Part shown: in pieces, positions 1-64,000 of the stretch
Numbering within the stretch: the first letter of the stretch is position 1
Layout of the letters: every line of letters starts with the position of its first letter
Assembly: GCF_937876535.1 (NCBI RefSeq)
Contig: NZ_CALFHZ010000014.1
Location: 1,343-65,342, forward strand
Length of the DNA stretch: 64,000 nt
Direction of reading: 5' to 3'
DNA from: an uncultured Thiothrix sp.
GTDB lineage: Bacteria > Pseudomonadota > Gammaproteobacteria > Thiotrichales > Thiotrichaceae
Notes under the pieces: model-generated
Databases searched by the model: none
What the model was told of the DNA's origin: nothing
The model's input: only the letters and a program-made list of their open reading frames with translations
Made by a program: the position numbers and the translations under genes

Positions 1-89
1 GAAATGCTTTGTGTTCATCAAGCAAAGCGCGGGCGCAACAGGGCAGTCTATGGCCGCCTAGTTGTCTTAATTCGTTGGCACACTCATAA

Positions 90-113
90 ACCGGACATTG
101 CTCCGGTTTTTTT
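90..113 (+). terminator. Rho-independent terminator-like hairpin
   Basis: ACCGGA, a 6-nt loop, then TCCGGT, followed by a run of seven T. It probably ends a transcript that starts left of the window. Confidence 0.5.
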
Positions 114-135
114 ATGCCTTCCACCCCAAAAGATA

Positions 136-633
136 GCTAACGGTAAAGATAATTTCTTCTAAAGCATGGGAACAGGGTAATAAAGGTAATATTTTGATTT
201 TTCATATATAAATCAATTATTTAATCAGTATAAGAATTAAGCAAAAAGTTCTATTTCTTAGGTTTGGCTTGTCAAGAGAATTTTGAGAGTCTGAAAAACG
301 CTTGTAAGTCATTGATTCTTGCAAAAAGAAAATACAAGCCTATAGCGTGGGAACTAGGTAATAAAGGTAATATGGTCTTTTTTCCTATATAAATCATATA
401 CATATAGGGTAATAAAAAAGGTAATATTAGGGTAATAATATTACCCTCTTAAATTACCCCTAATTACCGTCTTATTACCCTGTTATTACCCTAAAAAGGT
501 AATATTTTTAGCTATGCTATCTTATTGATTTTTAAAGCAATACACTGCACAAAAAAAGTCATATTACCTTTATTACCTAGTTCCCGCAGTTGAGAAAGTT
601 TATTTTTTTTGAAGCCCTCTTTTTACCGTTAAC
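136..633. repeat. Iteron-like array of GGTAATA/TATTACC heptamers arranged as nested inverted repeats
   Basis: A 25-nt module GGGAAC..GGTAATAAAGGTAATAT occurs at 168-192 and 349-373 in direct orientation (2 mismatches). A perfect inverted copy lies at 561-585. A perfect 17-nt palindrome GGGTAATAATATTACCC sits at 430-446. The outer arms are TAACGGTAAAGA (138-149) and TCTTTTTACCGTTA (618-631). At least 8 top-strand and about 7 bottom-strand heptamers are present. Confidence 0.8.
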
Positions 634-891
634 AATCTTTGCAATCGCTCAAAATCAGCTAATCAATCAGAAAAATAGTTAATAAATCCTAGTTACTAAT
701 GAACTACTATTGAGGAATCGAACAGAACGGCCAGTACAACAGCTCTACAAACGGATGGAATACAGGAACCAAGGCAAAGCTAGGGAATTGTGCAAAATTG
801 ATAGGTAACTTGGAAAATGTTTGTATTATTGTTTGTATCCATATCAAGGCAATGGAAACAATCGCTATAAAATCAACAGGTTATGTATTTT

Positions 892-915
892 TTCCGAATC
901 CCTCGCTCTCCGCCA
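892..915 (+). other. tRNA 3'-end-like fragment (T-loop, acceptor and CCA); candidate att-core remnant
   Basis: TTCCGAATCCCTCGCTCTCCGCCA resembles a T-loop plus 3' acceptor strand plus CCA. The complementary 5' acceptor strand (GGAGAGC) and the 5' T-stem strand are absent upstream, so this is not an intact tRNA. Confidence 0.4.
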
Positions 916-949
916 TTACATAGGTCAACTAAGACCGAAGACACAGAAA

Positions 950-973
950 GCCCGCATTCTAGCGGGCTTTTTT
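950..973 (+). terminator. Rho-independent terminator
   Basis: GCCCGC, loop, GCGGGC, then six T, immediately after the tRNA-like fragment. Confidence 0.6.
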
Positions 974-1075
974 GTTTCTGCTAGGTTCGATGAATACCAC
1001 TCAGAACGATAGCAGCCAAGAGAGTTTGGGGGTATATTGGGGGGTATAAATAGCTTTCTGTAATTTTGTACCCCC

Positions 1076-1219
1076 ATGTCACTTTCCGATACTGCTATTA
1101 AGAATGCCAAACTTAAAGATAAACCCTATAAGCTTGCTGATAGCAGTGGTTTGTTTTTACTGGTACATTCCAACGGCTCAAAATACTGGCGCTTCAAATA
1201 TCGCTTTGAGGGTCAGTAG
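1076..1219 (+). pseudogene. Truncated P4-type (DUF4102-type N-terminus) tyrosine integrase; only about 47 codons remain before a TAG
   Basis: The hand translation is MSLSDTAIKNAKLKDKPYKLADSSGLFLLVHSNGSKYWRFKYRFEGQ*. This matches the characteristic N-terminus of tRNA-associated island integrases. Weak similarity continues for about 10 codons after the stop and then is lost. Confidence 0.8.
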
Positions 1220-1456
1220 CAGCAACTCATTTTAGGCAAACCTTCTAGGGTTTATTTCTGGCAGAAATACCTAATAACCCTTTATTGAACATTATTCAGA
1301 CAATTTTTTTACTAAATACGTCTTTACAGTGCTCTAGGGAACAACCTACCGCCATCGCTTATTATAGACAGTAGGGGTTCCAAAATTTAGAGTTAAAAAG
1401 TATACAATCAATACAGACACTATTATTACCAGCTTCACTTGTAGAGTGTTTGATTT

Positions 1457-1786
1457 TTAATCCATCGGTACAATAATACGGCTATCTGAGGTGCGTAATT
1501 GAAAACTCCGCGTGCGGGTAATAGTCTTATCATTTTCTGTTAGCGTCGCAACCACCCGATAATCGCCTGCGGGTAAAGTCACATGGGTTGAGTGATACTT
1601 AGCTGAAGTCACTTTAGTATCAGTATCTGTACGATAAACAGTCCAAGAAACATCTTTCATAGCAGGTTGATCATCAAAAGTCGCTACTAAGTTTAAACGC
1701 AGCTCTTGGGCTTGTGCTGGGTTAAACACAAGTACAGAAATCCATGCTGCTGCTATGTAGCGTAAAAGTTTGCCTCGAATGAACAT
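1457..1786 (-). CDS. Small secreted hypothetical protein
   Basis: I chose the ATG at 1786 because AAGGAGG lies 4 nt upstream; the TTG at 1801 overlaps that RBS. A signal peptide ends in AQA-QE. No family recognised. Confidence 0.6.
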   Translation of the reverse strand: MFIRGKLLRYIAAAWISVLVFNPAQAQELRLNLVATFDDQPAMKDVSWTVYRTDTDTKVTSAKYHSTHVTLPAGDYRVVATLTENDKTITRTRSFQLRTSDSRIIVPMD

Positions 1787-1952
1787 ACGGCCTCCTTGCA
1801 ATATGAATTTAAACGAATGCTAATAGTTAGATCGATAAATAGACATTCAGCTTATATTCATTTTAGCGCAAACTAAAATTTTTTTTTCATTTATTAGAAA
1901 AATATTTGACCAAAATGTGACTAATTATGTTTATTTTTTATTTACAGAATAG

Positions 1953-2288
1953 CTAATAGCAGGCTTTGGGTGGAGCTTGTAACAAACTTTCACCTAATAA
2001 ACCCTCAAAATACTGTTGAATGCGGGATTGATGCTCACCAATAATTTGAATGCCTACGCCTTGGGGCAAGCTCCGTACCGCCCCACTAGGCGTAATCCAA
2101 ACTACGCGCCCAGGTACGGAGGCTTTTTGCTTTTCACTGAGTAACTCGACCTGTACTTGTACCCTATCCCCAAAATTTAGAGTTTCTCGAGTTGGCACAA
2201 ATAACCCCCCTCCTTTGAGCATAGGTAAATAGTGATTATGCAGAGCGGTACGATCATTTAAACTAAAAGAAATTTTAATTGGTTCCAT
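1953..2288 (-). CDS. pilZ: PilZ-domain protein (type IV pilus assembly PilZ-like)
   Basis: The sequence is typical of PilZ (LPMLKGGGLFVPT, VVWITP, GVGIQ). Its position downstream of tmk-holB matches Pseudomonas. Confidence 0.8.
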   Translation of the reverse strand: MEPIKISFSLNDRTALHNHYLPMLKGGGLFVPTRETLNFGDRVQVQVELLSEKQKASVPGRVVWITPSGAVRSLPQGVGIQIIGEHQSRIQQYFEGLLGESLLQAPPKACY

Positions 2289-2322
2289 TGTTATGTTTAA
2301 TAATTTAATCGAGGTTCGGCAG

Positions 2323-3276
2323 CTATAGCCACAAACTTAGCATATTTTCCACAAATAAGCGCCCATTCAGTGGATGAGCGGCCAAGGCCTTTAACTCAAG
2401 TAAACGCTCATAAAGCAACCAAATGCCTTGTGATTTTACCAAGTCTCTTAACACACTCGCTACATCACCTGTATCTGTACCCCCTACTTCATGTGTAATT
2501 AGGCCTTTCACCCACAATAATTGCCAGTCTAATAATTCTTGACGATCATGCTTTTCCCATTGGCTAGCGACTTCAGTGATGCTTAAATGCCCTGTTAAAA
2601 CTGATTTAAGTTGATTTAAAAATAAGATTTTCTGTTGTAAACGCTCACTAGCATCTTCTGCAAGAGCTACTAAGGGGCGACCACCGGTTAAGGTTAGTAG
2701 TTCCACGGCCTGTGTAAGGTTCTGCTTCTCGAACCACGCTAAAGACTCTGCTTGTGTCGGCAGAGGTAAACGCAATTGCTGGCAACGACTACGAATCGTT
2801 GGCATTAACGCTGCTATTTTATCTGTGAACAGTAAAATATAGGAATTATCCGCAGGCTCCTCCAAAGACTTTAATAAGCTATTGGCAGCGTTCGTGTTCA
2901 TCGCCTCTGCATTTAAAATCAGAGCAACCCGATTTGGACTATAACTACGGCTCAGTTCTAAAAAACGCTCTAAACCACGGACCTGCTCTACCGTGATCGC
3001 TTGCTTATCTTCTGCTAGTGCTAACAGCATAAAATCGGGGTGTGAATGTGAGGCAAATACCTTACAGCTTCGACAACTGCCACAAGCGTAGCCTTGTTCA
3101 CTGGTGTCTAGGCATAACAAACTTTGAGCCAAAGCATAGACCATTTGCTCATGCCCACAGCCTGTCGAGCCTGTAAATAGCAGAGCATGGGGTAAATGTT
3201 GCTGTTGTCGTGCTAGATGGATTTGTTGCCACATAACTTGATGCCAAGGATAGCTAGCGGCGCTAAGTGGCATCAT
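2323..3276 (-). CDS. holB: DNA polymerase III delta-prime subunit
   Basis: Contains the HALLF.G..G.G motif, a zinc module CGSCRSC and the SRC motif (TIRSRCQ). It overlaps the tmk stop. Confidence 0.9.
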   Translation of the reverse strand: MMPLSAASYPWHQVMWQQIHLARQQQHLPHALLFTGSTGCGHEQMVYALAQSLLCLDTSEQGYACGSCRSCKVFASHSHPDFMLLALAEDKQAITVEQVRGLERFLELSRSYSPNRVALILNAEAMNTNAANSLLKSLEEPADNSYILLFTDKIAALMPTIRSRCQQLRLPLPTQAESLAWFEKQNLTQAVELLTLTGGRPLVALAEDASERLQQKILFLNQLKSVLTGHLSITEVASQWEKHDRQELLDWQLLWVKGLITHEVGGTDTGDVASVLRDLVKSQGIWLLYERLLELKALAAHPLNGRLFVENMLSLWL

Positions 3277-3929
3277 TTAATGGAAGCCTTCACTAAAATA
3301 GCGTCTAAAACATGCTTCAACTGCTGTTGTACTTCAAGTACAGGTTTAGCTGCTTCAATAATTCTATATTGATCAGGATAAAACTTAGCACGCTCTAAAT
3401 AGCCTGTACGGATACGGTCGAAGAACTCACTTTTCTCTTGCTCAAAGCGATCAGTGTTAAGCGCTAACTGCTCAGATCGCGCCCTTACACGCTGCATGCC
3501 AGTTTGTACATCAATATCGAACAATAAGGTATAGTCAGGGCGCAAATCACCTTGTGCCCAAGTTTCTAAAACAGCAATCCGTGCATGGTCTAAACCGCGT
3601 CCATAGCCTTGGTAGGCATAAGTTGCATCGGTAAAACGGTCGCAAATGACCCAATGTCCTACGGCTAAAGCGGGCAGGATCTTCTTCTGCAAGTGCTCAT
3701 TACGGGCTGCAAACATTAAAAGTAACTCAGTGTCAGCGTGCATAGCGGGTAGAGCGCTATCCAGTAAAACGTGGCGAATGGCCTCACTTACCTCAGTTCC
3801 GCCCGGCTCACGAGTTTCTAAAACGGTAATCCCACGCTGCTTTAAAAACTCGCTGATATAAGTGCGGCTGGTGGTTTTACCAGCTCCTTCGCCCCCTTCT
3901 AGAGTAATAAACAGACCTCGTTGGCTCAT
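3273..3929 (-). CDS. tmk: Thymidylate kinase
   Basis: The P-loop is FITLEGGEGAGKTT, with a DRF motif. It is translationally coupled to mltG and holB. Confidence 0.95.
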   Translation of the reverse strand: MSQRGLFITLEGGEGAGKTTSRTYISEFLKQRGITVLETREPGGTEVSEAIRHVLLDSALPAMHADTELLLMFAARNEHLQKKILPALAVGHWVICDRFTDATYAYQGYGRGLDHARIAVLETWAQGDLRPDYTLLFDIDVQTGMQRVRARSEQLALNTDRFEQEKSEFFDRIRTGYLERAKFYPDQYRIIEAAKPVLEVQQQLKHVLDAILVKASIK

Positions 3930-4990
3930 TGGCTAGCAGTTCCTTGTTGGCGTTTTTTGTCATTCGCTAAATATTGGTTCACTGCTTTACGGTGCGCTTC
4001 ATAAGTTTCAGAAAAGAAATGCCGCCCATCACCCGTACCAGTCGCCACAAAATATAAATAATTAGTCTTAGCCGGATGCATCACGGCATCAATAGCCGCT
4101 TTACTAGGGGTCGCTATTGGTGTGGGGGGTAAACCAGTACGGGTGTAAGTATTCCAAGGGGTATCGGTTTCTAGATCTTTTTTACGAATATTGCCATCAT
4201 ACGCATCGCCCATCCCATAGATAACCGCTGGATCAGTTTGTAGCAACATATTTCTTTCTAAACGCGTCAAGAACACACGCGCAATCATAGGACGCTCATC
4301 AGGCATGCCTGTTTCTTTTTCAACTAAGGATGCCAAAATGAGCGCTTGGTAAGGGGTTTTAATCAAAGGATGTGGTTCACGTTGCTCCCAGGCTTTCATT
4401 AAGTAGTCATACATGACTTGATAACTACGCTTAAGCACGTCTACATCCGTCGACCCACGTGGAAAATTGTAAGTATCTGGATAAAACCAACCCTCAGCGG
4501 ATTCACCACTAGCGCCCCCAAGCTTGGGCATTAAATTCTTATAGTCTTCAGCACTCAGTGTTTGTTTGATATTAGGATGAGTTTGTACTGCTTTAACTAA
4601 CTCTTTGAATGTATGCCCTTCAATAATGCCTAATTGATATTGCAAAGTTTTACCTGAAGCTAAACGTGCCAGAAGATCTCCAGTAGTCATGTTGGGCTCT
4701 AAGGCATATTCCCCTGCTTTTAACTTGGATGCTTGTTCAGTAAACCGTGCTTGCGCTAAAAATAAGTACTCCGCAGGAATTACACTGGTTTTAGGCAAAA
4801 TCTCCGCAGCAAGCAATTGCTGGGCGACTTGACGAATATTCGTACCCGCTTTGACCTCAAAGCTTGTAGGCTGATTACTAGGAAGCTGGATAGGCTGTTG
4901 AATAAATGCTTGGTACTGCTGATAAGCAAGGCCAGCTACTATTCCCACCAGAACGACTAAGAATAGAACGAGCTTTAAAAGAAACCGCAT
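3926..4990 (-). CDS. mltG: Endolytic murein transglycosylase MltG (YceG family)
   Basis: An N-terminal TM helix is followed by a YceG-like domain (IIEGHTF, ASLVEKET, LQTDPAVIYG). I prefer the start at 4990 (MRFLLK) over the ORF-track start at 5032, but this is uncertain. Confidence 0.85.
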   Translation of the reverse strand: MRFLLKLVLFLVVLVGIVAGLAYQQYQAFIQQPIQLPSNQPTSFEVKAGTNIRQVAQQLLAAEILPKTSVIPAEYLFLAQARFTEQASKLKAGEYALEPNMTTGDLLARLASGKTLQYQLGIIEGHTFKELVKAVQTHPNIKQTLSAEDYKNLMPKLGGASGESAEGWFYPDTYNFPRGSTDVDVLKRSYQVMYDYLMKAWEQREPHPLIKTPYQALILASLVEKETGMPDERPMIARVFLTRLERNMLLQTDPAVIYGMGDAYDGNIRKKDLETDTPWNTYTRTGLPPTPIATPSKAAIDAVMHPAKTNYLYFVATGTGDGRHFFSETYEAHRKAVNQYLANDKKRQQGTASQ

Positions 4991-5125
4991 GAACAACTCT
5001 CGAAAGGATTGGGCAGAATTAACATAGAACAAAGCCTATGAATTGCCAAGAAAAAGCTTATGAATATTAGTTATTTTAATGCAGAGAAGTAAGCTAAACT
5101 CAGCTTACTTCTTAATTCAAAGCGT

Positions 5126-6370
5126 TTAAATCTTCTTAAAGATCAAGGTGCCGTTAGTACCACCAAAGCCAAAAGAGTTGCTCATAGCTATATTAACAAC
5201 TGTTTCACGCGCAACATTAGGCACGTAATCGAGATCACATTCTGGATCTTGTTGCTGTAAGTTGATGGTTGGAGGGAGTACTTGCTCATAAAGAGCCATA
5301 GCACTAAATACAGCCTCAATGCCACCGGCCGCCCCCAATAGATGACCAGTCATGGATTTAGTAGAGCTGACTGCTGTTTTATACGCATGATCGCCTAACG
5401 CTAGTTTAACCGCGAAGGTCTCAGCCTTATCACCCGCCGGTGTAGAAGTTCCATGTGCGTTGATATAGTCGATTTGATCAGGATTTAAACCAGCATCACG
5501 CATGGCATTGCGCATACAACGTGCAGCACCCTCACCACCTTCGGAAGGCGAAGTCATGTGATAAGCATCACTGCTCATACCATAACCGACTAATTCACAA
5601 TAAATTCTCGCACCACGGGCTTTGGCATGTTCATATTCTTCTAAGACTAAGACACCCGCACCATCACCTAGTACGAAACCATCACGATCAACATCCCAAG
5701 GACGACTTGCAGCTTCAGGATCATCATTACGAGTGGATAAAGCACGTGCAGCAGCAAAGCCGCCAATACCTAAAGGCGTAGAACCCATTTCAGCACCGCC
5801 AGCCACCATGACATCTGCATCACCGTATACAATCATCCGGGCTGCGTCACCAATACTATGGGTCGCGGTTGCGCAAGCAGAAACAATCGACATATTGGGT
5901 CCTTTTAAGCCATACATGATCGAGAGATTGCCAGCTACCATATTAATAATACTAGCGGGAACAAAGAACGGAGAGATTTTCCGCGCGCCCCCATTTAGAA
6001 AAGCGTTATAGTTGCGCTCAATCGTTTGCAAACCACCAATTCCAGAGCCCATCAAGACACCAATGCGCTCAGCATTCGCTTCTGTGACTTCTAGCCCTGA
6101 GTCACGAATTGCATCGACGCCAGCACCAATGCCATAGTGGATAAAGGTATCCATCTTCTTTTGGTCTTTAGGTTTAATATAATCATCAACATTAAAACCT
6201 TTGACATTCCCTGCAATTCGCACACTAAACTCGCTAGCATCGAATAGTTCAGGACTGATGGTATTGATACCGCTTTTACCCGCCTTAATATTGCCCCATG
6301 CACTTTCTAGGGTAGAACCTACAGGAGAGACAATACCTAGACCAGTTACTACTACACGCCTTTTAGACAA
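5126..6370 (-). CDS. fabF: Beta-ketoacyl-ACP synthase II
   Basis: Full-length KAS II with active-site ACATATH, HGTSTP and GHLLGAAG. Confidence 0.95.
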
Positions 6371-6472
6371 ACTTATATACCTTCATGAAATAGAGATACT
6401 TCTGACCGGAAACCGTAACCCTCACTAGGCAGGGTTACGTGTTTTAGGTAGCTAATCCTTACACTGAGTGGA

Positions 6473-6712
6473 TTAAGCTGAAGTCAGGTTGGCATTAATA
6501 TAATCAATGGCTGCTTGCACAGTAGTGATTTTTTCAGCTTCTTCATCAGGGATTTCTGTACCGAACTCTTCTTCCAGTGCCATCACCAGCTCAACGGTAT
6601 CCAATGAATCCGCACCTAGATCTTCAATAAAAGAAGATGCATTGGTCACTTCAGACTCGTCTACTCCCAACTGCTCGACCACGATAGCTTTGACGCGAGC
6701 TTCAATACTCAT
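6473..6712 (-). CDS. acpP: Acyl carrier protein
   Basis: 79 aa with the [19 protein letters not shown] phosphopantetheine attachment motif. Confidence 0.97.
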
Positions 6713-6805
6713 GTTTTTAGTTCCTCTAGATTAAAATGCTTGGCATCGAAGGCTTATTGTATTGAAAACATTCGATGCTTGCCAGTTATGCAAAGGCAGA
6801 AATGC

Positions 6806-7561
6806 CTATGCCATATACATTCCACCATTCACATGAATGGTCTCACCCGTTACATACGCCCCCATCGGAGACGCTAAATACAATACAGCCCCTGCAATTT
6901 CCTCAGGTTGCCCCAAGCGTGCTAAGGGAATATTTTGGAAAATCGCTGCACGTTGATCTTCTGATAACTCACGGGTCATATCGGTGTCAATAAAGCCGGG
7001 CGCGACTACGTTCACAGTGATATTTCTTGAGCCTACTTCACGCGCTAGGGATTTAGAAAAACCAACCAAGCCTGCTTTAGCCGCCGCATAATTCGTTTGC
7101 CCTGGATTACCACTTGCGCCAACCACTGAAGAAATAGAAATAATCCGTCCCTTTTTAGCCTTCATCATCTGCCGAATGCAAGCTTTACTCATGCGGAAAA
7201 TAGAAGTGAGATTGGTATTAATAATCGTATCCCACTCTTCATCCTTCATGCGCATCAACAAATTATCGCGGGTAATACCTGCATTATTGACCAGAATACT
7301 AATGCCGCCATACTCTTTGCTTAAAGCCGTCAGGAGAGTATCTATCGAGTCGCTATTACTTACATCCAAAACCTTACCTGCGCCCTGAATACCCACTGCA
7401 GCTAGATAGTCCGTAATAGCTTGTGCGCCTTTATCACTAGTAGCCGTACCAATGACCGTCGCACCCTGCTGACCTAAAGTTTCTGCAATCGCACGCCCAA
7501 TCCCACGACTAGCGCCTGTGACTAGAACTACTTCGCCCTTTAAACTAAATAAATCTGACAC
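6806..7561 (-). CDS. fabG: 3-oxoacyl-ACP reductase
   Basis: SDR family, with TGASRGIGRAIA, NNAGI and YAAAKAG. It sits in the fab operon. Confidence 0.95.
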   Translation of the reverse strand: MSDLFSLKGEVVLVTGASRGIGRAIAETLGQQGATVIGTATSDKGAQAITDYLAAVGIQGAGKVLDVSNSDSIDTLLTALSKEYGGISILVNNAGITRDNLLMRMKDEEWDTIINTNLTSIFRMSKACIRQMMKAKKGRIISISSVVGASGNPGQTNYAAAKAGLVGFSKSLAREVGSRNITVNVVAPGFIDTDMTRELSEDQRAAIFQNIPLARLGQPEEIAGAVLYLASPMGAYVTGETIHVNGGMYMA

Positions 7562-8503
7562 TTATGCCCCCTGACAAAACTTTAAAGCAGCTTCAAGACT
7601 TGGATTATCATTAATACAAATCGCATCCATACGCCGTTCAATACGTCGATTTAAACCAGTTAGTACTTTACCTGGTCCAAACTCAAGCATCACTTTAGCG
7701 CCCTGTTGAACCTGCAAATTACGAATCGTAGTTACCCAACGTACTGGAAGATACAGTTGCTCTGCTAAAGCACTACGAATTCCAGCAGCGTCTTCACGCG
7801 CTAAGCCATCGACATTTTGGAGAACTGTTAATTGACCTGCACCGAAATTAGTTTGACTTAAAGACTGCTCTAATTGAGCGGCAGCTGGCTTCATTAAACT
7901 ACAATGCGAAGGCACACTGACAGCTAATTTAACCGTTTTCTTAGCACCCAATTGATTAGCTATTTCAATTGCACGCTCAATCGCTGCAGCATTACCTGCA
8001 ATCACCACTTGTTCTGGTGAATTAAAATTGACTGCCTCCACAATTTCACCTTGAGCGGCTTGCTCACAAGCAGTCATTACTTGCTCATCGGTTAAACCTA
8101 GAATGGCCGCCATGGCACCCGTACCTTCTGGAACAGCGGCTTGCATTAATTGGGCGCGCTTAGAAACTAGGGCTACCGCTTCAGTAAAATCTAAAACCTC
8201 AGCGGCTACTAAAGCAGAGTACTCACCTAAGCTGTGACCAGCTACAGCTACTGGTAAGCATCCACCTTGAGTTTGCCAAACACGCCAGACAGCAACACCT
8301 GCAGCAAGCATTAAGGGCTGAGTGGTTTCAGTACTATTTAAAGCGCTCTCATCACCCTCTTGAGCTAATTGCCATAAATCACGCCCTAAAACAGTAGATG
8401 CTTGTTCAAAGGTTTGCTTAACAATGGGAAAAGAGGCCGCTAATTCAGCAAGCATGCCTAATGACTGAGACCCTTGCCCAGGGAATAGCCCTGCTATTGC
8501 CAT
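7562..8503 (-). CDS. fabD: Malonyl-CoA:ACP transacylase
   Basis: Contains FPGQGSQ and GHSLGEYSAL. I chose the start at 8503 (MAIAGLFPGQGSQ); the 32-codon upstream extension in the ORF track has no FabD-like sequence. Confidence 0.93.
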   Translation of the reverse strand: MAIAGLFPGQGSQSLGMLAELAASFPIVKQTFEQASTVLGRDLWQLAQEGDESALNSTETTQPLMLAAGVAVWRVWQTQGGCLPVAVAGHSLGEYSALVAAEVLDFTEAVALVSKRAQLMQAAVPEGTGAMAAILGLTDEQVMTACEQAAQGEIVEAVNFNSPEQVVIAGNAAAIERAIEIANQLGAKKTVKLAVSVPSHCSLMKPAAAQLEQSLSQTNFGAGQLTVLQNVDGLAREDAAGIRSALAEQLYLPVRWVTTIRNLQVQQGAKVMLEFGPGKVLTGLNRRIERRMDAICINDNPSLEAALKFCQGA

Positions 8504-8682
8504 GACTGACTCCAGAATTAAAAACAGAAATTGTTGTCCAATGCATAAATTGGCGCCTATGCTAATAGAATTTGCTAAGCAAATCACGCAGCTTGACAAA
8601 AAGAACTTGTCATCTGGCAGAATGGCAGGATAATACGCGCTTCATTGAAATTTTTGCAGATTAACCCTGTAGCAAAGGAATT

Positions 8683-8901
8683 ATGGCGAGAGAAGATTAT
8701 ATTGAAATGGAAGGAACGGTAATTGACACTTTACCGAATACTACTTTCCGTGTGAAGTTAGATAATGAACATATTGTAATGGCTCATATCTCTGGTCGGA
8801 TGCGTAAAAACTATATCCGTATTTTGACGGGTGACCGTGTCACCGTACAGTTAACGCCTTATGATTTAACCAAAGGCCGGATTAGTTATCGTAGCAGATA
8901 A
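8683..8901 (+). CDS. infA: Translation initiation factor IF-1
   Basis: 72 aa, a near-canonical IF-1 S1 fold ([26 protein letters not shown]). Confidence 0.97.
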
Positions 8902-8925
8902 GGCTAGGAGTTAAGACTCCCAGCC
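8902..8925. terminator. Hairpin between the convergent infA and clpA genes (possible bidirectional terminator)
   Basis: GGCTAGGAGT, loop TAAG, ACTCCCAGCC, with 9 of 10 pairs. There is no clear T-tract. Confidence 0.35.
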
Positions 8926-8934
8926 CTATACGGT

Positions 8935-11229
8935 TTAGATAGCGGCTGCTTCAGCACCTTCGTAGTTCAAAGCTAAGGTATCATTCTCAACCGATACCTC
9001 AACCCGTCCACCGTTTGCCAATTCGCCGAACAATAAAGCATCCGCTAGTGGGCGCTTGATATGCTCTTGAATCACCCGTTCCATGGGGCGCGCACCCATG
9101 AGTGGGTCATAGCCTTTCTTTGCTAACCAATCGCGAGCCGCTTCATCGACGATGAGGCTGACACCTTTTTGTTGTAACTGCACTTCAAGCTTAATCACAA
9201 ACTTATCAACCACTGAGCGAATTACTGTATCAGTCAAGGCATTGAACTGGATAATCCCATCTAAACGATTGCGGAATTCGGGTGTAAAGATGCGTTTTAC
9301 CGCTTCCATCGAATCACTTGTATGATTTTGTTTAGTGAAGCCTAAGGATTTACGGCTAATATCTTCCGCGCCTGCATTACTGGTCATGACCAAAATCACA
9401 TTCCGAAAATCAATTTTACGCCCATTGGTATCTGTCAAAGTGCCATGATCCATTACTTGCAATAACAAGTTGAACACGTCCGGATGGGCTTTCTCGATTT
9501 CATCCAGTAACAAGACTGCATGAGGGTGTTTATTCACAGCATCTGTGAGCAAACCACCTTCGTCATAGCCGACATAGCCTGGAGGGGCACCAATCAAACG
9601 CGAAACAGTATGCCGCTCCATGTATTCAGACATATCGAAACGCAGCATCTCGACACCCATACGTAGGGCTAATTGCTTAGTAACTTCGGTTTTACCCACC
9701 CCAGTGGGACCTGCAAATAGGAAGGAACCAATAGGCTTAGTATCATCACGTAAACCCGAGCGCGCCATTTTGATTGCTGAGGTGAGCTGCTCGATTGCAG
9801 CATCTTGACCAAAGATGACCATTTTGAGATCACGCTCTAAATTCTTCAGCATATCCATATCTGAATTAGAGACTGTTTTCGGTGGAATACGCGCGATTTT
9901 CGCAACGATTTCTTCAATATCACCCACTGAAATAGTTTTCTTGCGAGTAGCTGAAGGTTTCAAGCGACGATTTGCCCCAGCCTCATCGATCACGTCAATC
10001 GCTTTATCGGGTAAGTGTCGGTCATTGATATAGCGTGCCGCTAATTCAGCGGCTGCTTTCAGCGCTGACATGGTGTACTTCACCTGATGATGATCTTCAA
10101 AGCGTGAACGCAAACCTTTGAGAATTTCATAGGTTTCCTCCACACTAGGCTCATTCACATCAATCTTTTGGAAACGACGTGCCAGAGCACGGTCTTTCTC
10201 AAAAACACTATGGTATTCTTGGAAAGTTGTTGAACCAATACACTTCAGTTCGCCTGATGACAGCACGGGCTTAATTAGATTTGAGGCATCCATCGTCCCG
10301 CCTGAGGTTGCACCTGCACCAATAATCGTGTGGATCTCATCAATGAACAGCACTGCATTCGGCTCGTCTTTAATTTGCTGAATCACTGCTTTTAAGCGTT
10401 TTTCAAAATCACCGCGATATTTAGTGCCAGCTAATAGCGATCCCATATCTAAGGAATAGATCACGGCATCTGCTAAAATCTCAGGAACTTCACCATCAAC
10501 AATCCGTTTAGCCAAGCCTTCAGCGATGGCTGTTTTACCAACCCCTGCTTCACCCACTAACAGCGGATTATTTTTGCGTCGACGACACAAGACTTGAACA
10601 GTCCTTTCAATTTCATTGTCACGGCCGATTAAAGGGTCAATACGCCCCTCTAACGCTAACTGATTGAGGTTGCTGGCAAATTGATCTAAAGGCTTTTGTT
10701 TGCCATCGCTTAATTCGGTATCTTGTTGCTCGCCATTATTCCCTGAGGAATCCATATTGCTGCCCTCATCATTATCATGCCGACCACTGATATGCTCATC
10801 TTTGCGAATCCCGTGAGATAGGAAATTCACAATATCCAGTCGCGCCACATCACGTTGCGACAAGAAAAATACTGCGTGCGATTCAGGCTCACCAAAAATG
10901 GCGACTAAAATAGCGTCACCTGTGACTTCACCCTTGCGTGAAGATTGTGCACTATAGACCGCCCGATGAATGACTCGCTGAAAACCTAAAGTCGGTTGTA
11001 CATCGCGTTGATCACTTGCAGGGAGTACCGGCGTATTATCATCAATAAAGGTTTCCAGCTCTCGTTTTAAACTGGAAATATCGACCCCACAAGCACGCAG
11101 TGCAATCGAGGCACTTGGGTTATCCAACATGGCTAATAATAAGTGCTCAACCGTGACAAATTCGTGGTGGCGCTCCCGAGCATTGCGGAATAGCGTGTTG
11201 ATTGATTCTTCCACTTCAGCGCTTAACAT
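8935..11229 (-). CDS. clpA: ATP-dependent Clp protease ATP-binding subunit ClpA
   Basis: Two AAA+ modules (GEAGVGKTA and GPTGVGKTE) and a Clp N-domain. clpS lies upstream. Confidence 0.97.
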
Positions 11230-11241
11230 AATTTTCGTCCC

Positions 11242-11571
11242 TTATGCCTCTTCCATCGTACAGAGTAGCGGATGCTGATTTTCACGTGCATAACGATTCA
11301 CCTGTGCGACCTTAGTCTCGGCGATATCACGTGTATACACTCCACACACTCCCTTGCCCCGGGTATGAACATGTAACATCACGCGAGTTGCGGTTTCATG
11401 ATCTAATCGGAAAAAAATCTGCAACACGTCTATTACAAAATCCATCGGTGTGAAGTCATCGTTTAAAAGTATAACTTTAAAACGTGCCGGTTCCTTCACC
11501 TTCGGACGGCTGTCCTGTACCGCTACACCAGAATCATGATCACCAGAGTCTTGTTTATCTTTGCCTGCCAT
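11242..11571 (-). CDS. clpS: ClpS adaptor protein
   Basis: Contains [16 protein letters not shown] and the conserved C-terminal core, directly upstream of clpA. Confidence 0.95.
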
Positions 11572-11757
11572 TAAAAATACAACTCCAACTTAAGTTAGTG
11601 CATGGCTAACTTAACTAGTTAACTGAATCCATCAGCCCTTGTCATTATTCCTGACTTGGACTTGGGTATTTATTCATTATTGGGATGAAACTGAGAAAGT
11701 AAAGTGGAGAGGGGTAAATAGCGCATTAACTAATAAGGCTTACAGCTGCTAGGAAAC

Positions 11758-11784
11758 GAACAGTGCTTAAGGCAAGCACTGTTC
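11758..11784 (-). terminator. Hairpin downstream of icd
   Basis: GAACAGTGCTT, loop, AAGCACTGTTC, a perfect 11-bp stem 12 nt after the icd stop. The T-tract is weak. Confidence 0.5.
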
Positions 11785-11795
11785 TAGAGAAAAAC

Positions 11796-13049
11796 TTACA
11801 TATGTTCGATGATATTATCACCAAATTCTGAGCAACTAATCTCTTCCGCAGTATCAATTAAACGCGCAAAGTCAAAGGTAACCCGCCCTGAAGCAATCGC
11901 ACCCTCAACCCCTTTTACCACTAAATCTGCAGCTTCAACCCACCCCATATGGCGGAGCATCATTTCTGCAGACAGAATAATGGAGCTTGGGTTCACTTTA
12001 TCTTGGCCAGCAAAAGTAGGTGCCGTGCCATGAGTCGCTTCAAACATGGCGATGGTATCCGACATATTTGCACCAGGCGCAATACCAATACCACCCACTT
12101 GGGCTGCTAAAGCATCAGAAATATAGTCACCATTTAAGTTTAGGGTCGCAACTACCGAATAATCTTCTGGGCGGAGTAGAATCTGCTGTAAGAAGTTATC
12201 TGCAATCACATCTTTAATGATGATTTCTTTGCCGGTTTTGGGATTTTTAAAGGAACACCAAGGGCCACCTTTAATCTCTACTGCACCAAACTCTTGTTTA
12301 GCCAGCTCATAGCCCCAAGTTTTAAAGCCACCCTCGGTAAATTTCATGATATTACCTTTATGCACAATCGTCATAGAGGGCAAATCATTATCGATAGTGT
12401 ATTGAATTGCTTTACGGACTAAACGCTTAGTCCCTTCAGAAGAAACGGGCTTCACCCCAATCCCTGAAGTTTCTGGGAAGCGAATTTTCGTTACACCCAT
12501 TTCTTTAATTAAGAAATTGATAACTTTTTTTGCTTCAGCCGAATCGGCACTCCATTCAATGCCCGCATAAATGTCTTCAGCGTTTTCACGGAAGATCACC
12601 ATATTAGTTTTTTGTGGCTCACGTACCGGGCTAGGCGTACCTTCATAATAGCGAACCGGGCGTAAGCAAATATACAGATCTAAATCTTGGCGCAATTTCA
12701 CATTCAGGGAGCGAATACCGCCACCGACTGGAGTCGTCAAAGGCCCTTTAATAGACACCACAAAATCTTTAACCGCACGGACAGTTTCCTCAGGCAACCA
12801 AACGTCTTCACCATAGACGGTATTGGCTTTTTCGCCTGCGTAAATTTCCATCCATTGAATTTGACGCTTGCCACCATAAGCGCGCTCAACCGCCGTATCG
12901 ATGACCTTGATCATGACAGGGGTAATATCCATCCCAATACCATCCCCTTCAACGAAAGGAATGATCGGCTTGTCGGGAACATTGAGCGAAAAGTCGGGAT
13001 TAGTAGTAATTTTCTGACCGCTAGTTGGCACCTTAACGTGTTTATACAT
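11796..13049 (-). CDS. icd: NADP-dependent isocitrate dehydrogenase
   Basis: 417 aa, E. coli Icd-like ([27 protein letters not shown]). Confidence 0.95.
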
Positions 13050-13197
13050 TGGCTTAAAGTTCTCCTGAATTTATTTGATTTCTCAAGCGCGCGGACATTA
13101 TAGAACAATCTCTGCGTGAAGGTGCAGCATTTCTCTGTGCCTAAGCGACTCAAAGCAGCTAGAATAAGCCTATTCAAAAGATTAGGAACCTAAAGCG

Positions 13198-13647
13198 ATG
13201 GTCTGGAAGCCACGGGTAGTTGTCGCGAGTGTTATTGAGCAAGCAGGGCGATTTTTACTGGTTGAAGAGGTCATTAATGGCGTACAAGTCATTAACCAAC
13301 CAGCTGGGCATCTTGAGCATGGCGAAAGCTTAATTGAGGCTGTCAAGCGCGAAACGCTAGAAGAAACGGGCTACCGTTTTGAACCAACCGCACTACTAGG
13401 CATTTTAATGCTGAACTCTGATGATCCGGAACGGGTCTATTTACGTTTCACCTTTACGGGGGATTTATTGGAGAAAGTGCCTGGCTATCAGATTGACCCT
13501 GATATTATTGCAACTCATTGGCTCAACCCTACAGAAATTCAGTCACATCCACGTTTAAGTCCACGTAGTGATTTAGTCTTCCAAGCAATCAATCTCTATA
13601 ACAGTGGTCAACGTTTGCCTTTAGAAAGTTTAGTCTTCACTCGATGA
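13198..13647 (+). CDS. nudJ: NUDIX hydrolase
   Basis: The Nudix box is [22 protein letters not shown]. The symbol rests on its position between icd and mnmA, as in E. coli. Confidence 0.75.
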
Positions 13648-14741
13648 AACCGCGCGTTATTGTTGGCTTATCAGGGGGCGTTGACTCCTCAGTTGCAGCT
13701 TTATTGCTTTTAGAACAAGGCTATCAAGTAGAAGGCTTGTTTATGAAAAACTGGGAAGAAGACGATACCGCTGAATACTGCTCAGCCACAGTAGACTTAG
13801 CCGATGCACAATCCGTTGCCGATCAACTGGGTATTCGCCTGCATACCGTCAATTTCGCTAGTGAGTATTGGGATTATGTATTTACTTATTTTTTAAATGA
13901 ATACCAAGCGGGGCGTACCCCCAATCCCGATATTATGTGCAATAAAGAAATCAAGTTTAAAGCCTTCCTCGATTTTGCTTTAAGTATGGGCGCAGATTTC
14001 ATCGCCACTGGGCATTATGCGCGCATTCACCATTTAGAGGATGGCTCAAGGCAAATGCTCAAAGGAGTGGACGATAATAAGGATCAAACTTATTTTTTGT
14101 ATACTCTGCAACAAGAACAGCTCAAGCACAGTTTATTTCCGATTGGACATCTGCCTAAAACTCAAGTAAGGAAACTTGCTGAACAACAAGGTTTCAGTAC
14201 TGCCCGTAAGAAAGATAGCACTGGTATTTGCTTTATTGGCGAGCGGAAATTTCGTGATTTTCTCCAACGCTTCCTTCCGGCTCAGCCGGGCGCGATTGTT
14301 AGTATTGAAGGGACTGTTTTAGGTGAGCATCATGGCTTGATGTATTACACCTTGGGACAACGTCAAGGTTTAGGCATTGGTGGGCGTAAAGATACCCCTG
14401 AAGCGCCTTGGTTTGTGATTGCGAAAAACTTAGAGAAGAACGAATTAGTTGTTGCCCAAGGTAATCAAAATGACTTTTTGCTGAAATCCTTTTTAGTAGC
14501 CTCCCAACTACATTGGGTAGCCTGCTCTGCACCAGCTCAAAGCTTTGAGTGTACGGCTAGAATCCGGCATCGGCAGCCTGTACAAGAATGTTTCGTTGAA
14601 CTTAGCTCACAGGGCGTTGCTAAAGTCTGTTTTAAGCAAACACAGCGTGCAATCACTCCAGGGCAATCAATCGTCTTTTATCATAATGATACTTGTCTAG
14701 GGGGTGGAATAATTGACGATATGCAAACGCATTGTGCCTAG
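13644..14741 (+). CDS. mnmA: tRNA 2-thiouridine(34) synthase
   Basis: Contains the PP-loop [10 protein letters not shown] and the conserved TPNPDIMCN and [11 protein letters not shown] motifs. Confidence 0.95.
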
Positions 14742-14808
14742 GTCTACTTGATCTTTTCCAGATTTAATTATATCTATCCTTTTTCATAGCAAACTCCAGA
14801 TAAGAACT

Positions 14809-15456
14809 GTGCAAGCCAATAATAGAAATCGAACTTTCGCTCTCGCTGCTTTGTTTCAAAATGTTGAGGGTGTCAATCAAATCGCCACGTCAGGCCAAGT
14901 GAATAATGAGTTGCTGACCCAAGCGGTTAATAGCTTATTGATGGAAAGCTCCGATGAAATCCAAGATTTGTATGGTGGAGTCGTCGGTTTAAAGACAGGT
15001 TTAGAAGTTTTATTGTATCAATTAGGTGCAGGACGGCTCACTCCTGAAGGTAAGCCCAAAAATCTTGAAGCCACACGCTATGCAGTCAACTTACTTTATC
15101 TTGAAAAGAAATTAAGCAATGACCAGACTACCTTTCGTACTGTATTACAAGGCATTGAATCCGCTCAACAGCAATTAGAATTTTTCTCCCTTACCCACCC
15201 TAATATGATCGCACGTTTAGCAGAGCTGTATACGCAAACGATTAGTAAGATAGGGCCACGCATTATCATTAAAGGCGAACAACAACATCTGTCTAACCCA
15301 GACAATGCTGCCAAAATTCGTGTTTTGTTGTTTGCAGGGATTCGAGCTGCTTTGTTGTGGCGGCAAGCAGGTGGTGATCGGTGGAAGCTATTATTTTCAC
15401 GTGGCAAATTGCAGGCTGAAGCTCAGCAATTGTTGAAATCTGCTAAAGCTTGGTGA
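14809..15456 (+). CDS. hflD: High-frequency-of-lysogenization protein HflD
   Basis: Starts with GTG. It shows the HflD-like pattern (LAALFQ, AVNLLYLEKKL) and lies downstream of mnmA. Confidence 0.8.
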   Translation: MQANNRNRTFALAALFQNVEGVNQIATSGQVNNELLTQAVNSLLMESSDEIQDLYGGVVGLKTGLEVLLYQLGAGRLTPEGKPKNLEATRYAVNLLYLEKKLSNDQTTFRTVLQGIESAQQQLEFFSLTHPNMIARLAELYTQTISKIGPRIIIKGEQQHLSNPDNAAKIRVLLFAGIRAALLWRQAGGDRWKLLFSRGKLQAEAQQLLKSAKAW

Positions 15457-15539
15457 TTTCCTAGTTTTATCGAGGGATACGCCAATCTAGCAGGCCACCC
15501 AAAAGTGTAAACAAGCGAACAATGTTTCTAGCTTCAAGC

Positions 15540-16436
15540 TTAAGCCGGAAACACCCCCGTCGAGATATACCGATCTCCCCGATCACAGATAATTGTGACA
15601 ATAGTAGCATTCTCTAGCACTTGGGATAAACGTAAAGCTGCAGCCATTGCTCCACCGGAAGACACACCGCAGAAAATTCCCTCTTCCGTAGCTAAGTGTC
15701 GCATCATAGTTTCAGCTTCACTTTGAGTCACATCTATTTCCAGATCAACCCGTTGAGCTTCAAAGATGCCAGGTAAGTACTCGGGTGACCAACGCCGGAT
15801 TCCCGGTATCGCATCTTGTTGCGTGGCAGGACGCACCCCAACAATTTGAATCTTAGGATTTTGCGCTTTTAAATAAGCGCTAGTACCCATGATCGTCCCA
15901 GTTGTCCCCATTGCACTCACAAAATGAGTAATCTGGCCTTGGGTATCCTGCCAAATTTCTGGGCCGGTACTGAGGATATGTGCAGCTGGATTGTCAGGAT
16001 TTGCAAATTGATTTAGGACTTTGCCTTTGCCCTCACGCTCTAATTGTAAAGCGAGATCGCGTGCGCCCTCCATCCCACCTTGTTCTTTACTCACTAATAG
16101 CAATTCTGCGCCATAAGCTTTCATGGAGGCACGCCGCTCCATACTTAAACTATCGGGCATAATCAAGATCATTTTATAGCCCTTAATCGCTGCTACCATC
16201 GCAAGGGCAATGCCGGTATTACCACTAGTGGCTTCAATTAAAGTATCACCTGGTTGAATTTCACCCCGCAATTCAGCTTGACGAATCATGTTTAAAGCAG
16301 GGCGATCTTTGACTGAGCCAGCCGGATTATTACCCTCTAATTTAGCCAAAATGCTGTTGGTAGTATTGCCAGGTAAACGTTGCAAACGCACGAGCGGGGT
16401 TTTGCCGATAAAGTCTTCAATCGTTGGGTAATGCAT
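15540..16436 (-). CDS. cysM: Cysteine synthase B
   Basis: 298 aa, collinear with E. coli CysM (LEGNNPAGSVKDRPAL, TSGNTGIALAM). Confidence 0.85.
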   Translation of the reverse strand: MHYPTIEDFIGKTPLVRLQRLPGNTTNSILAKLEGNNPAGSVKDRPALNMIRQAELRGEIQPGDTLIEATSGNTGIALAMVAAIKGYKMILIMPDSLSMERRASMKAYGAELLLVSKEQGGMEGARDLALQLEREGKGKVLNQFANPDNPAAHILSTGPEIWQDTQGQITHFVSAMGTTGTIMGTSAYLKAQNPKIQIVGVRPATQQDAIPGIRRWSPEYLPGIFEAQRVDLEIDVTQSEAETMMRHLATEEGIFCGVSSGGAMAAALRLSQVLENATIVTIICDRGDRYISTGVFPA

Positions 16437-16441
16437 TCTTG

Positions 16442-16822
16442 TTATCCTATTAAAATCACGAAAGCAACCGCATACTCACGCTCATCCGCGAGCGAAACTT
16501 GGATTTCTTTTACACCTAAGCGCTCTGCCATTGCTAAAGCTGTACCGTGTAAATGAATCTGCGGCTGACCTAAATCGGTGTGGCTGGTTTCGATTTCAAA
16601 AAAGCTCGCATCTTTGCCAATCCCCGTGCCTAAGGCTTTTGCCACTGCTTCTTTAGTCGCAAAACGTTTGGCTAACCACGCAGCTTTCTGGCTACTTTCT
16701 TTAAACTTCACTAACTCTTGAGGATGTAAAATACGTTCACTAAAACGCTCAGCTTGGCGCTCAAGCAAATGCTCAATGCGTATAATTTCGACAATATCCG
16801 TACCAATTCCAATGACACGCAT
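16442..16822 (-). CDS. acpS: Holo-ACP synthase
   Basis: 126 aa, with IGTDIVEI and the FATKEAVAKALGTG motif. Confidence 0.92.
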   Translation of the reverse strand: MRVIGIGTDIVEIIRIEHLLERQAERFSERILHPQELVKFKESSQKAAWLAKRFATKEAVAKALGTGIGKDASFFEIETSHTDLGQPQIHLHGTALAMAERLGVKEIQVSLADEREYAVAFVILIG

Positions 16823-17514
16823 TAGCTTAACTCACCAAGTAGCTGGCGAGCATATAAGGTTTTGCCTTTAAGTAAGACACGCCATAAGCGATCTAAGACG
16901 AATCGCAGCTCACGCCAAGCGGCGAGTGGCATATGTTCCGGAGTACGCAGAGCCAATAATAAACCACCTGAAATCAATGTATCGTTTGGCTCTGCTAATA
17001 CGGTATCGGCAATGACTAGACCAAATTCAGGGCGGAACCGATAGCCTAATTCTGCACGCAGTTCAAAACCTGCTTGATCTTCTTGCCAAAGATTAAGGCT
17101 ATAACCACAAGCCTCTAATAATCCTAGCTCTAAACGCATTACAGCCTGAAGATTTTCACCCGCTTGCAGGGTATAAAGTACTTCTCGATAACCTTGAAAT
17201 AGTTCAGGAACTGGCTCGTGGGTTTGAAAAGCGCGTAAGAAAAGTTCGTTTAGATAAAGCCCTTGCACTAAAGCGCCTTGTTGCAAACGATAGCGACCTT
17301 TTTCTTCGGTTTGCGTGAGAGTGAAAACCTCGCCACGTCCAACCCAACTCGCATCCAATAAACGAAACGGCTCTAACATACCTTTGATACGCGCCGCCTG
17401 CTTTTTAGAATAGCGGGCGACCACACTGATGCGCCCTTCATCTTGAGTGAATAAATCCAACAATAAGCTATTATCGCGAAAATTATTGCGCCGCAAGACG
17501 AAAGCAGGCTTCAC
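16822..17514 (-). CDS. recO: DNA repair protein RecO
   Basis: The N-terminal OB-fold pattern is typical of RecO. It lies upstream of acpS and overlaps it by 1 nt. Confidence 0.85.
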   Translation of the reverse strand: MKPAFVLRRNNFRDNSLLLDLFTQDEGRISVVARYSKKQAARIKGMLEPFRLLDASWVGRGEVFTLTQTEEKGRYRLQQGALVQGLYLNELFLRAFQTHEPVPELFQGYREVLYTLQAGENLQAVMRLELGLLEACGYSLNLWQEDQAGFELRAELGYRFRPEFGLVIADTVLAEPNDTLISGGLLLALRTPEHMPLAAWRELRFVLDRLWRVLLKGKTLYARQLLGELS

Positions 17515-18080
17515 ATCCCGACTCCCACTAAAGCGAGTACCCCTAAGATCGCGAAAATCCCTGCTGCAACCGCATGAATCAGCTTGAGGGGTAGTTTATG
17601 TGCTAACTTATCACCGATAAAAACCGCAGGCACATTCGCCAGCATCATCCCTAACGTCGTACCTGCCACTACTGCAACCAAGGCTTGATATTGCGCAGCT
17701 AAAGCCACGGTAGCTACTTGTGTTTTATCGCCCATTTCGGCAAAAAAGAACGCAATCAAAGTAGTCGCAAACACCCCAAAACGCGAAGCTTTGACGTTTG
17801 CATCCTCTTCGTCCAACTTATCTGGAATCAGCATCCATACGGCCATTGCTAAAAAACCAAGACCTAAAATCCAACGTAAAGCATTGGGGCCTAAGACTGA
17901 GGTCAACCAAGTACCGACAGCACCAGCCAGTGCATGGTTAAGCAAAGTAGCAACTAGAATACCGAGGATAATCGGTAAAGGTTTACGAAATTTAGCTGCT
18001 AAAACTAAAGATAAAAGCTGGGTTTTGTCGCCCATTTCTGCAAGTGCGACAATCCCCGTTGAAATTAAAAAAGCTTCCAA
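17511..18080 (-). CDS. UPF0016 (TMEM165/GDT1) family cation transporter
   Basis: Two copies of the E-x-G-D-K-T motif (AEMGDKTQ) in a 6-TM protein. Confidence 0.85.
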   Translation of the reverse strand: MEAFLISTGIVALAEMGDKTQLLSLVLAAKFRKPLPIILGILVATLLNHALAGAVGTWLTSVLGPNALRWILGLGFLAMAVWMLIPDKLDEEDANVKASRFGVFATTLIAFFFAEMGDKTQVATVALAAQYQALVAVVAGTTLGMMLANVPAVFIGDKLAHKLPLKLIHAVAAGIFAILGVLALVGVGM

Positions 18081-18168
18081 AAATACGACTCCTATTCAAT
18101 CAGCGCAGGAGTGTACTGAGTAGCAAGTCGAATGCCAATCTTGTTTTACTACAAAGCTTTGCATGAAC

Positions 18169-21100
18169 CTAGACCTTTACCTCAGCTTGAACTACTGTTT
18201 TTGAGGACTCTTCTTGAATTTTTTCAGGGAAGATTTTCTTCACCACCAAGAAGAATAAAGGTGCAAAAAAGATCCCTAAAATGGTAGCAGCCATCATACC
18301 CCCTAACACACCCGTACCAACTGCATGCCGACTTCCAGCCCCTGCTCCAGTGCTCAAAACCAACGGCAATACGCCTAAAATAAAAGCAAAAGAAGTCATG
18401 AGAATCGGACGCAAACGAATGCGTACCGCCTCCAAAGTAGCTGGAATTAAGGCATAGCCTTGTTTAAGCAGATTGCGTGCAAATTCGACAATCATAATTG
18501 CATTCTTAGCAGCTAAACCAATGGTGGTGAGTAAACCAACTTGGAAATACACATCATTATTTAAACCACGAATATCGGTGGCTAGTACCGCACCTAACAC
18601 CCCTAGTGGAACGACTAAAATCACTGCAAACGGAATCGACCAGCTTTCGTATAAGGCTGCGAGTGCTAAAAACACCACTAAGACGGATAAAGCATAGAGC
18701 AAAGGAGCCTGAGCACCTGATTTAGCCTCCTGATAAGATAAGCCAGTCCACTCATAACCAATCCCTTCCGGTAATTTACCGACTAGATCAGCCACAATCT
18801 GCATAGCAGTGCCGGAACTGATGCCATCCGCAGGTGCACCATTCACCTCTACCGAACTCACGCCATTAAAACGTTCTAAGAGGGGTGGCCCCTTGGTCCA
18901 ACTGCCTTTTGAGAAACTCGAAAACGGCACCATATCGCCCGCTGTATTTTTAACGAACCAACGATCTAAATCTTCCGGCATCATCCGGCTAGTCGCTTCA
19001 CCTTGCAGATAGACTTTCTTAACTCGCCCACGATCAATAAAATTGCTCACATACGAGCCACCCCAAGCGGTTGAAAGGGTATCATTGATCGTATTGATGG
19101 AAATCCCCATTGCACTCGCTTGAAGCACATCAATATCGACTTGATATTGGCTACTGTCGTCCATGCCATTCGCCCTTACCGCCGTTAAACGTGGATCTTG
19201 CGAAGTAGCTTTGATGAACTCATCCCGTGCTTTCATTAAAGCCTCATGGCCTAAACCCGCACGATCTTGAATCTCGACCGAAAAACCTGCGGAATTCCCC
19301 AAACCGCGCACGGCAGGTGGAGCATTTACCACTACCCGCGCCTCTTGAATGGCACGCAACTTACCAGAAGCACGTTTGGCAATCGCTTGTGCGGTCTGAT
19401 CCGGCCGCTTACGCTGATCCCAATCGACTAAGCGCACAAATAAGCGCGCCACATTTTGCGCATTCCCTGCGGTACCAACTCCACCCACTGCCATCACCGC
19501 ACTGAGAGTTTCTTTTTCATTCTCTAAAAAATACTTTTCGACTTTAGCAACCACCTTTAAAGTGTTTTCTTGCGTCGCTCCAGCAGGTAAACGTACTTGG
19601 ACAAATAAAGTGCCTTGGTCTTCATCCGGTAAGAAAGAAGTCGGTAAACGCACAAATAAATAGCTCATCAGCCCAATAATTAGAAAATACACCAGCACAT
19701 AACGTGTTGGCTTATTGAGCATTCCACCAACCATTGCTTGATAGCGCTGACTAGAACGATTGAAACCTCGATTAAACCAACCAGCCCAGCCTGTTTTATC
19801 TTTTACATCGCTCGCTTTTAGAAGGCTGGCACATAAAGCGGGCGTCAGAATGAGTGCTACCCCCACCGACAGAGTAATCGCCGAAACCAAGGTAATAGAG
19901 AACTGTCGATAGATCACGCCAGTTGAGCCACCAAAGAAAGCCATCGGCACAAATACTGCAGCCAAAACTAAGGCAATCCCAATCAGAGCGCCAGTGATTT
20001 GCCGCATGGATTTACGCGTCGCTTCGCGGGGCGATAACCCTTCGTCATGCATTAAGCGTTCGACGTTCTCCACTACCACAATTGCATCATCTACCAACAG
20101 ACCAATCGCCAAGACCATTGCAAACATGGTGAGGGTATTAATCGAATAACCAAACATATTCAAAATGGCCAAAGTGCCCAGTAAAACAATCGGCACGGTA
20201 ATTGCTGGAATTAAAGTCGCGCGGAAGCTTTGTAAGAACACAAACATGACGATAAAAACTAAGACCATCGCCTCAGCCAAAGTCACTAATACGCCTTCAA
20301 TTGAGATTTTAATAAAAGGCGAGGCATCATAGGTAATGATGGCAGTAAGACCTTTTGGGAAATAAGCCTCTAATTCTTTCAGTTTGTCTTTAACGGCTTC
20401 TGCGGTAGTTAAAGCATTCGCACCACTGGCTAAAGTAACAGATAAACCACCTGAAGGTTTGCCACCAATCCGTGATACCACATCATAGCTTTCACTCCCA
20501 AGCTCTACACGGGCAATATCTGCTAAGCGCACTACCCCACCGGTGGAATTAGCCTTTACCGTAATCGCATTAAATTGCTCAGGGGTTTGTAGCGTAGATT
20601 GAGCGGTGACTGTGACATTGAGGGGTTGATTCGGTACGGCTGGCGTACCACCAAGCTGCCCTGCTGAAACTTGCGTATTCTGCGACTGAATAGCGTTTTT
20701 TACTTCAGTCGTGGTGATTTTATACGTACTCATTTTCAGTGGATCGAGCCAAATCCGCATCGCATAAGGTGAGCCGAAAATTTGCGTACTACCGACCCCT
20801 TCCACACGGCTAAGAGGGTCTTGAATATTAGTGGCAATATAATCAGCAATATCGGTCTGGCTCATACTGCCATCTTCAGAGATAAAGCCAATAATCTGCA
20901 AGAAGCCACTCGAACTCTTACTCACTCGTGTACCTTGTTGCTGTACCGCAGCCGGTAACTGCGGGAGCGCTAGCTGGAGCTTATTTTGCACTTCAACCTG
21001 AGCTAAATCAGGATCGGTATCCGCAGAAAAGCTCAAATCAACCCTAGAGCTACCTGCCGAGCTACTCGTGGAAGCAATATATTGCAAACCATCTAAGCCA

Positions 21101-21318
21101 GTCATTTTCTGCTCAATGATTTGTGTCACCGAATCCTCGACGGTCTTAGCAGAAGCACCAGGGTAAGAGGCAGAGACAGAAATCGTGGGTGGAGCAATAT
21201 CGGGATATTGTGCAATCGGAAGTTTGGAGATAGATAAAACACCCGCTAACATCACTATAATAGCAATGACCCAAGCGAATATCGGTCGGTCAATAAAAAA
21301 TAAGGACATGCTCGCCAT
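18169..21318 (-). CDS. RND efflux permease, AcrB/MexB (HAE1) type
   Basis: 1049 aa with the canonical N-terminus FFIDRPIFAWVIAI and 12-TM topology. No adaptor or outer-membrane factor gene is adjacent. Confidence 0.95.
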   Translation of the reverse strand: MASMSLFFIDRPIFAWVIAIIVMLAGVLSISKLPIAQYPDIAPPTISVSASYPGASAKTVEDSVTQIIEQKMTGLDGLQYIASTSSSAGSSRVDLSFSADTDPDLAQVEVQNKLQLALPQLPAAVQQQGTRVSKSSSGFLQIIGFISEDGSMSQTDIADYIATNIQDPLSRVEGVGSTQIFGSPYAMRIWLDPLKMSTYKITTTEVKNAIQSQNTQVSAGQLGGTPAVPNQPLNVTVTAQSTLQTPEQFNAITVKANSTGGVVRLADIARVELGSESYDVVSRIGGKPSGGLSVTLASGANALTTAEAVKDKLKELEAYFPKGLTAIITYDASPFIKISIEGVLVTLAEAMVLVFIVMFVFLQSFRATLIPAITVPIVLLGTLAILNMFGYSINTLTMFAMVLAIGLLVDDAIVVVENVERLMHDEGLSPREATRKSMRQITGALIGIALVLAAVFVPMAFFGGSTGVIYRQFSITLVSAITLSVGVALILTPALCASLLKASDVKDKTGWAGWFNRGFNRSSQRYQAMVGGMLNKPTRYVLVYFLIIGLMSYLFVRLPTSFLPDEDQGTLFVQVRLPAGATQENTLKVVAKVEKYFLENEKETLSAVMAVGGVGTAGNAQNVARLFVRLVDWDQRKRPDQTAQAIAKRASGKLRAIQEARVVVNAPPAVRGLGNSAGFSVEIQDRAGLGHEALMKARDEFIKATSQDPRLTAVRANGMDDSSQYQVDIDVLQASAMGISINTINDTLSTAWGGSYVSNFIDRGRVKKVYLQGEATSRMMPEDLDRWFVKNTAGDMVPFSSFSKGSWTKGPPLLERFNGVSSVEVNGAPADGISSGTAMQIVADLVGKLPEGIGYEWTGLSYQEAKSGAQAPLLYALSVLVVFLALAALYESWSIPFAVILVVPLGVLGAVLATDIRGLNNDVYFQVGLLTTIGLAAKNAIMIVEFARNLLKQGYALIPATLEAVRIRLRPILMTSFAFILGVLPLVLSTGAGAGSRHAVGTGVLGGMMAATILGIFFAPLFFLVVKKIFPEKIQEESSKTVVQAEVKV

Positions 21319-21381
21319 CCACGCAAAACCTAGGTAATGCGTGGCAGTTTAAAGCTTTCAGCGGGTACGAACAAACCTTAG

Positions 21382-24267
21382 CTATTTTCCTAGGGTATAC
21401 AGTGCTGCGGATAAAGCATGTTGAGTGAAATCAATCCGCAGCGTGCTATTCGTGGTACTTTGGCGTAAACCGCCCTCAGCCCAGGCTAAATTGGGTAATA
21501 CACTGGCATCACGCGCCTGTACGGTTTGTTTATCTAAGAAAGCAAAGCCTAATTCACAGGCCTGTTGATAGCGTTCAGTACGGAGCTGATCCTTGGTTTG
21601 TCGAGCGATATTTAGAGCCACAGCTACGGCCTCTAAATAAACTGCTGTCATATAATCAGCACGCCCCTGTTGTTGGCGGGTCGTGAAACCACCATCGAGT
21701 TGTGATTGATACTCCAACACCCAATCCACTAAAGCAAAAATATTCACCGCTAATTCACGTTTAGGCTCGAGCTGCCAACAAGCACCTAGACCTTGTACCA
21801 TCCAACTGACTAAATCAGCGCGGCGCTTGTATTGGCTACGATGTTGATAATAGCTTAGTGCTTTCATCCATTTGGTGCGTTCGATAGGCGTGATACCTGC
21901 CTTTGCAGCTAAAGCTAAAGCCATTAATACTTGCCCACCAATATAATCTTGATAAGGCTCATCATTAACTGCCCGGCTATCAGTCGCGTGGATAAAACAA
22001 AGCACACGCCCATGTGGATCAATTGCCTGCCATAAGACTTGCGCTAAATTTTGTGCCAGTTGATTGTCTTCTAAGCTCAGTGACTGCTGAGCACTTAAAG
22101 CCATTAATAGCAAAGCACTGCCTGCAACTGTGTCATTTTTAACTTCCTCGCTAGAACTTGCTTCTGAAAGCCAAAGTTTCTCAGGCGTTTTGCGCAGACC
22201 ACTTTTGAGGAAGTTTAAACAGGCTATAAGTTGAGCGTCCTCAATGGTACTTAATTGAGCTTGTTGCGCACGTGTGAGCACCCACAAGGTATGCGCTGTA
22301 CGTACCTTATCTTGAACCTGCTGCAGCTTATTGCTAAACGGGAAATAGTAGAAATAGAACGAACCATCTTCTAAGCGTTGACGCTGAATATAACTGGCCC
22401 ACAAACCTGCTAAAGCTGGAACTTGCTGCGATTCAATCTGCTTAAGCTCGGTGCGTGGGAAAGCCTTCTGCATACGATAGACTTGATGACCATCATCGAG
22501 CCAAGAGCTGCAATCATACCGTAGCCAAGCATAAGGCGGGCGCGTAATTCCGGCTTTATCCAAGACCTCAGCTACATAAGCCTTTTCATCGTAATTAAAT
22601 AGCACCGGTACATCGGGCAGTAAAATCCCAGTTTTATCTCCTTGATGTACCATCAAAGCTTGTTCGCAGAAGCGGACTGGATTCATAACCTCTTCTGGGC
22701 TATACGCACCTAACTCCAAAGGTGCATGCAATAAATAAATTTTTATAACGAATTGATCGACATTCTCAGCATTCAATTGTTTAGCAAAGCGCTGATCCGC
22801 TAACACCGCTTCTGCCAAAATTTGCACATCTTGATCTAAGTTTTTAATGCTTTTACCCATACAGCCTTGGAGCTGGCCTTTGAACAGCACTGAAATATAC
22901 AAAGCATCTAATGATAGGCATAAATCAGCCGGTAATTCAGTCGTATCTGTAGGTATCGTTTGGGTAATCTGTGCTTTTATTAGAGTACGCGCGCGCTGGG
23001 TGATTAAACGGGCAATGGCAACTGACTCGAACCATTGAATTTTATTAGGATCAAGCGCAACCCCAGTCGGTTGCCATTTCACTTCCTCTTCTACATATTT
23101 GAACACATCATGACGATAGAGTGTGTAAGGCTCAAACGAGACCAATTGCGCATTTTTATAGAAGGCATGATTAAACTGTTGGCCTGCAGTCGCTAAACCC
23201 GGCATCCGTGGTAAAGCACCGCCCATTTTAGTAGGGCGCTCTTGACTACGGACTACAATCCCATAGCGATCATTATCTAACTCACCTACGGTACAAGCCT
23301 CTAATTTAGAAAAGAAAGTGACTGCAATGGCACTCTCGGCTAAGAGTTTTAAACCTTGCTCACCGCGTGGCAAACGACGTGCAGTTTGCCAACAGGCATG
23401 TACAATATCTTGGCTTGGGCTAAAGCAACGCTCCCCCGGGAAATGCCAAAAACCATCACGGGCATGGCGCAAATGAATCTGATCCTTCTGCCGTAAACTA
23501 ATAAAGCAACCACCTTGATGTACATAAGTTTGGTCAAGTTGCTCAGGCGCTTGCAAAAGCTGCCCAGTGCTTAAATATTCAGTTAGCACAGTACGGGCTA
23601 ATACCGTAGGGCTTAAACCTTCAGGTGCTTTGTTACTATGCCAAGGCAACTGGTGTTCTAAATAATATTTGGTGGGGTTTTGTAGAACTTTAGGCTCAGA
23701 ATCCATCCGTGGACTGACATCGTGATCAATATCAAACACGGTTTCCATGTGGTAGCCCTGCTCTTGCATTAAGCCAAAGCCACCATACCAACCAAAGCGC
23801 ACTAAACAAATGCCACCCTCTACCCGAAAGCCATCAGCCTCTAGAGTATCTCGGCATTTTTGCATTGAAATCCCTGAACTGACCGAATCGTCAATAATAA
23901 TCACTGGCTCATCACGATTAATGCGCCCTTCGATCAATTTCAGTGAGCCGTGTGGCTTACGCTCTTTACGCACTAATAAAGCTTCATAACGCCCACCACC
24001 TTGCAGCACACAAGCTGTCACTAAGGGGATTGCAGTAGTGCCATAAGTGGCTATTTGTCGACCTTCAAATTTACTTAATAAATCGAGTAAACAAGCTGCA
24101 GCTAGTTGGATACCTTCGTGAGTTAGTGAAACCGCTAAGGAATTAAGCATCCAGCGCCCAAAGGTACCGTCACGCGATAAAATCGGTTGGGTGGGGGTAC
24201 GAAATAAAATGCCATCTTGCAGAATGAGGGTAAGTAAGCGCTCTTTTTTTTCAGCTAGGGTCAGCAT
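21382..24267 (-). CDS. Large multidomain protein: type I phosphoribosyltransferase, then a degenerate AMMECR1-like domain, then an AMMECR1 domain, then an alpha/alpha-toroid (prenyltransferase/squalene-cyclase-repeat-like) domain
   Basis: The PRPP loop is PVIIIDDSVSSGISM (aa ~120-135). AMMECR1 signatures are LQGCMG, ADQRF, GILLPDV and LDKAGI (aa ~465-600). A weaker copy lies at aa ~250-400 (GGCFISLRQ, RYGIVV, GGALPRM). The C-terminus has Q..(L/E)DG(S/G)F repeats. Domain calls are by motif recognition only. Confidence 0.6.
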   Translation of the reverse strand: MLTLAEKKERLLTLILQDGILFRTPTQPILSRDGTFGRWMLNSLAVSLTHEGIQLAAACLLDLLSKFEGRQIATYGTTAIPLVTACVLQGGGRYEALLVRKERKPHGSLKLIEGRINRDEPVIIIDDSVSSGISMQKCRDTLEADGFRVEGGICLVRFGWYGGFGLMQEQGYHMETVFDIDHDVSPRMDSEPKVLQNPTKYYLEHQLPWHSNKAPEGLSPTVLARTVLTEYLSTGQLLQAPEQLDQTYVHQGGCFISLRQKDQIHLRHARDGFWHFPGERCFSPSQDIVHACWQTARRLPRGEQGLKLLAESAIAVTFFSKLEACTVGELDNDRYGIVVRSQERPTKMGGALPRMPGLATAGQQFNHAFYKNAQLVSFEPYTLYRHDVFKYVEEEVKWQPTGVALDPNKIQWFESVAIARLITQRARTLIKAQITQTIPTDTTELPADLCLSLDALYISVLFKGQLQGCMGKSIKNLDQDVQILAEAVLADQRFAKQLNAENVDQFVIKIYLLHAPLELGAYSPEEVMNPVRFCEQALMVHQGDKTGILLPDVPVLFNYDEKAYVAEVLDKAGITRPPYAWLRYDCSSWLDDGHQVYRMQKAFPRTELKQIESQQVPALAGLWASYIQRQRLEDGSFYFYYFPFSNKLQQVQDKVRTAHTLWVLTRAQQAQLSTIEDAQLIACLNFLKSGLRKTPEKLWLSEASSSEEVKNDTVAGSALLLMALSAQQSLSLEDNQLAQNLAQVLWQAIDPHGRVLCFIHATDSRAVNDEPYQDYIGGQVLMALALAAKAGITPIERTKWMKALSYYQHRSQYKRRADLVSWMVQGLGACWQLEPKRELAVNIFALVDWVLEYQSQLDGGFTTRQQQGRADYMTAVYLEAVAVALNIARQTKDQLRTERYQQACELGFAFLDKQTVQARDASVLPNLAWAEGGLRQSTTNSTLRIDFTQHALSAALYTLGK

Positions 24268-24294
24268 GCCAAAGATCTCTTATTGTTATTCATT

Positions 24295-24327
24295 GAAAAC
24301 TGGCTAGTAACCTGTTGTTACTAGCCA
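24295..24327 (-). terminator. Terminator-like hairpin after the repeat-protein gene
   Basis: TGGCTAGTAAC, a 5-nt loop, GTTACTAGCCA (perfect 11-bp stem), followed on the minus strand by GTTTTC. Confidence 0.55.
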
Positions 24328-24351
24328 ATGTCTACTAGATCGATTTAAAAA

Positions 24352-25305
24352 TTAATCGAGCGGCATCATTTCAGCGGGAACAATATCACAGAGAATTTCA
24401 AATTTAATCTCTGGACGAATTTCCCATTTAGTTTCACCTTTAACCTCGTGCTTAATTTCAGGCTTGATCTCTGGCTTCACTTCCTTAATTACTTCATATT
24501 TAATTTCTGCCTTGATCTCGTGCTTAATTTCAGGTTTCACTTCAAGCACAACTTCGTACATTATTTCCTGTTTAACCTCTGGGCGAATATCACAAACCAC
24601 TTCTGGTCTGACTTCTGGTTTCACCTCAGGTTTAACTTCTGGCTTAACTTCAATAATGATTTCGGGTTTAATTTCTGGTTTTACTTCAGGACGTACTTCG
24701 GGTTTAACCTCTGGCTTAATCTCAACAATAATCTCTGGCTTGATTTCCGGTTTTACTTCAGGACGTACTTCGGGCTTAACCTCAGGCTTAATCTCAACAA
24801 TAATCTCTGGCTTGATTTCCGGTTTTACTTCAGGACATACGTCAGGATTTACTTCAGGCCTAATCTCAGGTTGAACTTCAATGATAATTTCGGGCTTGAT
24901 CTCCGGTTTTACCTCGGGTTTAACCTCCGGCTTAATCTCAACAATAATCTCTGGCTTGATTTCCGGTTTTACTTCAGGCTTAACCTCGGGTTTGACTTCC
25001 GGACGAATATCACAAGCAACTTCCGGTTTAATCTCTGGGCGAATTTCACAACCACCTTTGCCAGAACCTCCTGTGCCCTTCCCAGAGCCATCGGTAGAAC
25101 CACCCTTACCAGAGCCGCTGTTATCGCCGCATAAGGAAGACAAGAGTTGTTGTAAGATATTGAAAAACTGTGGTAATTGCCCACCAAGATTGAAGCAATT
25201 CAAACTACTAGAGAATTGACTGGCGCCACTTGCACTGGCAGATAAACTCGAATTTTGGGAAGCGTAGGAGCTTCCAACATTATTATTGCTTATTCTGTTA
25301 ATCAT
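24352..25305 (-). CDS. Repeat protein: a Ser/Asn/Gly-rich N-terminus followed by about 58 consecutive [KRIV]-[PIV]-E-[VI] tetrads (PEVK-like)
   Basis: GGAG lies 4 nt upstream of the ATG and a hairpin lies downstream. The non-repetitive N-terminal 85 aa exists only in this frame. Glu occupies every fourth residue through most of the ~230-aa repeat region (Asp or other residues substitute at a few positions). Cys is interspersed (CEIRPE, ACDIRPE, VCPEVK, VCDIRPE, LCDIVP). Confidence 0.7.
   Translation of the reverse strand: MINRISNNNVGSSYASQNSSLSASASGASQFSSSLNCFNLGGQLPQFFNILQQLLSSLCGDNSGSGKGGSTDGSGKGTGGSGKGGCEIRPEIKPEVACDIRPEVKPEVKPEVKPEIKPEIIVEIKPEVKPEVKPEIKPEIIIEVQPEIRPEVNPDVCPEVKPEIKPEIIVEIKPEVKPEVRPEVKPEIKPEIIVEIKPEVKPEVRPEVKPEIKPEIIIEVKPEVKPEVKPEVRPEVVCDIRPEVKQEIMYEVVLEVKPEIKHEIKAEIKYEVIKEVKPEIKPEIKHEVKGETKWEIRPEIKFEILCDIVPAEMMPLD
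24355..25050 (-). repeat. 12-nt periodic coding tandem repeat with a higher-order 72-nt unit
   Basis: 72-nt units start at 24689, 24761 and 24833 and are near-identical. The module CTCAACAATAATCTCTGGCTTGATTTCCGGTTTTAC recurs at least three times. Confidence 0.85.
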
Positions 25306-25641
25306 AAAAACTCCGTGGTATTAAGCTACCTTTATTCACGATTTGAGTAACTGAGCTTTCATTTAGGGCAACTCAGCTTGTGTAGGATTTGCTGTTTAAT
25401 GGCCATCCTTGAAATAAGATTTATTTCAGCACAGGCTCAAGCAAAACTGGTAAGTTTCACGCCAAGAGGTAGCTTGCAAGCAGACATATGGCGGTTCACA
25501 GAGAAATACTTAGCTTATCAAGCAGTTGCCCATAAAAACCTCAGCACGAGCTACTTATCTGTATTTATCAGGCGTACATTGCTCTATGTGCGGTTTGTGC
25601 ATACTATTCTGTCTAGTCTCTAATCAAACAGGATAATCATA

Positions 25642-26904
25642 ATGACAACTAACACACCCAGCCTGCGCGAGCGTTGGGCTTGGGCTTTTTATGACTGGGC
25701 GAATTCAGCATTTGTAACTACAGTGGTAGTGGCCTTTTTCCCAATTTTTTTCCGTAGCTATTGGGCAAAAGAACTACCTTCTGAAGAAGTCACTTTGCAT
25801 TTAGGGACAGCGAATGCCTTAGCTAGTTTATCGGTAATGCTCTTAGCTCCATTTTTAGGGGCAATTGCTGATCGAGGCGGCTTAAAAAAACCACTGTTGG
25901 CAAGCTTTGTCGCCATTGGTGTGAGCGCTACCTTATTACTGACAGTGATTGGTGCGAATCAATGGCAAATAGCCATGTTTGCTTTTGTATTGGCTGTTAT
26001 CGGTTTTTTAGGCGCGAATATTTTTTATGACTCTTTACTGGTGGATGTTGCTGAAGAAAAAGATTTTAACCGTGTATCCGCCTTAGGTTATAGCATGGGT
26101 TATCTTGGAGGTGGTTTGCTTTTTTTACTGTGTGTACTGATGACCCTTCATCCTGAATGGTTCAATTTAGGGACAGATAAACTTAGCGCAGTCCGTTGGG
26201 CTTTTGGGATTACTGCGGTCTGGTGGGCGGTATTTTCGATTCCGATGTGGCTATTCGTACATCAACGCCGCTCAACTACAGCCAAGCGCCCCCCTTTATT
26301 GACCTTAATAGCTGAAGGGGGTCGTGATTTACTTGATACCTTCCGGCATATTCGCCAACTAAAATCGGTTGGTTTATTTTTATTAGCTTATTGGTTTTAT
26401 ATTGATGGCGTTGATACCGTGATCGTCATGGCCGTTGATTACGGTCAAACTTTAGGTTTTCCACAAGATAGTCTAATTACTGCCTTATTGATTACCCAAT
26501 TCGTAGCCTTCCCTGCCGCTTTAGCCTTTGGTTATTTGGGGAATAAATTTGGTGCCAAACAAGGCATTTTGCTTGGTTTAGCAGCATATATCGCGATCAC
26601 CATTTTCGCCTCACAAATGCAGTCAGTGAACGGTTTCTATGCACTTGCAATTTGTGTTGGTCTTGTCCAAGGCGGTGTGCAAGCCCTAAGTCGCTCTTTA
26701 TACGCAAGTTTAATTCCTGCGGATCAAGCAGCTAAGTTCTTTGGTTTTTATAATATGCTAGGTAAATTTGCCGCCGTTTTAGGGCCATTATTAGTTGGCT
26801 GGTTTGGGATTTTAACCGGCTCCTCACGCATGGGTTTACTAGCAATTTTGATTTTATTTATTGCAGGTGGCTTGTTATTGTGGCGGGTTCCTAACCGTGT
26901 CTAA
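25642..26904 (+). CDS. MFS transporter (UMF1/Atg22-like)
   Basis: 420 aa, about 12 TM, with an N-terminus WAFYDWANSAF typical of the UMF1 family. Confidence 0.7.
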   Translation: MTTNTPSLRERWAWAFYDWANSAFVTTVVVAFFPIFFRSYWAKELPSEEVTLHLGTANALASLSVMLLAPFLGAIADRGGLKKPLLASFVAIGVSATLLLTVIGANQWQIAMFAFVLAVIGFLGANIFYDSLLVDVAEEKDFNRVSALGYSMGYLGGGLLFLLCVLMTLHPEWFNLGTDKLSAVRWAFGITAVWWAVFSIPMWLFVHQRRSTTAKRPPLLTLIAEGGRDLLDTFRHIRQLKSVGLFLLAYWFYIDGVDTVIVMAVDYGQTLGFPQDSLITALLITQFVAFPAALAFGYLGNKFGAKQGILLGLAAYIAITIFASQMQSVNGFYALAICVGLVQGGVQALSRSLYASLIPADQAAKFFGFYNMLGKFAAVLGPLLVGWFGILTGSSRMGLLAILILFIAGGLLLWRVPNRV

Positions 26905-26947
26905 CCCGATCATCTGAATGATCCAATCATTGGAAAGACCTACTTAG

Positions 26948-28129
26948 ATGAAACAAACCATTCAACGCTTTCTAGCGCTAGAATCAGCCAGTGGAATTTT
27001 ATTGGTCATCGCGGCGATTCTAGCCATGCTCGCCGTCAACTCGCCCTTACAAGATTGGTATAAAGCCTTACTGCATACGCCGGTTATTGTTCAAGTCGGT
27101 GCTTTAGAAATTGCTAAGCCTTTGTTACTTTGGGTCAATGATGGCTTAATGGCGCTATTTTTCCTCACGGTTGGCTTAGAAATTAAGCGTGAAGTCTTAC
27201 AGGGTGAACTAGCTGATCTGTCTAAAGCTGCACTTCCAGTGATTGCAGCTTTAGGAGGAATGATTGCTCCTGCTTTGGTCTATAGCTTAGTTAATTACCA
27301 TGAACCTTATGCAATGCGTGGCTGGGCAATTCCCACAGCTACCGATATTGCCTTTGCTTTAGGCGTGTTATCTTTATTAGGCAAACGCGTTCCCACTAGC
27401 TTAAAGCTGTTCCTTTTAACCTTAGCGATTGTCGATGACTTAGGGGCAATTGTCATTATCGCTATTTTCTATACCGTTAAATTATCAGCCATTTCTTTAA
27501 GTATTGCAGGTGCTGCCTTAGTAGTTTTATTTATCTTGAACCGGCGGGGTGTTTTGTCTCTGTCCCCTTATTTGCTAGTTGGTTTTGTTATGTGGGTTGC
27601 CGTTTTAAAGTCTGGTGTGCATGCGACCTTAGCGGGCGTATTGCTCGCACTTTTCATTCCCCTACGTGTACCTGCAGGCAGTGCTCACAGTTTAGCTGAA
27701 GGGTTAGAGCATGACTTACATAGCTCAGTGGCTTATTTCATTTTGCCGATCTTTGCCTTTATGAATACGGGCGTTTCTTTAGCCGGTTTATCGATAAACT
27801 CTATTTTCGAGCCGATTCCTTTAGGCATTGCTTTAGGTTTATTTTTAGGTAAGCAACTGGGTATTTTTGGCGCTTGCTGGTTAGCAATTCAATTAAAAAT
27901 TGCGCAATTACCTTCAGGAGTTGGTTGGTGGGAACTCTATGGCGTAGCGTTGTTAGGTGGAATTGGCTTCACAATGAGTTTATTTATTAGCTCACTAGCT
28001 TTTGAAGGTACAAATATAGTGACTCATGATCGTTTAGGAATTTTAACCGGTTCAATGGTTTCAGCCCTATTCGGTTATCTACTCTTGAAGTGGCGACTGG
28101 CTAAAAATAATACTGCTCATACTCTTTGA
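26948..28129 (+). CDS. nhaA: Na+/H+ antiporter NhaA
   Basis: Conserved NhaA motifs are present (FFL.VGLEIKRE, LAIVDDLGAI). Confidence 0.95.
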   Translation: MKQTIQRFLALESASGILLVIAAILAMLAVNSPLQDWYKALLHTPVIVQVGALEIAKPLLLWVNDGLMALFFLTVGLEIKREVLQGELADLSKAALPVIAALGGMIAPALVYSLVNYHEPYAMRGWAIPTATDIAFALGVLSLLGKRVPTSLKLFLLTLAIVDDLGAIVIIAIFYTVKLSAISLSIAGAALVVLFILNRRGVLSLSPYLLVGFVMWVAVLKSGVHATLAGVLLALFIPLRVPAGSAHSLAEGLEHDLHSSVAYFILPIFAFMNTGVSLAGLSINSIFEPIPLGIALGLFLGKQLGIFGACWLAIQLKIAQLPSGVGWWELYGVALLGGIGFTMSLFISSLAFEGTNIVTHDRLGILTGSMVSALFGYLLLKWRLAKNNTAHTL

Positions 28130-28141
28130 TCATCCTAAGTG

Positions 28142-28174
28142 AAACGCAGCTAATAGGTTTGGCTGCGTTTTTTA
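28142..28174. terminator. Bidirectional terminator between nhaA and the convergent hypothetical gene
   Basis: AACGCAGC, loop, GCTGCGTT, then six T on the plus strand and an A-run on the other side. Confidence 0.7.
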
Positions 28175-28181
28175 AAGTAGT

Positions 28182-28844
28182 TTAGGCTTGATTAAAAGTA
28201 CGTACTAAAGATTGGAACTCTTGTTCAGCCCGAGCATTATATTCTTGGAACTGCCGATACTTCTTATAAGCTTCATTCAAGTTTTCTAAAGCTGTTAAGC
28301 GCAGGGCTTGTAGAATCACTAGATCTAATTCACCACGCATGGCTCTTAATAACTCGGGTAGATTTTGGCGATCATGCTTTACTGCAGCTTGCATTTGATT
28401 GAGCTTGCTGAGTAAGGACTCATGATGTGAACCCTTCAAGATTTCTTTTAGTTGTGCTAATTCTGCAGCAATTTCCGCCTCATTTGCAGGCACAGCGCTT
28501 GGACTGGCTTGATGCTCAGCTAGTTGCCCTAAAACCTCTTGTAGTTCTTGCTGACGTATATCAATCGCAATTTTATAAGTATTTAATTTTCCGCGTAATT
28601 CTTGCTGCGCTTGCTTAGCCTTTACAATTGAAGAGGCCAATACCTGATAGGAATACCCCAACCGCTTTAATAGTTGCAACTCATCCTCAGCAATAGGTGC
28701 TTCAGTCGGGACAGGTGCCTCGGCCTCGAAACCTTGATTAACTTGAGTATTAGTAGGATTTTGTAAAGCAGGAATAGTAGGTGCTTCGGTTGTATCACTC
28801 ACCCAGCCCGGATTTACCTCTGGATATGGTTCAAATGGAGTCAT
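28182..28844 (-). CDS. Hypothetical protein, Pro/Thr-rich N-terminus plus predicted coiled coil
   Basis: The ORF is 220 aa, with heptad-like Q/E/L-rich segments. No family recognised. Confidence 0.5.
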   Translation of the reverse strand: MTPFEPYPEVNPGWVSDTTEAPTIPALQNPTNTQVNQGFEAEAPVPTEAPIAEDELQLLKRLGYSYQVLASSIVKAKQAQQELRGKLNTYKIAIDIRQQELQEVLGQLAEHQASPSAVPANEAEIAAELAQLKEILKGSHHESLLSKLNQMQAAVKHDRQNLPELLRAMRGELDLVILQALRLTALENLNEAYKKYRQFQEYNARAEQEFQSLVRTFNQA

Positions 28845-28973
28845 TTGCTAGCCCTTTATATAATAATTATGAAATGACATGTTATAAGCTGTTTTTATAG
28901 TAGTGGTTTTTTCAGCAAGGCGCAATTCTTACTGTTAAAATCTAGCACATCTTTTACCCAGCCGAGTGCCGTA

Positions 28974-29498
28974 ATGAAAAAGTTTTGTTTAACTGCGTCA
29001 CTAGCCTTACTTTTATTTTTGCTAAGCGCTTGTGTTTCGATACCTGAAGGTGTCAAACCTATTGATGACTTCCAGTTAGAGCGTTACTTAGGTAAATGGT
29101 ACGAAATAGCTCGTCTTGACCACAGCTTTGAGCGTGGTTTAGAACAAGTCACCGCGACCTACAGCTTAAACCCAGATGGCTCAGTACGCGTCCTTAACCG
29201 TGGCTTCAATACTACCAAGCAACAATGGCAAGAAGCAGAAGGTCGTGCACAATTCGTAGACTCACCACAAGTTGGTCGCCTGAAAGTTTCGTTCTTTGGC
29301 CCTTTCTACGGCGGCTACAATATTGTTGAGCTGGACGCACACTATCAGTACGCCCTCATCGTTGGGAATGACCGCAGCTATCTCTGGATACTCGCACGCA
29401 CCCCACGTTTAGATTCAACTACTCAACAAGGTTTGATCCAACGGGCGCAAGCACTCGGTTTTGCTACCGATCAACTTATTCTAGTTAAGCAACCTTAG
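28974..29498 (+). CDS. blc: Outer-membrane lipoprotein Blc (bacterial lipocalin)
   Basis: The lipobox is LLSAC. Lipocalin motifs YLGKWYEIAR and YALIV are present. Confidence 0.9.
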   Translation: MKKFCLTASLALLLFLLSACVSIPEGVKPIDDFQLERYLGKWYEIARLDHSFERGLEQVTATYSLNPDGSVRVLNRGFNTTKQQWQEAEGRAQFVDSPQVGRLKVSFFGPFYGGYNIVELDAHYQYALIVGNDRSYLWILARTPRLDSTTQQGLIQRAQALGFATDQLILVKQP

Positions 29499-29500
29499 AC

Positions 29501-30469
29501 TTAACTGATTTTAAACCGCACTGGCAATTGCACAATGGAAGGAATTGTTTTGCCATCACGTTGTGCAGGCAGAAATGCCCAACTGCGCACTGCTTTAAGT
29601 GCAGCTGCGTCTAAGCTTGCATTACCGGAAGATTGATGCACCAGGGCAGCCATAATCCTACCTTCAGCACTAATAGTCACACGAACGAGTACCGTACCTT
29701 CAATCCCTGCCTCCAAGGCGCGTCGTGGGTATTCAGGGGGCGAAGGCGGATTGCGATAGCGTGGGTTACTAATCAAAGGCATAGCACTACTGGAGTTATG
29801 GGCAGCTTGTGCTAGCACTGGCTTAGACTGTACAGCCGCCGTATGTGCAAATTTTTCCTGCTGCTCTGCTTTGGCTTTAGTTTCTGCTTGTCGTTTTTTG
29901 GCTGCCTCGCGTTGTTGAGCTTGTCCCCATTCAGCACGACGTTTGGCTTGTTCTTGTTGCTTCTGCTGTGCTAATCGCTGGCGCTCTTGCTCTTGTTGCT
30001 GTTTCTCAACAAATTCATGCTGACGTTGTTCACGCAAAGCAGCAAGGCGTTGTCTTTCCTGTTCTTGTTGCTGCAGTAAGGCAGGATCAGGTTCGGGCTT
30101 GGGTAAAGGTTGCTCCACAGCAGTTTTCAGCTCTGGTGGTGGTTCCGGTTTGTTTTCCTCTACTGGTTTGGGAGCAGCTTTCGGTGGCTTGACTGGTTTT
30201 TCTTTTTTAGGCGGTGGTGGTTCGAACGTTGGCTCTGCAACGATAGGCTCAGGCGGTGGTGGCTCTGAAGTAATAGGTGTTTCAGCCACAGGTTCTGGAA
30301 TAACTACAGGCGGTGGCGGTGGTGGCTCAAAAGTACTCAACTCTAATAAAATAGGTTCTGGTTCTGCTGGTTTTTGCTCATTAGCCCATAATAGAGGTAA
30401 TAAAACGAGCGCTAAACCTGTATGCAGCACCGTTGATACGATAAACCCAGTCATTTGATTAGCTTTCAT
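29501..30469 (-). CDS. tonB: TonB energy transducer
   Basis: It has an N-terminal anchor, a Pro-rich spacer (PPPPPVVIPEP, PKP repeats) and a C-terminal TonB domain (YP..A...GIEGTVLV). It is coupled to exbD. Confidence 0.9.
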   Translation of the reverse strand: MKANQMTGFIVSTVLHTGLALVLLPLLWANEQKPAEPEPILLELSTFEPPPPPPVVIPEPVAETPITSEPPPPEPIVAEPTFEPPPPKKEKPVKPPKAAPKPVEENKPEPPPELKTAVEQPLPKPEPDPALLQQQEQERQRLAALREQRQHEFVEKQQQEQERQRLAQQKQQEQAKRRAEWGQAQQREAAKKRQAETKAKAEQQEKFAHTAAVQSKPVLAQAAHNSSSAMPLISNPRYRNPPSPPEYPRRALEAGIEGTVLVRVTISAEGRIMAALVHQSSGNASLDAAALKAVRSWAFLPAQRDGKTIPSIVQLPVRFKIS

Positions 30470-30846
30470 AAGGTTTGTTGAGCTTGAATAGAAAGGTTTT
30501 TAAATTGATGTTGTTTCAATAAATCAATCAGCTTCACAAACGATTCAAATACCGCCGCTTTATCTATCCGTAATACGATCAAAGTATCAGTGCTTAAACT
30601 AGTCAAGCGTTGGGCTAAATCCTCATGGTTGAGCTTTTCGCCAGCAAAAAACAACTCATTTTGGGCATTAATCGCAATTTCTAAAGGCTCTTTATCCCCC
30701 GGGGCTTCACTGACTTGTTGTGCATTTGGCAAGTTCACTTCAATCAACCCTTGTGAGACAAAAGTTGCGGTAGTCAGCACAATAGCGAGTAAAACCAACA
30801 TGATATCAATGAAGGGAATCATATTGATCTGATCAAAACGCTTCAT
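30466..30846 (-). CDS. exbD: Biopolymer transport protein ExbD
   Basis: 126 aa with the INMIPFIDIMLVLL anchor, between exbB and tonB. Confidence 0.9.
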   Translation of the reverse strand: MKRFDQINMIPFIDIMLVLLAIVLTTATFVSQGLIEVNLPNAQQVSEAPGDKEPLEIAINAQNELFFAGEKLNHEDLAQRLTSLSTDTLIVLRIDKAAVFESFVKLIDLLKQHQFKNLSIQAQQTL

Positions 30847-31274
30847 GCTTTCCCATCCTGTAAAGCCGCCCAGCGCGAAATCAACACTTCTACTTTGCGT
30901 AAGAGGCCGTTGTAAAAAAGAATCGCAGGAATTGCCACCAATAAGCCTGCCGCTGTTGCTTTTAAAGCCATCGCTAAGCCTAACATGATGGTATTCACAT
31001 CAATCTTGCCACCCTGCCCCATATCATTGAAAGTCACTAAGATGCCAAGGACAGTACCCAAGAGACCAATATAAGGAGCATTCGAACCGACGCTAGAAAT
31101 CGTGGTGAGATTACGGGTCAATGCTATTTTGAGTAATTCTAAATGCTCAAATGTCGTTAAGTTGACCCGCCAATAGTACAAATACCGCTCAACTGCCAAG
31201 GCAATCATCACAAAGCTCATGAACCCCAAGGTTCCCAATACCAGCTGATCTAGATGCAGCTTCAGAAAATCCAT
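30843..31274 (-). CDS. exbB: MotA/TolQ/ExbB proton-channel protein (short form)
   Basis: Contains the conserved APYIGLLGTVLGI and ALKATAAGL segments. I prefer the ATG at 31274 to the TTG at 31280. Confidence 0.85.
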   Translation of the reverse strand: MDFLKLHLDQLVLGTLGFMSFVMIALAVERYLYYWRVNLTTFEHLELLKIALTRNLTTISSVGSNAPYIGLLGTVLGILVTFNDMGQGGKIDVNTIMLGLAMALKATAAGLLVAIPAILFYNGLLRKVEVLISRWAALQDGKA

Positions 31275-31377
31275 ACCCAAGGTAATATCCTATAAATAAC
31301 TGATTTATTAAGATTAAAACCTGCCGTTGGCTATGAAATTAACTGGATTCAATGGCTAGGGGCAGTAGCGAAGTTAA

Positions 31378-31448
31378 GAAAATGATAATTATTCTTATTT
31401 TTGATTGCAAGCGCTTGACAGCCTTAATTGAGAATGATTATCGTATGC
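31378..31448. promoter_or_regulatory. Two Fur-box-like sites in the divergent exbB/receptor promoter region, plus a TTGACA -35 at 31415-31420
   Basis: GAAAATGATAATTATTCTT (31378-31396) matches about 15 of 19 positions of GATAATGATAATCATTATC. GAGAATGATTATCGTATGC (31430-31448) matches about 12 of 19 and overlaps the presumed -10. Confidence 0.6.
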
Positions 31449-31531
31449 ACCCTTAATGCATCGTATAGCCAGATTAGCCACGGATGCCCAACATTTACCC
31501 TAATGCTTGTGTATTCTTGAAGGAGAATCTG

Positions 31532-33853
31532 GTGAGCCAGCTCAAACAACCTCTTACCCTCAGAAGCTCGACTAAGCCTTTAGCCGATAGTATGTTAACT
31601 AGTTCAGCGCTCTTAATGCTGGCTTTACCTTATCTTGCTCAGGCTGATAGCACTAGCAGCACAACAGAGGCTCAAGCAATTACTTCGTTAGAAGGGGTTT
31701 CTGTTGCAGGGCAAAAAGTGGAAAAAGGTTCCAATCCCAATGCAGCTAAAGATGCACCCTACAAGATTAATAAATCGGCTAATAATAAATTCACCGAGCC
31801 GCTCTTGAATGTGTCTAAAACGATTACCGTAGTAGGTAAGGAACAGTTAGAAGATGCCAATACCACTGCTTTACGCGACCTTATGCGCACTCAACCCGGG
31901 ATTACCTTAGGTACAGGTGAAGGCGGTAATGCACAAGGTGACCGTTTTATTATTCGCGGCTTTGATGCACGCGGTGATATGTTTGTAGATGGAATGCGTG
32001 ATCCGGGTGTCACCACTCGTGAAGTATTCGCCACCGAACAGGTTGAAATCGCCAAAGGTCCAAGCTCTACCTTTGCAGGACGAGGAACTACAGGTGGTGC
32101 AGTCAATAGCGTTTCAAAGAAACCCCAAGCTACTAACTTCACTAAAGCAGGCATCACCTTAGGTGATGATCAACGGATAACCTTAGATGCTAATCGTGCG
32201 CTCAATGAAAAACTAAATGTTCGGGCTAACTTAATGGCTCAAGACTCCGCTGTGGCTGGACGTGATGAAGTGTTTGACCAGCGTTACGGTGCAGCTTTAG
32301 CCGCTGATTACCAAGTCAATGACCAAGTAGCTGTTTTAGTAGACTATTACCATTTACGTACTGATGGTATGCCGGATCGCGGAATTCCTTGGGATACCTA
32401 TACTAACCAACCCGCTAAAGTTGATCGCAATAATTTCTATGGGATTGTAGGACGTGATTTCCAAGAAACCAGCGCTGATGTATTCACTGGGACGGTGGAC
32501 GCCAAACTTTCTGAAAATACGAGCCTTAATAGTAAAACCCGTGCAGGCAAAACAACCAATGATTATGTCGTCTCGACTCCATCCAACTGGACAGCTCGGG
32601 ATGCTACCGCTCCAGCCCCCTTAACTGGCTCTAGCACGATGACGAATCGCGCATCAACTGCGGGCTTCACCAATAAATTTATTGGCAACACCACACAGAT
32701 CACTCACGAATTCCATACAGGTGACGTGGAGCACAACCTAGCAGCAGGCTTTGAAATCAGCCAAGAAAAAGTCACTAATCAGGGTTATGTGCTCAATACT
32801 TATGATGCAAACACTAACCCCAATGGGGTACCAGCACCGAACTTAAATGTGCTCAATCCTGACAATCATGCGACTGCCCCAGGGATTAAAGGCCGTAGTG
32901 AGAGCACCTCAAAAGTTAAAGCGGATGTACAGTCTTTCTATGTCATGGATACCGCTAAGCTAACGAAAAAGTGGGAAGTCTTCGGGGGCTTGCGCCATGA
33001 TACTTTCAAAATTAAACGTCAAGCCCGCGAAGGCACTTATGACCGCAATAGTGACTCACAAGATAACACCAGCTTTGTGAATGGTCATGCTGGTATTGTC
33101 TATAAGCCTGCGGAAAATGGCAGCATTTATGCGTCGATTAGCACCTCGTCTAATTTACCGGGTGAAATGTTTGATGCAGGTGGGGTGGATTACGGTGGCA
33201 TCACTCCAGCCTCAGCAGCTTTGAAAAAACCAGAAAAAAATCAGAGCTTAGAATTTGGCACTAAATGGGATTTAGTCAATGGCAATTTAGGTCTGAGCGC
33301 AGCTACGTTCCAAACCACTAAGAAAAATAAAATTGAGGTCACCGGCTCACGTGAAAGCCAAGTGATTAGCCAAACCGGTGCGGTTAAATTGCGCGGTGTG
33401 GAGTTCGGTGTCTCTGGAAATGTGCATCCTAAGCTAAGCGTGTCGGGTGGAGCGGTCTTCATGAATACCAAAATTACCGACTCGGCTGATCCGAATGCGA
33501 TTGGTAAAGACTTAGCGAATGTGGCAGAGAAAAGTGCCAGTCTTCAAGCTAAATACCAAGCAACCCCCCAATTATCTTTTGGCGGTAGTGTGATTCATAC
33601 CGGAGAAATTAAAGGGGGTACTTTTGCTGCAACTGCAGTGAACGCCTACACCGGTGAAGGTTTAAAACTGCAGGCTAGCAACCGCTTAGATTTGATGGCT
33701 GAATACAAAATCAATAAGCAGCTTACCGCTCAATTAAATGTCAAAAATGCAACGGATAAGACTATTTATGAAGCACTCTACCGCAGCAGCTCACCGTTTG
33801 TGTATGTCGCCCCCGGACGCACTACCAATGTGAGTTTAACTTACGACTTCTGA
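31532..33853 (+). CDS. TonB-dependent siderophore receptor
   Basis: Plug-domain motifs are present (ITVVG, LRDLMRTQPGITLG, RGFDARGDMFVDG) and the beta-barrel ends in ...SLTYDF. I chose the GTG at 31532 because AAGGAGA lies 4 nt upstream; the ORF-track start is 31484. Confidence 0.9.
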   Translation: MSQLKQPLTLRSSTKPLADSMLTSSALLMLALPYLAQADSTSSTTEAQAITSLEGVSVAGQKVEKGSNPNAAKDAPYKINKSANNKFTEPLLNVSKTITVVGKEQLEDANTTALRDLMRTQPGITLGTGEGGNAQGDRFIIRGFDARGDMFVDGMRDPGVTTREVFATEQVEIAKGPSSTFAGRGTTGGAVNSVSKKPQATNFTKAGITLGDDQRITLDANRALNEKLNVRANLMAQDSAVAGRDEVFDQRYGAALAADYQVNDQVAVLVDYYHLRTDGMPDRGIPWDTYTNQPAKVDRNNFYGIVGRDFQETSADVFTGTVDAKLSENTSLNSKTRAGKTTNDYVVSTPSNWTARDATAPAPLTGSSTMTNRASTAGFTNKFIGNTTQITHEFHTGDVEHNLAAGFEISQEKVTNQGYVLNTYDANTNPNGVPAPNLNVLNPDNHATAPGIKGRSESTSKVKADVQSFYVMDTAKLTKKWEVFGGLRHDTFKIKRQAREGTYDRNSDSQDNTSFVNGHAGIVYKPAENGSIYASISTSSNLPGEMFDAGGVDYGGITPASAALKKPEKNQSLEFGTKWDLVNGNLGLSAATFQTTKKNKIEVTGSRESQVISQTGAVKLRGVEFGVSGNVHPKLSVSGGAVFMNTKITDSADPNAIGKDLANVAEKSASLQAKYQATPQLSFGGSVIHTGEIKGGTFAATAVNAYTGEGLKLQASNRLDLMAEYKINKQLTAQLNVKNATDKTIYEALYRSSSPFVYVAPGRTTNVSLTYDF

Positions 33854-33932
33854 AGGCTTCTTCCCATTCCATCGAAGGTGCTCTGCCCTGCCACTTGGTG
33901 GGGTCGAGTTCTAGCATGAGGACAACAAGGCA

Positions 33933-34616
33933 ATGCTGATTTGTATACCCAAGGTTCTTAGTAAGGCTCAAGTTACTGCTTGCCGCGAGCGGATGGATGC
34001 AGTTGAATGGGTTGACGGAAAAATTACTGCAGGCGAGCAATCTGCAGCGGTGAAATGCAATAGTCAGCTCCCTGAAAATTCACCCTTAGCTAATGAAATT
34101 GGCAATCTCATTCTGGATGCTTTGGCACAAACTCCGCAATTTATCTCCGCTGCGCTCCCTTTAAAGATTTTCCCACCCTTATTTAATCGTTATGAAAAGG
34201 GTGGGCAGTTTGGCCTACATGTCGACAACTCGATTCGCCATGTACCTAGAACGATTGTGCGGATTAGGACGGATCTTTCTTGCACGCTTTTCTTGAGTGA
34301 ACCTGAAGAATACAGCGGTGGTGAATTAATTATTGAAGACAATTACGGCGCACAAGCAGTGAAGCTTGCAGCGGGTGATTTAGTACTCTACCCCTCGACC
34401 AGTTTACATCGAGTTGAAGCAGTGACGGCAGGGGCGCGAGTCTGCTCCTTTTTCTGGCTACAAAGCATGGTACGCGATGCTGGTGAACGTACCCTCCTCT
34501 ATGATCTTGATCAAAATATTCAAAACCTAGCCAGTTCATTTGGCTTGAATCATCCGCAAGTCGTACAGCTATCCAGTATTTATCACAATCTCATTCGCCG
34601 TTGGGCTGATGTGTAA
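33933..34616 (+). CDS. Fe(II)/2-oxoglutarate-dependent PKHD-type hydroxylase (PiuC/YbiX-like)
   Basis: 227 aa with the HVDN...H facial-triad pattern, downstream of a siderophore receptor as in piuA-piuC loci. Confidence 0.8.
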
Positions 34617-34628
34617 AGGAAACTCAGT

Positions 34629-35642
34629 ATGTTAAAACGCTTTACTCTAAGCCTAATTAGCCTAGTCAGCCTGAATACCGCTGTGGCTAGTGAGACCGTA
34701 AATGTTTATTCCGCGCGCGAAGAACAACTAATTAAGCCGCTCTTAGATGCTTTTACTAAAGACACTGGGATTCAAGTCAATCTAATTACTGCTGATGATG
34801 ATCCTTTACTGGAGCGACTCAAGCGTGAGGGTGCAAACTCACCCGCTGATCTACTGATTACCGCGGATGCAGGACGGCTGTATCGGGCGACTGAGCAAGG
34901 CAGTTTACAAGCGATTCAATCCTCCAAGCTCCAGCAAGCCATCCCTGCTCATTTACGTGATCCTCAAAATCGCTGGTTTGGCTTAACTTATCGGGCGCGG
35001 GTGATTTTCTATAATAAAGCTACGGTCAATCCTCAAGAGCTGTCCAGCTATGAAAATCTCGCTGACCCCAAATGGACAGGACGCATTTGTGTGCGTTCCT
35101 CGACGAGCATTTATAATCAATCGCTACTCGCTTCAATGATTGCAAGTAAGGGGGCTGCTGCTACGGAAGCATGGGCAAAAAGCCTAGTCAGCAATTTGGC
35201 TAAACCGCCGAGTGGGGGCGATAGAGATCAAATCAAAGCAGTCGCTGCAGGTCAATGCGATCTAGCTTTAGCCAATACCTATTACTATGCACAGATGTTA
35301 TATGGGGGCGATGCGACTCAAAAAACAGCGGCTCAAAAAGTTGGTATTTTCTTCCCAAACCAGGGGGATCGCGGTACGCATATCAATATTAGCGGCGCAG
35401 GTGTAACGGCTTCAGCACCGAATAAAGCGAATGCGGTGAAACTTTTAGAATATATGGTTTTGGATGATGCCCAGCGCTGGTATTCGACTACGAATGGGGA
35501 ATATCCAGTGAAAATGAATATTCCAGCGGCGGATCAACTTCAAGCTTGGGGAAAATTTAAAACGGATGCTTTGAATCTCAGTTTACTAGGGCGTTATAAC
35601 CAAGCAGCTCTAATCATGATGGACAAAGTCGGTTGGAAATAA
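34629..35642 (+). CDS. Fe(3+) ABC-transporter substrate-binding protein (FbpA/AfuA-like), orphan
   Basis: It has a signal peptide and VNVYSAREEQLIKPLLDAFTKDTGIQV, typical of ferric-binding proteins. No permease or ATPase gene follows. Confidence 0.8.
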   Translation: MLKRFTLSLISLVSLNTAVASETVNVYSAREEQLIKPLLDAFTKDTGIQVNLITADDDPLLERLKREGANSPADLLITADAGRLYRATEQGSLQAIQSSKLQQAIPAHLRDPQNRWFGLTYRARVIFYNKATVNPQELSSYENLADPKWTGRICVRSSTSIYNQSLLASMIASKGAAATEAWAKSLVSNLAKPPSGGDRDQIKAVAAGQCDLALANTYYYAQMLYGGDATQKTAAQKVGIFFPNQGDRGTHINISGAGVTASAPNKANAVKLLEYMVLDDAQRWYSTTNGEYPVKMNIPAADQLQAWGKFKTDALNLSLLGRYNQAALIMMDKVGWK

Positions 35643-35643
35643 C

Positions 35644-35985
35644 TTACAAATCCAGCATTAACTTCAACGGTTTGCGCATGCCAGCCACTTTACAGGCTTG
35701 CTGCGCATAACCGCGAGGGAAGAGTGTATATAAATATTTGCGGGTGGCTTTTTCCACACCCCATTGTTCTTTCATAAACTTCAAAACTTTACGTGCTTCT
35801 GGCACACTCGCATGCTGCTCAAAGTACTCACGCACAAACCAAACCACTTCACGCTGCTCACCGACTAATTCAAACTCTGCTTCTAAGGCTAAAGCTTGCG
35901 CCAGTTCTTCCGACCAATCTTCAGGGTTGAGCAGATAACCTTCATTATCGCGAGGAATTAAGCTTTGTATAGTGTTGGGCTGCAT
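35644..35985 (-). CDS. DsrC/TusE-family protein lacking the penultimate C-terminal cysteine
   Basis: YLYTLFPRGYAQQACKVAGMRKP aligns with the DsrC/TusE C-terminus, but the protein ends ...LKLMLDL rather than ...P.(G/K)C(V/I). Confidence 0.75.
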   Translation of the reverse strand: MQPNTIQSLIPRDNEGYLLNPEDWSEELAQALALEAEFELVGEQREVVWFVREYFEQHASVPEARKVLKFMKEQWGVEKATRKYLYTLFPRGYAQQACKVAGMRKPLKLMLDL

Positions 35986-36463
35986 GATCGACTCCTATCA
36001 CACTTATTTGCCTCCAGCATACTGAGCTATGGATATAAGCTATATGCTCCTAAAGAGATAGATTCAAGTTGGTTTTAGATTGATTGCATCAAAAGTGCTG
36101 AACTTGCTCAGCACTTTTAGAGAGAAGTTTTTGCTATTTAAACAGTTAACTTTAGAAGCCGCTTCTAAATATTTCAGAGTTGAGCCCACTTTAAAAAGAA
36201 GTTTACTTAAAAAATCTGTAACTTTACTCTGAAGTTCAGATTCATCTTAAGATTTTACTTGAGATAATATTAGGGAGCTGACACTCTAACCTACATCTAA
36301 ATCATAAGTTAATTTTATAGTTTAAGTTAGAATTAGAGTCAATTAAAACTAAATATACGGTCAATCCCTAGCAAAAATAAGTTTTCTTTAGTGGCTGTAA
36401 GCATCAACTCTTCTGTTACTAAACCAGAAAGATCTGAACTTGACCCCAAGCTCTGAACGTACT

Positions 36464-36479
36464 TGGCCTAATTTTTGCT
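36464..36479 (+). promoter_or_regulatory. Sigma54 (-24/-12) promoter upstream of nasT
   Basis: TGGCCTAATTTTTGCT has GG and GC at the exact consensus spacing of TGGCAC-N5-TTGCW, 38 nt upstream of the nasT ATG. Confidence 0.6.
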
Positions 36480-36516
36480 TGAGATTCAACTTGAACTGGT
36501 AATGAGACTACTTTGA

Positions 36517-37104
36517 ATGTACAAACTCATGCTCGTTGATAGCGATGCCGAACGCGCCACGAGTTTAGAACAGGCGCTACAAACGGCGGGCTATCAGCAG
36601 ATTATTCGTCTTGCCACCAGCCAACATTTATTGGCAGCAGTACGCACCCATCAGCCCGATATTATCCTGATTGACATGCAAAGCCCCGATCGTGACACGC
36701 TGGAATCCTTAAATAACGTCAATCGCGAAACGCCTAAACCTATCGTGTTTTTTGCTCAGCAAAGTGACTTAGAAACCACGCGTGCGGCGATTAATGCAGG
36801 TGTCAGTGCTTACATTGTCGATGATTTGCCAAGTAAACGCCTGCAGTCGGTGTTGGAAGTGGCGATTGCGCGTTTCCAAGAACATCAAAAACTTAAAAAT
36901 GAGCTGGAAGAGTACAAAACTCGCCTATCGGATCGCAAAGATGTGGATAAAGCCAAAGGCATTCTCATGCAGCATCGGCAATTAAGCGAGGAAGAGGCTT
37001 ATCAATTACTGCGTAAAATGGCGATGGATCGCAATATGAAAATCGGTGAAGCTGCGCGCAATTTCATTGCCGCAATGGCGTTACTGGGAGGGAGTTTGCC
37101 ATGA
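36517..37104 (+). CDS. nasT: ANTAR-domain response regulator NasT (nitrate-responsive antiterminator)
   Basis: A REC domain is followed by a C-terminal ANTAR domain (DRKDVDKAKGILM...EEEAYQLLRKMAMDRN). It overlaps nasS by 4 nt. Confidence 0.9.
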   Translation: MYKLMLVDSDAERATSLEQALQTAGYQQIIRLATSQHLLAAVRTHQPDIILIDMQSPDRDTLESLNNVNRETPKPIVFFAQQSDLETTRAAINAGVSAYIVDDLPSKRLQSVLEVAIARFQEHQKLKNELEEYKTRLSDRKDVDKAKGILMQHRQLSEEEAYQLLRKMAMDRNMKIGEAARNFIAAMALLGGSLP

Positions 37105-38264
37105 AAACCGCTCTACGCATTGGCTTTTTACCTCTCACCGATTGCGCTATTTTAATTGCTGCTCAAGAACGTGGTTTTTTTGAAAAGCAAGGTTTGCAAG
37201 TTGAGCTACAGCGTGAAGTGTCGTGGGCGAATATTCGGGATCGCGTGGCATTTGGAGAATTAGACGCGGCGCACATGCTCGCCCCCATGCCGTTGGCAGC
37301 GACTTTGGGTATTGATGGTTTAGGTATCCCCATGCAAACCGCCGTCAGTTTGGGCTTGAATGGTAGTGCGATTACCCTCTCTAATAACTTGATGGCTAGC
37401 ATCCACAAGCAGTTTCCTGAGTATTTACAGAGTACTCCGCTACGTGCCACCGGCTTAAAAGCACTACAAACTCAAACCTTAAAACGGCGCTTGGTCTTGG
37501 GTTGTGTCTATCCGTTTTCGCAGCATTATTATTTATTACGTGCGTGGTTGCAGGATGGCGGTTTTGATTTAGCTACTGAAATTGATATTCGCATTATGCC
37601 GCCTTCGCATATGGTACAAGCTTTGGAGGCGGGACACATTGACGGGTTTTGTGCGGGCGAGCCGTGGAATCAAATCGCGGTGCAAACTGGGATGGGCTGT
37701 GTGGCGGCGACTAGTTATGACCTGATCCACAATGGCCCTGATAAAGTATTGGGGGTGACTAATACGTGGGCGGCGGCGCATCCTGACACGCATTTAGCTT
37801 TGGTGAGTGCTGTATTAGAAGCGGCGATTTGGCTGGATGATGCACGTAATCGCCTATTATTTGCCGAGACCTTGGCGAAACCACAGTATCTCGATGTCCC
37901 CCTTTTGAGTCTGTGTGCACCATTACAAGGATATTATCGCTATGCGCTGGAGGAGCCGGAGCGTTATGTGCCGGATTTTCATGTGTTTGCGCGTTATGCG
38001 GCGAATGTGCCTTGGCAGTCACATGGCGAGTATTTTTTGCAATGTATGCAGGCGGCGGGACAATGGCACGTACCGATTGAGCAAGCGCGTGAGGCTTTAG
38101 CGCCAGTGTATCGGGTGGATTTATATCGCGAGGCCGCGCAGAGTTTGGGCTTGGCTTATCCGCTTAAAGATGCTTTGCCTGCGGGTGAATACAACGCGCC
38201 TTGGGTGTTGCAGGAAGCCAGCCAAAAGATAGCCATGGGGGCGCTTACTCAAGTCTTAAAGTAG
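37101..38264 (+). CDS. nasS: NrtA-like nitrate/nitrite sensor NasS
   Basis: 387 aa with no signal peptide and an NrtA/SsuA-type fold signature (LRIGFLPLTDCA). It is paired with nasT. Confidence 0.85.
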   Translation: MKTALRIGFLPLTDCAILIAAQERGFFEKQGLQVELQREVSWANIRDRVAFGELDAAHMLAPMPLAATLGIDGLGIPMQTAVSLGLNGSAITLSNNLMASIHKQFPEYLQSTPLRATGLKALQTQTLKRRLVLGCVYPFSQHYYLLRAWLQDGGFDLATEIDIRIMPPSHMVQALEAGHIDGFCAGEPWNQIAVQTGMGCVAATSYDLIHNGPDKVLGVTNTWAAAHPDTHLALVSAVLEAAIWLDDARNRLLFAETLAKPQYLDVPLLSLCAPLQGYYRYALEEPERYVPDFHVFARYAANVPWQSHGEYFLQCMQAAGQWHVPIEQAREALAPVYRVDLYREAAQSLGLAYPLKDALPAGEYNAPWVLQEASQKIAMGALTQVLK

Positions 38265-38301
38265 TGCACCTGCCCTATTCAGCAGATGCACCTGAAACTA
38301 G

Positions 38302-39018
38302 TTAGATGGGGCAACCTTTGCTACGTAATAAGGCATCAAAACGCCCTTTCGGTAAGGTGCCATCCGCGATTTGCGTCATAATGGTTTTTTCCCGATCTAA
38401 TAAATGGCGGCATTGCACTAATAGTTTGTCTAAATTACTAGGGCATACCGCGACCACGCCATCCGCATCGCCAATAATCAAGTCACCCGGATTCACCACC
38501 AAACCTGCACACGCCACAGGCACATTAATCTCGCCGGTCGCATCGGTACTAGGGCCACGATGTACGCAGGCTAACGCATAAACCGGTAAACCACCTTGCG
38601 CCCAATCTTCGCGGTCACGAATCGCGCCATTAATGACCATGCCCGCTAATCCAGTTTTCATGGCCATCGCACGCATAATCCCACCCACAATCGCACGACT
38701 GGTATCGCCACCGCCATCCACTACCAACACATCATTGGGGCGCGCCATTTCCAAGGCTTTGAGGAGCATGAGATTATCGCCCGGACGCACGCGCACGGTG
38801 ACTGCGGTTCCGCACATATGCTTGAAACCATGATAAGGCTTCACGCCCAACGCCCCCACATTACGCCCCAAGCAATCGCTCACAATGGAGGACGGCACAT
38901 TATCGAAATCTTGCAAATAACGATCGGCAATGGGTTCAGGCATAGGGTTGATTAAATAGCCGGTCGGCCAAATGGAGTTGGAATCAATTTCAAACATTTT
39001 TACTTCTCTAACGGTCAT
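38302..39018 (-). CDS. RraA-family protein (RraA / HMG-CHA aldolase-like)
   Basis: Family motifs are VLVVDGGG, AIVGG and NGAIRD. The start is uncertain (39018 or 38997). Confidence 0.75.
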   Translation of the reverse strand: MTVREVKMFEIDSNSIWPTGYLINPMPEPIADRYLQDFDNVPSSIVSDCLGRNVGALGVKPYHGFKHMCGTAVTVRVRPGDNLMLLKALEMARPNDVLVVDGGGDTSRAIVGGIMRAMAMKTGLAGMVINGAIRDREDWAQGGLPVYALACVHRGPSTDATGEINVPVACAGLVVNPGDLIIGDADGVVAVCPSNLDKLLVQCRHLLDREKTIMTQIADGTLPKGRFDALLRSKGCPI

Positions 39019-39336
39019 TCAACTGTGGTGGTGTTCATACGATTCGATAGAACTACGAATCTTTATGGGCTAATCATAACGGTCAATGACTAGCACTTTC
39101 TTTGCATCTGACTGAACTATTTTCAATATTTAACGGTGCAAGTCCTATAGTAGCGAGATTTGCAGTCTACCGTAAGCAATGAACGCAATTATTAAGGGAA
39201 ATGCACGACTGAGTTGCGTTGGATATAGCATGAGATGGGCGATTAACGTATTTTCAAGCGCTTTGGTTTGATTACTAAAAAATCTTGAAGCGCTGTGAGC
39301 AATGTATACAGTTCAAAGCCTTGCTATAATCAACCT

Positions 39337-40059
39337 ATGGACAATACGCTAATCAGTACCCTGCCCGCTGCTTCGCTACAAAGCGTTATCGCTTATTATT
39401 GGCTGGGTTATCAGAATACCGATTCCCACTACACGATCTGGCCAGATAGCAGTGTGGATATTGTATTGGAATTGGGTCATGCCCCCCCGCAAATCACCGC
39501 CTTTGGTACGACTAATCGTAAAACCGAATTGAGCCTCACGCTGGGCAACCACTATTTAGGTATTCGTTTTAAGCCGGGGAAAATTCATTATTTATTAGAT
39601 TTACCTGCGCATGAACTTACCAATCAGCAACCAGCGATACAGGATTTAGTTGAACTTGATCTAGCCTTGATTGCTGAAGCTATCGAAAACCAAACTGTTT
39701 TTCAGACCCTTAATCAATGTTTAGCTAAGTCCTGCTCACATCACTCTGCACTTAATGCGCTTGATGCAGCGATTGTTAAGATAGAAACCTGCTTTGGTGC
39801 GTGCTCCATCAACACCGTTGCCGCAGAGGTAAATAAGAGCCTGCGTCAGTTTGAACGCCAATTCCAACAGTATGTTGGCTTATCCGCTAAACAATTTGCA
39901 GCTATCACCCGCTTTCGGCGGGCGGCTCAGTTAATCCAGCAAGGCCGCTTATCGCTAGCAGAAATCGCAGCAGAACTTCATTACAGCGACCAAAGCCATT
40001 TGCATCATGAGTTTAAGCGTTTTACTGGTTTAACACCGACCCAATTTCACCTGAATTAA
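39337..40059 (+). CDS. AraC-family transcriptional regulator
   Basis: The C-terminal HTH is AAELHYSDQSHLHHEFKRFTGLTPTQF. The start is uncertain (GTG at 39295 or ATG at 39337). Confidence 0.8.
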   Translation: MDNTLISTLPAASLQSVIAYYWLGYQNTDSHYTIWPDSSVDIVLELGHAPPQITAFGTTNRKTELSLTLGNHYLGIRFKPGKIHYLLDLPAHELTNQQPAIQDLVELDLALIAEAIENQTVFQTLNQCLAKSCSHHSALNALDAAIVKIETCFGACSINTVAAEVNKSLRQFERQFQQYVGLSAKQFAAITRFRRAAQLIQQGRLSLAEIAAELHYSDQSHLHHEFKRFTGLTPTQFHLN

Positions 40060-40135
40060 GTCGTTTTTTTACAATACGACCCACCCTACTGACGCCCATA
40101 ATAAAGGCTCAAACCCATCCTTTCAGGAGTTAGCC

Positions 40136-40510
40136 ATGAAATTCTGGACCGGTGTCATCACTGATAAAGTGCAAGAATCAAAAAGTTTTTATGTAGACTT
40201 ATTTGGCTGTGAAATCTTATATGAAGACGAGGGGGGCTGGTTTGTACTCTTGGGTTTAGCTGAGAGTGAGTTAGGTTTTATGCAACCAGAACTGACTACT
40301 CAAGCCCCGATTTTTCGTGCCGCCTTTCAGGGGCAAGGCATGTGGATTGCCATTGATGTAGTAGATGCAGAGGCTGAATATGCCCGCCTAACAGCATTAG
40401 GTGCGCCGATTGAAGTGGCATTGCGCGAAGAGCCTTGGGGCGATCGTCATTTTGTCCTACGCGACCCGAATGGGATTGGGGTTGATGTAGTGCAGCGGGT
40501 TGCTGCTTAA
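40136..40510 (+). CDS. VOC (glyoxalase/bleomycin-resistance) family protein
   Basis: 124 aa with a single paired beta-alpha-beta-beta-beta module pattern and PWGDRHFVLRDPNG. Confidence 0.75.
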   Translation: MKFWTGVITDKVQESKSFYVDLFGCEILYEDEGGWFVLLGLAESELGFMQPELTTQAPIFRAAFQGQGMWIAIDVVDAEAEYARLTALGAPIEVALREEPWGDRHFVLRDPNGIGVDVVQRVAA

Positions 40511-42222
40511 AGACAATAAACTAATAAACCGATAATGAGGAGCAACTCCAACCCCGCTAACCATTTCCAAAACTTCAAAGGATTACGTTCTAGTAGCGGG
40601 CGTTGGCGTTGATTAGCCAGTAAGCCCTCATTCGGGCGGGTTAAATCGGCAATAAACTCGGACAACACCTCATAACGCTTATCGGGATTCGGCTGAGTGG
40701 CTTTTTCCAAGGCCGCATCCACCCATTCCGGCACTTTGGGGTTATGCCAAGCGGCAGGCGTGTAATTAAATTTATGCTTGCTGGCCTTTTCCGGTTCAAT
40801 TTCGCCAAAGGGCAATTGTTCGGTCAGCATTTCGTAGGCAATCACGCCCAAGGAAAAAATATCCGAGCGATTGGTACCGCGTGCGCCCTGAAAATATTCA
40901 GGTGCGGAATAACTCGCCGTGCCGACAATATGGTTATGCTGCAACACGGTTTGCACCTCCATTAAACCCGCTATGCATGTCGAACCAAAGTCGATGATTT
41001 TTAAAGTATTATGCTGATCAATCAACACATTATCCGGCTTTAAATCCTGATGAATCATCTCCAAGCGATGCATAGCCCGCAAACCCCGCGCCATCTGATC
41101 CACCGTCGCCCGCACCTGTGCAATGCTGGGGTCGGGATGATCGAGCATCCATTGGCGTAAGGTCTGCCCTGCCACATATTCAACCACACTATACAAGCAA
41201 GTACGTGCCCGAGCATCGCGGGTTTGCAGCTTAATCAAATGCGGCGAATTAAGGCGTTGTGCTACCCATTCTTCATGCAAAAACAGGTCAATATAAGCCA
41301 GATCATCATTAAAATTTTGCGAAGGGGTTTTCAGTACTACTTGCTGATTTTGGTTGAACGTGTCTTCGGCTAAATAAACTTGGCTGCGAGACGTGGCGTT
41401 CAATTCGCGTAGAATTTTATAGCCATCTAGCACCTGCCCCGCTTTTAAATCGGGCGGAAACGGTAATTGGCTGAGCTGCTGATAAAACAACTCACGATTC
41501 ACCTCCGGTAAGGAGTCAATGCGCACAATTTGGCAGGTAATATTATCTTGGCTATTGGCTTCTAGTGCGGCTTGGACAATCTGCTCGGCGCAAGTTTGTA
41601 GATCAGGATAAGCAGTTAATTGTTGTGCTAAAGCGCTATCACTCAATACATCATGCACCCCATCGGTGGTGAGCACGAACACATCGCCTTGGCTCAATTC
41701 GAGGGTGCGAAAATCAATTTCTAAATGCGGCTCAATCCCCAAGGCGCGGGCTAAATAACTTTGTTGATTTTTAAATGGAATACGGTGATCGGTGGTCAGA
41801 CACTCCAGAGCGCCCTTTTGCCAGCGGTAAATGCGACTATCACCAATATGCAACACATAAGCGCTGTGGGATTTTAAAATCAAGGCGCTAAAGGTGGTGG
41901 CGAGGCTGCCTGTTTCGCCGTATTGGCGTTGACCTTGGCTATAGAGCCAGAGATTTAACGCACTTAAAACTTTTTGTGCGGCGTGTTTCACCGTCCACGA
42001 ATCGGGCGTGCTGGCGTAATCCTCTAGAAATTGCCGAACCGCGACTTCGCTGGCTTGTTTGCCGCCTGTACTGGCGCTCACGCCATCAGCAATAGCAAGA
42101 GCCATACCCTTGCTATCTAAACTTACACCCGACGGTAGCCAAGCACTGTAAAAATCCTCATTGACCGATTTCACACCTGCGATTGAGGCTTGTCCGAGAC
42201 TGACCGTGAGGGTGGCTTTCAA
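40507..42222 (-). CDS. Bifunctional PP2C phosphatase / Ser-Thr protein kinase with a C-terminal TM anchor
   Basis: PP2C motifs are NEDF, IADGVS, TTDGVHD and SQDNITC. Kinase motifs are VVLKTP, HQDLKPDNVLI and IIDFGS. The hydrophobic tail is LLLIIGLLVYCL. The TTG start lies 1 nt after the narK stop. Confidence 0.85.
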   Translation of the reverse strand: MKATLTVSLGQASIAGVKSVNEDFYSAWLPSGVSLDSKGMALAIADGVSASTGGKQASEVAVRQFLEDYASTPDSWTVKHAAQKVLSALNLWLYSQGQRQYGETGSLATTFSALILKSHSAYVLHIGDSRIYRWQKGALECLTTDHRIPFKNQQSYLARALGIEPHLEIDFRTLELSQGDVFVLTTDGVHDVLSDSALAQQLTAYPDLQTCAEQIVQAALEANSQDNITCQIVRIDSLPEVNRELFYQQLSQLPFPPDLKAGQVLDGYKILRELNATSRSQVYLAEDTFNQNQQVVLKTPSQNFNDDLAYIDLFLHEEWVAQRLNSPHLIKLQTRDARARTCLYSVVEYVAGQTLRQWMLDHPDPSIAQVRATVDQMARGLRAMHRLEMIHQDLKPDNVLIDQHNTLKIIDFGSTCIAGLMEVQTVLQHNHIVGTASYSAPEYFQGARGTNRSDIFSLGVIAYEMLTEQLPFGEIEPEKASKHKFNYTPAAWHNPKVPEWVDAALEKATQPNPDKRYEVLSEFIADLTRPNEGLLANQRQRPLLERNPLKFWKWLAGLELLLIIGLLVYCL

Positions 42223-42223
42223 G

Positions 42224-43705
42224 TTATTTCACCTCGATCATTTGTACGGTACCATCGGGCAACACTTCTGCAATCGCGCCTTGGGGTTCCTTCAAAAACA
42301 GCATAATGAATAGCAATACGATAAGCGCCATGCCGCCGATGGTCATGAAGAAAATTGGTGTATTAAAGGTGGCAAGCACCGTTAAAAACACCACACCACC
42401 TACATTGCCATACGCGCCCACCATACCTGCGATTTGTCCGGTTAAACGCCGTTGAATCAAGGGCACCATGGCATACACCGCGCCCGATCCGGCTTTGGAG
42501 AAAATCCCGCCCAAAGTCGCAGCAATAATCACCATCAACACCGTCCACGACGAATCGACTTGACCCAAGAATAAGAAGCTCGCGGCGATACCGATAAATA
42601 CCACGATCAAAGTCATCTTGCGCCCAAAACGATCACTAATAAAACCACCTGCCGGACGCGCCACCAGATTAATAAAGGCATAAGAGCCAGCTAACATGCC
42701 CGCTGTCACTTTATCCAAGCCAAAATTATCCACGTAAAATAGTGCCAGCATCGACACGACCGCGAGTTCTGTACCAAAGGTCACCATATAGGCCAAATCT
42801 AAAATCGCGACTTGAGTAAAGGAATAACGTTGTAATTCGGGTACCTGCTCTTTTAAGACGTGCTTATTCAATTGCCAGATTTTCCACACTTGGAATAAAT
42901 AAGTGGCGAGTAACACCGCATATAAAATCACCGTAGTAGTTTCGGACAGCATTTTCATTTTGGCTGGCGATAAACTATGCACCACTAAAGCCAAGGCCGC
43001 GTACATGGGGATATTCATGATTATGTAGAGCACTAAATCAAAGCCGTTGCTCACTTCCAGTGCGCCGGTTTTCTTAGGCTTGAAATAGGTGGAGCCTTTG
43101 GGCGTATTGCGTACGCGCCAGTAGTAAAATAAGCCGTAAGCTATCGAGATTAAACCGACTAAAGCCACTGCATAACGCCAACCATATTCGCCGCCAATTA
43201 ACACCGCAATCGAAGGCAATAAAAACGCCGCGCCCGCTGAGCCAAAATTACCCCAGCCACCGTAAATCCCTTGGGCAATCCCGGTTTGACGTGCCGGAAA
43301 CCATTCGGCAATTAAGCGAATCCCGACCACAAAACCCGCGCCCACGAATCCAGCTAGAAAGCGCGTTAAGGCCAGTTGTTGGTAATCTTGGGCTAAGGCA
43401 AACGCTAAGGTAATCAAACCGCCAATAATCAAAATCGCGGTATACATAATGCGCGGGCCATAACGATCCACTAGCATCCCGACCACAATGCGCGCCGGAA
43501 TAGTCAAAGCCACATTTAAGGTGAGCAGGGTTTTGACCTGAATATCCGTGAGTTGCAAGGATTCCCGAATAAAGGGCATGAGTGGGGCGTGGACAAACCA
43601 CACCATGAAACTGACGAAAAACGCCAGCCAGCCTAAATGCAAGGTGCGAATATTCGCCTTGGAGAAATCGAACAGATTAAATCGTTCAGGGTTATTGTTT
43701 GCCAT
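42224..43705 (-). CDS. narK: MFS nitrate/nitrite transporter (NarK/NasA family)
   Basis: 493 aa, 12 TM, with nitrate-signature Gly-rich segments (GGWGNFGSAGA, AYGNVGGV). It sits in the nas cluster. Confidence 0.9.
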   Translation of the reverse strand: MANNNPERFNLFDFSKANIRTLHLGWLAFFVSFMVWFVHAPLMPFIRESLQLTDIQVKTLLTLNVALTIPARIVVGMLVDRYGPRIMYTAILIIGGLITLAFALAQDYQQLALTRFLAGFVGAGFVVGIRLIAEWFPARQTGIAQGIYGGWGNFGSAGAAFLLPSIAVLIGGEYGWRYAVALVGLISIAYGLFYYWRVRNTPKGSTYFKPKKTGALEVSNGFDLVLYIIMNIPMYAALALVVHSLSPAKMKMLSETTTVILYAVLLATYLFQVWKIWQLNKHVLKEQVPELQRYSFTQVAILDLAYMVTFGTELAVVSMLALFYVDNFGLDKVTAGMLAGSYAFINLVARPAGGFISDRFGRKMTLIVVFIGIAASFLFLGQVDSSWTVLMVIIAATLGGIFSKAGSGAVYAMVPLIQRRLTGQIAGMVGAYGNVGGVVFLTVLATFNTPIFFMTIGGMALIVLLFIMLFLKEPQGAIAEVLPDGTVQMIEVK

Positions 43706-43725
43706 ATCAAAACCTCAGAGCCTAT

Positions 43726-43848
43726 AAAAACAAAAAGCCCTGACCCAAGTTGGCGGAGGAGGTTACCAACTCAGATCAGGGCTACATTACCCGCTTGTTA
43801 AGCACGCACATGGTACTTAGGGAGTGTGCTTCGACGTTGAAACTGCAC
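43726..43848 (-). promoter_or_regulatory. narK leader: ANTAR-type hexaloop hairpins overlapping an intrinsic terminator
   Basis: Read on the minus strand. Hairpin GGGT-AATGTA-GCCC (43779-43792) has a loop with A1 and G4. Its 3' arm begins the terminator stem GCCCTGATCTGAGTTGG...CCAACTTGGGTCAGGGC, which is followed by TTTTTGTTTTT (43726-43782). A candidate first hairpin with loop AACGTC lies at 43826-43848. Confidence 0.7.
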
Positions 43849-43862
43849 TTTAATGTTTGCAC

Positions 43863-43878
43863 TGCAATATCAATGCCA
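43863..43878 (-). promoter_or_regulatory. Sigma54 promoter for narK
   Basis: The minus strand reads TGGCATTGATATTGCA, an exact -24 GG / -12 GC register. The predicted transcription start lies a few nt before the first leader hairpin. Confidence 0.7.
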
Positions 43879-43989
43879 ACTTAAAGTGAGTAACAGACTG
43901 CATTCCTTAGCATTTATTAGGAAAACTGGGCGCTAAGGCGTTTTTGCATTACATTGTTGAGTCTAATTTTTAACTTGTGTGCCTACTCT

Positions 43990-45078
43990 ATGACTCATGC
44001 CAATCTTCGCCCACCACTTTGGACGCTCATTGCGCCCGCCCTAACCTTGTGCTTATTAGCCCTACAATTCACGGGCTTTGAATTCAACGGTTGGTATAGT
44101 GCAGCCCTTGCGATTGGTTTAATGGCGAGTGTGTTAGCGGCGGTGCATCATGCTGAAGTCATAGCCTATGGGATTGGTGAACCCTTTGGGACTTTAGTCT
44201 TAGCACTTGCGGTCACAGTGATTGAGGTGTCCTTGATTGTGTCGATTATGATGAGTGCGGAGTCGGGGGCAACCGTATTAGCGCGTGACACGGTCTTTGC
44301 CACCGTCATGATCATTTTAAATTTAATCGTGGGTTTGAGCTTTTTAATTGGCGGAATTCGCTTTGGAGAACAGCGCTTTATTTTAACCGGCAGCTACACC
44401 GCCCTCACCACCCTAGCCGCGATTATAGTCTTGACTTTAATCCTACCTAATTACACCACCAGCATGTCGGGGCCGCGTTACACCGATAGCCAATTGGTAT
44501 TTGTCGCGATTGTGTCCTTGGTGTTGTACATCCTATTCGTGTTTGTGCAAGCGGTGCGCCATCGCGATTACTTCCTCAATACCCAAATGCGCGAAGAAGC
44601 CGAACAGCAAGCCGCAGTACCCATTAAACTACTGATCATCAGTGGTTTATTTTTATTATTAAGTTTGGTCAGCGTGGTGTTAGCAGCCAAACTACTCTCG
44701 CCCGAAGTGAAAACCTTTGTGCACGCGATTGGTGCACCGGAAGTATTAGTTGGGGTCATTATCGCTACGATTGTGCTATTGCCCGAAGGTGTTGCCGCGC
44801 TACGTGCTGCTGCCAATAATCAACTCCAAACCAGTCTCAACCTCGCCTTTGGTTCTGCCCTCGCTACGATTGGTTTAACCATTCCGGTAGTAGCCATAGT
44901 TGCGATTGCAATGGATATGACTTTGGTCTTGGGCTTAGATAGTAAATCAATTGTGCTCTTGGTGTTATCGCTATTTGTGACCTCGCTTTCGATGAGTACC
45001 GGGCGCGTGACCGTGATGCAGGGGGCGGTGCATTTGGTGATTTTCGCGACTTATTTGTTTATGACGATTGTGCCTTAG
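43990..45078 (+). CDS. chaA: Ca2+/H+ antiporter (ChaA/CAX family)
   Basis: About 11 TM, with two alpha-repeat regions (GEPFGTLVLALAVTVIEV and LLPEGVAALRAA). I prefer the ATG at 43990 over the TTG at 43954. Confidence 0.8.
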   Translation: MTHANLRPPLWTLIAPALTLCLLALQFTGFEFNGWYSAALAIGLMASVLAAVHHAEVIAYGIGEPFGTLVLALAVTVIEVSLIVSIMMSAESGATVLARDTVFATVMIILNLIVGLSFLIGGIRFGEQRFILTGSYTALTTLAAIIVLTLILPNYTTSMSGPRYTDSQLVFVAIVSLVLYILFVFVQAVRHRDYFLNTQMREEAEQQAAVPIKLLIISGLFLLLSLVSVVLAAKLLSPEVKTFVHAIGAPEVLVGVIIATIVLLPEGVAALRAAANNQLQTSLNLAFGSALATIGLTIPVVAIVAIAMDMTLVLGLDSKSIVLLVLSLFVTSLSMSTGRVTVMQGAVHLVIFATYLFMTIVP

Positions 45079-45093
45079 GCTAAGGAGCAGGCA

Positions 45094-45423
45094 ATGAAAA
45101 AGGTAACTATTGAAGAAGCAGAAAATGATTTGGTCAATCTAATTGATGTTGTTGAGAGAGGTGAAGATGTTCATTTAACTAAAAATGGCGAATCTGTAGC
45201 TGTGTTGATTGCTGAGGAACGCTATCAAGAGCTACTTGACGGCAATAAACAGATCTTTAATGCGATTATGCGGTGGCGTGCTCAACATCAATATATCGAA
45301 GTAAGTGATGAAGAAATTGCAAGTTGGCGCACTGGTTCAATTAATCATCAAACACAGAATATTGTTGAGTTACTTGCTATGGAACAGGATATTGAATTTG
45401 AGCCACCAAAATTTTTAAATTAA
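45094..45423 (+). CDS. Phd/YefM-like antitoxin-fold protein with an extended C-terminus
   Basis: The N-terminus MKKVTIEEAENDLVNLIDVVERGEDVHLTKNGESVAVLI follows the Phd/YefM pattern. A strong RBS AAGGAG is present. No canonical toxin ORF follows. Confidence 0.55.
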   Translation: MKKVTIEEAENDLVNLIDVVERGEDVHLTKNGESVAVLIAEERYQELLDGNKQIFNAIMRWRAQHQYIEVSDEEIASWRTGSINHQTQNIVELLAMEQDIEFEPPKFLN

Positions 45424-45514
45424 TTTTTTGAAATAACTATCTTGCTATTTGAAACCTCAGATCAATTACAGTTTCATTTTTAGTTTTTACCTCTGGAAGC
45501 AAGAGATATCGTTT

Positions 45515-45523
45515 TGGTATAAT
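45515..45523 (+). promoter_or_regulatory. Candidate extended -10 promoter (TGgTATAAT) for the OLD-family gene
   Basis: TGGTATAAT lies 31 nt upstream of the ATG at 45554. There is no good -35. Confidence 0.35.
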
Positions 45524-45553
45524 TTTTATCAAACCCCAAAGGATAAAAGTATC

Positions 45554-47647
45554 ATGACTACTAAGCTCTTGCGTTTTAAAGTAGAAAATTTTCGCTCGGT
45601 AGAGAACTCGTGTTGGATAGAAATATCTGATGTTAATTGCTTGGTAGGAACAAACGAGTCTGGTAAAACAAATTTACTATTGGCTCTTTGGAAAATGAAG
45701 CCTGCTAATAAAGAGCTAATCACCCCCTTAGAGGATTATCCGAGAAAAAAATATGCTGACTACAAAGATACCTTAGGAGATGAGATTTTTATAACATGTG
45801 AGTTTGAGTTATCACACTCCACAACACATAAACTAGAAAAGCTAACAGGCTGGAATCAGAGCTTTTTTAAAAAGATGCTTTTAGCGAGATCTTATAAAGG
45901 CAGCTATAGCTATAACTATTTAAGCGATTCAGCTCCATCCTTTTCAAAGGAAAAACTAATTTCTTTATTAGATAGCATTGATGAAAAGGAATCTGAGGAA
46001 GAAGATAGTTTGACATCTGTTAGAGCTACTCTAGCCAGTTACCATGATTATCTGAATGAAAAAGACTTAAGCGCAATATATAATAATTTAAAGGAAAAAT
46101 TCGATGAAGGTGAAATAAGTAAAATAATCAATCCTCTATTAAAAACAATTGATAAAAAATATATAAGTCTAGACAAAGAAACTTTTTTTGCATTATACCA
46201 AGCTCTCCCAACTTTTGTTTACTACTCTGACTACGGAAATTTAGATTCCGAGATATACTTACCCCATGTCATAAAAAACTTTGAACGTACTGATTTAGGA
46301 GAAAAAGAGCGGTCAAAAGCTCGAAGCTTAAAAGTACTCTTTGAATTTGTTAATTTATCCCCAGAAGAAATTCTGGAGTTAGGCAAAGAAGCGTTACCTA
46401 TTAGAGTTATTACGAATACTGTTTACCATCATAATCAAACTCAAAAAACCTCAGAGACGCTGGAGGAACCACAAGAAGATGATATCGAAACTGTAAAAGC
46501 TAATAAAAAAGAGCGTGAGGTACTTTTACAATCAGCATCCACAAAGCTAACTAGCAAATTTAAAGAGTGGTGGAAACAGGGAAATTATCGCTTTAGATTT
46601 CAAGCTGATGGTAATCACTTTAGAATCTGGGTTAGTGATGAAATCCGTACTGAAGAAGTAGAGTTAGAAGGAAGAAGTCGTGGTTTACAATGGTTTTTTA
46701 GCTTCTTTCTTGTATTTTTAGTAGAAAGCAAAGATAGTCATGAAAATTGCATTTTACTCTTAGATGAACCAGGAATATCTTTACATCCTATTGCACAAAG
46801 CGATTTATTAACATTTTTCCAATCATTATCCGAGAGTAACCAACTTATTTATACTACCCACTCACCATTTCTAGTTGATTCGGATAATCTAGGCGATGTT
46901 CATGCAGTGTACGTCAGTAAAGAGGGTAAAACACTAGTCTCATCTGATCTCAGGGCTAACAAAGCCATTGCTGAAAAGTCTATCTATCCAATTCATGCGG
47001 CAATTGGACTAACTGTTTCTGAAACTATGTTAATAGGTTGTCAGCCAGTTTTAGTAGAAGGTCCTTCAGATCAAATTTACTTTTCTCTAATTAAACTTTA
47101 TATGATCAAAAACGGTTTTTATAAAAATAGTAAGGAGCTGGTTTTTATTCCAACTGGTGGAATTAGAGGTATGTCGCCTATCATTAGTATTTTAAGTGGG
47201 CGCGAAAATGACCTACCTTTTGTTATATTAGATTCCGATAAGTCAGGAAAAGACAAGTATAACAATCTAAAAGGTGATTTGTATGCGGACTCTCAGAAAA
47301 AGCTCATTGCAGTTGACAAATACTTAAATGCAGGTAATTGGGAAATTGAGGATTTAATGCCCACTGCTGAGTTAGCACGACTATTTTCTAGAACATATCG
47401 TATGAAAGAAACAGAAGATGAGTTTGAGGATATTTTTGACTCTAAGCTTCCTATACTTCCCCAAATGGAAAAATATGCTCAAGACAATCAATATGCTCTA
47501 GCTCAAGGCTGGAAAGTTGAATTAGCAAAAGATCTTCGTAGTAGCTTTAAAAAGCTTTCTGATAAAGGAATTGATGACAATATAGTAAAAATTTGGCGAG
47601 CAATATTTGATCAGCTCACCGGCAATCAACCAAGCAATCTAACCTAA
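45554..47647 (+). CDS. OLD-family nuclease: ABC-type ATPase fused to a C-terminal TOPRIM domain
   Basis: The Walker A is GTNESGKTN, the signature-like segment is RSRGLQWFFSFFLVF, the Walker B is ILLLDEPGISLHP and the H-loop is YTTHSPF. The TOPRIM domain has VLVEGPSDQ and ILDSDKSG. I chose the ATG at 45554 (AAAGGA RBS); the upstream TTG extension looks non-coding. Confidence 0.85.
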   Translation: MTTKLLRFKVENFRSVENSCWIEISDVNCLVGTNESGKTNLLLALWKMKPANKELITPLEDYPRKKYADYKDTLGDEIFITCEFELSHSTTHKLEKLTGWNQSFFKKMLLARSYKGSYSYNYLSDSAPSFSKEKLISLLDSIDEKESEEEDSLTSVRATLASYHDYLNEKDLSAIYNNLKEKFDEGEISKIINPLLKTIDKKYISLDKETFFALYQALPTFVYYSDYGNLDSEIYLPHVIKNFERTDLGEKERSKARSLKVLFEFVNLSPEEILELGKEALPIRVITNTVYHHNQTQKTSETLEEPQEDDIETVKANKKEREVLLQSASTKLTSKFKEWWKQGNYRFRFQADGNHFRIWVSDEIRTEEVELEGRSRGLQWFFSFFLVFLVESKDSHENCILLLDEPGISLHPIAQSDLLTFFQSLSESNQLIYTTHSPFLVDSDNLGDVHAVYVSKEGKTLVSSDLRANKAIAEKSIYPIHAAIGLTVSETMLIGCQPVLVEGPSDQIYFSLIKLYMIKNGFYKNSKELVFIPTGGIRGMSPIISILSGRENDLPFVILDSDKSGKDKYNNLKGDLYADSQKKLIAVDKYLNAGNWEIEDLMPTAELARLFSRTYRMKETEDEFEDIFDSKLPILPQMEKYAQDNQYALAQGWKVELAKDLRSSFKKLSDKGIDDNIVKIWRAIFDQLTGNQPSNLT

Positions 47648-47654
47648 ATAGAAC

Positions 47655-47670
47655 TGGCACAACCCTTGCA
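47655..47670 (+). promoter_or_regulatory. Sigma54 promoter for nirBD-nasA
   Basis: TGGCACAACCCTTGCA is a near-perfect match to TGGCAC-N5-TTGCA. It begins 8 nt after the OLD gene stop. Confidence 0.75.
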
Positions 47671-47722
47671 TCATCTCTCCTAAACCAGCTGCCCAAGTCA
47701 ACGGCGACTCTCGCAGCATCTT

Positions 47723-47815
47723 CACGCACTGAAGCGTGATTTCAACCACATTCGGGTAATGAAGCCCTGAACCTCTCTGTCCTTGGATAGCAGCGGTTCA
47801 GGGCTTTTTTGTTTT
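47723..47815 (+). promoter_or_regulatory. nirB leader: dual ANTAR hexaloop hairpins plus an intrinsic terminator
   Basis: Hairpin 1 is CACGC-ACTGAA-GCGTG (47723-47738). Hairpin 2 is GGGT-AATGAA-GCCC (within 47751-47770). Both loops have A1 and G4. The 3' arm of hairpin 2 is also the 5' arm of the terminator GCCCTGAACC...GGTTCAGGGC followed by TTTTTTGTTTT (47764-47815). Confidence 0.8.
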
Positions 47816-47828
47816 CAGGAGAAGCGAC

Positions 47829-50270
47829 ATGCTCAAACAACAATTGGTGTTAATCGGCAATGGGATGGCAGGCGTGCGTACCCTTGAGGAGTTACTCAAA
47901 CTCGCGCCCGAGCATTACCAGATCACGGTTTTCGGCGAGGAACCCTACGGCAATTACAATCGCATTATGCTCTCGCCCGTACTCGCCAGCGAAAAGACCA
48001 TTGAGCAGATTATGCTGAATGATGATGACTGGTACGCTGCGAATCACATCACCCTGCACAAAGGCAAACGTGTCGAGCAAATCAATCGGGCACGCCGCCA
48101 AGTGATTGCCACCGACGGCACGATTGCCCACTACGACCGCCTGATTATTGCCACGGGTTCTAACCCCTTCATGCTGCCCGTTCCTGGTGCAAATAAGCGC
48201 GGCGTGCTCGGTTTTAGGGATATTCACCATGTGCACCAAATGCTGCAAGCCTCCAGTCAGTATAAAAAAGCGATTGTGATTGGCGGCGGTTTATTGGGTT
48301 TAGAAGCCGCGAATGGTTTATTAAAACAAGGCATGGACGTGAGCGTGGTGCATATCAATGACACCTTGATGGAGCGCCAACTCGACAAACCCGCTGCCAA
48401 GTTGTTGCAACAATCCCTCGAAGCCCGCGGCATGAAATTCCTCCTGCAAGCCAATACCGCTGAAATTCTAGGTGATGAACGGGTCACAGGTGTGCGTTTT
48501 AAAGATGGTTTAGAAGTCGAAGCGGATTTAGTAGTAATGGCGGTGGGGATTAAACCGAATATTGCTTTGGCACAATCGACGGGTTTACATTGCGAGCGCG
48601 GCATTGTGGTCAACGACACCATGCAGACCATTACCGACCCGAAAATTTATGCGATTGGCGAGTGCGTGCAGCATCGCGGCATTGCTTATGGTTTAGTTGC
48701 ACCCTTATTTGAGCAGGCCAAAGTGGCTGCCAATCATTTAGCCCAGTTTGGCATTGCACGTTATCAAGGAACCGTCACCTCCACCAAACTCAAAGTCACG
48801 GGGATTGAACTATTCTCGGCGGGCGATTTCATTGGCAATGACAAAACCGAAGAAATCGTATTCAAGGATGCGGGCGTGGGCACTTATAAAAAAATCGTCT
48901 TGCAAGACAATCAAATCAAAGGTGCGGTGTTATACGGCGACACGGTGGATGGTTCGTGGTATTTCCAATTGATGAAAGACGGCACGGATATTTCCGCCTT
49001 TCGCGACACACTTTTATTCGGGCAAGCGCATTTAGGCGACTCAGGCCACAATCCTGAAACACGCGTTGCAACTCTAGCGGATAGCGCCGAAATCTGCGGC
49101 TGCAATGGGGTGTGCAAAGGCGATATCGCCAAGGCCATCACCGAAAAAAAACTGTTTACGCTAGATGAAGTGCGCGCTCATACCAAAGCGTCCGCCTCCT
49201 GTGGTTCGTGCACGGGCTTAGTCGAATCCTTACTCGCGCATACCGTGGGCGGCGAATATTCTGCCACGCCGAAAACCAAACCCTTATGCAAATGCACCGA
49301 TTTCACCCACGACGAAATCCGCCAAGGCATTGTTAAATATGAACTAAAAACCATGCCCGCCGTGCGTAATCACTTCGAGTGGAAAACGCCGGATGGCTGT
49401 GCACCCTGCCGCAATGCCTTGAATTACTACCTGCTTTGCGCCTTCCCCAACGAATACGAGGACGACCCGCAATCACGCTTCATTAATGAACGCGCCCACG
49501 GCAATATTCAAAAAGATGGTACTTACTCAGTCGTGCCGCGTATGTTCGGGGGCTTATGTACCTCGCAACAATTGCGCGATATTGCCGACATTGCTGACAA
49601 ATACCATGTGCCCGAAATAAAAGTCACAGGCGGGCAGCGCATTGACATGTTTGGTATTCCCAAGGAAAGACTCCCCTCGATGTGGAAGGATTTATCCGAG
49701 GCAGGGTTTGTATCAGGGCATGCTTATGGCAAAGCCTTACGTACCGTCAAAACCTGTGTCGGCAGCAAATGGTGTCGGTTTGGCACGCAAGATTCCACCG
49801 GATTAGGCGTGCAACTCGAGGAACTAACATGGGGTTCGTGGATGCCGCATAAATTCAAAATCGCCGTGTCCGGTTGCCCGCGCAATTGTGCCGAAGCCAC
49901 GATTAAAGATTTTGGCGTGGTGTGTGTCGATTCCGGTTATGAGCTGCATGTGGGCGGCAATGGCGGGATTAAAGTGCGTGTTACTGACCTTTTGTGCAAA
50001 GTCGAAACCGAGGAGCAAGTCAAAGAATACTGCGGCGCGTTTACCCAGTTTTATCGTGAGGATGCGCATTATTTGGAGCGTACTGCCCCTTGGATTGAGC
50101 GCGTCGGTTTAGAAAAAATCAAACAAGCGATTGTGGAAAATGCGCCCAATCGTCAAGCCCTATACGATCGCTTTTTAGTCTCGCAAGTGCCTGCTCAAGT
50201 CGATCCGTGGAAACAGATTGCCGATGGTGCACACGCTGACGAATTTGCCCCGATTGCCATTGAAGCTTAA
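47829..50270 (+). CDS. nirB: NAD(P)H-dependent assimilatory nitrite reductase, large subunit
   Basis: 813 aa with an FAD/NAD fold (IGNGMAG), a BFD-like 2Fe-2S segment (CGCNGVCKG...CGSCTG) and siroheme/4Fe-4S motifs (TCVGSKWCRFG, SGCPRNCAE). Confidence 0.95.
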   Translation: MLKQQLVLIGNGMAGVRTLEELLKLAPEHYQITVFGEEPYGNYNRIMLSPVLASEKTIEQIMLNDDDWYAANHITLHKGKRVEQINRARRQVIATDGTIAHYDRLIIATGSNPFMLPVPGANKRGVLGFRDIHHVHQMLQASSQYKKAIVIGGGLLGLEAANGLLKQGMDVSVVHINDTLMERQLDKPAAKLLQQSLEARGMKFLLQANTAEILGDERVTGVRFKDGLEVEADLVVMAVGIKPNIALAQSTGLHCERGIVVNDTMQTITDPKIYAIGECVQHRGIAYGLVAPLFEQAKVAANHLAQFGIARYQGTVTSTKLKVTGIELFSAGDFIGNDKTEEIVFKDAGVGTYKKIVLQDNQIKGAVLYGDTVDGSWYFQLMKDGTDISAFRDTLLFGQAHLGDSGHNPETRVATLADSAEICGCNGVCKGDIAKAITEKKLFTLDEVRAHTKASASCGSCTGLVESLLAHTVGGEYSATPKTKPLCKCTDFTHDEIRQGIVKYELKTMPAVRNHFEWKTPDGCAPCRNALNYYLLCAFPNEYEDDPQSRFINERAHGNIQKDGTYSVVPRMFGGLCTSQQLRDIADIADKYHVPEIKVTGGQRIDMFGIPKERLPSMWKDLSEAGFVSGHAYGKALRTVKTCVGSKWCRFGTQDSTGLGVQLEELTWGSWMPHKFKIAVSGCPRNCAEATIKDFGVVCVDSGYELHVGGNGGIKVRVTDLLCKVETEEQVKEYCGAFTQFYREDAHYLERTAPWIERVGLEKIKQAIVENAPNRQALYDRFLVSQVPAQVDPWKQIADGAHADEFAPIAIEA

Positions 50271-50284
50271 TGAGGAAAATAACC

Positions 50285-50620
50285 ATGACTAAATGGACAG
50301 AAGTAGTAGAGCTGGAAAAAATTCCGGTATTGGGTTCGCGCTTAATCAAAACTCGCACCCAAATTATTGCGGTATTTCGCGGCAGTGACGATCAGGTGTA
50401 TGCGATTAATGACGCTTGCCCGCATAAAAAGGGCCCACTCTCGCAAGGCATTATGCACGGCTCGACCATTACTTGCCCCTTGCATAATTGGAAAATTGAC
50501 CTCAAAACGGGTAGCGCTTTAGCTCCCGATGTGGGTTGCAGCAATGTGTTTCCAGTCAAAGTCGAAGGCAGCAAAGTCTATCTGCAATTACAACCCGAAC
50601 TTGCCGAGGTCAGCGCCTAA
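50285..50620 (+). CDS. nirD: Nitrite reductase small subunit (Rieske-like)
   Basis: Contains CPHKKGPLSQG and CPLHNW. I prefer the start at 50285 (GAGGA RBS); an ATG at 50270 is also possible. Confidence 0.9.
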   Translation: MTKWTEVVELEKIPVLGSRLIKTRTQIIAVFRGSDDQVYAINDACPHKKGPLSQGIMHGSTITCPLHNWKIDLKTGSALAPDVGCSNVFPVKVEGSKVYLQLQPELAEVSA

Positions 50621-53301
50621 TGAGAAGCACCCGTACTACCTGCCCTTATTGCGGCGTTGGCTGCGGGGTGATAATTGAGCAACACGCGGGCGTGATTAGC
50701 GTCAAAGGCGACCCCGAGCATCCCGCTAATTTCGGTAAACTCTGCTCCAAAGGCACTGCACTTGCCGATACCTTGGTGCATCCTGATCGCTTGCTCTACC
50801 CCGAAATCAACGGGCAGCGCGTGAGTTGGGACATGGCTACCCAAACCGTTGCAGACCAATTCCAAGCGATTATTCGCGAACATGGTGCGGATGCGGTGGC
50901 ATTTTATGTGTCGGGGCAATTGCTCACGGAAGATTATTACGTCGCCAATAAACTCATGAAAGGCTTTATCGGCTCGGCAAATATCGACACCAATTCGCGC
51001 CTGTGTATGTCTTCAGCGGTGGCGGCACACAAACGCGCTTTTGGTGAAGATTTAGTGCCGTGCAATTATGAAGATTTGGATGCGGCGGAGTTAATTGTGC
51101 TAGTGGGTAGCAATACCGCATGGTGTCATCCGGTGTTATATCAGCGCATCGTCAAAGCCAAGCAAACTAATCTTAAACTCAAAGTCGTCACCATCGATCC
51201 GCGGCGCACCCAAACCGCTGATATTGCCGATCTGCATTTAGGCTTAGCACCAGGGAGCGACGCGGTATTATTTAATGGCTTATTCGTGCATTTGGTGCAG
51301 CAGGGCTGTGTCGATGAAAGTTTCGTTGCTCAAGCGACTGAAGGTTTAGAGTCTGCACTAGCCGCTGCGATTACCAGCTCACCCAATCCCCATGCGATTG
51401 CCGAACAATGTCGTTTAAGTGAGCTGGAGGTCGAGCAGTTTTTTGAGTGGTACGCGCAAACTGAAAAAGTCGTTACGGTATTTTCCCAAGGCATTAATCA
51501 ATCCTCGAGCGGGGTGGATAAAGGCAATGCCATTATTAATTGCCACTTGATTACGGGGCGGATGGGGCGCGCAGGTATGGGGCCGTTTTCCTTTACTGGA
51601 CAACCGAATGCAATGGGTGGGCGCGAAGTCGGCGGGCTAGCTAATCAACTGGCTGCACATATGGAGATTGAAAAGCCATTGCATCGCGAACGGGTACAAC
51701 GCTTCTGGCAATCGCCCAAAATCCCCTCAAAGGCAGGCTTAAAAGCGGTAGATTTATTTCAAGCAATTGAAGCGGGCAAAGTTAAAGCCGTATGGATTAT
51801 GGCGACTAATCCGGTAGTGAGTTTGCCCGACACCGAGCAAGTTAAGCGTGCTCTGGCTCAATGTGAGTTGGTGGTAGTATCCGATTGTGTACGTCACACC
51901 GATACAACAGCGTTTGCGCATGTGCTTTTGCCAGCTCTCACTTGGGGCGAACGTAATGGTACAGTCACGAATAGCGAGCGCCGCATTTCACGCCAACATC
52001 CGTTTTTACCTGCGCCCGCTGAAGCTAAACAAGATTGGCAAATACTCTGTGGCGTGGCGCAAAAGATGGGTTTTGCAAATAGCTTTAACCACCAACACCC
52101 CCACGAGATTTTCCGTGAGCACGCTGCGTTATCAGCGTTTGAAAATGACGGCGAGCGTTGCTTTGATTTAAGTGCGTGGGAAAATCTGAGTTTGCAAGAC
52201 TACGATCAGTTGCAACCTACCCAATGGCCTGTTACCAACGATCAGCCACAGGGCACGCCGTGTTTGTTTGCCGATCAGCAATTTTTCACGAAATCCGGTA
52301 AAGCCCAATTTTTAGCAATTACCCCACGCCCACCACAAAGTGAACGCATTAAAGACTATCCCTTTGTCTTCAATACCGGACGGGTGCGCGATCATTGGCA
52401 CACTTTGACACGCACCGGAATGAGCGCGCGTTTATCCGCCCATATGAGCGAGCCTTATGTAGAAATTCACCCTTGCGATGCACGTGATCAGGGTTTGACT
52501 GAGGGAGGCTTAGCGTGTGTTACTAATCAATTCGGCGAACTGATTTTACGTGTTAAAACCAGTAAGGGTCAGCAACGTGGTAGCCTATTTGTGCCGATGC
52601 ATTGGAATGAGCGATTTGCTAATAAGGCGAATGTAGGCCAATTGATTCCTGCTGCGACTGATCCGATTTCGGGCCAGCCTGAAAGCAAACATGCCTGTGT
52701 GGCGATTCGACCTTACGCCGCGAAATGGCAAGGATTTTTGTTGACGAGGAACCCCACCCAACCTCCCCTTATCAGGGGAGGCTTTCCTATTCCCTCCCTT
52801 GATAAGGGGAGGGTTAGGGTGGGGTTCTGGACTTGCAGCAAAATCGATCAAGCTTGGTGCTATGAATTAGCGTCTATACAACCACTAGAAGCTTGGAGCG
52901 CTTTTGCCCAAAACCTATTAACTAGCACAGGCGAATTTGCCGATTATGCAGATGTCAATCGGCACACTTACCGCGCTGCCAGTTTTGAGCGAGGTCAATT
53001 GCAAAGCTGTTTATTTATTAGCGCGAATAGCCGTCAATTACCCGCGCGCGATTGGCTCATGAGTTTATTTGCCAAATCTAGTTTGACCGCTTTAGAGCGT
53101 GCTGGTGTATTGGCGGGTAAATCTTTGAATGCAGATGAAGATAAAGGCCGAACCGTTTGTGCTTGTTTTAATGTGGGAGAGAAAACCATTCGTAAGGCCA
53201 TTAGTGAGCAGGGGTTGAAAACGGTGGAAGAAATTGGGCAATGTTTGCAAGCAGGAACGAATTGTGGGTCTTGTATACCGGAGTTACGAAGCTTTCTATA
53301 A
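50620..53301 (+). CDS. nasA: Assimilatory nitrate reductase catalytic subunit (Mo-bisMGD) with a C-terminal BFD-like 2Fe-2S domain
   Basis: The start overlaps the nirD stop (TAATG). The N-terminal 4Fe-4S motif is CPYCGVGCG, followed by molybdopterin oxidoreductase domains. The C-terminus has CACFNV...CGSC. Confidence 0.93.
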   Translation: MRSTRTTCPYCGVGCGVIIEQHAGVISVKGDPEHPANFGKLCSKGTALADTLVHPDRLLYPEINGQRVSWDMATQTVADQFQAIIREHGADAVAFYVSGQLLTEDYYVANKLMKGFIGSANIDTNSRLCMSSAVAAHKRAFGEDLVPCNYEDLDAAELIVLVGSNTAWCHPVLYQRIVKAKQTNLKLKVVTIDPRRTQTADIADLHLGLAPGSDAVLFNGLFVHLVQQGCVDESFVAQATEGLESALAAAITSSPNPHAIAEQCRLSELEVEQFFEWYAQTEKVVTVFSQGINQSSSGVDKGNAIINCHLITGRMGRAGMGPFSFTGQPNAMGGREVGGLANQLAAHMEIEKPLHRERVQRFWQSPKIPSKAGLKAVDLFQAIEAGKVKAVWIMATNPVVSLPDTEQVKRALAQCELVVVSDCVRHTDTTAFAHVLLPALTWGERNGTVTNSERRISRQHPFLPAPAEAKQDWQILCGVAQKMGFANSFNHQHPHEIFREHAALSAFENDGERCFDLSAWENLSLQDYDQLQPTQWPVTNDQPQGTPCLFADQQFFTKSGKAQFLAITPRPPQSERIKDYPFVFNTGRVRDHWHTLTRTGMSARLSAHMSEPYVEIHPCDARDQGLTEGGLACVTNQFGELILRVKTSKGQQRGSLFVPMHWNERFANKANVGQLIPAATDPISGQPESKHACVAIRPYAAKWQGFLLTRNPTQPPLIRGGFPIPSLDKGRVRVGFWTCSKIDQAWCYELASIQPLEAWSAFAQNLLTSTGEFADYADVNRHTYRAASFERGQLQSCLFISANSRQLPARDWLMSLFAKSSLTALERAGVLAGKSLNADEDKGRTVCACFNVGEKTIRKAISEQGLKTVEEIGQCLQAGTNCGSCIPELRSFL
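52749..52827. repeat. 79-bp palindromic (MITE/REP-like) element embedded in-frame in nasA
   Basis: The left arm GAACCCCACCCAACCTCCCCTTATCAGGGGAGG and the reverse complement of the right arm (GAACCCCACCCTAACCCTCCCCTTATCAAGGGAGGG) are near-identical. Both strands stay open, giving a mirror-like peptide (PPLIRGG on the sense strand, PPLIKGG on the antisense). Confidence 0.75.
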
Positions 53302-53304
53302 ATA

Positions 53305-53334
53305 AAAAAGGCACTTCATAGAAGTGCTTTTTTT
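53305..53334 (+). terminator. Rho-independent terminator of the nirBD-nasA operon
   Basis: GGCACTTC, loop ATA, GAAGTGCT, flanked by an A-run and seven T, directly after the nasA stop. Confidence 0.85.
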
Positions 53335-53469
53335 AAATTAATAATGGATGGATTAAAACTTATTAATTTTACACCATTCGCGTTGAACGATTTCACTGAA
53401 AGCTACCAATATAGCAAATAACACAACTAAACTAGCCACTAACTCAGCATGGAAAAGCTAGCAGTTTAC

Positions 53470-53699
53470 TGTGACAACCATTGTCTGCCTTCTACCGTAT
53501 ATACTTATGGAATATTGAACTATATGAGCGCCTATTGCCTCAGGATAAGCACCTGATCACCCAACGCATTGATCGCCAGAACTTAAACTGCAGAACTCAT
53601 CTCAAGCGCCTAGCGCGACGCACGATTTGCTTTTCTAAGTCCGTCGAGGTGCATGATAAAGTCATCGGTGAGTCTATTTCCAGACACTTCTTCAACTGA
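53470..53699 (+). mobile_element. IS1-family transposase relic (C-terminal ~75 codons only)
   Basis: YERLLPQDKHLITQRIDRQNLNCRTHLKRLARRTICFSKSVEVHDKVIG is collinear with the E. coli IS1 InsB C-terminus (...[38 protein letters not shown]). No upstream catalytic region is present. Confidence 0.8.
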
Positions 53700-53744
53700 T
53701 TAAATACATGACCAATTTTATTACCAAGTGCCAAGTGCTATGCT

Positions 53745-53885
53745 CAAAGCATTGGGCGAAGAAATTTGACTTTACGCATACGTATTAAACGCCTTATGCG
53801 CCGAACCCCCTACTTTTCTAAAATTATTGTGCTACACGATAAAGTCATTGGCAAGTTTATTAATCAAGCCCACTTTCAAATCTAA
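53745..53885 (+). mobile_element. Second IS1-family transposase relic (C-terminal ~45 codons)
   Basis: The hand translation is SIGRRNLTLRIRIKRLMRRTPYFSKIIVLHDKVIGKFINQAHFQI*. It is not in the ORF track because it lacks a start codon. Confidence 0.75.
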
Positions 53886-53988
53886 TGAGGCATGACTCTT
53901 TATTATATGTATGCCAATATTTTATATCAGATATCATACAGTTGAAAAAACTGTTTCTACAATTTAAAACACAAACCACGCCAATACC

Positions 53989-55161
53989 ATGAAATACTTT
54001 CCACTAATATTGGGGCGTTCGATTTTATTATTTATTGGATTAATAATCGATATTTATATTGCGCACATAACTAGCATTGAAGCCAGAGGTGAGTTTCATC
54101 TAATTCTAACCAGCACAACACTTTTAAGCAGTATATTTTTATTTGGACTACATAACTCAATAGTTGTAAAAGTTGCAAATACTAAAAACCTTTATTATTT
54201 ATTTGCGCATATTATTATTATTACACCACTTATTATTGCAATGCCATTTTTTATTTATCTTATTCCACAAAAATTTCTGGGTGCCAGATACGACATTATT
54301 TCAATAATATGTTTTTTATTAACAATGATAATTCTATTTAGATCTTTTTTTCTAGGAATTAGTAATGATATTTATTATATTTTCCTGATGCTTTCCGATA
54401 AAATATTATTATTATTTTTTTTGGCCTTTTACTCGAGTGAAATTTATCAAGAAGAAATATTTATTGATAAACTTTACTTATACTCTCTAATAATCAGCTT
54501 AACTATGGGGTTCCTATTAATAATCAAGTTAAAAATAAACAATTTAATAATTATAAGGAAAGAAAAGATAAATTTTACTGAGATAACAAGCTTCTCTGCA
54601 AAAAACTTCTTTGGCGATCTTTTTTTTCAGCTAAACTATAGAGTTGGAGTTTACTTTATAGCTTATTCAGAAGGAAATGAATCAATATCGCTATACATGG
54701 CAGTTTTCTTGATTTCTCAACTACCTCAACAAATTCCTCTTTTTTTAAGTACCTTGCTATTCAGAGATTCAGCTCAAGATTTTAACTCATCACGAACAAT
54801 AAAAATTGCCAGCTATTCATTTTTGATTGCACTTATATTATCTGCCATACTGTATGTTTTTATAGATAAAATAACGTTGTTATTTTATGGCAATCAATAC
54901 GCACATTCAACAAAGTATATTTCTTACTTTTTATTATCCAGTATACTACTATCTCCAACCTTAGTCATAGCAAACTCCCTCCTTGGCAAGAAATGCTCTT
55001 TTGAATATATGTTAATCTTTGGATTGGGTTTTTTTGTGACTATTGTTTCAATATCTTTAAGTAAACTCACATCCTCAATAGAAATCGCAGCCTCTGCATT
55101 AGCAGTTAGTGCATTTTCCTCATTAACTTTTTCCATACTATTTTTGCGAAAGAATGCTTAA
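53989..55161 (+). CDS. wzx: Polysaccharide flippase-like multipass membrane protein (Wzx/MOP-type)
   Basis: 390 aa, very hydrophobic and AT-rich, and the first gene of the glycan cluster. The assignment rests on topology and context only. Confidence 0.5.
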   Translation: MKYFPLILGRSILLFIGLIIDIYIAHITSIEARGEFHLILTSTTLLSSIFLFGLHNSIVVKVANTKNLYYLFAHIIIITPLIIAMPFFIYLIPQKFLGARYDIISIICFLLTMIILFRSFFLGISNDIYYIFLMLSDKILLLFFLAFYSSEIYQEEIFIDKLYLYSLIISLTMGFLLIIKLKINNLIIIRKEKINFTEITSFSAKNFFGDLFFQLNYRVGVYFIAYSEGNESISLYMAVFLISQLPQQIPLFLSTLLFRDSAQDFNSSRTIKIASYSFLIALILSAILYVFIDKITLLFYGNQYAHSTKYISYFLLSSILLSPTLVIANSLLGKKCSFEYMLIFGLGFFVTIVSISLSKLTSSIEIAASALAVSAFSSLTFSILFLRKNA

Positions 55162-56416
55162 ATCTATCCATAATAATTTTTTTATTCATTTATTTTTCTA
55201 TATAAACATAATATATAGCTTTTTATGGTTCACACTTGACCGAATCGCAGGCTTGCCAATAACTTATATTCCATATATATTATTACTATTAGTATCTATT
55301 TTTTTTTCTATTACTTTTAAAAAAAAAAGAATCACATATATTAAAAAGTCTGATTTAATGATTATCTTTCTTTTTTTATATCTAACGTTTCAACCTTTAT
55401 TAATTTTAGCAAGTGGTAATTTCTTCTACTTAAATGAATTTTTTAAAGATTATATATTGATAACATACTATATTATGGGGTACTTTTGTATAGTGCATAT
55501 ATTATCATCAATACATCAAAAAAAAGAAATTATCGAAAAAATCATCTATTTCACAATGTTAATATGTATTATTGGAACTCTCCGATTTTTCATAATTGAT
55601 AATTACCTCCTAGAGTCTCCACCATCTTACTTTTTTAATATTATACCTGTAATGGAATATCGTTTTATTGAGGTGTTAATTTTTTTATTCGGATTTTCCT
55701 TTTCAATTAATTCATACTTCTCAAAAAAAGATAGAAAAAGTTTAGCTCAAGCGATGTTCTTTTTAATTTTGATGCTTTACTGTGGTAGCAGAACAGGTTT
55801 ACTCGCCATAGTAGTAGCTCTATCTTTCAATATTTTTAAAGAAAAACAAATGAATTTAACTCTATTTATAACAGTTTTTTTTGCGTCTATCTTATTAATA
55901 GATAGCATTACATCACAAGTAATAGTCAATAGATTAGAAAGGCTAAGCGAAATATCCTTATTTACTCAATTAAATCTTGATCTAGCCATCGAAGAAGATA
56001 GAGATGTTAGAAGAATACTTTACATTAAGGGTGGAATCGAAATGTTTTTGAATGATTTTTGGTTTGGCACTGGATTAGGTTCTTTTCAAGAAGCATTTCC
56101 TACATACTTAATGGCACAAGTAGGAGTTGAAGAAGTGGCGAGGCCACATAATATGTATGTCAGCATAGCAGCAACATCAGGTGTTTTTGGAGTATTTTTC
56201 TTATTCGGATGGATACTTGTTTTAATAAAAGGCAGCTTTAATAAAAATTCTTTAATCGATAAATCACTAGTAACCTTTGGCATTTCCATACTTGTGCTAT
56301 CGTCTGGATATGATTTAGAAACCAGTCCAATATTTTGGATATTCATGGCTATCTTAGTGGGTTTATCTAGAAACAGATCATTAATTAACAATTTCGTATA
56401 TTTGAAAAAAAATTAA
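55154..56416 (+). CDS. wzy: O-antigen polymerase/ligase-family membrane protein (Wzy_C-like)
   Basis: Multipass membrane protein with a large loop containing GSRTG and RPHNMYV, typical of the O-antigen ligase/polymerase family. Confidence 0.6.
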   Translation: MLKSIHNNFFIHLFFYINIIYSFLWFTLDRIAGLPITYIPYILLLLVSIFFSITFKKKRITYIKKSDLMIIFLFLYLTFQPLLILASGNFFYLNEFFKDYILITYYIMGYFCIVHILSSIHQKKEIIEKIIYFTMLICIIGTLRFFIIDNYLLESPPSYFFNIIPVMEYRFIEVLIFLFGFSFSINSYFSKKDRKSLAQAMFFLILMLYCGSRTGLLAIVVALSFNIFKEKQMNLTLFITVFFASILLIDSITSQVIVNRLERLSEISLFTQLNLDLAIEEDRDVRRILYIKGGIEMFLNDFWFGTGLGSFQEAFPTYLMAQVGVEEVARPHNMYVSIAATSGVFGVFFLFGWILVLIKGSFNKNSLIDKSLVTFGISILVLSSGYDLETSPIFWIFMAILVGLSRNRSLINNFVYLKKN

Positions 56417-56437
56417 TTAATTATTAATGGGAATTAT

Positions 56438-57583
56438 ATGTTTTATTTATTAACAACAAGTATCATATTAATATTATCAACTTGGTTATTTTATCCAATT
56501 TCTCTTAGTATTTTGTACTTATTAACACGTACTAAACGGCAGACTAAAAAAGAAATAAGTAATAAAATAAATAAGTGCGCAACCATAATAATAGCCTCCC
56601 ACAACGAATCAAACAGAATAGAAAATCGAATAAGGAATATATATGCTTCAAGCTTGGAAAACAAGATTGAAGTAATAGTCGCATCTGATGGATCATCAGA
56701 TAACACTGTTGATATCGTAAAAGCATTATCAAAGGAGTTTACCTCATTACTATTAGTTGAATCGAAAAAACAAATAGGAAGGGCGAGAATTCATAATAAG
56801 GCAAAAAATATTGCTAAGTATGACATATTGATTTTTACAGATGCAGATACAACATTTGATGAACATTCAATCAAGAATATCACAGCTGCTTTTCTTGATG
56901 AAAATATTGGTTTTGCATCAGGAAAGATATTTTATACTAACCAATTAGATGGTATTACCAACTCCTCTGGTTTGTACTGGGAATTCGAACTTTTTTTGAG
57001 AGGAATGGAGTCTTCGCTTGGAATCCTTGCATCAGGCTCTGGACCATTTTGTGCTGTGAGAAAACATCTTTATAAAGATATACCATCTACCGGCGATGTA
57101 GATTTTACTACACCTATAGATGTAGTTATGCAAGGATATAAATGCGTTTATGTTTCTGACGCCATTGCTTTTGATTTACTACCAGATACTCCTAAGCGGG
57201 AATTTAAATCAAGAGTAAGAATGACTTCAAAAAACTTTCATGGCATCTTATCTCGAATTGGGCTAGAGGGCGTTTTTAAGCATCCAATATATGCTCTGAG
57301 TTTATTTTTTCATAAAATTCTCAGATGGTTAACCCCATTTTTTTTAGTATCACTATTAATAAGTAATCTTGCATTAATATCAAACGGTGAGCTATTTTTA
57401 ACATTGTTGATCATTCAACTTACTTTATATTTTTCTGCCATAGCAGGCTTTTTCTATCCCTCTCTTCCAGTGATCGGTAAGGTATACGCTTTTCTATTAG
57501 CTAATGCAGCATTTGCCATTGGAGTAGTTAATGCCTTAACTGGAAAAATTCCTTCTCTATATAATCCTATCAATAAAACATAA
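56438..57583 (+). CDS. Family 2 glycosyltransferase with N- and C-terminal TM segments
   Basis: The GT-A fold motifs are IIIASHNE, ASDGSSDNT and the DxD as FTDAD. The C-terminal region is hydrophobic. Confidence 0.8.
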   Translation: MFYLLTTSIILILSTWLFYPISLSILYLLTRTKRQTKKEISNKINKCATIIIASHNESNRIENRIRNIYASSLENKIEVIVASDGSSDNTVDIVKALSKEFTSLLLVESKKQIGRARIHNKAKNIAKYDILIFTDADTTFDEHSIKNITAAFLDENIGFASGKIFYTNQLDGITNSSGLYWEFELFLRGMESSLGILASGSGPFCAVRKHLYKDIPSTGDVDFTTPIDVVMQGYKCVYVSDAIAFDLLPDTPKREFKSRVRMTSKNFHGILSRIGLEGVFKHPIYALSLFFHKILRWLTPFFLVSLLISNLALISNGELFLTLLIIQLTLYFSAIAGFFYPSLPVIGKVYAFLLANAAFAIGVVNALTGKIPSLYNPINKT

Positions 57584-58293
57584 TGAAAAATCAAAAAACT
57601 GAAGTCGATTTAGTGTTTGAACGCTATTCCAAACGAAATGTAGGGAATCGTTACAACATATTAAATGCTGATGTATGGAAAAGTACTTATGAACGCAATC
57701 AAAGTATTCTAAAAATATTAGCGCGATATTGCGATACAAATCTAGCACAAAAAACATTATTAGAGGTAGGTTGTGGGAATGGGAGAAATTTGCTAGATTG
57801 TTTGCGCTTTGGTTTCACACCGTCACTGCTAACAGGTATAGAGCTTCTTCCTGAGCAAGTGAACATTGCAAAAAATATATTACCCTCTTCTGTAAATATA
57901 TATAAAGGTGATGCTTTATCCATACAGATTCCAATAAACAGTCAAGATATAGTTTTTCAATCCGTTGTTTTTTCATCTTTATTAGATAATAATTTTCAAT
58001 CTGCGTTAGCAATTAAGATGTGGCAATGGCTAAAACCCGGAGGTGGAATACTCTGGTATGACTTTATATTCAACAACCCATCCAACCCCGATGTTCGTGG
58101 CGTTCCATTGAAACGAGTACGTGAACTTTTTCCTGATGGAAAGCTGATCGTAAAACGAGTCACATTAGCACCACCAATTAGTCGTCGTGTATGCAAAATT
58201 CACCCAAATCTTTACCATCTGTTTAACATGATCCCTTGGTTACGTACTCACGTACTCATTTGGATAGAAAAACCAAAAGTAAGTGTACCATGA
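57583..58293 (+). CDS. Class I SAM-dependent methyltransferase
   Basis: Motif I is [12 protein letters not shown]. The start overlaps the GT2 stop. Confidence 0.75.
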
Positions 58294-59447
58294 CAGCACA
58301 ACCTTTTCTTCCTTTCGCCCTCCCCGACATCGACGAAGCTGAAATCACCGAAGTCGTTGACTCACTCCGTTCCGGCTGGGTCACAACCGGCCCTAAAACC
58401 AAACGCTTTGAAGCCGACTTCGCAGAATTCATGGGTGGAAATTGTGAAGCCATTTCCGTCAACTCTGCTACCGCAGGCTTACATTTAGCACTCGAAGCTA
58501 TCGGTATCAGCGCAGGCGATGAAGTCATAACCACACCCTATACCTTCACCGCCACTGCCGAAGTCATCCGTTATTTAGGCGCACACCCTGTTTTTGTTGA
58601 TCTTGATCCCAATACCTTCAATATTGATCCCAGCAAAATTGAAGACGCCATCACTCCCAAAACCAAAGCGATTATTCCTGTCCACTTCGCTGGTTTAGCT
58701 TGTGATATGACGAACATCTTAGCTATTGCCCGTAAACACAAGCTTAAAGTAGTCGAAGATGCCGCCCATGCCCTGCCCACGCGTTACCAAGGAAAGTTAA
58801 TTGGTGCACTAGATAGCGATGTCACCGTTTTCAGCTTCTACGCCACAAAAACCATCACTACTGGCGAAGGTGGTATGATTGTAACGCGCGACCCAATAAT
58901 AGCTGCTCGCTGCAAAGTCATGCGATTGCATGGCATCAGTCGTGATGCTTTTGACCGCTATACATCCAACAAATCCTCTTGGCATTATGAAGTTGTAGCA
59001 CCTGGTTTTAAATACAACCTTACTGATTTGGCCTCTTCTCTAGGTATCCACCAGTTAAAAAAAGCAATTAGATTTCAAAAGCGCCGTCAGGAAATGGCAG
59101 AGACCTATACAAAAGCATTAGCAGATCTACCAATTTTAACTCCACCTAATGCGCCATTGGGAGATACGCATGCTTGGCATCTCTATGTGTTACGCCTTAA
59201 ACCTGATGTTACTATCGCACGTGATCATTTTATGGAGGAAATGCTAAAGCGAGGTATTGGCTGTAGCGTCCATTTTATTCCATTACACTTACACCCCTAT
59301 TGGCGTGATACGTATGATTTAAAATCAGAAGACTTTCCTTATGCATTATCAACTTATAAGCAAGCGATAAGCCTTCCACTTTATACGAAAATGACTGATG
59401 CAGACCAAACTAGAGTAATTAGTACAATCAGGGAAATTCTCGAATAA
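58290..59447 (+). CDS. DegT/DnrJ/EryC1-family PLP-dependent sugar aminotransferase (PglE/WbpE-like)
   Basis: Contains [13 protein letters not shown] and a FYATK lysine motif. I chose the start at 58290 (an ATGA overlap with the methyltransferase stop). Confidence 0.9.
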
Positions 59448-60040
59448 TGATTAAACGGTTATTTGATCTTTTTTTCTCTATTTTAGGTTTGATAGTTTTA
59501 AGCCCTATCTTATTAATGATTGCTATATGGGTTAAATGGGATTCAGAGGGTCCAGTTTTCTTTCGCCAAGAGCGTGTAGGCCAATTTGGTAAGACCTTTT
59601 ACATTCATAAGTTCCGAACTATGATAGTAAATGCAGAAAAATATGGAATGCAGATTACTGTCAGTAACGACTCAAGAATCACACGCTCTGGATTTATTTT
59701 AAGACGTTATAAACTTGATGAACTACCCCAATTAATCGATGTCTTTTTAGGAAGAATGAGTTTTGTGGGTCCTCGTCCAGAAGTACCTAAATATGTCAAC
59801 TACTACCCTAGCTCACTAAAAGAAATAGTTTTATCTGTTAAACCAGGTATTACTGATTTAGCTTCGATTGAATTTTATGATGAAAACAAGTTGTTAGGGC
59901 AGTCTTCGGATCCAGAAAAAACCTATAAAGAGAAAATTCTACCTATAAAACTACAGTATTGTGTTGATTATGTTAATAAAAAAAATTTATGGCATGATGT
60001 TCTTATTATATTAAAAACTCTTAAAGTGATTTCTAGATAG
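59447..60040 (+). CDS. Small monotopic phosphoglycosyl transferase (Bac_transf, PglC/WbpL-type initiating enzyme)
   Basis: Contains KRLFDLFFS, the re-entrant helix, GPVFFRQERVG, KFRTM, DELPQL and VGPRP. Confidence 0.9.
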   Translation: MIKRLFDLFFSILGLIVLSPILLMIAIWVKWDSEGPVFFRQERVGQFGKTFYIHKFRTMIVNAEKYGMQITVSNDSRITRSGFILRRYKLDELPQLIDVFLGRMSFVGPRPEVPKYVNYYPSSLKEIVLSVKPGITDLASIEFYDENKLLGQSSDPEKTYKEKILPIKLQYCVDYVNKKNLWHDVLIILKTLKVISR

Positions 60041-60064
60041 TCTTACTACTGAGATAAAGTAATC

Positions 60065-61957
60065 ATGTCTAAAATAAAAAATATATTTTTTCTGCCCCGC
60101 TGGCAAAAACGTCTCGTCATTATTGGCTTAGATATTGTCCTTTTGCCATTTGCACTCTGGCTAAGCTATGCTTTACGGTTAGGCACTTGGACTCCCAAAC
60201 TAAATGATGGCATCTGGTTAATAATTATTGTACCAGTTATTACCATCCCTATTTTCATTCGACTTGGTCTATATAGGGCAATTATTCGTTTTTTAGGTCA
60301 TAAAGCTATTATAACAGCTTTACAGGGCGTCATTTTCTCAACTTTCGGACTAGTAGTTATAACCTATTTATTTAATCTTAAAGGAATACCCAGTTCGATT
60401 TATCCTATTTACTTAGGAACTGCCTTTCTATTAGTAGGTGCGAGTCGTTATATGATACGACGCTACTATAATTTCTTGTACCACAAAGATAACCGTATTC
60501 CAGTGGCCATTTATGGTGCTGGCTCTTCAGGTGCTCAATTAGCTCAAGCGCTATTTAGCAGCCCTGAGTATGCACCTTTATTCTTTATTGATGATGATAA
60601 AACATTACAGGGGGCGTATATACATAGCCTTAAAGTTTACCCTCTGAATAAGTTTCAAGAGTTAATTGAACTACATGATATTAAGCAAGTATTGCTGGCT
60701 GTTCCCTCAGCCTCAGCTAGTCGCCGCCAAGAAATATTACAAAGTCTAGAGCAATACCCTGTCTATGTGCGCTCTATACCAGGTATGGCCGATTTAGTGT
60801 CTGGTAAAAGTAGCATTGAAGAAATTAGAGAAATCGAAATTGATGAATTACTTGGGAGACAAACAGTTAATCCTCAACAAGAATTGCTAGAGCATTGTAT
60901 CAAAAATAAAAATATTTTAGTGACTGGTGCTGGTGGATCAATCGGTTCGGAACTTTGTCGACAAATTTTACAACTTCAACCCGAATCCTTAATTTTATTT
61001 GAACTTTCAGAGTTTAGTCTTTACCAAATTGAAAAAGAACTAAGTGAGCTGATTGAAAGAGATAAATCTACCATCAAGCTTGTTGCATTATTAGGCTCTG
61101 TTCAAGACCAAGCGCGCTTAGAATCTGCTTTGACTGACTACCATGTTCATACTCTCTACCATGCAGCTGCTTATAAGCATGTACCCTTGGTAGAACATAA
61201 TCCTATTGAAGGTATAAAAAACAATGCACTTGGTACATGGTGTGCTGCCTCTGCTGCTTTTAATGCAAAAATAGATCACTTTGTCTTAATTTCTACAGAT
61301 AAAGCAGTCCGTCCTACTAATGTCATGGGGGCTACCAAACGTATTGCTGAATTAGTTTTACAAGGCTTTGCCCAAAGAGAGAGTAAAACACGCTTTGCGA
61401 TGGTGCGATTTGGTAATGTGCTAGGTTCTTCTGGCTCAGTAGTTCCTTTATTCAGACGGCAAATAAAAACAGGGGGTCCCATCACCGTTACACATCCTGA
61501 TATCATTCGTTACTTCATGACTATTCCCGAAGCTGCTCAATTGGTTATTCAGGCAGGTGCAATGGCAACAGGTGGAGAAGTATTTCTTTTGGATATGGGT
61601 ACGCCAGTGAAAATTGTCGACTTAGCAAAGCGCATGATTCGCTTAAGTGGTTTAGAAATAAAAGATGAACAGAATCCAGATGGAGATATAACAATTCAAT
61701 TCACTGGCTTACGCCCTGGTGAAAAACTCTATGAGGAATTACTCATTGAAAGTAATGCAGAAGCGACTTCGCACCCAAGGATATTTAAGGCTAATGAAAG
61801 CTGTCTACCTTGGAATGAAACTGAAAACTTAATCAAACGGATGATTCAAGCTACGCAACAAACAAATCTAATATATGCTTACGATTTATTAGAAAAATAT
61901 GTGTCTGGCTATCAAAAATTCATACATAAACCTGTTATTACTTCCCAGGCCGCATAA
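60065..61957 (+). CDS. CapD/PglF/WbpM-family membrane-anchored UDP-HexNAc 4,6-dehydratase
   Basis: Four N-terminal TM helices are followed by two Rossmann segments (IYGAGSSG and VTGAGGSIGSEL) and AAYKHVP. Confidence 0.9.
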   Translation: MSKIKNIFFLPRWQKRLVIIGLDIVLLPFALWLSYALRLGTWTPKLNDGIWLIIIVPVITIPIFIRLGLYRAIIRFLGHKAIITALQGVIFSTFGLVVITYLFNLKGIPSSIYPIYLGTAFLLVGASRYMIRRYYNFLYHKDNRIPVAIYGAGSSGAQLAQALFSSPEYAPLFFIDDDKTLQGAYIHSLKVYPLNKFQELIELHDIKQVLLAVPSASASRRQEILQSLEQYPVYVRSIPGMADLVSGKSSIEEIREIEIDELLGRQTVNPQQELLEHCIKNKNILVTGAGGSIGSELCRQILQLQPESLILFELSEFSLYQIEKELSELIERDKSTIKLVALLGSVQDQARLESALTDYHVHTLYHAAAYKHVPLVEHNPIEGIKNNALGTWCAASAAFNAKIDHFVLISTDKAVRPTNVMGATKRIAELVLQGFAQRESKTRFAMVRFGNVLGSSGSVVPLFRRQIKTGGPITVTHPDIIRYFMTIPEAAQLVIQAGAMATGGEVFLLDMGTPVKIVDLAKRMIRLSGLEIKDEQNPDGDITIQFTGLRPGEKLYEELLIESNAEATSHPRIFKANESCLPWNETENLIKRMIQATQQTNLIYAYDLLEKYVSGYQKFIHKPVITSQAA

Positions 61958-62167
61958 TAGTTATATAATATCAAAGAACCACAACTTAAGTAACAAACTT
62001 AATAGTAAAGTATGTGTTCTTTTGAATCCAAATTCATCGAAATAATCCACTAAATGATTGCTACTATGCTCGGCTATTTCTGTGATAACTGTGCACTCTA
62101 TTCATAGCTATCGTTGAATTATATAGTATTTAAATTAGGTGGTAATGCCTGATTAGATTTGAAAGTG

Positions 62168-62275
62168 CTAACGATTTATAAAATCTTCAATGACTTTATG
62201 GTGAAAGGCACTCGATTTAGAAAAACAAATCGCTCGTTGCATGAGTCGCTTGATATGTATACGCAAGGTCAGGTT
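62168..62275 (-). mobile_element. Third IS1-family transposase relic (C-terminal ~35 codons), inverted relative to the two at 53.5-53.9 kb
   Basis: The minus-strand hand translation is NLTLRIHIKRLMQRAICFSKSSAFHHKVIEDFINR*, homologous to the relic at 53745-53885. It is preceded by a stop codon. Confidence 0.7.
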
Positions 62276-62415
62276 TTAGCTCCCTATGCTTTGGGTATAG
62301 GGTTTACTTCTAGGGGTATAGGATTTCTCTTGGACGGATCGGGTTTTTTAAATGAGCTAACACAGAAGGCTTTTTAGACTATAATCCTTCTAATTTTTAA
62401 GAGCATCTAAAACGT

Positions 62416-63126
62416 ATGCATAAATTACCTCACATTTATCAACTCGCAGCAGTTAGTTTATTCGTGTCTGCTTGTAGCACAAGCCCTAGTCTAGATACTA
62501 CTGCAGGTAGTTCTTCATCTGTAGAAATTGCTAGCATTTTTTCTAGCATTAGTGAGCTTGACTACACTCCAACTCAACAAGACTACAAAATTGGTAGTAA
62601 TGATTTACTAGATATTAAAGTCTTCCAAGCTCCTGAACTTTCTCAACCTGTACGCGTTGATCCACGTGGTAATATTTCACTCCCACTAATTGGCACCCTA
62701 CGAGTTGAAGGTTTAAGTCAGGGACAACTTGAAAAACAGTTAGCACAAAAACTAGGGGCAACTTACTTAAAAGACCCGCAAGTTACAGTTTTTATTCAAG
62801 AGTTCACCTCCCAACGTGTTACTGTCGAAGGAGCAGTCAAGACAGCTGGGGTCTTCCCTATTAAAGGTGATATGACTTTAGTCCAAGCCATCGCACTTTC
62901 AGGTGGTTTGGATAGCCTTGCCGATCCTAGCAAAACTGTCCTATTCCGAAAGCAAGGAAATAGCTTAAAGGCCTATAACCTTGATTTGAACGCTATACGT
63001 GATGGCAAGATGCGTGATCCTTATCTAAGAAATGATGATCGAATTATTGTTCATCGCTCTGATACCCGTTTCTGGCTACGTGAGGTAGGTTCCTTACTAA
63101 ACCCATTTAGCATTCTCAAACCCTAA
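62416..63126 (+). CDS. wza: Outer-membrane polysaccharide export lipoprotein (Wza/OPX family, short form)
   Basis: The lipobox is FVSAC. A Poly_export motif (YKIGSNDLLDIKVF) and one SLBB-like domain are present. At 236 aa it lacks a Wza-type C-terminal helix domain. Confidence 0.85.
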   Translation: MHKLPHIYQLAAVSLFVSACSTSPSLDTTAGSSSSVEIASIFSSISELDYTPTQQDYKIGSNDLLDIKVFQAPELSQPVRVDPRGNISLPLIGTLRVEGLSQGQLEKQLAQKLGATYLKDPQVTVFIQEFTSQRVTVEGAVKTAGVFPIKGDMTLVQAIALSGGLDSLADPSKTVLFRKQGNSLKAYNLDLNAIRDGKMRDPYLRNDDRIIVHRSDTRFWLREVGSLLNPFSILKP

Positions 63127-63152
63127 CAACTACAGTAAATATAGAGTTGTCA

Positions 63153-64000
63153 ATGTATTCCCAGAACTATCTTAGTAATTTACCTGAGCAAGATAAATCT
63201 GCTCTAGTCTTACATGCTAACAATCAAATTTTCAAACCTTCTGATTATCGTGAAGAACTTGCTGATGAAGATGATGAAATTGATTTGCGCGAACTTTGGC
63301 AAGTTATTGTAAGGCGTAAGTGGCTAATTTTAAGTATTGCCCTCTTAGTGTTGGCTTTGACTGTCATTATCACTTTTATGATGACACCCATTTATAGAGC
63401 AAGTACAACTCTACAAATTGATCCTGAAAATCAAAATATTTTGAAATACGATATTCAAGCACAAGCTCAGAATAATAACGTTAATTCAAAAGACTTTTAT
63501 CAAACTCAGTATGAGTTATTACAAAGTGGCACTTTAGCTAATCGAGTCATTGAGCAATTAGGTTTAGAATCTGTATTAAAAGGAGATCAATTAGCCAAGC
63601 CTTTCTTTGCTGAGCAATGGGATAACTTTAAGCAATCGTTTGCTAATGATAAAAAGTCTTCTGAAGAGACTAGTACACCTGAACCACAAGAAGTATCATT
63701 AGGAGAAAAGCCTTTATCTGAATATTTCTTAAACAATGTATCAGTTGCCCCAGTAAAAAACTCACAAATAGTAACTGTACATTATGATGATACTAATCCT
63801 AAACGGGCTTCTGATGTGGCTAATGCTATAGCTGATAATTTTATTGAGCTAAATTTAGAACGTCGCCGCAATGCTGCTCAATATGCAGAGCAGAAACTTA
63901 AAGAAGAAGTAACGTTAGCTCAAGGTCGTATGTTGGAATCTGAAGCAAAATTAAATAATTATGCTAAAGACAAAGGCATTATTGTTACTGATGATAAAGA
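63153..64000 (+). CDS. wzc: Polysaccharide co-polymerase / tyrosine autokinase (Wzc/PCP-2a), 5' part; continues beyond the window
   Basis: Hand translation from the ATG at 63153 gives a Wzz-domain start, IDLRELWQVIVRRKWLILSIALLVLALTVIITFMMTPIYRASTTLQI, followed by coiled coil. The frame stays open to the window end. Confidence 0.8.
   Translation, partial: MYSQNYLSNLPEQDKSALVLHANNQIFKPSDYREELADEDDEIDLRELWQVIVRRKWLILSIALLVLALTVIITFMMTPIYRASTTLQIDPENQNILKYDIQAQAQNNNVNSKDFYQTQYELLQSGTLANRVIEQLGLESVLKGDQLAKPFFAEQWDNFKQSFANDKKSSEETSTPEPQEVSLGEKPLSEYFLNNVSVAPVKNSQIVTVHYDDTNPKRASDVANAIADNFIELNLERRRNAAQYAEQKLKEEVTLAQGRMLESEAKLNNYAKDKGIIVTDDK

Follow-up and report, generated by a model that had tools for sequence, protein, structure and literature searches.

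Conservation of AMMECR1 extends from archaea to humans, in whom it is tied to an X-linked syndrome. Its RGChG and DxRa motifs have been defined (PMC2034487), and in 2019 it was still listed as a top-priority uncharacterised family (PMC6393860), in line with an earlier note on the DNA analysed here, which regarded its function as unsettled. It is usually a single-domain protein or part of the AmmeMemoRadiSam systems (TIGR04335/04336/04337). The DNA that we analysed (the window) is a stretch of 64,000 nucleotides from an uncultured Thiothrix sp., and it encodes a four-domain enzyme that contains AMMECR1, next to a tandem-repeat protein (Table 1). As a whole, the data are best explained by a previously undescribed system for modification of the tandem-repeat protein, with the fusion as its signature maturase; to this explanation we assign a probability of about 0.6.

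Like AmmeMemoRadiSam, this system has an AMMECR1 with RGCxG and DxRa motifs that is genomically coupled to a radical SAM (rSAM) protein in most lineages, and neither system has an assigned function. The two differ in that no Memo-family match was found among the Pfam-annotated genes of nine annotated loci, in that the rSAM is of the B12-binding class B (TIGR03975) whereas that of AmmeMemoRadiSam is a PflA-like activase, and in that AMMECR1 is fused to a phosphoribosyltransferase (PRTase), a second, degenerate AMMECR1 and a toroid, with a repeat protein as partner. Against TIGR04335 (AmmeMemoRadiSam protein A) the enzyme scored 79.2 bits, which is under the cut-off of 99.

The proteusin pathways (polytheonamide PoyA, with the B12-rSAM C-methyltransferases PoyB/C) resemble the system in that an rSAM of the same family lies beside a ribosomal substrate that is modified at many sites, and Val C-beta methylation in proteusins is a precedent for action on Val/Ile. 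However, the repeat proteins match no NCBIfam family and thus have no NHLP or Nif11 leader; the proposed substrate is a tandem-repeat protein of 100–350 aa; and the signature enzyme has no counterpart among the proteusins, while the locus in the window has no rSAM. A repeated motif that contains Val is also present in the poly-cyclopropylglycine precursors. These are modified by rSAM enzymes that act repeatedly on a short motif within one precursor (PMC10878394), and it is this repeated action on a short Val-containing motif that would be shared with the present system. The differences are that their rSAM is of the SPASM type and that of the system B12-binding, that their peptides are much shorter, and that they have no PRTase, AMMECR1 or toroid enzyme.

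Table 1. Features of the locus, with positions in the window and, for domains, residues of the encoded protein.
Feature	Position	Strand	Description
AcrD/AcrB-type HAE1 RND permease	18169..21318	-	1049 aa; judged outside the system
Four-domain enzyme gene	21382..24267	-	961 aa; signature protein of the system
(alpha/alpha)6 toroid, residues 606-961	21385..22452	-	Foldseek fold matches
Module 2, intact AMMECR1, residues 426-605	22453..22992	-	LQGCMG (C469), DQRF
Module 1, degenerate AMMECR1-like, residues 205-425	22993..23655	-	Pfam on slice
OPRTase-like type I PRTase domain, residues 1-204	23656..24267	-	PRPP loop VIIIDDSVSSG, flexible loop RKERKPHG
13-bp stem-loop then GUUUUC, between repeat gene and enzyme gene	24299..24329	-	folding: dG -21.4 kcal/mol
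Tandem-repeat protein gene, proposed substrate	24352..25305	-	317 aa; GGAG ribosome-binding site 8 nt upstream
Repeat array, residues 86-317	24355..25050	-	58 tetrapeptides in one unbroken register; consensus P-E-[I/V]-[K/R]

Domain composition and distribution of the enzyme

The open reading frames that had been reported earlier for the enzyme and for the RND permease were recovered with the same ends, separated by 63 nt, and every motif quoted for the enzyme was found, that is, VIIIDDSVSSGISM at residue 122, LQGCMG at 466, DQRF at 491, GILLPDV at 547, KAGI at 571, EDGSF at 633 and LDGGF at 857. The parts are arranged in the order OPRTase-like type I PRTase, degenerate AMMECR1, intact AMMECR1 and (alpha/alpha)6 toroid. 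Profile searches (Pfam, NCBIfam) and AF2/Foldseek together support this four-part architecture, which the earlier note had proposed correctly; the predicted structure (AF2) of the enzyme has a pLDDT of 87 and a pTM of 0.86. At least 827 homologues, mostly full-length, were found, and 571 clusters at 50% identity match the enzyme at E≤1e-30, so the architecture is no chance fusion. The system is present in 168 species-level genomes from at least five phyla; cultured carriers include Blastococcus deserti and Mycobacterium sp. OAS707. Conservation is strong in each of the four regions, with a mean column identity of 62% across phyla in the alignment; below, residues are called invariant on the basis of an alignment of 22 members. 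Signal peptides and transmembrane segments are absent from both the enzyme and the repeat protein. A search of a plasmid collection gave a single weak partial match, indicating that the system is not plasmid-borne. The PADLOC scan for defence systems returned only noise, and Rfam gave zero matches across the whole window.

The PRPP-binding loop, taken as four hydrophobic residues, two acidic residues and then small residues up to a terminal S/T-G, is present as VIIIDDSVSSGIS at residues 122–134 of the enzyme; D126 and D127 are invariant and align with D124 and D125 of E. coli PyrE. The flexible catalytic loop of OPRTases (R-K-E-x-K-x-H-G) is found at residues 100–107, equivalent to PyrE 99–106, with R100, K101, K104 and H106 aligned to PyrE R99, K100, K103 and H105. 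In this loop R100, K101, E102, K104 and G107 are invariant, and position 106 is His in most of the aligned members and Tyr in three. A profile of the family alignment matched OPRTases among the solved structures at an E-value of 1e-14, and Foldseek likewise placed the domain with OPRTases (5hki, TMt 0.78–0.80). Against the curated models the domain scored 50.5 bits for TIGR00336 pyrE (E-value of 2e-13; cut-off 106.8) and 13 bits for Pfam Pribosyltran (cut-off 26.3), in both cases below the cut-off. The base-binding region is diverged, and confidence in its AF2 model is low, with a pLDDT below 50 at residues 23–44. Judged from its sequence, the domain is PRTase-like, yet no orthodox PyrE. It shares with PyrE the fold (TMt about 0.8), the PRPP loop and the flexible catalytic loop, whereas it lacks a Lys at the equivalent of PyrE K73 (sequence read by eye), has a diverged hood region and is embedded in a 961-aa protein, with no pyrimidine-pathway context.

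Pfam AMMECR1 (PF01871) matched the enzyme over two stretches with 70.7 bits (cut-off 25), and the AMMECR1 structures 1vaj (TMt 0.76), 1zq7 and 1wsc were matched by Foldseek at E-values of 1e-9 to 1e-7. In module 2 the RGChG and DxRa motifs are present as LQGCMG (466–471) and DQRF (491–494), and G468, C469, G471, D491, R493 and F494 are invariant. Module 1 does not have the RGCxG cysteine and carries invariant motifs of its own, RDGFWHFPGE and MGGALPRMPG. It is classified as degenerate AMMECR1 because a slice of residues 200–425 scored 24 bits against Pfam AMMECR1 (E-value of 3e-5, profile positions 3–143 of 168), just below the cut-off of 25. Alignment of module 1 to module 2 with hhalign gave no signal (probability 3.8%), and the match of this slice is the sole support for a putative duplication of AMMECR1 within the enzyme.

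The C-terminal region matched the (alpha/alpha)6 barrels 8paj, 8pak and 6sbg, with GH76, cellobiose 2-epimerase and YihS equally good; the Foldseek matches to GH76, small squalene-hopene cyclases, cellobiose 2-epimerase, YihS and MstE all had a TMt of about 0.6. A prenyltransferase or class II terpene cyclase would be recognised by a Pfam match plus a DxDD acid motif or Zn ligands. No Pfam family matched the toroid even at E≤10, and thus neither Prenyltrans nor SQHop_cyclase, and the DxDD motif is absent, as is an invariant Cys. The invariant polar residues include R656, H659, Q773, D774, Y775, R810, R815 and E879 as well as R919, D920, R944, D946, Q949 and H950. At the sequence level the toroid profile had no match among solved structures. 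Searching with the toroid alone gave seven matches only, mostly fragments, so there appears to be no named stand-alone family.

The tandem-repeat protein and other neighbours

Comparative evidence, which here consists of gene content and order, shows that the constant partner of the enzyme is a gene for a tandem-repeat protein beside the enzyme gene, rather than the RND pump. In the window this gene lies directly upstream, 84 nt from the enzyme gene. The N-terminal 85 residues of its product are non-repetitive and rich in Ser, Asn and Gly. In the array that follows, E/D at position 2 is combined with I/V/T at position 3 in 56/58 tetrads, while position 1 is P in 37/58 and position 4 is K/R in 41/58; at the DNA level the array has periods of 12, 36 and 72. 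Pfam returned a sub-threshold, compositional procyclin match only. The gene had been overlooked in the earlier note. The stem-loop between the two genes (z of −4.0, with 0/200 shuffles as strong) is probably an attenuator or an mRNA-stabilising hairpin. Hairpins with unlike stem sequences, folded individually, occur at the same position in the loci L001, L010, L004 and L011, and L006 and L007 likewise have strong hairpins 3' of the repeat gene; a multiple alignment of these intergenic stem-loops gave no structural alignment across sub-lineages.

Conservation of the neighbourhood was assessed at well-flanked loci (dereplicated, at least 2.6 kb on both flanks), of which 42 are from outside the Thiotrichaceae. 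A same-strand ORF with at least four E[VI]xP motifs within 5 kb of the enzyme was present in 40/42; of the other two, one (L053) carries a variant repeat, RPIVEVVAE in 7 copies, and the second is L079. Every lineage examined has an analogous repeat gene as a neighbour of the enzyme gene: the encoded proteins are of the E-[V/I]-x-P type in Acidobacteriota, Omnitrophota, Alphaproteobacteria, Myxococcota and Actinomycetota, and within the Thiotrichaceae the repeat gene is 73–82 nt upstream of the enzyme in all five loci with an upstream flank. ORFs with at least four E[VI]xP motifs amounted to 63/5357 within 5 kb of the enzyme versus 1/2788 beyond this distance. The gene order differs among lineages, with the repeat gene upstream or downstream of the enzyme, or with the rSAM between the two; given this variation and the spread over at least five phyla, we argue that the linkage is functional and not inherited. 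Across repeat types and periods only the Glu and the following Val/Ile are invariant; the repeats differ greatly in their flanking residues and in spacing, with periods of 4 to 29.

A B12-binding rSAM of the RiPP C-methyltransferase family (TIGR03975; 515–539 bits, cut-off 281.85) is directly adjacent on the same strand in 42/42 of the well-flanked non-Thiotrichaceae loci. It is absent from the locus in the window and from the other Thiotrichaceae loci, and no rSAM homologue was found among the window ORFs, nor any radical SAM protein among those scanned with Pfam. The label RiPP-like is thus borrowed from other lineages. Some Acidobacteriota loci add a prolyl-hydroxylase-type 2OG oxygenase. 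NCBIfam searches and all-against-all clustering of the neighbour genes, with overlapping ORFs removed, yielded no RiPP recognition element, no leader-peptide family and no protease or exporter that is conserved in the cluster, and no conserved peptidase or cyclodehydratase. A literature search found no description of this enzyme-plus-repeat-protein system. The two constitute an undescribed, uncharacterised system, as the earlier note had supposed for the enzyme.

In principle, the repeat protein could be a multi-core precursor, the E-[V/I] units of which are converted and excised as many small molecules (cofactor or nucleoside-like); the OPRTase-like domain would then ribosylate a dipeptide-derived heterocycle. 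OPRTase-type enzymes normally act on carboxylated heterocycles, and the OPRTase fold and loops are conserved. Tens of identical cores per precursor are reminiscent of multi-core RiPP precursors, the partner rSAM is from a RiPP-type family, and a hairpin 3' of the precursor gene is typically seen in precursor-first operons. We nevertheless consider such a precursor unlikely, since the rSAM is dispensable in Thiotrichaceae and no peptidase, cyclodehydratase or exporter is among the conserved neighbours. Moreover, the variation from period 4 to 29 is more in keeping with recognition of sites on an intact protein than with exact excision.

Proposed modification of the repeat protein

If the fusion is the maturase of the repeat protein, the latter would, judged from gene context, be its substrate and be modified iteratively at every repeat. 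In lineages other than the Thiotrichaceae the B12-rSAM probably acts on Val/Ile, and in some Acidobacteriota the 2OG oxygenase probably acts on Pro. The OPRTase-like domain would use PRPP to phosphoribosylate the carboxylate of the invariant Glu. This is the most speculative step, and we regard PRPP-dependent phosphoribosylation by this domain as less likely than not. Binding or further processing of the modified repeat would then fall to the toroid and to the AMMECR1 module with the cysteine; the full sequence of events, with Glu side chains phosphoribosylated from PRPP by the PRTase and AMMECR1 plus toroid acting on the resulting acyl-ribose ester, is doubtful. It would be a type of protein modification that is independent of NAD and for which we know of no precedent. 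Repeat gene, hairpin and enzyme gene would form one unit, in which the hairpin may favour an excess of substrate mRNA.

The residues of the PRTase catalytic and PRPP loops, which are nearly all invariant and match the catalytic residues of PyrE, speak for this model, as do the co-occurrence of the genes across phyla, the hairpin 3' of the repeat gene in several lineages, the invariant AMMECR1 motifs of module 2 and the partner rSAM, which scores above the TIGR03975 cut-off. Against it are the scores of the PRTase below curated cut-offs and its diverged base-binding region. Carboxylates are not among the known acceptors of type I PRTases, which use N-nucleophiles or heterocycles. Also, the toroid resembles carbohydrate and terpenoid enzymes in structure, not peptide binders. 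The lack of a conserved RiPP recognition element, leader family, protease or exporter, and of an adjacent rSAM in the Thiotrichaceae, likewise speaks against it.

The resemblance of the toroid to sugar isomerases/epimerases, GH76 and small terpene cyclases would suit an enzyme that acts on a nucleotide, sugar or isoprenoid metabolite, with the repeat protein as a non-substrate scaffold, tether, regulator or storage polymer. AMMECR1-Memo systems were reportedly predicted by Burroughs et al. (2019, in JBC; cited in PMC7159879) to participate in nucleotide-base or isoprenoid modification, and AMMECR1-toroid lipoproteins without a PRTase exist beside cell-wall genes, with no repeat gene alongside. 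Such a role for the repeat protein is quite unlikely, however. The partner rSAM belongs to a peptide-modifying family, and a reactive Glu and a beta-branched residue are all that stays constant among the repeat proteins, as expected of modification sites; a pure scaffold is disfavoured, because it needs no such conservation across repeat periods.

Should AMMECR1 and the toroid indeed act on an acyl-ribose ester formed on the repeat protein, AMMECR1 would gain its first defined biochemical role and substrate. The system offers an intact AMMECR1 active site beside a candidate substrate (the Glu-Val/Ile protein) and a candidate co-substrate (PRPP), which makes the question of AMMECR1 function directly testable. 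It may also represent a class, so far undefined, of repeat proteins with heavy modification or of RiPP-like products.

The adjacent RND permease

The permease was matched by ACR_tran with 1250 bits and by TIGR00915 with 1621.6 bits (cut-off 940); AcrD is the closest model. As with E. coli AcrD, the protein is a full-length HAE1 permease with no adjacent adaptor, but it remains under the AcrD equivalog cut-off (1594 versus 1854). The earlier note had remarked on a pump without adaptor or outer-membrane gene nearby, and none was indeed found among the window ORFs tested, which included all those within about 10 kb. For RND permeases an orphan state, as in E. coli AcrD, is normal and common, and hence an adaptor gene is not 'missing' here.

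The earlier note had further proposed a two-gene operon or 'synthesis and export module', in which the enzyme occupies the place of the adaptor gene and makes a small molecule that is exported by the orphan pump. The two genes are on the same strand with a gap of 63–72 nt, no canonical terminator was found in the gap, as had been claimed, and the adjacency is kept in four related Thiolinea/Thiothrix loci. However, a related RND gene comes after the enzyme at no loci other than the window, L001, L010 and L014 (82–100% identity), so the linkage is confined to relatives at ≥82% identity. In L004 and L011 (Thiotrichaceae, 59–62% identity) the RND gene is absent and other genes follow, which in L004 are cbb3 oxidase genes, and the survey of well-flanked non-Thiotrichaceae loci gave 0/42. 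Homologues that are never linked to transporters had been named beforehand as the finding that refutes the pump link, and this is what was observed outside the immediate genus-level relatives. In the pump-bearing relatives the whole pump-GDT1-RecO-AcpS-CysM block is syntenic, as recent common ancestry would yield. Overall, export of an enzyme product by the pump is very improbable, and the pump is judged to be an incidental neighbour; the first reading was led astray by adjacency in a single genome and was put right by comparative context. Same strand, short gap and lack of a terminator make co-transcription of the pump with the enzyme possible in this organism.

A weak sigma-70-like motif is present in the spacer at 21346–21374 (TTGTTC, 17 nt, TAAACT); it was identified by eye, is under the scan threshold and is kept in L001 and L010, and it counts against the export module. 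The probable start of the RND gene is the ATG at 21309, from which the protein is called in relatives (MSLFFIDRP); the gap would then be 72 nt.

Domain structure and conservation of the enzyme

The two open reading frames of the earlier note were recovered with the 63-nt gap between them, and every motif quoted there was found at the expected residue. Its four-part architecture for the 961-residue product (PRTase, two AMMECR1 modules and a C-terminal toroid) was borne out by Pfam and NCBIfam profiles, an AF2 model (pLDDT 87, pTM 0.86; built on a 22-sequence alignment) and Foldseek, and its sense that this protein is unusual was justified. Pfam reported AMMECR1 in two stretches (70.7 bits) and NCBIfam a pyrE-like segment at residues 45–160 (E 2e-13, under the cut-off); Foldseek against the PDB returned OPRTases (5hki, 2wns, 2p1z) and AMMECR1 proteins (1vaj, 1zq7, 1wsc). 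Residues 200–425, searched as a slice, matched AMMECR1 profile positions 3–143 (E 3e-5, 24 bits, cut-off 25). Since this stretch has no catalytic cysteine motif, the label of a degenerate first module is fair; hhalign of module 1 against module 2 gave no signal.

Features of the enzyme locus in the window
Feature	Coordinates	Strand	Size	Remarks
HAE1 RND permease (pump) gene	18169-21318	minus	1049 aa	full-length
Sigma-70-like motif	21346-21374	minus		TTGTTC-17 nt-TAAACT
Four-domain enzyme gene	21382-24267	minus	961 aa	
Hairpin	24299-24329		13 bp	followed by GUUUUC; between repeat gene and enzyme gene
Tandem-repeat protein gene	24352-25305	minus	317 aa	84 nt 5' of enzyme gene
GDT1, recO, acpS, cysM				3' of pump; Pfam, NCBIfam

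In the PRTase domain the PRPP loop is retained, as is the flexible loop of OPRTases: R100-K101-E-R-K104-P-H106-G corresponds to R99-K100-E-A-K103-D-H105-G of E. coli PyrE (sequence checked against 1oro_A), and D126/D127 with D124/D125. R100, K101, K104, D126 and D127 were invariant among 22 aligned family members, and position 106 was mostly His, with Tyr in three. Module 2 retains the RGChG and DxRa motifs, the AMMECR1 active site proposed by Balaji and Aravind (PMC2034487). Judged by sequence, both the PRTase catalytic apparatus and the AMMECR1 motif set are intact. The C-terminus matched (alpha/alpha)6 barrels of diverse function, all at TMt ~0.6 (GH76 mannanase, small squalene-hopene cyclases, cellobiose 2-epimerase, YihS and MstE). 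The toroid had no Pfam match, DxDD motif or invariant cysteine, and on these grounds its assignment as a prenyltransferase or terpene cyclase was rejected.

At least 827 homologues, mostly full-length, were found; in a 50%-identity representative set 571 clusters matched at E<=1e-30, mostly of 900–1010 aa. Mean column identity between Gammaproteobacteria, Acidobacteriota and Omnitrophota was 62%. Two further loci (L090, a metagenome contig, at 5152-8754, and L091) carry two tandem ~595-aa proteins, each an AMMECR1 module plus toroid without PRTase. The first protein, the one translated, starts with a lipoprotein-type signal, and one of the pair shares 28% identity with the toroid of the window; the pair adjoins FemAB, Mur-ligase, DegT and hydrolase genes, then a 90-aa secreted-looking ORF. 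This suggests that AMMECR1 and toroid together form an evolutionary module with a second setting, possibly at the cell envelope.

The tandem-repeat protein

Residues 86–317 of the protein encoded 5' of the enzyme gene form 58 tetrapeptides in a single unbroken register, 56 of them with Glu/Asp second and Ile/Val/Thr third; Pro comes first in 37/58 and Lys/Arg last in 41/58. Neither this protein nor the enzyme has a signal peptide or transmembrane segment. Enzyme-adjacent repeat proteins of like kind were present in every lineage looked at: APEIAPEI (L009) and PIPEVAPEIRP in Pyrinomonadaceae, EVVTEVAPE in Blastocatellia, RPIVEVAPxKKRK in Acidobacteriaceae (L080, L085), EIRPIPEIRP in Myxococcota, HPEIAPEISETEPQ in Mycobacterium, SEVITEVAPE in Blastococcus, RPEIRPDV in Alphaproteobacteria and, in Ca. 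Angelobacter, a 29-residue repeat containing RPIVEVVAE. Repeat periods lie between 4 and 29 residues, and only the Glu and the beta-branched residue after it are constant. The search motif, E-[I/V]-x-P, has the context [P/T]-E-[I/V]-[A/R/K]-P when 59 distinct repeat proteins are compared. ORFs with at least four E[VI]xP motifs numbered 63/5357 at <=5 kb from an enzyme gene versus 1/2788 beyond, the single distant one being a second repeat gene. The coupling of repeat gene and enzyme gene holds in different phyla and under differing gene orders.

The hairpin separating the two genes in the window has a dG of -21.4 kcal/mol (z -4.0). Hairpins with unrelated stem sequences occupy the same position in L004 (z -4.8), L011 (z -4.7), L010 (z -2.5) and L001 (z -1.7), and in L006 (z -6.4) and L007 (z -3.4) very strong ones lie 3' of the repeat gene. 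Such a layout would be expected if a substrate or precursor mRNA is to outnumber the enzyme mRNA. Antisense to the repeat gene are a 228-aa ORF (24448-25134, plus strand) and smaller ORFs (24464-24874, 24881-25219), almost certainly artefacts of repetitive DNA; the frame conserved across phyla is the minus-strand PE[V/I].

Partner enzymes and proposed chemistry

Outside the Thiotrichaceae, 42 dereplicated loci have a flank of >= 2.6 kb on each side. In all 42, the enzyme gene is directly adjoined by a same-strand gene for a B12-binding radical SAM (rSAM; 605–650 aa); its products reached 515–539 bits with the TIGR03975 model ('RiPP maturation radical SAM C-methyltransferase'; cut-off 281.85). 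A ~200-aa oxygenase of the prolyl-hydroxylase type is encoded 5' of the repeat gene in 22 acidobacterial loci (Pfam 2OG-FeII_Oxy_3 in L007 and L009). No rSAM gene adjoins the enzyme gene at Thiotrichaceae loci, the window included; the window ORFs include nothing homologous to the partner rSAM, and a Pfam scan of 27 of them gave no radical SAM. This leaves the repeat protein and the four-domain enzyme as the minimal, universal pair. In Thiotrichaceae repeat proteins (window 24355-25050; L004 9203-9919), Cys recurs periodically where repeats meet (CEIR, CDIR, PDVC), and the N-terminal region is rich in Gly/Ser and includes a conserved hydrophobic helix, LLQLxxSL; both features are absent from the repeat proteins of other phyla and may be related to the missing rSAM.

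Seven Ca. Angelobacter loci (L047, L053, L060, L066, L073, L077, L079) carry one or two extra B12-rSAM paralogues 3' of the enzyme gene, ~30% identical to the main partner; the 29-residue unit of the L053 repeat protein is RPIVEVVAELRQ... At L009 (2157-6690) and 11–18 other loci, mostly Pyrinomonadaceae, the oxygenase, repeat, rSAM and enzyme genes are preceded on the same strand by genes for small DUF1843 proteins, for an rSAM-SPASM enzyme and for a carbamoyltransferase; these genes either extend the cluster or form a second set of RiPP-like kind.

We infer, with a probability of roughly 75–80%, that the repeat protein is the enzyme's substrate. Each repeat would then be one modification site, its Pro going to the P4H-type oxygenase where present, its Val/Ile to the B12-rSAM C-methyltransferase (Val C-beta methylation in polytheonamide is a precedent) and its Glu to the universal four-domain enzyme. 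As Glu is the sole invariant reactive group and PPi displacement from PRPP the enzyme's sole recognisable chemistry, we propose, as a speculation of low probability, that the Glu carboxylate is phosphoribosylated; binding or further processing of the ester would then fall to the C469 AMMECR1 module and the toroid. An OPRTase-like domain would suit a reading of the repeat protein as a multi-core precursor that gives rise to small, excised and ribosylated molecules derived from E-V/I, but neither a peptidase nor an exporter is conserved in the neighbourhoods, and the variable repeat spacing favours site recognition on an intact protein. The structural neighbours of the toroid, and the distant lipoprotein pair that lies beside cell-wall genes without PRTase or repeat gene, favour instead an enzyme acting on a nucleotide, sugar or isoprenoid with the repeat protein as scaffold; against this, the partner rSAM is of a peptide type and the repeats are conserved in a site-like pattern.

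With the repeat protein as substrate, the system operates in the manner of a RiPP or protein-maturation cluster and belongs to no defined one. It differs from AmmeMemoRadiSam in lacking Memo, in its rSAM class and in a score under the cut-off, and from proteusin-type clusters in lacking an NHLP or Nif11 leader and, in the window, an rSAM; the PRTase domain is not a PyrE orthologue. Literature searches found no paper on the fusion, on the repeat proteins or on the association between them. The actual finding is this widespread, unstudied pairing, of which the window shows the minimal two-gene form. AMMECR1 was still among the top-priority uncharacterised archaeal families in 2019 (PMC6393860), and the pairing makes its biochemistry directly testable.

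The pump gene and other features of the window

The pump scored 1250 bits on ACR_tran (Pfam) and 1621 on TIGR00915 (NCBIfam); its nearest model was AcrD (1594 bits, cut-off 1854). Its true start is probably 21309, because relatives begin at MSLFFIDRP. As the earlier note had observed, no membrane-fusion or outer-membrane-factor gene was present among the window ORFs tested, which included all those near the pump. The 63-nt spacer between the enzyme and pump genes, both on the minus strand, holds no canonical terminator; a 7-bp hairpin abutting the pump start codon is statistically weightless (z -1.8), and the weak sigma-70-like motif, kept in L001 and L010, did not reach the scan threshold and is no more than a hint. 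Co-transcription is therefore possible in the window's organism.

The same note had proposed enzyme and pump as a synthesis and export module. The order repeat gene-enzyme-RND-GDT1-recO-acpS-cysM is common to relatives at 82–86% identity (L001-L003, L010, L014; Thiolinea and Thiothrix MAGs) and is genus-level synteny. Judged from its nearest relatives, the source organism is a Thiolinea/Thiothrix-like member of the Thiotrichaceae. At L004 (59% identity) cbb3 oxidase genes stand in place of the RND gene 3' of the enzyme, at L011 (62%) no RND gene was found with the enzyme, and a related RND gene occurs in 0/42 of the non-Thiotrichaceae loci. With the linkage lost already at 59–62% identity, neither a functional enzyme-pump module nor export of the enzyme's product by the pump is supported.

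Elsewhere in the window, 40507-42222 (minus strand) encodes a single 571-aa protein in which a PP2C phosphatase domain is fused to a Ser/Thr protein kinase domain. At ~54000-58000 and 60065-61957, a stretch of low GC content (27–32% versus ~45% elsewhere) near a Polysacc_synt_2 gene (polysaccharide biosynthesis) is probably a surface-polysaccharide island.

Follow-up and report, generated by a model that had tools for sequence, protein, structure and literature searches.

What is a protein that consists, beyond a short head, almost entirely of four-residue repeats, and what purpose might it serve? In the window, the whole stretch of 64,000 nucleotides from an uncultured Thiothrix sp. analysed here, one minus-strand gene encodes such a protein (Table 1). 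A preliminary description of this gene suggested an extended or elastic surface or matrix protein, or else a cation-binding one. The decisive feature of the locus, absent from that description, is a conserved pairing of the repeat gene with the gene downstream, which encodes a 961-residue protein containing orotate phosphoribosyltransferase (OPRT)-like and AMMECR1 domains. From gene context and motif conservation, the basis of all functional statements on the cassette made here, we propose with a probability of roughly 0.5 that the repeat protein serves a RiPP-like modification cassette as its multi-site substrate or precursor and is not a surface or elastic protein.

Table 1. Features of the repeat gene, its flanks and the partner gene (positions are those of the window unless given as residues).
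Feature	Position	Strand	Remarks
Repeat protein gene	24352..25305	minus	ATG 25303-25305, stop 24352-24354; 317 aa; from the ORF list
Head, residues 1-85	25051..25305	minus	Ser/Asn-rich start, helix, Gly-rich linker (residues 60-85)
Amphipathic helix of head, residues 44-58	25132-25176	minus	Conserved; AlphaFold pLDDT ~61
Tetrad array	24358..25053	minus	58 in-register x-P-E-[V/I] tetrads (= E-[V/I]-x-P units)
Five 72-nt (24-aa) higher-order units	24622..24981	minus	Tandem Repeats Finder and pairwise unit comparison
24-aa unit of the array			KPEVKPEIKPEIIVEIKPEVKPEV
Shine-Dalgarno GGAG	25311..25314	minus	5 nt before ATG; invariant in window, L002 and L004
Sigma-54-like -24/-12 candidate, TGGC-N9-GCA	25390..25405	minus	100 nt upstream of ATG; lead only
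13-bp stem-loop followed by UUUU	24299..24329	minus	Between repeat gene and enzyme gene
Partner gene, 961 aa	21382..24267	minus	Immediately downstream of repeat gene
Partner: OPRT-like type I phosphoribosyltransferase	residues ~40-190
Partner: degenerate AMMECR1-like domain	residues ~200-400
Partner: AMMECR1 domain	residues ~420-600		GC(M)G and DxRF motifs
Partner: (alpha/alpha)6 toroid	residues ~620-961

The repeat gene is real and separately translated, as had been supposed. Its tetrads run from residue 85 in a single register with no insertion or deletion, in keeping with the earlier count of about 58 and the strict period of four, and their four positions are occupied mainly by K33/R8/I6, P37/C4/V3, E52/D4 and I28/V27, respectively. 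Codon-position entropy over the 58 tetrads is 1.4-1.9 bits at third positions, 0.13 and 0.22 bits at the first and second positions of the Glu codons, and 0.25 bits at the second position of the Val/Ile codons; all four Pro codons are in use in the array (CCA 12, CCT 11, CCG 7 and CCC 7). Because third positions are free while Glu and Val/Ile are fixed, selection is acting on the protein. The contrary reading, in which the repeat is a non-coding satellite or arose in assembly, or in which the antisense ORF at 24448-25134 on the plus strand is the true gene, is essentially refuted. Long ORFs do stand open on the plus strand across the repeat, and the antisense ORF was the one picked by the public gene caller in two related loci (L092 and L097), but the third-position entropy pattern fits the minus-strand frame only, and the plus-strand ORFs are by-products of the repeat. 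Moreover, the start codon, ribosome-binding site and head are conserved, exactly the same protein is present on five independent public contigs, and, where absence or a frameshift in close relatives had been named as the sign of a satellite, the ORF is present and in frame in every orthologue of the clade (L002, L004, L005, L006 and L092) despite changes in length.

The array has a layered history. Tandem Repeats Finder, the check that had been proposed, recovered periods of 12 nt and 72 nt (5.2 copies, 76% matches) in the DNA of the gene. The near identity previously ascribed to the 72-nt units is found in three of the five, which match at 66-69 of 72 positions (92-96% DNA identity), but not in the others, which match at 43-59 of 72 with mostly synonymous differences. 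Part of the array has thus been recently duplicated, as the idea of a recent expansion anticipated; the remainder is older and has been kept by protein-level selection. The length polymorphism predicted from the DNA is seen directly in L005 and L092, two near-identical lineages whose repeat proteins are 238 and 323 residues long; the orthologues in L002, L004 and L006 measure 289, 348 and 287 residues. Pro-free tetrads (IVEI or IIEV) follow one another at spacings of 20, 28, 24 and 24 residues, close to the interval of about 24 given before. The cysteines, which had been called regularly spaced, are not: they lie at residues 37, 59, 86, 98, 157, 238 and 306, the last five within the repeat part and at irregular distances. 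Four of these five belong to a C-[D/E]-I-[R/V] motif that is kept in close orthologues.

In the head, the composition (20 Ser, 17 Gly and 9 Asn in residues 1-85) and the hydropathy agree with the preliminary description of a Ser/Asn/Gly-rich segment with no signal peptide. No hydrophobic segment was detected in the repeat protein, where the highest Kyte-Doolittle mean over 15 residues is 1.2, and the first 45 residues reach a maximum of 0.42 (15-residue windows starting at residues 1-30). A search for classical export signals and anchors (signal peptide, lipobox, sortase and SLH) found none in the window protein, which also has no Pfam anchor domain, and no signal peptide or anchor was found in about 45 homologues, whose starts (MKDKSK...) have no hydrophobic region. 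With these results, and with obligate neighbours that are cytoplasmic-type enzymes, the suggestion of a surface or matrix protein is not supported. When modelled by AlphaFold from its single sequence, the repeat protein is predicted, at a confidence too low for a dependable model (pLDDT 38), to be coil with the head helix as the sole secondary-structure element, and residues Q46, L54 and S57 of this helix are invariant in five orthologues. The array itself alternates strictly as a polyampholyte of nearly balanced charge.

The flanks of the gene carry conserved elements of their own. The ribosome-binding site reported earlier is unchanged across three orthologues (window, L002 and L004), and the 5' leader hardly varies over its final ~45 nt in the two orthologues closest to the window. 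Further upstream, the sigma-54-like candidate occupies the same position in the window, L002 and L004, with a chance expectation of ~0.1 matches per 330 nt; it is not present in L005, L092 or L006. A promoter scan returned matches only within the repeat, at chance rate. The stem-loop behind the repeat gene folds at -21.4 kcal/mol (z = -3.3), and a strong hairpin of different sequence occurs at the equivalent spot in L002, L004, L005 and L006, so that all five loci folded have one. Its earlier description as terminator-like needs correction, as only 3-4 U follow the stem and a terminator scan did not call it.

The gene that follows encodes a four-domain protein. Pfam and NCBIfam recognise AMMECR1 and an orotate-phosphoribosyltransferase-like region, and sequence matches in the PDB concur; no Pfam, NCBIfam or PADLOC model exists for the fused OPRT-AMMECR1-toroid enzyme as such. 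In a confident AlphaFold model (pLDDT 85, pTM 0.83) based on 24 homologues, Foldseek matched the N-terminus to OPRT and APRT structures, the middle to AMMECR1 structures (1zq7, 1vaj and 1wsc) and the C-terminus to (alpha/alpha)6 toroids, namely squalene-hopene cyclase 8pak, GH76 4v1s and AprG 9lfq. Catalytic motifs are conserved. Across the 24-sequence alignment, invariant residues include D126-D127-S128...S130-S131-G132 of the PRPP loop VIIIDDSVSSG, R100, K104, G107 and S108 of the OPRT flexible loop RKERKPHG, and G468-C469-x-G471 and D491-x-R493-F494 of the AMMECR1 domain. The AMMECR1 domain is of ancient origin and occurs in archaea, in eukaryotes including humans, and in some bacteria. We know of no substrate, reaction or function for it, nor, to our knowledge, does any OPRT-type enzyme act on proteins. 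The Cys and DxR-aromatic motifs of AMMECR1 form the active site proposed by Balaji and Aravind in 2007 (PMC2034487), when the domain was predicted to be an enzyme. That both the PRPP-binding and the AMMECR1 motifs are intact suggests real catalysis by the partner. An assignment of the toroid as a LanC-like enzyme or prenyltransferase acting on Cys was rejected, since the repeat regions outside the clade have no Cys and the fold matches are generic for (alpha/alpha)6.

Within the sulfur-bacterium clade, the pairing of the two genes is conserved. Matches to the 961-residue protein come from Thiothrix, Thiolinea and Thiotrichaceae MAGs (59-86% identity), and a repeat ORF lies directly upstream of its gene in all six loci with upstream sequence (window, L002, L004, L005, L006 and L092). 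These repeat ORFs are of one design, with a MIN... head, the conserved helix (...LLQLLxSL...), a Gly-rich linker and PE[VI][KR] tetrads; the head is seen solely in this clade. The outer flanks vary, being an MFS transporter, a glycosyltransferase or MscS upstream and an RND pump or a cbb3 oxidase downstream, which defines the repeat-enzyme gene pair as the conserved unit. The downstream RND pump was rejected as a cassette member because the cbb3 oxidase takes its place in L003, L005 and L092.

The enzyme family extends far beyond this clade. One search gave 827 matches at E<=1e-10, mostly from soil Acidobacteriota (Pyrinomonadaceae and Blastocatellia) and additionally from Omnitrophota, and a full HMM search gave 594 clusters at 50% identity at E<=1e-30. 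In four of four distant genomes, the neighbours of the enzyme gene are a gene for a ~615-residue B12-binding radical SAM protein and a small ORF with no Pfam match, and these small ORFs translate to repeats (RPEIRPEI..., IVEIAPE..., VITEVAPGT... and PITEVAPET...). A single pattern-based metagenome scan, in a sample dominated by soil Acidobacteriota, added 80 further loci. Among these, the radical SAM gene adjoins the enzyme gene in 72/72 loci with at least 400 nt upstream, and a repeat ORF is present in 36 of the 38 with at least 2.6 kb upstream, placed before the radical SAM gene in 32 and after the enzyme gene in four; in the two loci with no repeat ORF, the sequence stops ~330 nt past the enzyme gene. 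Against TIGR03975, the 'RiPP maturation radical SAM C-methyltransferase' model (cut-off 282), the radical SAM proteins reach 515-549 bits. In one acidobacterial clade, the same operon also encodes a prolyl-hydroxylase-like 2OG oxygenase, seen in 23 loci, and a carbamoyltransferase, seen in 16. Behind one divergent member of the enzyme family stands a Memo gene.

The repeat proteins of these loci share a short unit, P-E-[V/I]-x-P-[E/D]. Over 1,031 sites in 48 proteins, with E at position 0, V/I at +1 and E/D at +4, Pro occupies position -1 in 74-76% and position +3 in 73-87%, and position +2 is K, R or I in the window and A, R or K elsewhere. The repeat subtype follows the enzyme clade (PEh[KR]P, PEhAP, TEhAP, VEhAP or VEhSP), and E-h-x-P is fixed throughout. 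The homologues from other phyla have no Cys in their repeat regions; Cys occurs only in apparently over-extended N-termini of the ORF calls, the starts as called being sometimes too long (for example, in L017 and L077). The likeness of the repeat proteins between phyla is one of low-complexity sequence, backed mainly by the common neighbour, and could in part be due to convergence. The window has tandem E-[V/I]-x-P units encoded by a gene adjacent to, and co-directional with, an OPRT-AMMECR1-toroid gene, and an equivalent arrangement is found in more than 45 other loci. By this distribution, the pair belongs to a widespread, undescribed cassette built on a P-E-[V/I]-x-P repeat protein and an OPRT-AMMECR1-toroid enzyme, and we propose the repeat proteins so linked as a new family.

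In the sequence available, the sulfur-bacterium version of the cassette is the simpler one. A tblastn search found no homologue of the radical SAM protein in the 64-kb window or in L001-L006, and no Memo gene is present in the window or the related loci; it is therefore here that the RiPP analogy is weakest. Among the best 120 database matches to the outgroup radical SAM protein, none was labelled Thiothrix or Thiolinea, which says little either way. In the nearest outgroup, which is 51% identical, the order is repeat ORF, enzyme, radical SAM, and the repeat protein ends in ...EVYPEVIAEVKPDWKDEGSIDD. This order indicates that the sulfur-bacterium clade lost or moved the radical SAM gene while keeping the pair, which in turn argues that the primary partner of the repeat protein is the OPRT-AMMECR1-toroid enzyme. 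The same clade gained the head and the Cys-containing tetrads.

The proposal that the repeat protein is a substrate draws together the travel of repeat gene and enzyme gene across phyla, the five-residue unit as the sole fixed feature of the repeat protein, the lack of an export signal, the predicted disorder and the RiPP-type maturase outside the clade. The adjacency of the genes establishes a functional link but does not give the direction in which one partner acts on the other; that the repeat protein is the substrate is our inference. The repeat protein would be cytoplasmic and largely unfolded, displaying ~58 copies of P-E-[V/I]-x-P, and the four-domain enzyme would act repeatedly on these units, with the invariant Glu-Val/Ile pair as the likely target of modification. 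In other phyla, the B12 radical SAM protein of the TIGR03975 RiPP C-methyltransferase family belongs to the same cassette; the Thiothrix/Thiolinea clade would be left with just the repeat protein and its AMMECR1 partner, having added the N-terminal head with its amphipathic helix. The hairpin behind the repeat gene probably allows an excess of substrate over enzyme, as in many RiPP operons. The product may be a decorated polymer or, after cleavage, many small peptides. More tentatively, and at less than an even chance, each chain of a P-E-[V/I]-x-P protein receives many modifications from an undescribed pathway, the core enzyme of which combines a PRPP-using OPRT-like domain with AMMECR1, and the two-gene cassette of the clade is its naturally occurring minimal form, in which the AMMECR1/phosphoribosyl step stands alone.

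Other readings of the repeat protein have to be weighed against this one. It may instead be an unmodified structural protein, an extended polyampholyte serving as an entropic spring or spacer or self-assembling in the manner of titin PEVK or EAK16/RADA16, with the enzyme linked to it otherwise, for instance by co-regulation or scaffolding. The strict period of four, which in K-P-E-V segregates the charges and Pro/Val/Ile onto opposite faces, speaks for such a role, as do the coil predicted by AlphaFold, the commonness of PEVK-type linkers in bacterial proteins (SLH proteins and SpoIIIAH, for example) and the conserved head helix, which could mediate oligomerisation. It does not, however, account for the tie between repeat ORF and enzyme seen across phyla in more than 45 loci, for the RiPP-type radical SAM gene in every one of the 72 metagenome loci in which it could be seen, or for the fixation of E-[V/I]-x-P while the rest drifts, and a surface version of it would have neither signal peptide nor anchor. 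We regard a purely structural role as unlikely. Binding of metals or other cations, or a redox function, through the Glu ladder and the Cys (with Gly-His stretches in L005 and L092) is more doubtful still, and quite improbable in our judgement. It has in its favour 58 acidic residues, conserved C-D-I-R motifs at both ends of the array, and the His/Gly-rich and Cys-rich ends of the repeat proteins in L005 and L092, but the charges are near balance (42 K+R versus 58 D+E), which also leaves the cation binding suggested earlier weakly motivated; the repeat regions of homologues from other phyla have no Cys, and the enzyme partner is left unexplained.

A variant of the substrate reading takes the array as a multi-copy precursor that is cut into small peptides or molecules, one per E-[V/I]-x-P unit, for instance through cleavage C-terminal to Pro, as with the multi-core precursors of cyanobactins and fungal dikaritins; on each unit, the enzymes would assemble a small and possibly nucleotide-like metabolite. 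Up to 58 near-identical units flanked by Pro would suit such processing, as would the Lys/Arg runs between units in L009, L073 and L080, and an OPRT-like domain, which normally makes ribonucleotides from small heterocycles, would fit the product, as would the carbamoyltransferase and oxygenase of some clusters. Yet the cassette has no conserved protease or exporter, the tetrads of the window have no spacer between them, and no product is known, so that this variant is considered rather improbable.

The interest of the locus lies in what it offers for AMMECR1. Here, and in several hundred relatives, an AMMECR1 enzyme has beside it an obvious candidate substrate whose motif is simple and can be counted, and the pairing is a testable handle on this orphan domain. 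Should the more tentative reading hold, AMMECR1 would have its first substrate and reaction, and ribosomal products modified at dozens of sites would form a new class; provided that the repeats carry modifications, they would constitute an unusual RiPP-like class of very long, leaderless, tandem-core substrates. Without a radical SAM partner of its own, the sulfur-bacterium cassette sets the AMMECR1/OPRT step apart from that of methylation. The cassette is common in soil Acidobacteriota, and filamentous sulfur bacteria from wastewater systems have it too. For annotation, the repeat genes carry a warning, as gene callers sometimes choose their antisense frame. Judged from sequence, the locus would be of the type formed by a ribosomal substrate and its maturases, with unusual features and with real potential to make AMMECR1 function testable.

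Comparison with databases and literature sets the locus apart from characterised families, as the preliminary description had stated. NCBIfam has no family for the repeat protein of the window, and the Pfam model PF05887 (Trypan_PARP) reaches 31 bits against a cut-off of 100 through the composition of residues 64-139, a low-complexity artefact, as is a PADLOC match to 'Specificity_I'. The searched literature yielded no description of a repeat protein-enzyme system of this kind, and its matches to KPEVKPEV were to a SUMO tag. Homology matches to the whole protein (SLH proteins, SpoIIIAH, amidases and Drosophila proteins) were driven by composition and reveal no family. A TonB identity was also dismissed: there is no Pfam TonB_C match, and the actual TonB of the locus is another gene, at 29501-30469.

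PEVK-type segments are the sole database matches to the whole repeat protein. Those of titin PEVK, of the KPEV linkers of Bacillus SLH proteins and SpoIIIAH, of the TonB spacer (Glu-Pro/Lys-Pro) and of procyclin EP repeats in trypanosomes resemble it in Pro/Glu/Val/Lys composition. Unlike the window protein, which stands alone, is cytoplasmic, has an exact period of four and comes with a dedicated enzyme partner, these segments are linkers in proteins with folded domains or signal peptides. Multi-core RiPP precursors, such as cyanobactin PatE, the fungal dikaritin and ustiloxin precursors and plant lyciumins, likewise copy a short core in tandem within one ribosomal product. However, such precursors come with a leader or recognition sequence and with dedicated proteases, and nothing of the kind is seen in the cassette.

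Proteusin-type RiPPs, exemplified by the polytheonamide pair PoyA/PoyC, come nearer. The repeat ORFs outside the Thiotrichales share an operon with a radical SAM gene that passes TIGR03975, the precursor-like gene stands first with a hairpin after it, and the many Val and Ile residues are candidate C-methylation sites. In contrast to proteusins, neither an NHLP (TIGR03793) nor a Nif11 (TIGR03798) leader was found by NCBIfam in the window protein and four homologues, the repeat proteins consist of tandem units over 110-450 residues rather than one core, and the window cassette has no TIGR03975 gene within 64 kb. Precursors of 110-450 residues with no recognisable leader, protease or exporter in the cassette are also atypical of RiPPs in general, and we know of no counterpart of the OPRT-AMMECR1-toroid enzyme in RiPP pathways.

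The other near relatives are the AmmeMemoRadiSam, or Memo-AMMECR1, systems (TIGR04335, TIGR04336 and TIGR04337), described in PMC2034487 and mentioned in PMC7159879. They have in common with the wider cassette a link between radical SAM and an AMMECR1 domain that keeps the conserved Cys and DxR-aromatic motifs. The AMMECR1 domain of the partner nevertheless scores 79 bits, below the TIGR04335 cut-off of 99, and the window has neither Memo (TIGR04336) nor the radical SAM partner (TIGR04337). Furthermore, the radical SAM protein of the wider cassette is of the B12 RiPP type and not a MiaB-like activase, and the AMMECR1 enzyme carries OPRT and toroid domains in the same chain and is accompanied by a candidate protein substrate that AmmeMemoRadiSam does not have. 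Proteusin-type RiPPs and Memo-AMMECR1-radical SAM systems are the closest described relatives of the locus, which by the defining tests of each falls outside both.

A sigma-54-like -24/-12 element (TGGC-N9-GCA, expected by chance at approximately 0.1 matches per 330 nt) precedes the repeat gene, and the related Thiothrix/Thiolinea-type loci L002 and L004 keep it at the same distance from the ATG as in the window; the repeat-gene 5ʹ leader is likewise strongly conserved. The element is not present in the compared upstream regions of L006 or of L005 and L092, two near-identical lineages. More distant Thiotrichaceae orthologues of the repeat protein occur in these last two loci, where recurrent ECRPEV tetrads are accompanied by Gly/His-rich and Cys-rich stretches on both sides of the tetrad array (e.g., GHGHGGH... 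and the C-terminal end ...GGSRC). The window protein has neither the flanking stretches nor these tetrads.

The public gene calls at L092 and at L097, the locus of a divergent enzyme-family member, are antisense ORFs of the repeat genes. Three antisense ORFs over the window repeat gene are by-products of the same kind, and genes of this repeat family are likely misannotated or missed in databases.

Features of the window and of related loci
Feature	Position	Strand	Remark
Sigma-54-like element	window 25390-25405	-	100 nt 5ʹ of repeat-gene ATG
Antisense ORFs	window 24448-25134, 24464-24874, 24881-25219	+	over repeat gene
RND pump, AcrB-type	window 18169-21318	-	full-length
PP2C phosphatase fused to Ser/Thr kinase	window 40507-42222	-	
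AAA_15/AAA_21 ATPase	window 45449-47647	+	732 aa
Repeat-protein orthologue	L005:5203-5919		
Repeat-protein orthologue	L092:4947-5918	+	
Public gene call	L092:5259-5894	-	antisense
Public gene call	L097:3258-3551		antisense
2OG-Fe(II) oxygenase loci	L007:1-1992 and 23 others, e.g., L053:1711-2310		
Pro/Glu/Lys repeat ORF	L097:3250-3552	+	after divergent enzyme-family gene
Memo-family gene (PF01875)	L096:3317-4117		after divergent OPRT-AMMECR1-toroid gene

Behind the AMMECR1 enzyme gene, the window, L001 and L004 have an RND pump gene, which L003, L005 and L092 lack at that place; no membrane-fusion-protein gene adjoins the window pump gene. Elsewhere in the window, the PP2C-kinase fusion and AAA_15/AAA_21 ATPase genes lie among housekeeping and nitrate-assimilation genes. 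Such ATPases form an OLD/Abi-like family frequent in defence islands.

In one acidobacterial clade, a co-oriented gene for a prolyl-4-hydroxylase-like 2OG-Fe(II) oxygenase lies directly 5ʹ of the repeat gene and is itself often preceded by a NodU/CmcH-type carbamoyltransferase gene. Among divergent enzyme-family members, the L097 gene is followed by an ORF of KEPAKAT heptads, incomplete where the contig end interrupts it; the pairing of these enzymes with repeat proteins may reach past the E-[V/I]-x-P motif. The L096 member scores 599 bits against the family profile, and the Memo gene that follows it ties the fused enzyme family to Memo-AMMECR1 systems.

Follow-up and report, generated by a model that had tools for sequence, protein, structure and literature searches.

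The locus described here lies within a window of 64,000 nucleotides (the whole stretch of DNA that was analysed) and consists of two AT-rich genes, one for a small antitoxin-like protein and one for an OLD-family nuclease, placed between a cation exchanger gene and the promoter of nirB. Its features are as follows.

43990 to 45078, plus strand: chaA-type cation/proton exchanger gene, 362 aa (Pfam Na_Ca_ex, E 6e-26), a core gene and the left flank of the candidate hotspot.

45079 to 45093, plus strand: left junction, AAGGAGCA, the conserved post-chaA ribosome-binding sequence, fused directly to the small gene (homology to the related locus L003 runs to 45090).

45094 to 45423, plus strand: the small gene, an apparently orphan Phd/YefM (VapB-like) antitoxin derivative, 109 aa (Pfam and NCBIfam matches above cut-off).

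45424 to 45553, plus strand: AT-rich spacer, 130 nt, GC 0.285, with an extended -10-like TGgTATAAT, TTGGTATAAT, at 45514-45523 and an AAGGA upstream of the OLD start.

45554 to 47647, plus strand: gene for a standalone OLD-family ABC-ATPase/TOPRIM nuclease, 697 aa, catalytic motifs intact (AAA_15, E 7.6e-31).

47648 to 47654, plus strand: right junction of the block (homology to L003 is back at 47653, 2 nt before TGGCAC).

47655 to 47670, plus strand: sigma54-type -24/-12 element TGGCACaacccTTGCA (TGGCAC-N5-TTGCA, by reading of the sequence) of the nirBD-nasA operon, the core right flank.

47672 to 47815, plus strand: nirB leader with a terminator hairpin at 47761-47806 and a T-run (fold -53.2 kcal/mol, z = -5.4; a terminator-like site in the scan).

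Lying after chaA and before the nirB sigma54 promoter, the segment 45091-47652 is a block of foreign DNA; its GC content is about 34%, that of the flanks about 49%. GC content stays at 0.30-0.36 over 45200-47600 and at 0.47-0.52 in chaA and nirB, the values by gene being 0.485 for chaA, 0.355 for the small gene, 0.285 for the spacer, 0.343 for the OLD gene and 0.507 for nirB. DNA homology between the window and the same locus in the relative L003 stops at 45090 and restarts at 47653, and the block is therefore an indel with those exact boundaries; in L003 the post-chaA sequence AAGGAGCA precedes a different first gene, orf56. A search for insertion scars at the block ends recovered only short direct or inverted repeats at chance level, no integrase, att repeats or phage context was found in the window, and no Rfam family matched anywhere in it, the nirB leader included. 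The block contains two ORFs only, the small gene and the OLD gene, both on the plus strand. Between 45079 and 47654 there is no helicase, reverse transcriptase, DUF4435 or toxin ORF, and tblastn with one related VapC detected no PIN protein in the window. On the right, the OLD stop codon (47645-47647) lies 7 nt from the T and 8 nt from the GG of TGGCAC-N5-TTGCA, and TGGCACaacccTTGCA is matched exactly, in the same place, in the related loci L002-L005. These results agree with an earlier note on this DNA, which had described an AT-rich block between chaA and the nirB promoter, a stop codon 8 nt from the -24 element, a 130-nt spacer with its own TGgTATAAT, and the absence both of GajB-, reverse transcriptase- or AriB-type partners and of a classical Phd-partner toxin.

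The large protein matches AAA_15 (E 7.6e-31) and AAA_21 (E 6.1e-14) above the Pfam cut-offs, but its match to OLD-like_TOPRIM over residues 499-562 is sub-threshold (16.5 bits vs a 23.2-bit cut-off). The PADLOC Old model aligns to residues 392-571 (E 1.5e-26), the PADLOC GajA and AriA profiles give partial matches, and the NCBIfam model of the retron Eco8 effector reaches 35 bits vs a 250-bit cut-off. The top PDB match by sequence is 6p74, the OLD protein of Thermus scotoductus, with the TOPRIM region aligned, and a Foldseek search with the predicted structure likewise ranks 6p74 first (E 3.6e-11), followed by the GajA structures 8u7i and 8sm3, indicating a fold like that of solved OLD proteins. 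The model has a moderate pLDDT of 73, and its global TM is only 0.25-0.38 owing to domain placement. Across 17 homologues the ATPase motifs are invariant, namely G32/G37-K38-T39 (Walker A), S375-x-G377-L-Q379 (signature), D404-E405 (Walker B) and H436 (H-loop), as are the TOPRIM residues E502 (VEGPSD) and D560-x-D562 (D560-S-D562). The identification of a 697-aa OLD-type ATPase-TOPRIM protein in the earlier note is thus borne out by AAA_15, AAA_21, PADLOC Old and 6p74; of the domain searches that it had proposed for this protein, those for the ATPase rise above cut-off and that for the TOPRIM domain falls below it.

Database searches returned 4,483 homologues of the OLD protein, the closest 57% identical and the majority of the close ones from Bacteroidota. 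The downstream neighbours of these homologues are mixed (type I restriction HsdR, integrases, IS elements, a SMODS protein and others), with a UvrD domain in 0 of 40 and no reverse transcriptase either, and homologues on plasmids occur as single genes with the annotation 'AAA family ATPase'. In the window, the gene after OLD is nirB. With no adjacent UvrD/PcrA-like helicase, no retron reverse transcriptase or ncRNA, and its ATPase and TOPRIM parts unsplit, the window gene appears by its context to be a standalone, Class 1 OLD. By definition a Class 1 OLD is a system of one gene, and phage defence has been shown for a V. cholerae member (PMC10568477, PMC12392090). The subfamily of OLDs of about 700 aa, with thousands of homologues that include plasmid and phage copies, is a candidate standalone defence gene. 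Upstream of the gene, the TGgTATAAT of the spacer was missed by the sigma70 consensus scan because it has no -35 hexamer; the scan called a single weak two-hexamer site at 45526-45555. No inverted repeat or palindrome was found in the 130-nt spacer.

In the small protein, residues 1-49 match Pfam PhdYeFM_antitox (E 2.9e-9, 37 bits vs a 29.8-bit cut-off), and the NCBIfam model TIGR01552 phd_fam gives 26.9 vs a cut-off of 20.8. The AF2 model has a pLDDT of 82-89 for residues 1-40, and its best Foldseek match is the Phd N-domain 4zlx (TM 0.89, rmsd 1.6 A). An N-terminal Phd DNA-binding/dimerisation fold is thus followed by a novel C-terminal tail (TQNIVELLAM..DIEF.PPK), which is of low confidence in the AF2 model and probably disordered. 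Residues 1-82 are 55% identical to a Thiothrix Phd from a Phd-PIN pair, and the protein is 51-56% identical to 90-92-aa antitoxins that overlap a PIN toxin gene. All of its closest 90-96-aa relatives overlap such a gene, by 10-13 nt, and end in RDFSWD(E), in place of which the small-protein family has its own tail of about 30 residues. Over codons 1-80 the small gene is 76% identical in nucleotides to the lineage's phd; positions 4984-5241 of the related locus L088 and the canonical phd of L102 share 75.9% nucleotide identity, with 17 nt upstream included. The small gene is a paralogue of the lineage's phd from a Phd-VapC pair in which the toxin-binding end has been replaced. Of the features of a type II antitoxin it has the N-terminal Phd/YefM fold; no cognate toxin lies adjacent to it or overlaps it, and the toxin-binding end of its relatives is not conserved. 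An origin of the tail from a frame-shifted remnant of the 5' end of vapC was rejected, as tail DNA matches three vapC genes no better than shuffles do (z <= 1.84).

Members of the small-protein family are very few and occur at no site other than chaA-nirB in Thiothrix-like genomes, in a very thin sample of six sequences with three resolved neighbourhoods. No further copies were found in a plasmid collection or among viral contigs, a metagenome scan returned one locus, and a search of 1.84 billion representatives added one further full-length family member only; the remaining matches in that search lack the family tail and end within about four positions of profile position 82.

Comparison with relatives reveals that the cargo at this site turns over. 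The variable region is flanked by chaA in L002-L006, L088 and L102; ChaA is 86-88% identical between the window and both L003 and L088, and for NirB the single comparison made, of the window with L003, gives 94.5% identity. We speak of a Thiothrix-like lineage because synteny is shared with a Thiothrix sp. MAG contig and nucleotide identity to that contig is 79-85%. L003 carries orf56, the small gene, a co-directional TIR-TM gene (PADLOC E 3.9e-61) after a 95-nt spacer, and vapB/vapC debris. L088 carries a PDC-S01 ATPase gene (minus strand), the small gene, convergent gajB and gajA on the minus strand (PADLOC E ~1e-230 and ~1e-252, respectively), and vapB followed by a PIN/VapC-like frame that runs off the locus end (33% identity, E 5e-7). 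L102, a Thiothrix sp. MAG, has PDC-S01 and Gabija without the small gene, and homology to the short contigs L103 and L104 stops exactly where the small gene ends. Three cargo types are thus found between chaA and nirB in four genomes.

Two observations on the small gene itself should be noted. In two of its three resolved contexts a co-directional effector encoded by one gene follows it directly, after a spacer of 130 nt in the window and 95 nt in L003, which speaks against the explanation preferred below, since a modular two-gene system would look alike. It is also as AT-rich here (0.355) as the cargo and may have been exchanged together with OLD.

The earlier note had proposed that the small protein restrains the nuclease, or senses for it, as a toxin-antitoxin-like or abortive-infection pair in which the long tail would hold the nuclease inactive until infection. 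The two genes are adjacent, co-directional and equally AT-rich, the folded N-domain and probably disordered tail give the small protein an antitoxin-like layout, and no cognate toxin is nearby. However, a Phd-type ORF neighbours OLD at 0 of 80 loci by tblastn (the best 80 of 242 OLD-relative loci, species representatives from other species), and none was recovered at the same best 80 of 242 loci with the family HMM run against all six-frame segments, positive controls included, or by a Pfam scan of their 37 upstream same-strand ORFs. The small gene adjoins OLD in the window genome only, among four resolved neighbourhoods (window, L003, L088 and L102); in relatives it is a syntenic resident beside TIR-TM or convergent Gabija, there with a tail about 65% identical, and not beside OLD. 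The TIR-TM homologues of other genomes have no Phd neighbour. Furthermore, a 130-nt spacer with its own promoter-like element separates the two genes, whereas in true Phd-toxin pairs the genes overlap or abut (overlaps of 10-13 nt in the relatives of the small gene); Class 1 OLDs work as single genes (PMC12392090); and the nearest relatives of the small protein are antitoxins of PIN/VapC toxins, a partner type that exists and is absent here. Hence, of what the proposal needed, the Phd/YefM homology suggested for the N-terminus stands (Pfam, TIGR01552, Foldseek 4zlx) but co-occurrence with OLD elsewhere does not, and we consider a dedicated pair very unlikely. The statement that no system combining an antitoxin-fold protein with an OLD nuclease has been described still holds, our literature search having found none.

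The small gene could also be a functionless remnant of a decayed Phd-VapC module, as would fit the missing cognate toxin, the lack of the gene in L102, and the truncated vapC and phd-type pseudogene with an in-frame stop among the debris of the L003 hotspot. Its reading frame is nevertheless intact in six of six known copies and its tail motif is invariant. Estimates of dN/dS are 0.13-0.20 in both the N-domain and the tail halves (about 0.15-0.2 for the tail), although every comparison with the window copy has synonymous sites at or near saturation, and dS is well measured (~0.9) only for L003 vs L088/L007. These values indicate that the gene is under purifying selection, and mere debris seems very improbable. 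By a hand count on the alignment, OLD-linked and TIR-linked copies are about 65% identical in the tail and about 50% in the N-domain, and conservation across unrelated cargo is highest in the tail. If true, this is a clean case of an antitoxin gene that was duplicated, lost its toxin-binding end and persists under selection without a toxin, and it bears on the evolution of orphan antitoxins.

Selection on the small gene, together with the DNA-binding fold of its N-domain, is also consistent with a portable repressor or 'safety catch' at the 5' edge of the cassette that controls expression of the downstream effector without binding it. Variable DNA starts exactly at the stop codon of the small gene in five contexts, and four relatives (L003, L088, L103 and L104) have a conserved palindrome of about 45 bp 5' of the gene. 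The same palindrome is, however, present in L102, which lacks the small gene, and a search found it absent from the window. The downstream cargo of L088 is convergent and so could not be controlled from a shared promoter region, and such a role leaves the conserved tail unexplained. A shared operator was sought and rejected, as the spacers upstream of OLD and of TIR-TM (L003) have no word of >=9 nt and no motif in common and contain no inverted repeat. This role is unlikely. A broader version, in which the 109-aa protein is an effector-agnostic control module whose tail senses a common signal and whose Phd domain gates the expression or activity of the swapped effector, is in our estimation quite unlikely. 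Just as doubtful are its particulars, in which the signal would be, for example, a phage protein or host protease and effectors such as OLD and TIR-TM would be recombined behind the stop codon. If true, an antitoxin fold would have taken on a new use, as a universal 'safety catch' for immune genes that are swapped.

We therefore favor the explanation that the chaA-nirB interval is a defence hotspot in which the OLD nuclease is standalone and its neighbour, an orphan Phd derivative resident there, is not its partner, and we regard this as probable. Cargo would be exchanged between genomes at this site of the Thiothrix-like lineage, the window cargo being one horizontally acquired gene for a Class 1-type OLD nuclease. 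By analogy with P2 Old, TsOLD and V. cholerae OLD, the protein would act alone as an ATP-regulated TOPRIM nuclease that, during phage infection, nicks or cuts nucleic acid and thereby blocks phage propagation; the target may be DNA, or tRNA as with P2 Old. Transcription of the gene probably starts at an extended -10 promoter of its own within the 130-nt spacer, and the terminator in the nirB leader would block read-through from the OLD gene and insulate nirB. The 109-aa gene would reside at the left edge of the hotspot and would not be a dedicated OLD partner. Having arisen from the lineage's own phd, it would have retained the dimeric DNA-binding Phd domain, with a new tail of about 30 residues in place of the VapC-binding end of about 10, and it is maintained by selection. 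Most likely, its product works solo, as a DNA-binding or regulatory protein of the Phd type, and its tail binds a partner other than the neighbouring cargo gene. If this explanation is true, the locus adds one more case of turnover at a core-flanked defence hotspot and of a single-gene OLD, and foreign DNA would be tolerable a few bases 5' of a sigma54 promoter if the operon behind it is shielded by a terminator in its leader.

Among known systems, the window OLD is most similar to the Class 1 OLDs (P2 Old, TsOLD 6P74, Vc OLD and E. coli YbjD), being likewise encoded alone, with no helicase, reverse transcriptase or split AriB partner beside it. TsOLD is its best PDB match by both sequence and fold, although the two are only 14% identical (Foldseek), and the ATPase domain of the window OLD carries a helical insertion (residues ~100-330) that makes the protein about 110-170 residues longer than P2 Old and TsOLD. 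Vc OLD adjoins DarTG (PMC12392090), and the window OLD likewise lies at a site of defence genes. Gabija GajA and PARIS AriA have ATPase-TOPRIM chemistry in common with the window OLD, and GajA structures are among its top Foldseek matches. However, GajA profiles give it 40-53 bits vs 836 bits for the true GajA of L088, a GajB/UvrD-like gene is absent beside it and beside its homologues, which sets it apart from Gabija, and the ATPase and TOPRIM parts that are split in PARIS are fused here.

The small protein shares with Phd-VapC antitoxins the Phd fold and a middle segment (FNAI..WR....LSDEEI.SWR). In contrast to those antitoxins, which end in RDFSWD(E) and overlap their toxin, it has a unique tail of about 30 residues and no adjacent toxin, the next gene being 95-130 nt away or convergent.

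The P2 old/tin locus is cited in PMC10568477 as a defence hotspot. Like other core-flanked defence hotspots, the chaA-nirB site combines constant flanks with unrelated systems (OLD, TIR-TM, Gabija + PDC-S01) and toxin-antitoxin modules or their debris. It differs from them in that it abuts the sigma54 promoter of a nitrogen-assimilation operon and in that a Phd-derived small gene marks the left edge of its variable DNA.

The AT-rich block between chaA and the nirB promoter has a GC content of 0.30-0.36 across about 45200-47600, against 0.47-0.52 in the flanks (by gene: chaA 0.485, the small Phd/YefM-like gene 0.355, the spacer behind it 0.285, the OLD-family gene 0.343, nirB 0.507). Its composition and its two open reading frames are as described in the earlier note, and so are its ends: the contig of L003, a related chaA-nirB locus, is collinear with the window through chaA to 45090 and again from 47653 on, which makes the block an indel whose boundaries are exactly those proposed.

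45094-45423, forward strand: small gene, 109 aa
45554-47647, forward strand: OLD gene, 697 aa
47645-47647, forward strand: stop codon of the OLD gene
47655-47670: sigma54 -24/-12 element of the nirB promoter, a perfect TGGCAC-N5-TTGCA

A longer OLD frame from a TTG start at 45449 was rejected as unsupported; homologues start at ATG.

The identification of the large gene as an OLD-family ATPase-TOPRIM gene was corroborated by every membership test that was run. The protein matches AAA_15 and AAA_21 (Pfam), the PADLOC Old profile (E 1.5e-26) and, weakly, an OLD-like TOPRIM model; its top PDB match in both sequence and fold is Thermus scotoductus OLD (TsOLD, 6p74), with GajA next by fold (AlphaFold2 model of moderate quality, pLDDT 73). 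Because the ATPase and TOPRIM motifs (Walker A, ABC signature, Walker B, H-loop His, TOPRIM E502, DxD D560/D562) show no variation across 17 aligned homologues, the protein looks, from its sequence, like a catalytically competent OLD-family ATPase-nuclease. It lacks the architectures of Gabija, retron and PARIS systems, and its context agrees with the published definition of Class 1 (single-gene) OLDs, which goes by gene context (PMC7049728, PMC10568477); by that definition it is a Class 1 OLD. A bacterial Class 1 OLD alone defends V. cholerae (PMC12392090), and tRNA cleavage by P2 Old was recently reported (PMC12445682). By analogy with P2 Old, TsOLD and Vc OLD, the protein would act by ATP-regulated TOPRIM cleavage of DNA or tRNA. 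Its ~700-aa subfamily has an invariant block, FVYYSDYGNLDSEIYLPH, at residues 221-238. Plasmids carry homologues too, as do one phage record (MT835758.1, 48% identity) and two PHROG families of unknown function.

With E below 1e-5 as the limit, the OLD protein has 4,483 homologues. Outside the source genome the nearest has only 57% identity, and the close ones are mainly from Bacteroidota, which fits horizontal acquisition of AT-rich DNA. The earlier note had proposed that the two genes might form an undescribed pair, and our literature search likewise turned up no paper describing a Phd-OLD system. The pairing did not recur elsewhere: a one-genome-per-species scan gave 242 OLD relatives, and in the 4-kb flanks of the best 80 of these the small protein had no tblastn match, its family HMM found none at E <=1 among 10,161 six-frame segments (all positive controls were recovered), and a Pfam scan detected no PhdYeFM domain in 37 candidate upstream same-strand ORFs. 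Genes beside these 80 homologues vary between loci; among the 40 largest downstream neighbours are type I restriction R subunits, integrases, IS elements and an SMODS protein, with no UvrD-type helicase or reverse transcriptase, and plasmid homologues are solitary genes labelled 'AAA family ATPase'.

All members of the small-protein family with resolved context lie at the chaA-nirB site of related genomes, next to differing neighbours. The lineage is judged to be Thiothrix-like from its synteny with a named Thiothrix MAG contig, to which nucleotide identity is 79-85%. Gene orders at these loci are as follows.

L002-L006: chaA, orf56, small gene, 267-aa TIR protein (PADLOC TIR-TM, E 3.9e-61), vapB/mazE debris
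L088, left part: chaA, AAA_14-DUF4143 ATPase (PADLOC PDC-S01, opposite strand), small gene
L088, right part: complete Gabija (GajB + GajA) convergent to the small gene, then vapB (mazE) and a PIN/VapC-like frame

At the same site in relatives the small gene adjoins TIR-TM or a convergent Gabija in place of OLD. TIR-TM homologues elsewhere (E. coli prophage, Acidithiobacillus plasmid) have no Phd neighbour, and L102, a Thiothrix sp. MAG contig, carries PDC-S01 and Gabija as in L088 with the small gene absent (69 bp vs 467 bp in L088). On two very short metagenome contigs that carry further members of the family, L103 (562 bp) and L104 (581 bp), homology to L003/L088 ends exactly at the small gene's 3' end and the sequence beyond matches no known context; at least two more downstream contexts, or cargo variants, therefore exist behind it. 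Judged from these loci, the stretch between chaA and nirB is a hotspot for defence genes. We argue from the comparative data that a Phd-OLD system does not exist at the window locus, and a true pair carries low weight.

Several other features mark the site. The PIN/VapC-like frame of L088 runs past the locus end and is 33% identical to the PIN of L102 (E 5e-7). In L003, a degenerate repeat at 5536-5624, between the TIR-TM gene and mazE and about 900 bp upstream of the true nirB start, covers a piece of the nirB leader along with the ribosome-binding site and about the first ten nirB codons; recombination in the nirB-proximal flank during an exchange of cargo probably left it behind. Remains of toxin-antitoxin genes lie on the right of the hotspot (L003 5734-6325), where an intact mazE/vapB-type antitoxin gene is accompanied by the truncated start of a vapC and by another Phd-type frame broken by an in-frame stop. 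Directly 3' of chaA, L003 4031-4201 encodes a 56-aa ORF (MNTKTPAQLEREQLKQALL...) without family match, preceded by the same ribosome-binding sequence as the window's small gene; its 3' end is also on L103. A palindrome of about 45 bp, TTATACAATT(T)C ... GAAT.GTATAA, is conserved upstream of the small gene or beside the divergent AAA_14-DUF4143 gene start, including in L102, which has no small gene, but does not occur in the window. It may serve as an operator or as a site of recombination.

L003 4203-4246: palindrome
L088 4870-4907: palindrome
L102 15377-15410: palindrome
L103 and L104, upstream regions: palindrome

The Phd/YefM N-terminus recognised earlier was recovered by PhdYeFM_antitox (Pfam, residues 1-49, 37 bits against a cut-off of 29.8) and TIGR01552. 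AlphaFold2 is confident for residues 1-40 (pLDDT 82-89), with the P1 Phd N-terminal DNA-binding domain as top structural match (4zlx, TM 0.89, rmsd 1.6 A), and of low confidence for 50-109, as is usual for antitoxin tails. A word-indexed search of 5.8 billion proteins gave three relatives and exhaustive HMMER against 1.84 billion representatives one more full-length member, the remaining matches lacking the family-specific tail and stopping within ~4 positions of profile position 82; the family comprises six sequences, three with fully resolved neighbourhoods. Closest to it are Phd antitoxins of 90-96 aa (51-56% identity over residues 1-80), each encoded in the classical way by a gene that overlaps one for a PIN (VapC) toxin; one of them lies 2.4 kb upstream of chaA in the Thiothrix MAG (L102). 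Since the L088 small gene has 75.9% nucleotide identity to this phd, over a stretch that begins 17 nt before the start codon and reaches codon 80, the small gene is, on nucleotide comparison, a paralogue of the phd that the lineage itself carries. The RDFSWD(E) ending of the canonical antitoxins is replaced in this family by a new tail of ~30 residues (..TQNIVELLAM..DIEF.PPK); no derivation from vapC was detectable.

That the small gene is functionless debris carries little weight: N-domain and tail halves are both under purifying selection (dN/dS 0.13-0.20). Between L003 and L088 its dS is 0.91 vs 0.71 for chaA (~1.3-fold, unsaturated), and between the window and L003 2.1 vs 1.17, near saturation; this modest excess and a branching order like that of chaA are compatible with a presence at the site that predates the divergence of these genomes. 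What still speaks for a functional link to the cargo is chiefly position: a co-directional single-gene effector lies within 95-130 nt in two of the three resolved contexts, and variable DNA begins at the small gene's stop codon in every case. Between OLD-linked and TIR-linked copies the tail is better conserved (~65% identity) than the N-domain (~50%; both by hand count from the alignment), which is not expected of a segment that has to neutralise two unrelated effector folds. A third rival, a portable regulator of whatever cargo is adjacent, is likewise given low weight. We favour reading the small protein as a Phd-type dimer that acts alone, in DNA binding or regulation, and whose tail has a partner other than the neighbouring effector.

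Across 47655-47815 the sigma54 element is followed by a nirB leader of ~140 nt, in which a strong terminator hairpin (47761-47806, z = -5.4) is accompanied by two small ones. Relatives share this layout, which matches no Rfam family and looks like NasR/NasT-type antitermination control. Because conserved DNA starts only 2 nt upstream of TGGCAC, the nirB enhancer does not occupy a conserved position just upstream of the promoter. OLD transcription would probably start from the extended -10-like TGgTATAAT at 45514-45523, which a two-hexamer promoter scan did not call, and the leader hairpin would block read-through into nirB. Two further genes adjoin the nitrate-assimilation genes, the fusion directly downstream of the transporter gene, and may form a regulatory pair for nitrate uptake.

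40507-42222, reverse strand: PP2C-phosphatase/Ser-Thr-kinase fusion, 571 aa
42224-43705, reverse strand: MFS nitrate/nitrite-type transporter

On our reading the OLD gene is the present cargo in this genome, horizontally acquired and self-sufficient, and the small gene an orphan Phd derivative marking the left edge of variable DNA. The find belongs to known kinds, a Class 1 OLD within a core-gene-flanked defence hotspot, with the evolution of an orphan antitoxin as a mildly interesting side story. TsOLD is itself a Class 1 OLD, from which the ~700-aa subfamily differs by helices inserted into the ATPase domain (roughly residues 100-330). The small protein shares the Phd fold with type II antitoxins but departs from them in two defining features, having neither an adjacent toxin gene nor the conserved toxin-binding end.
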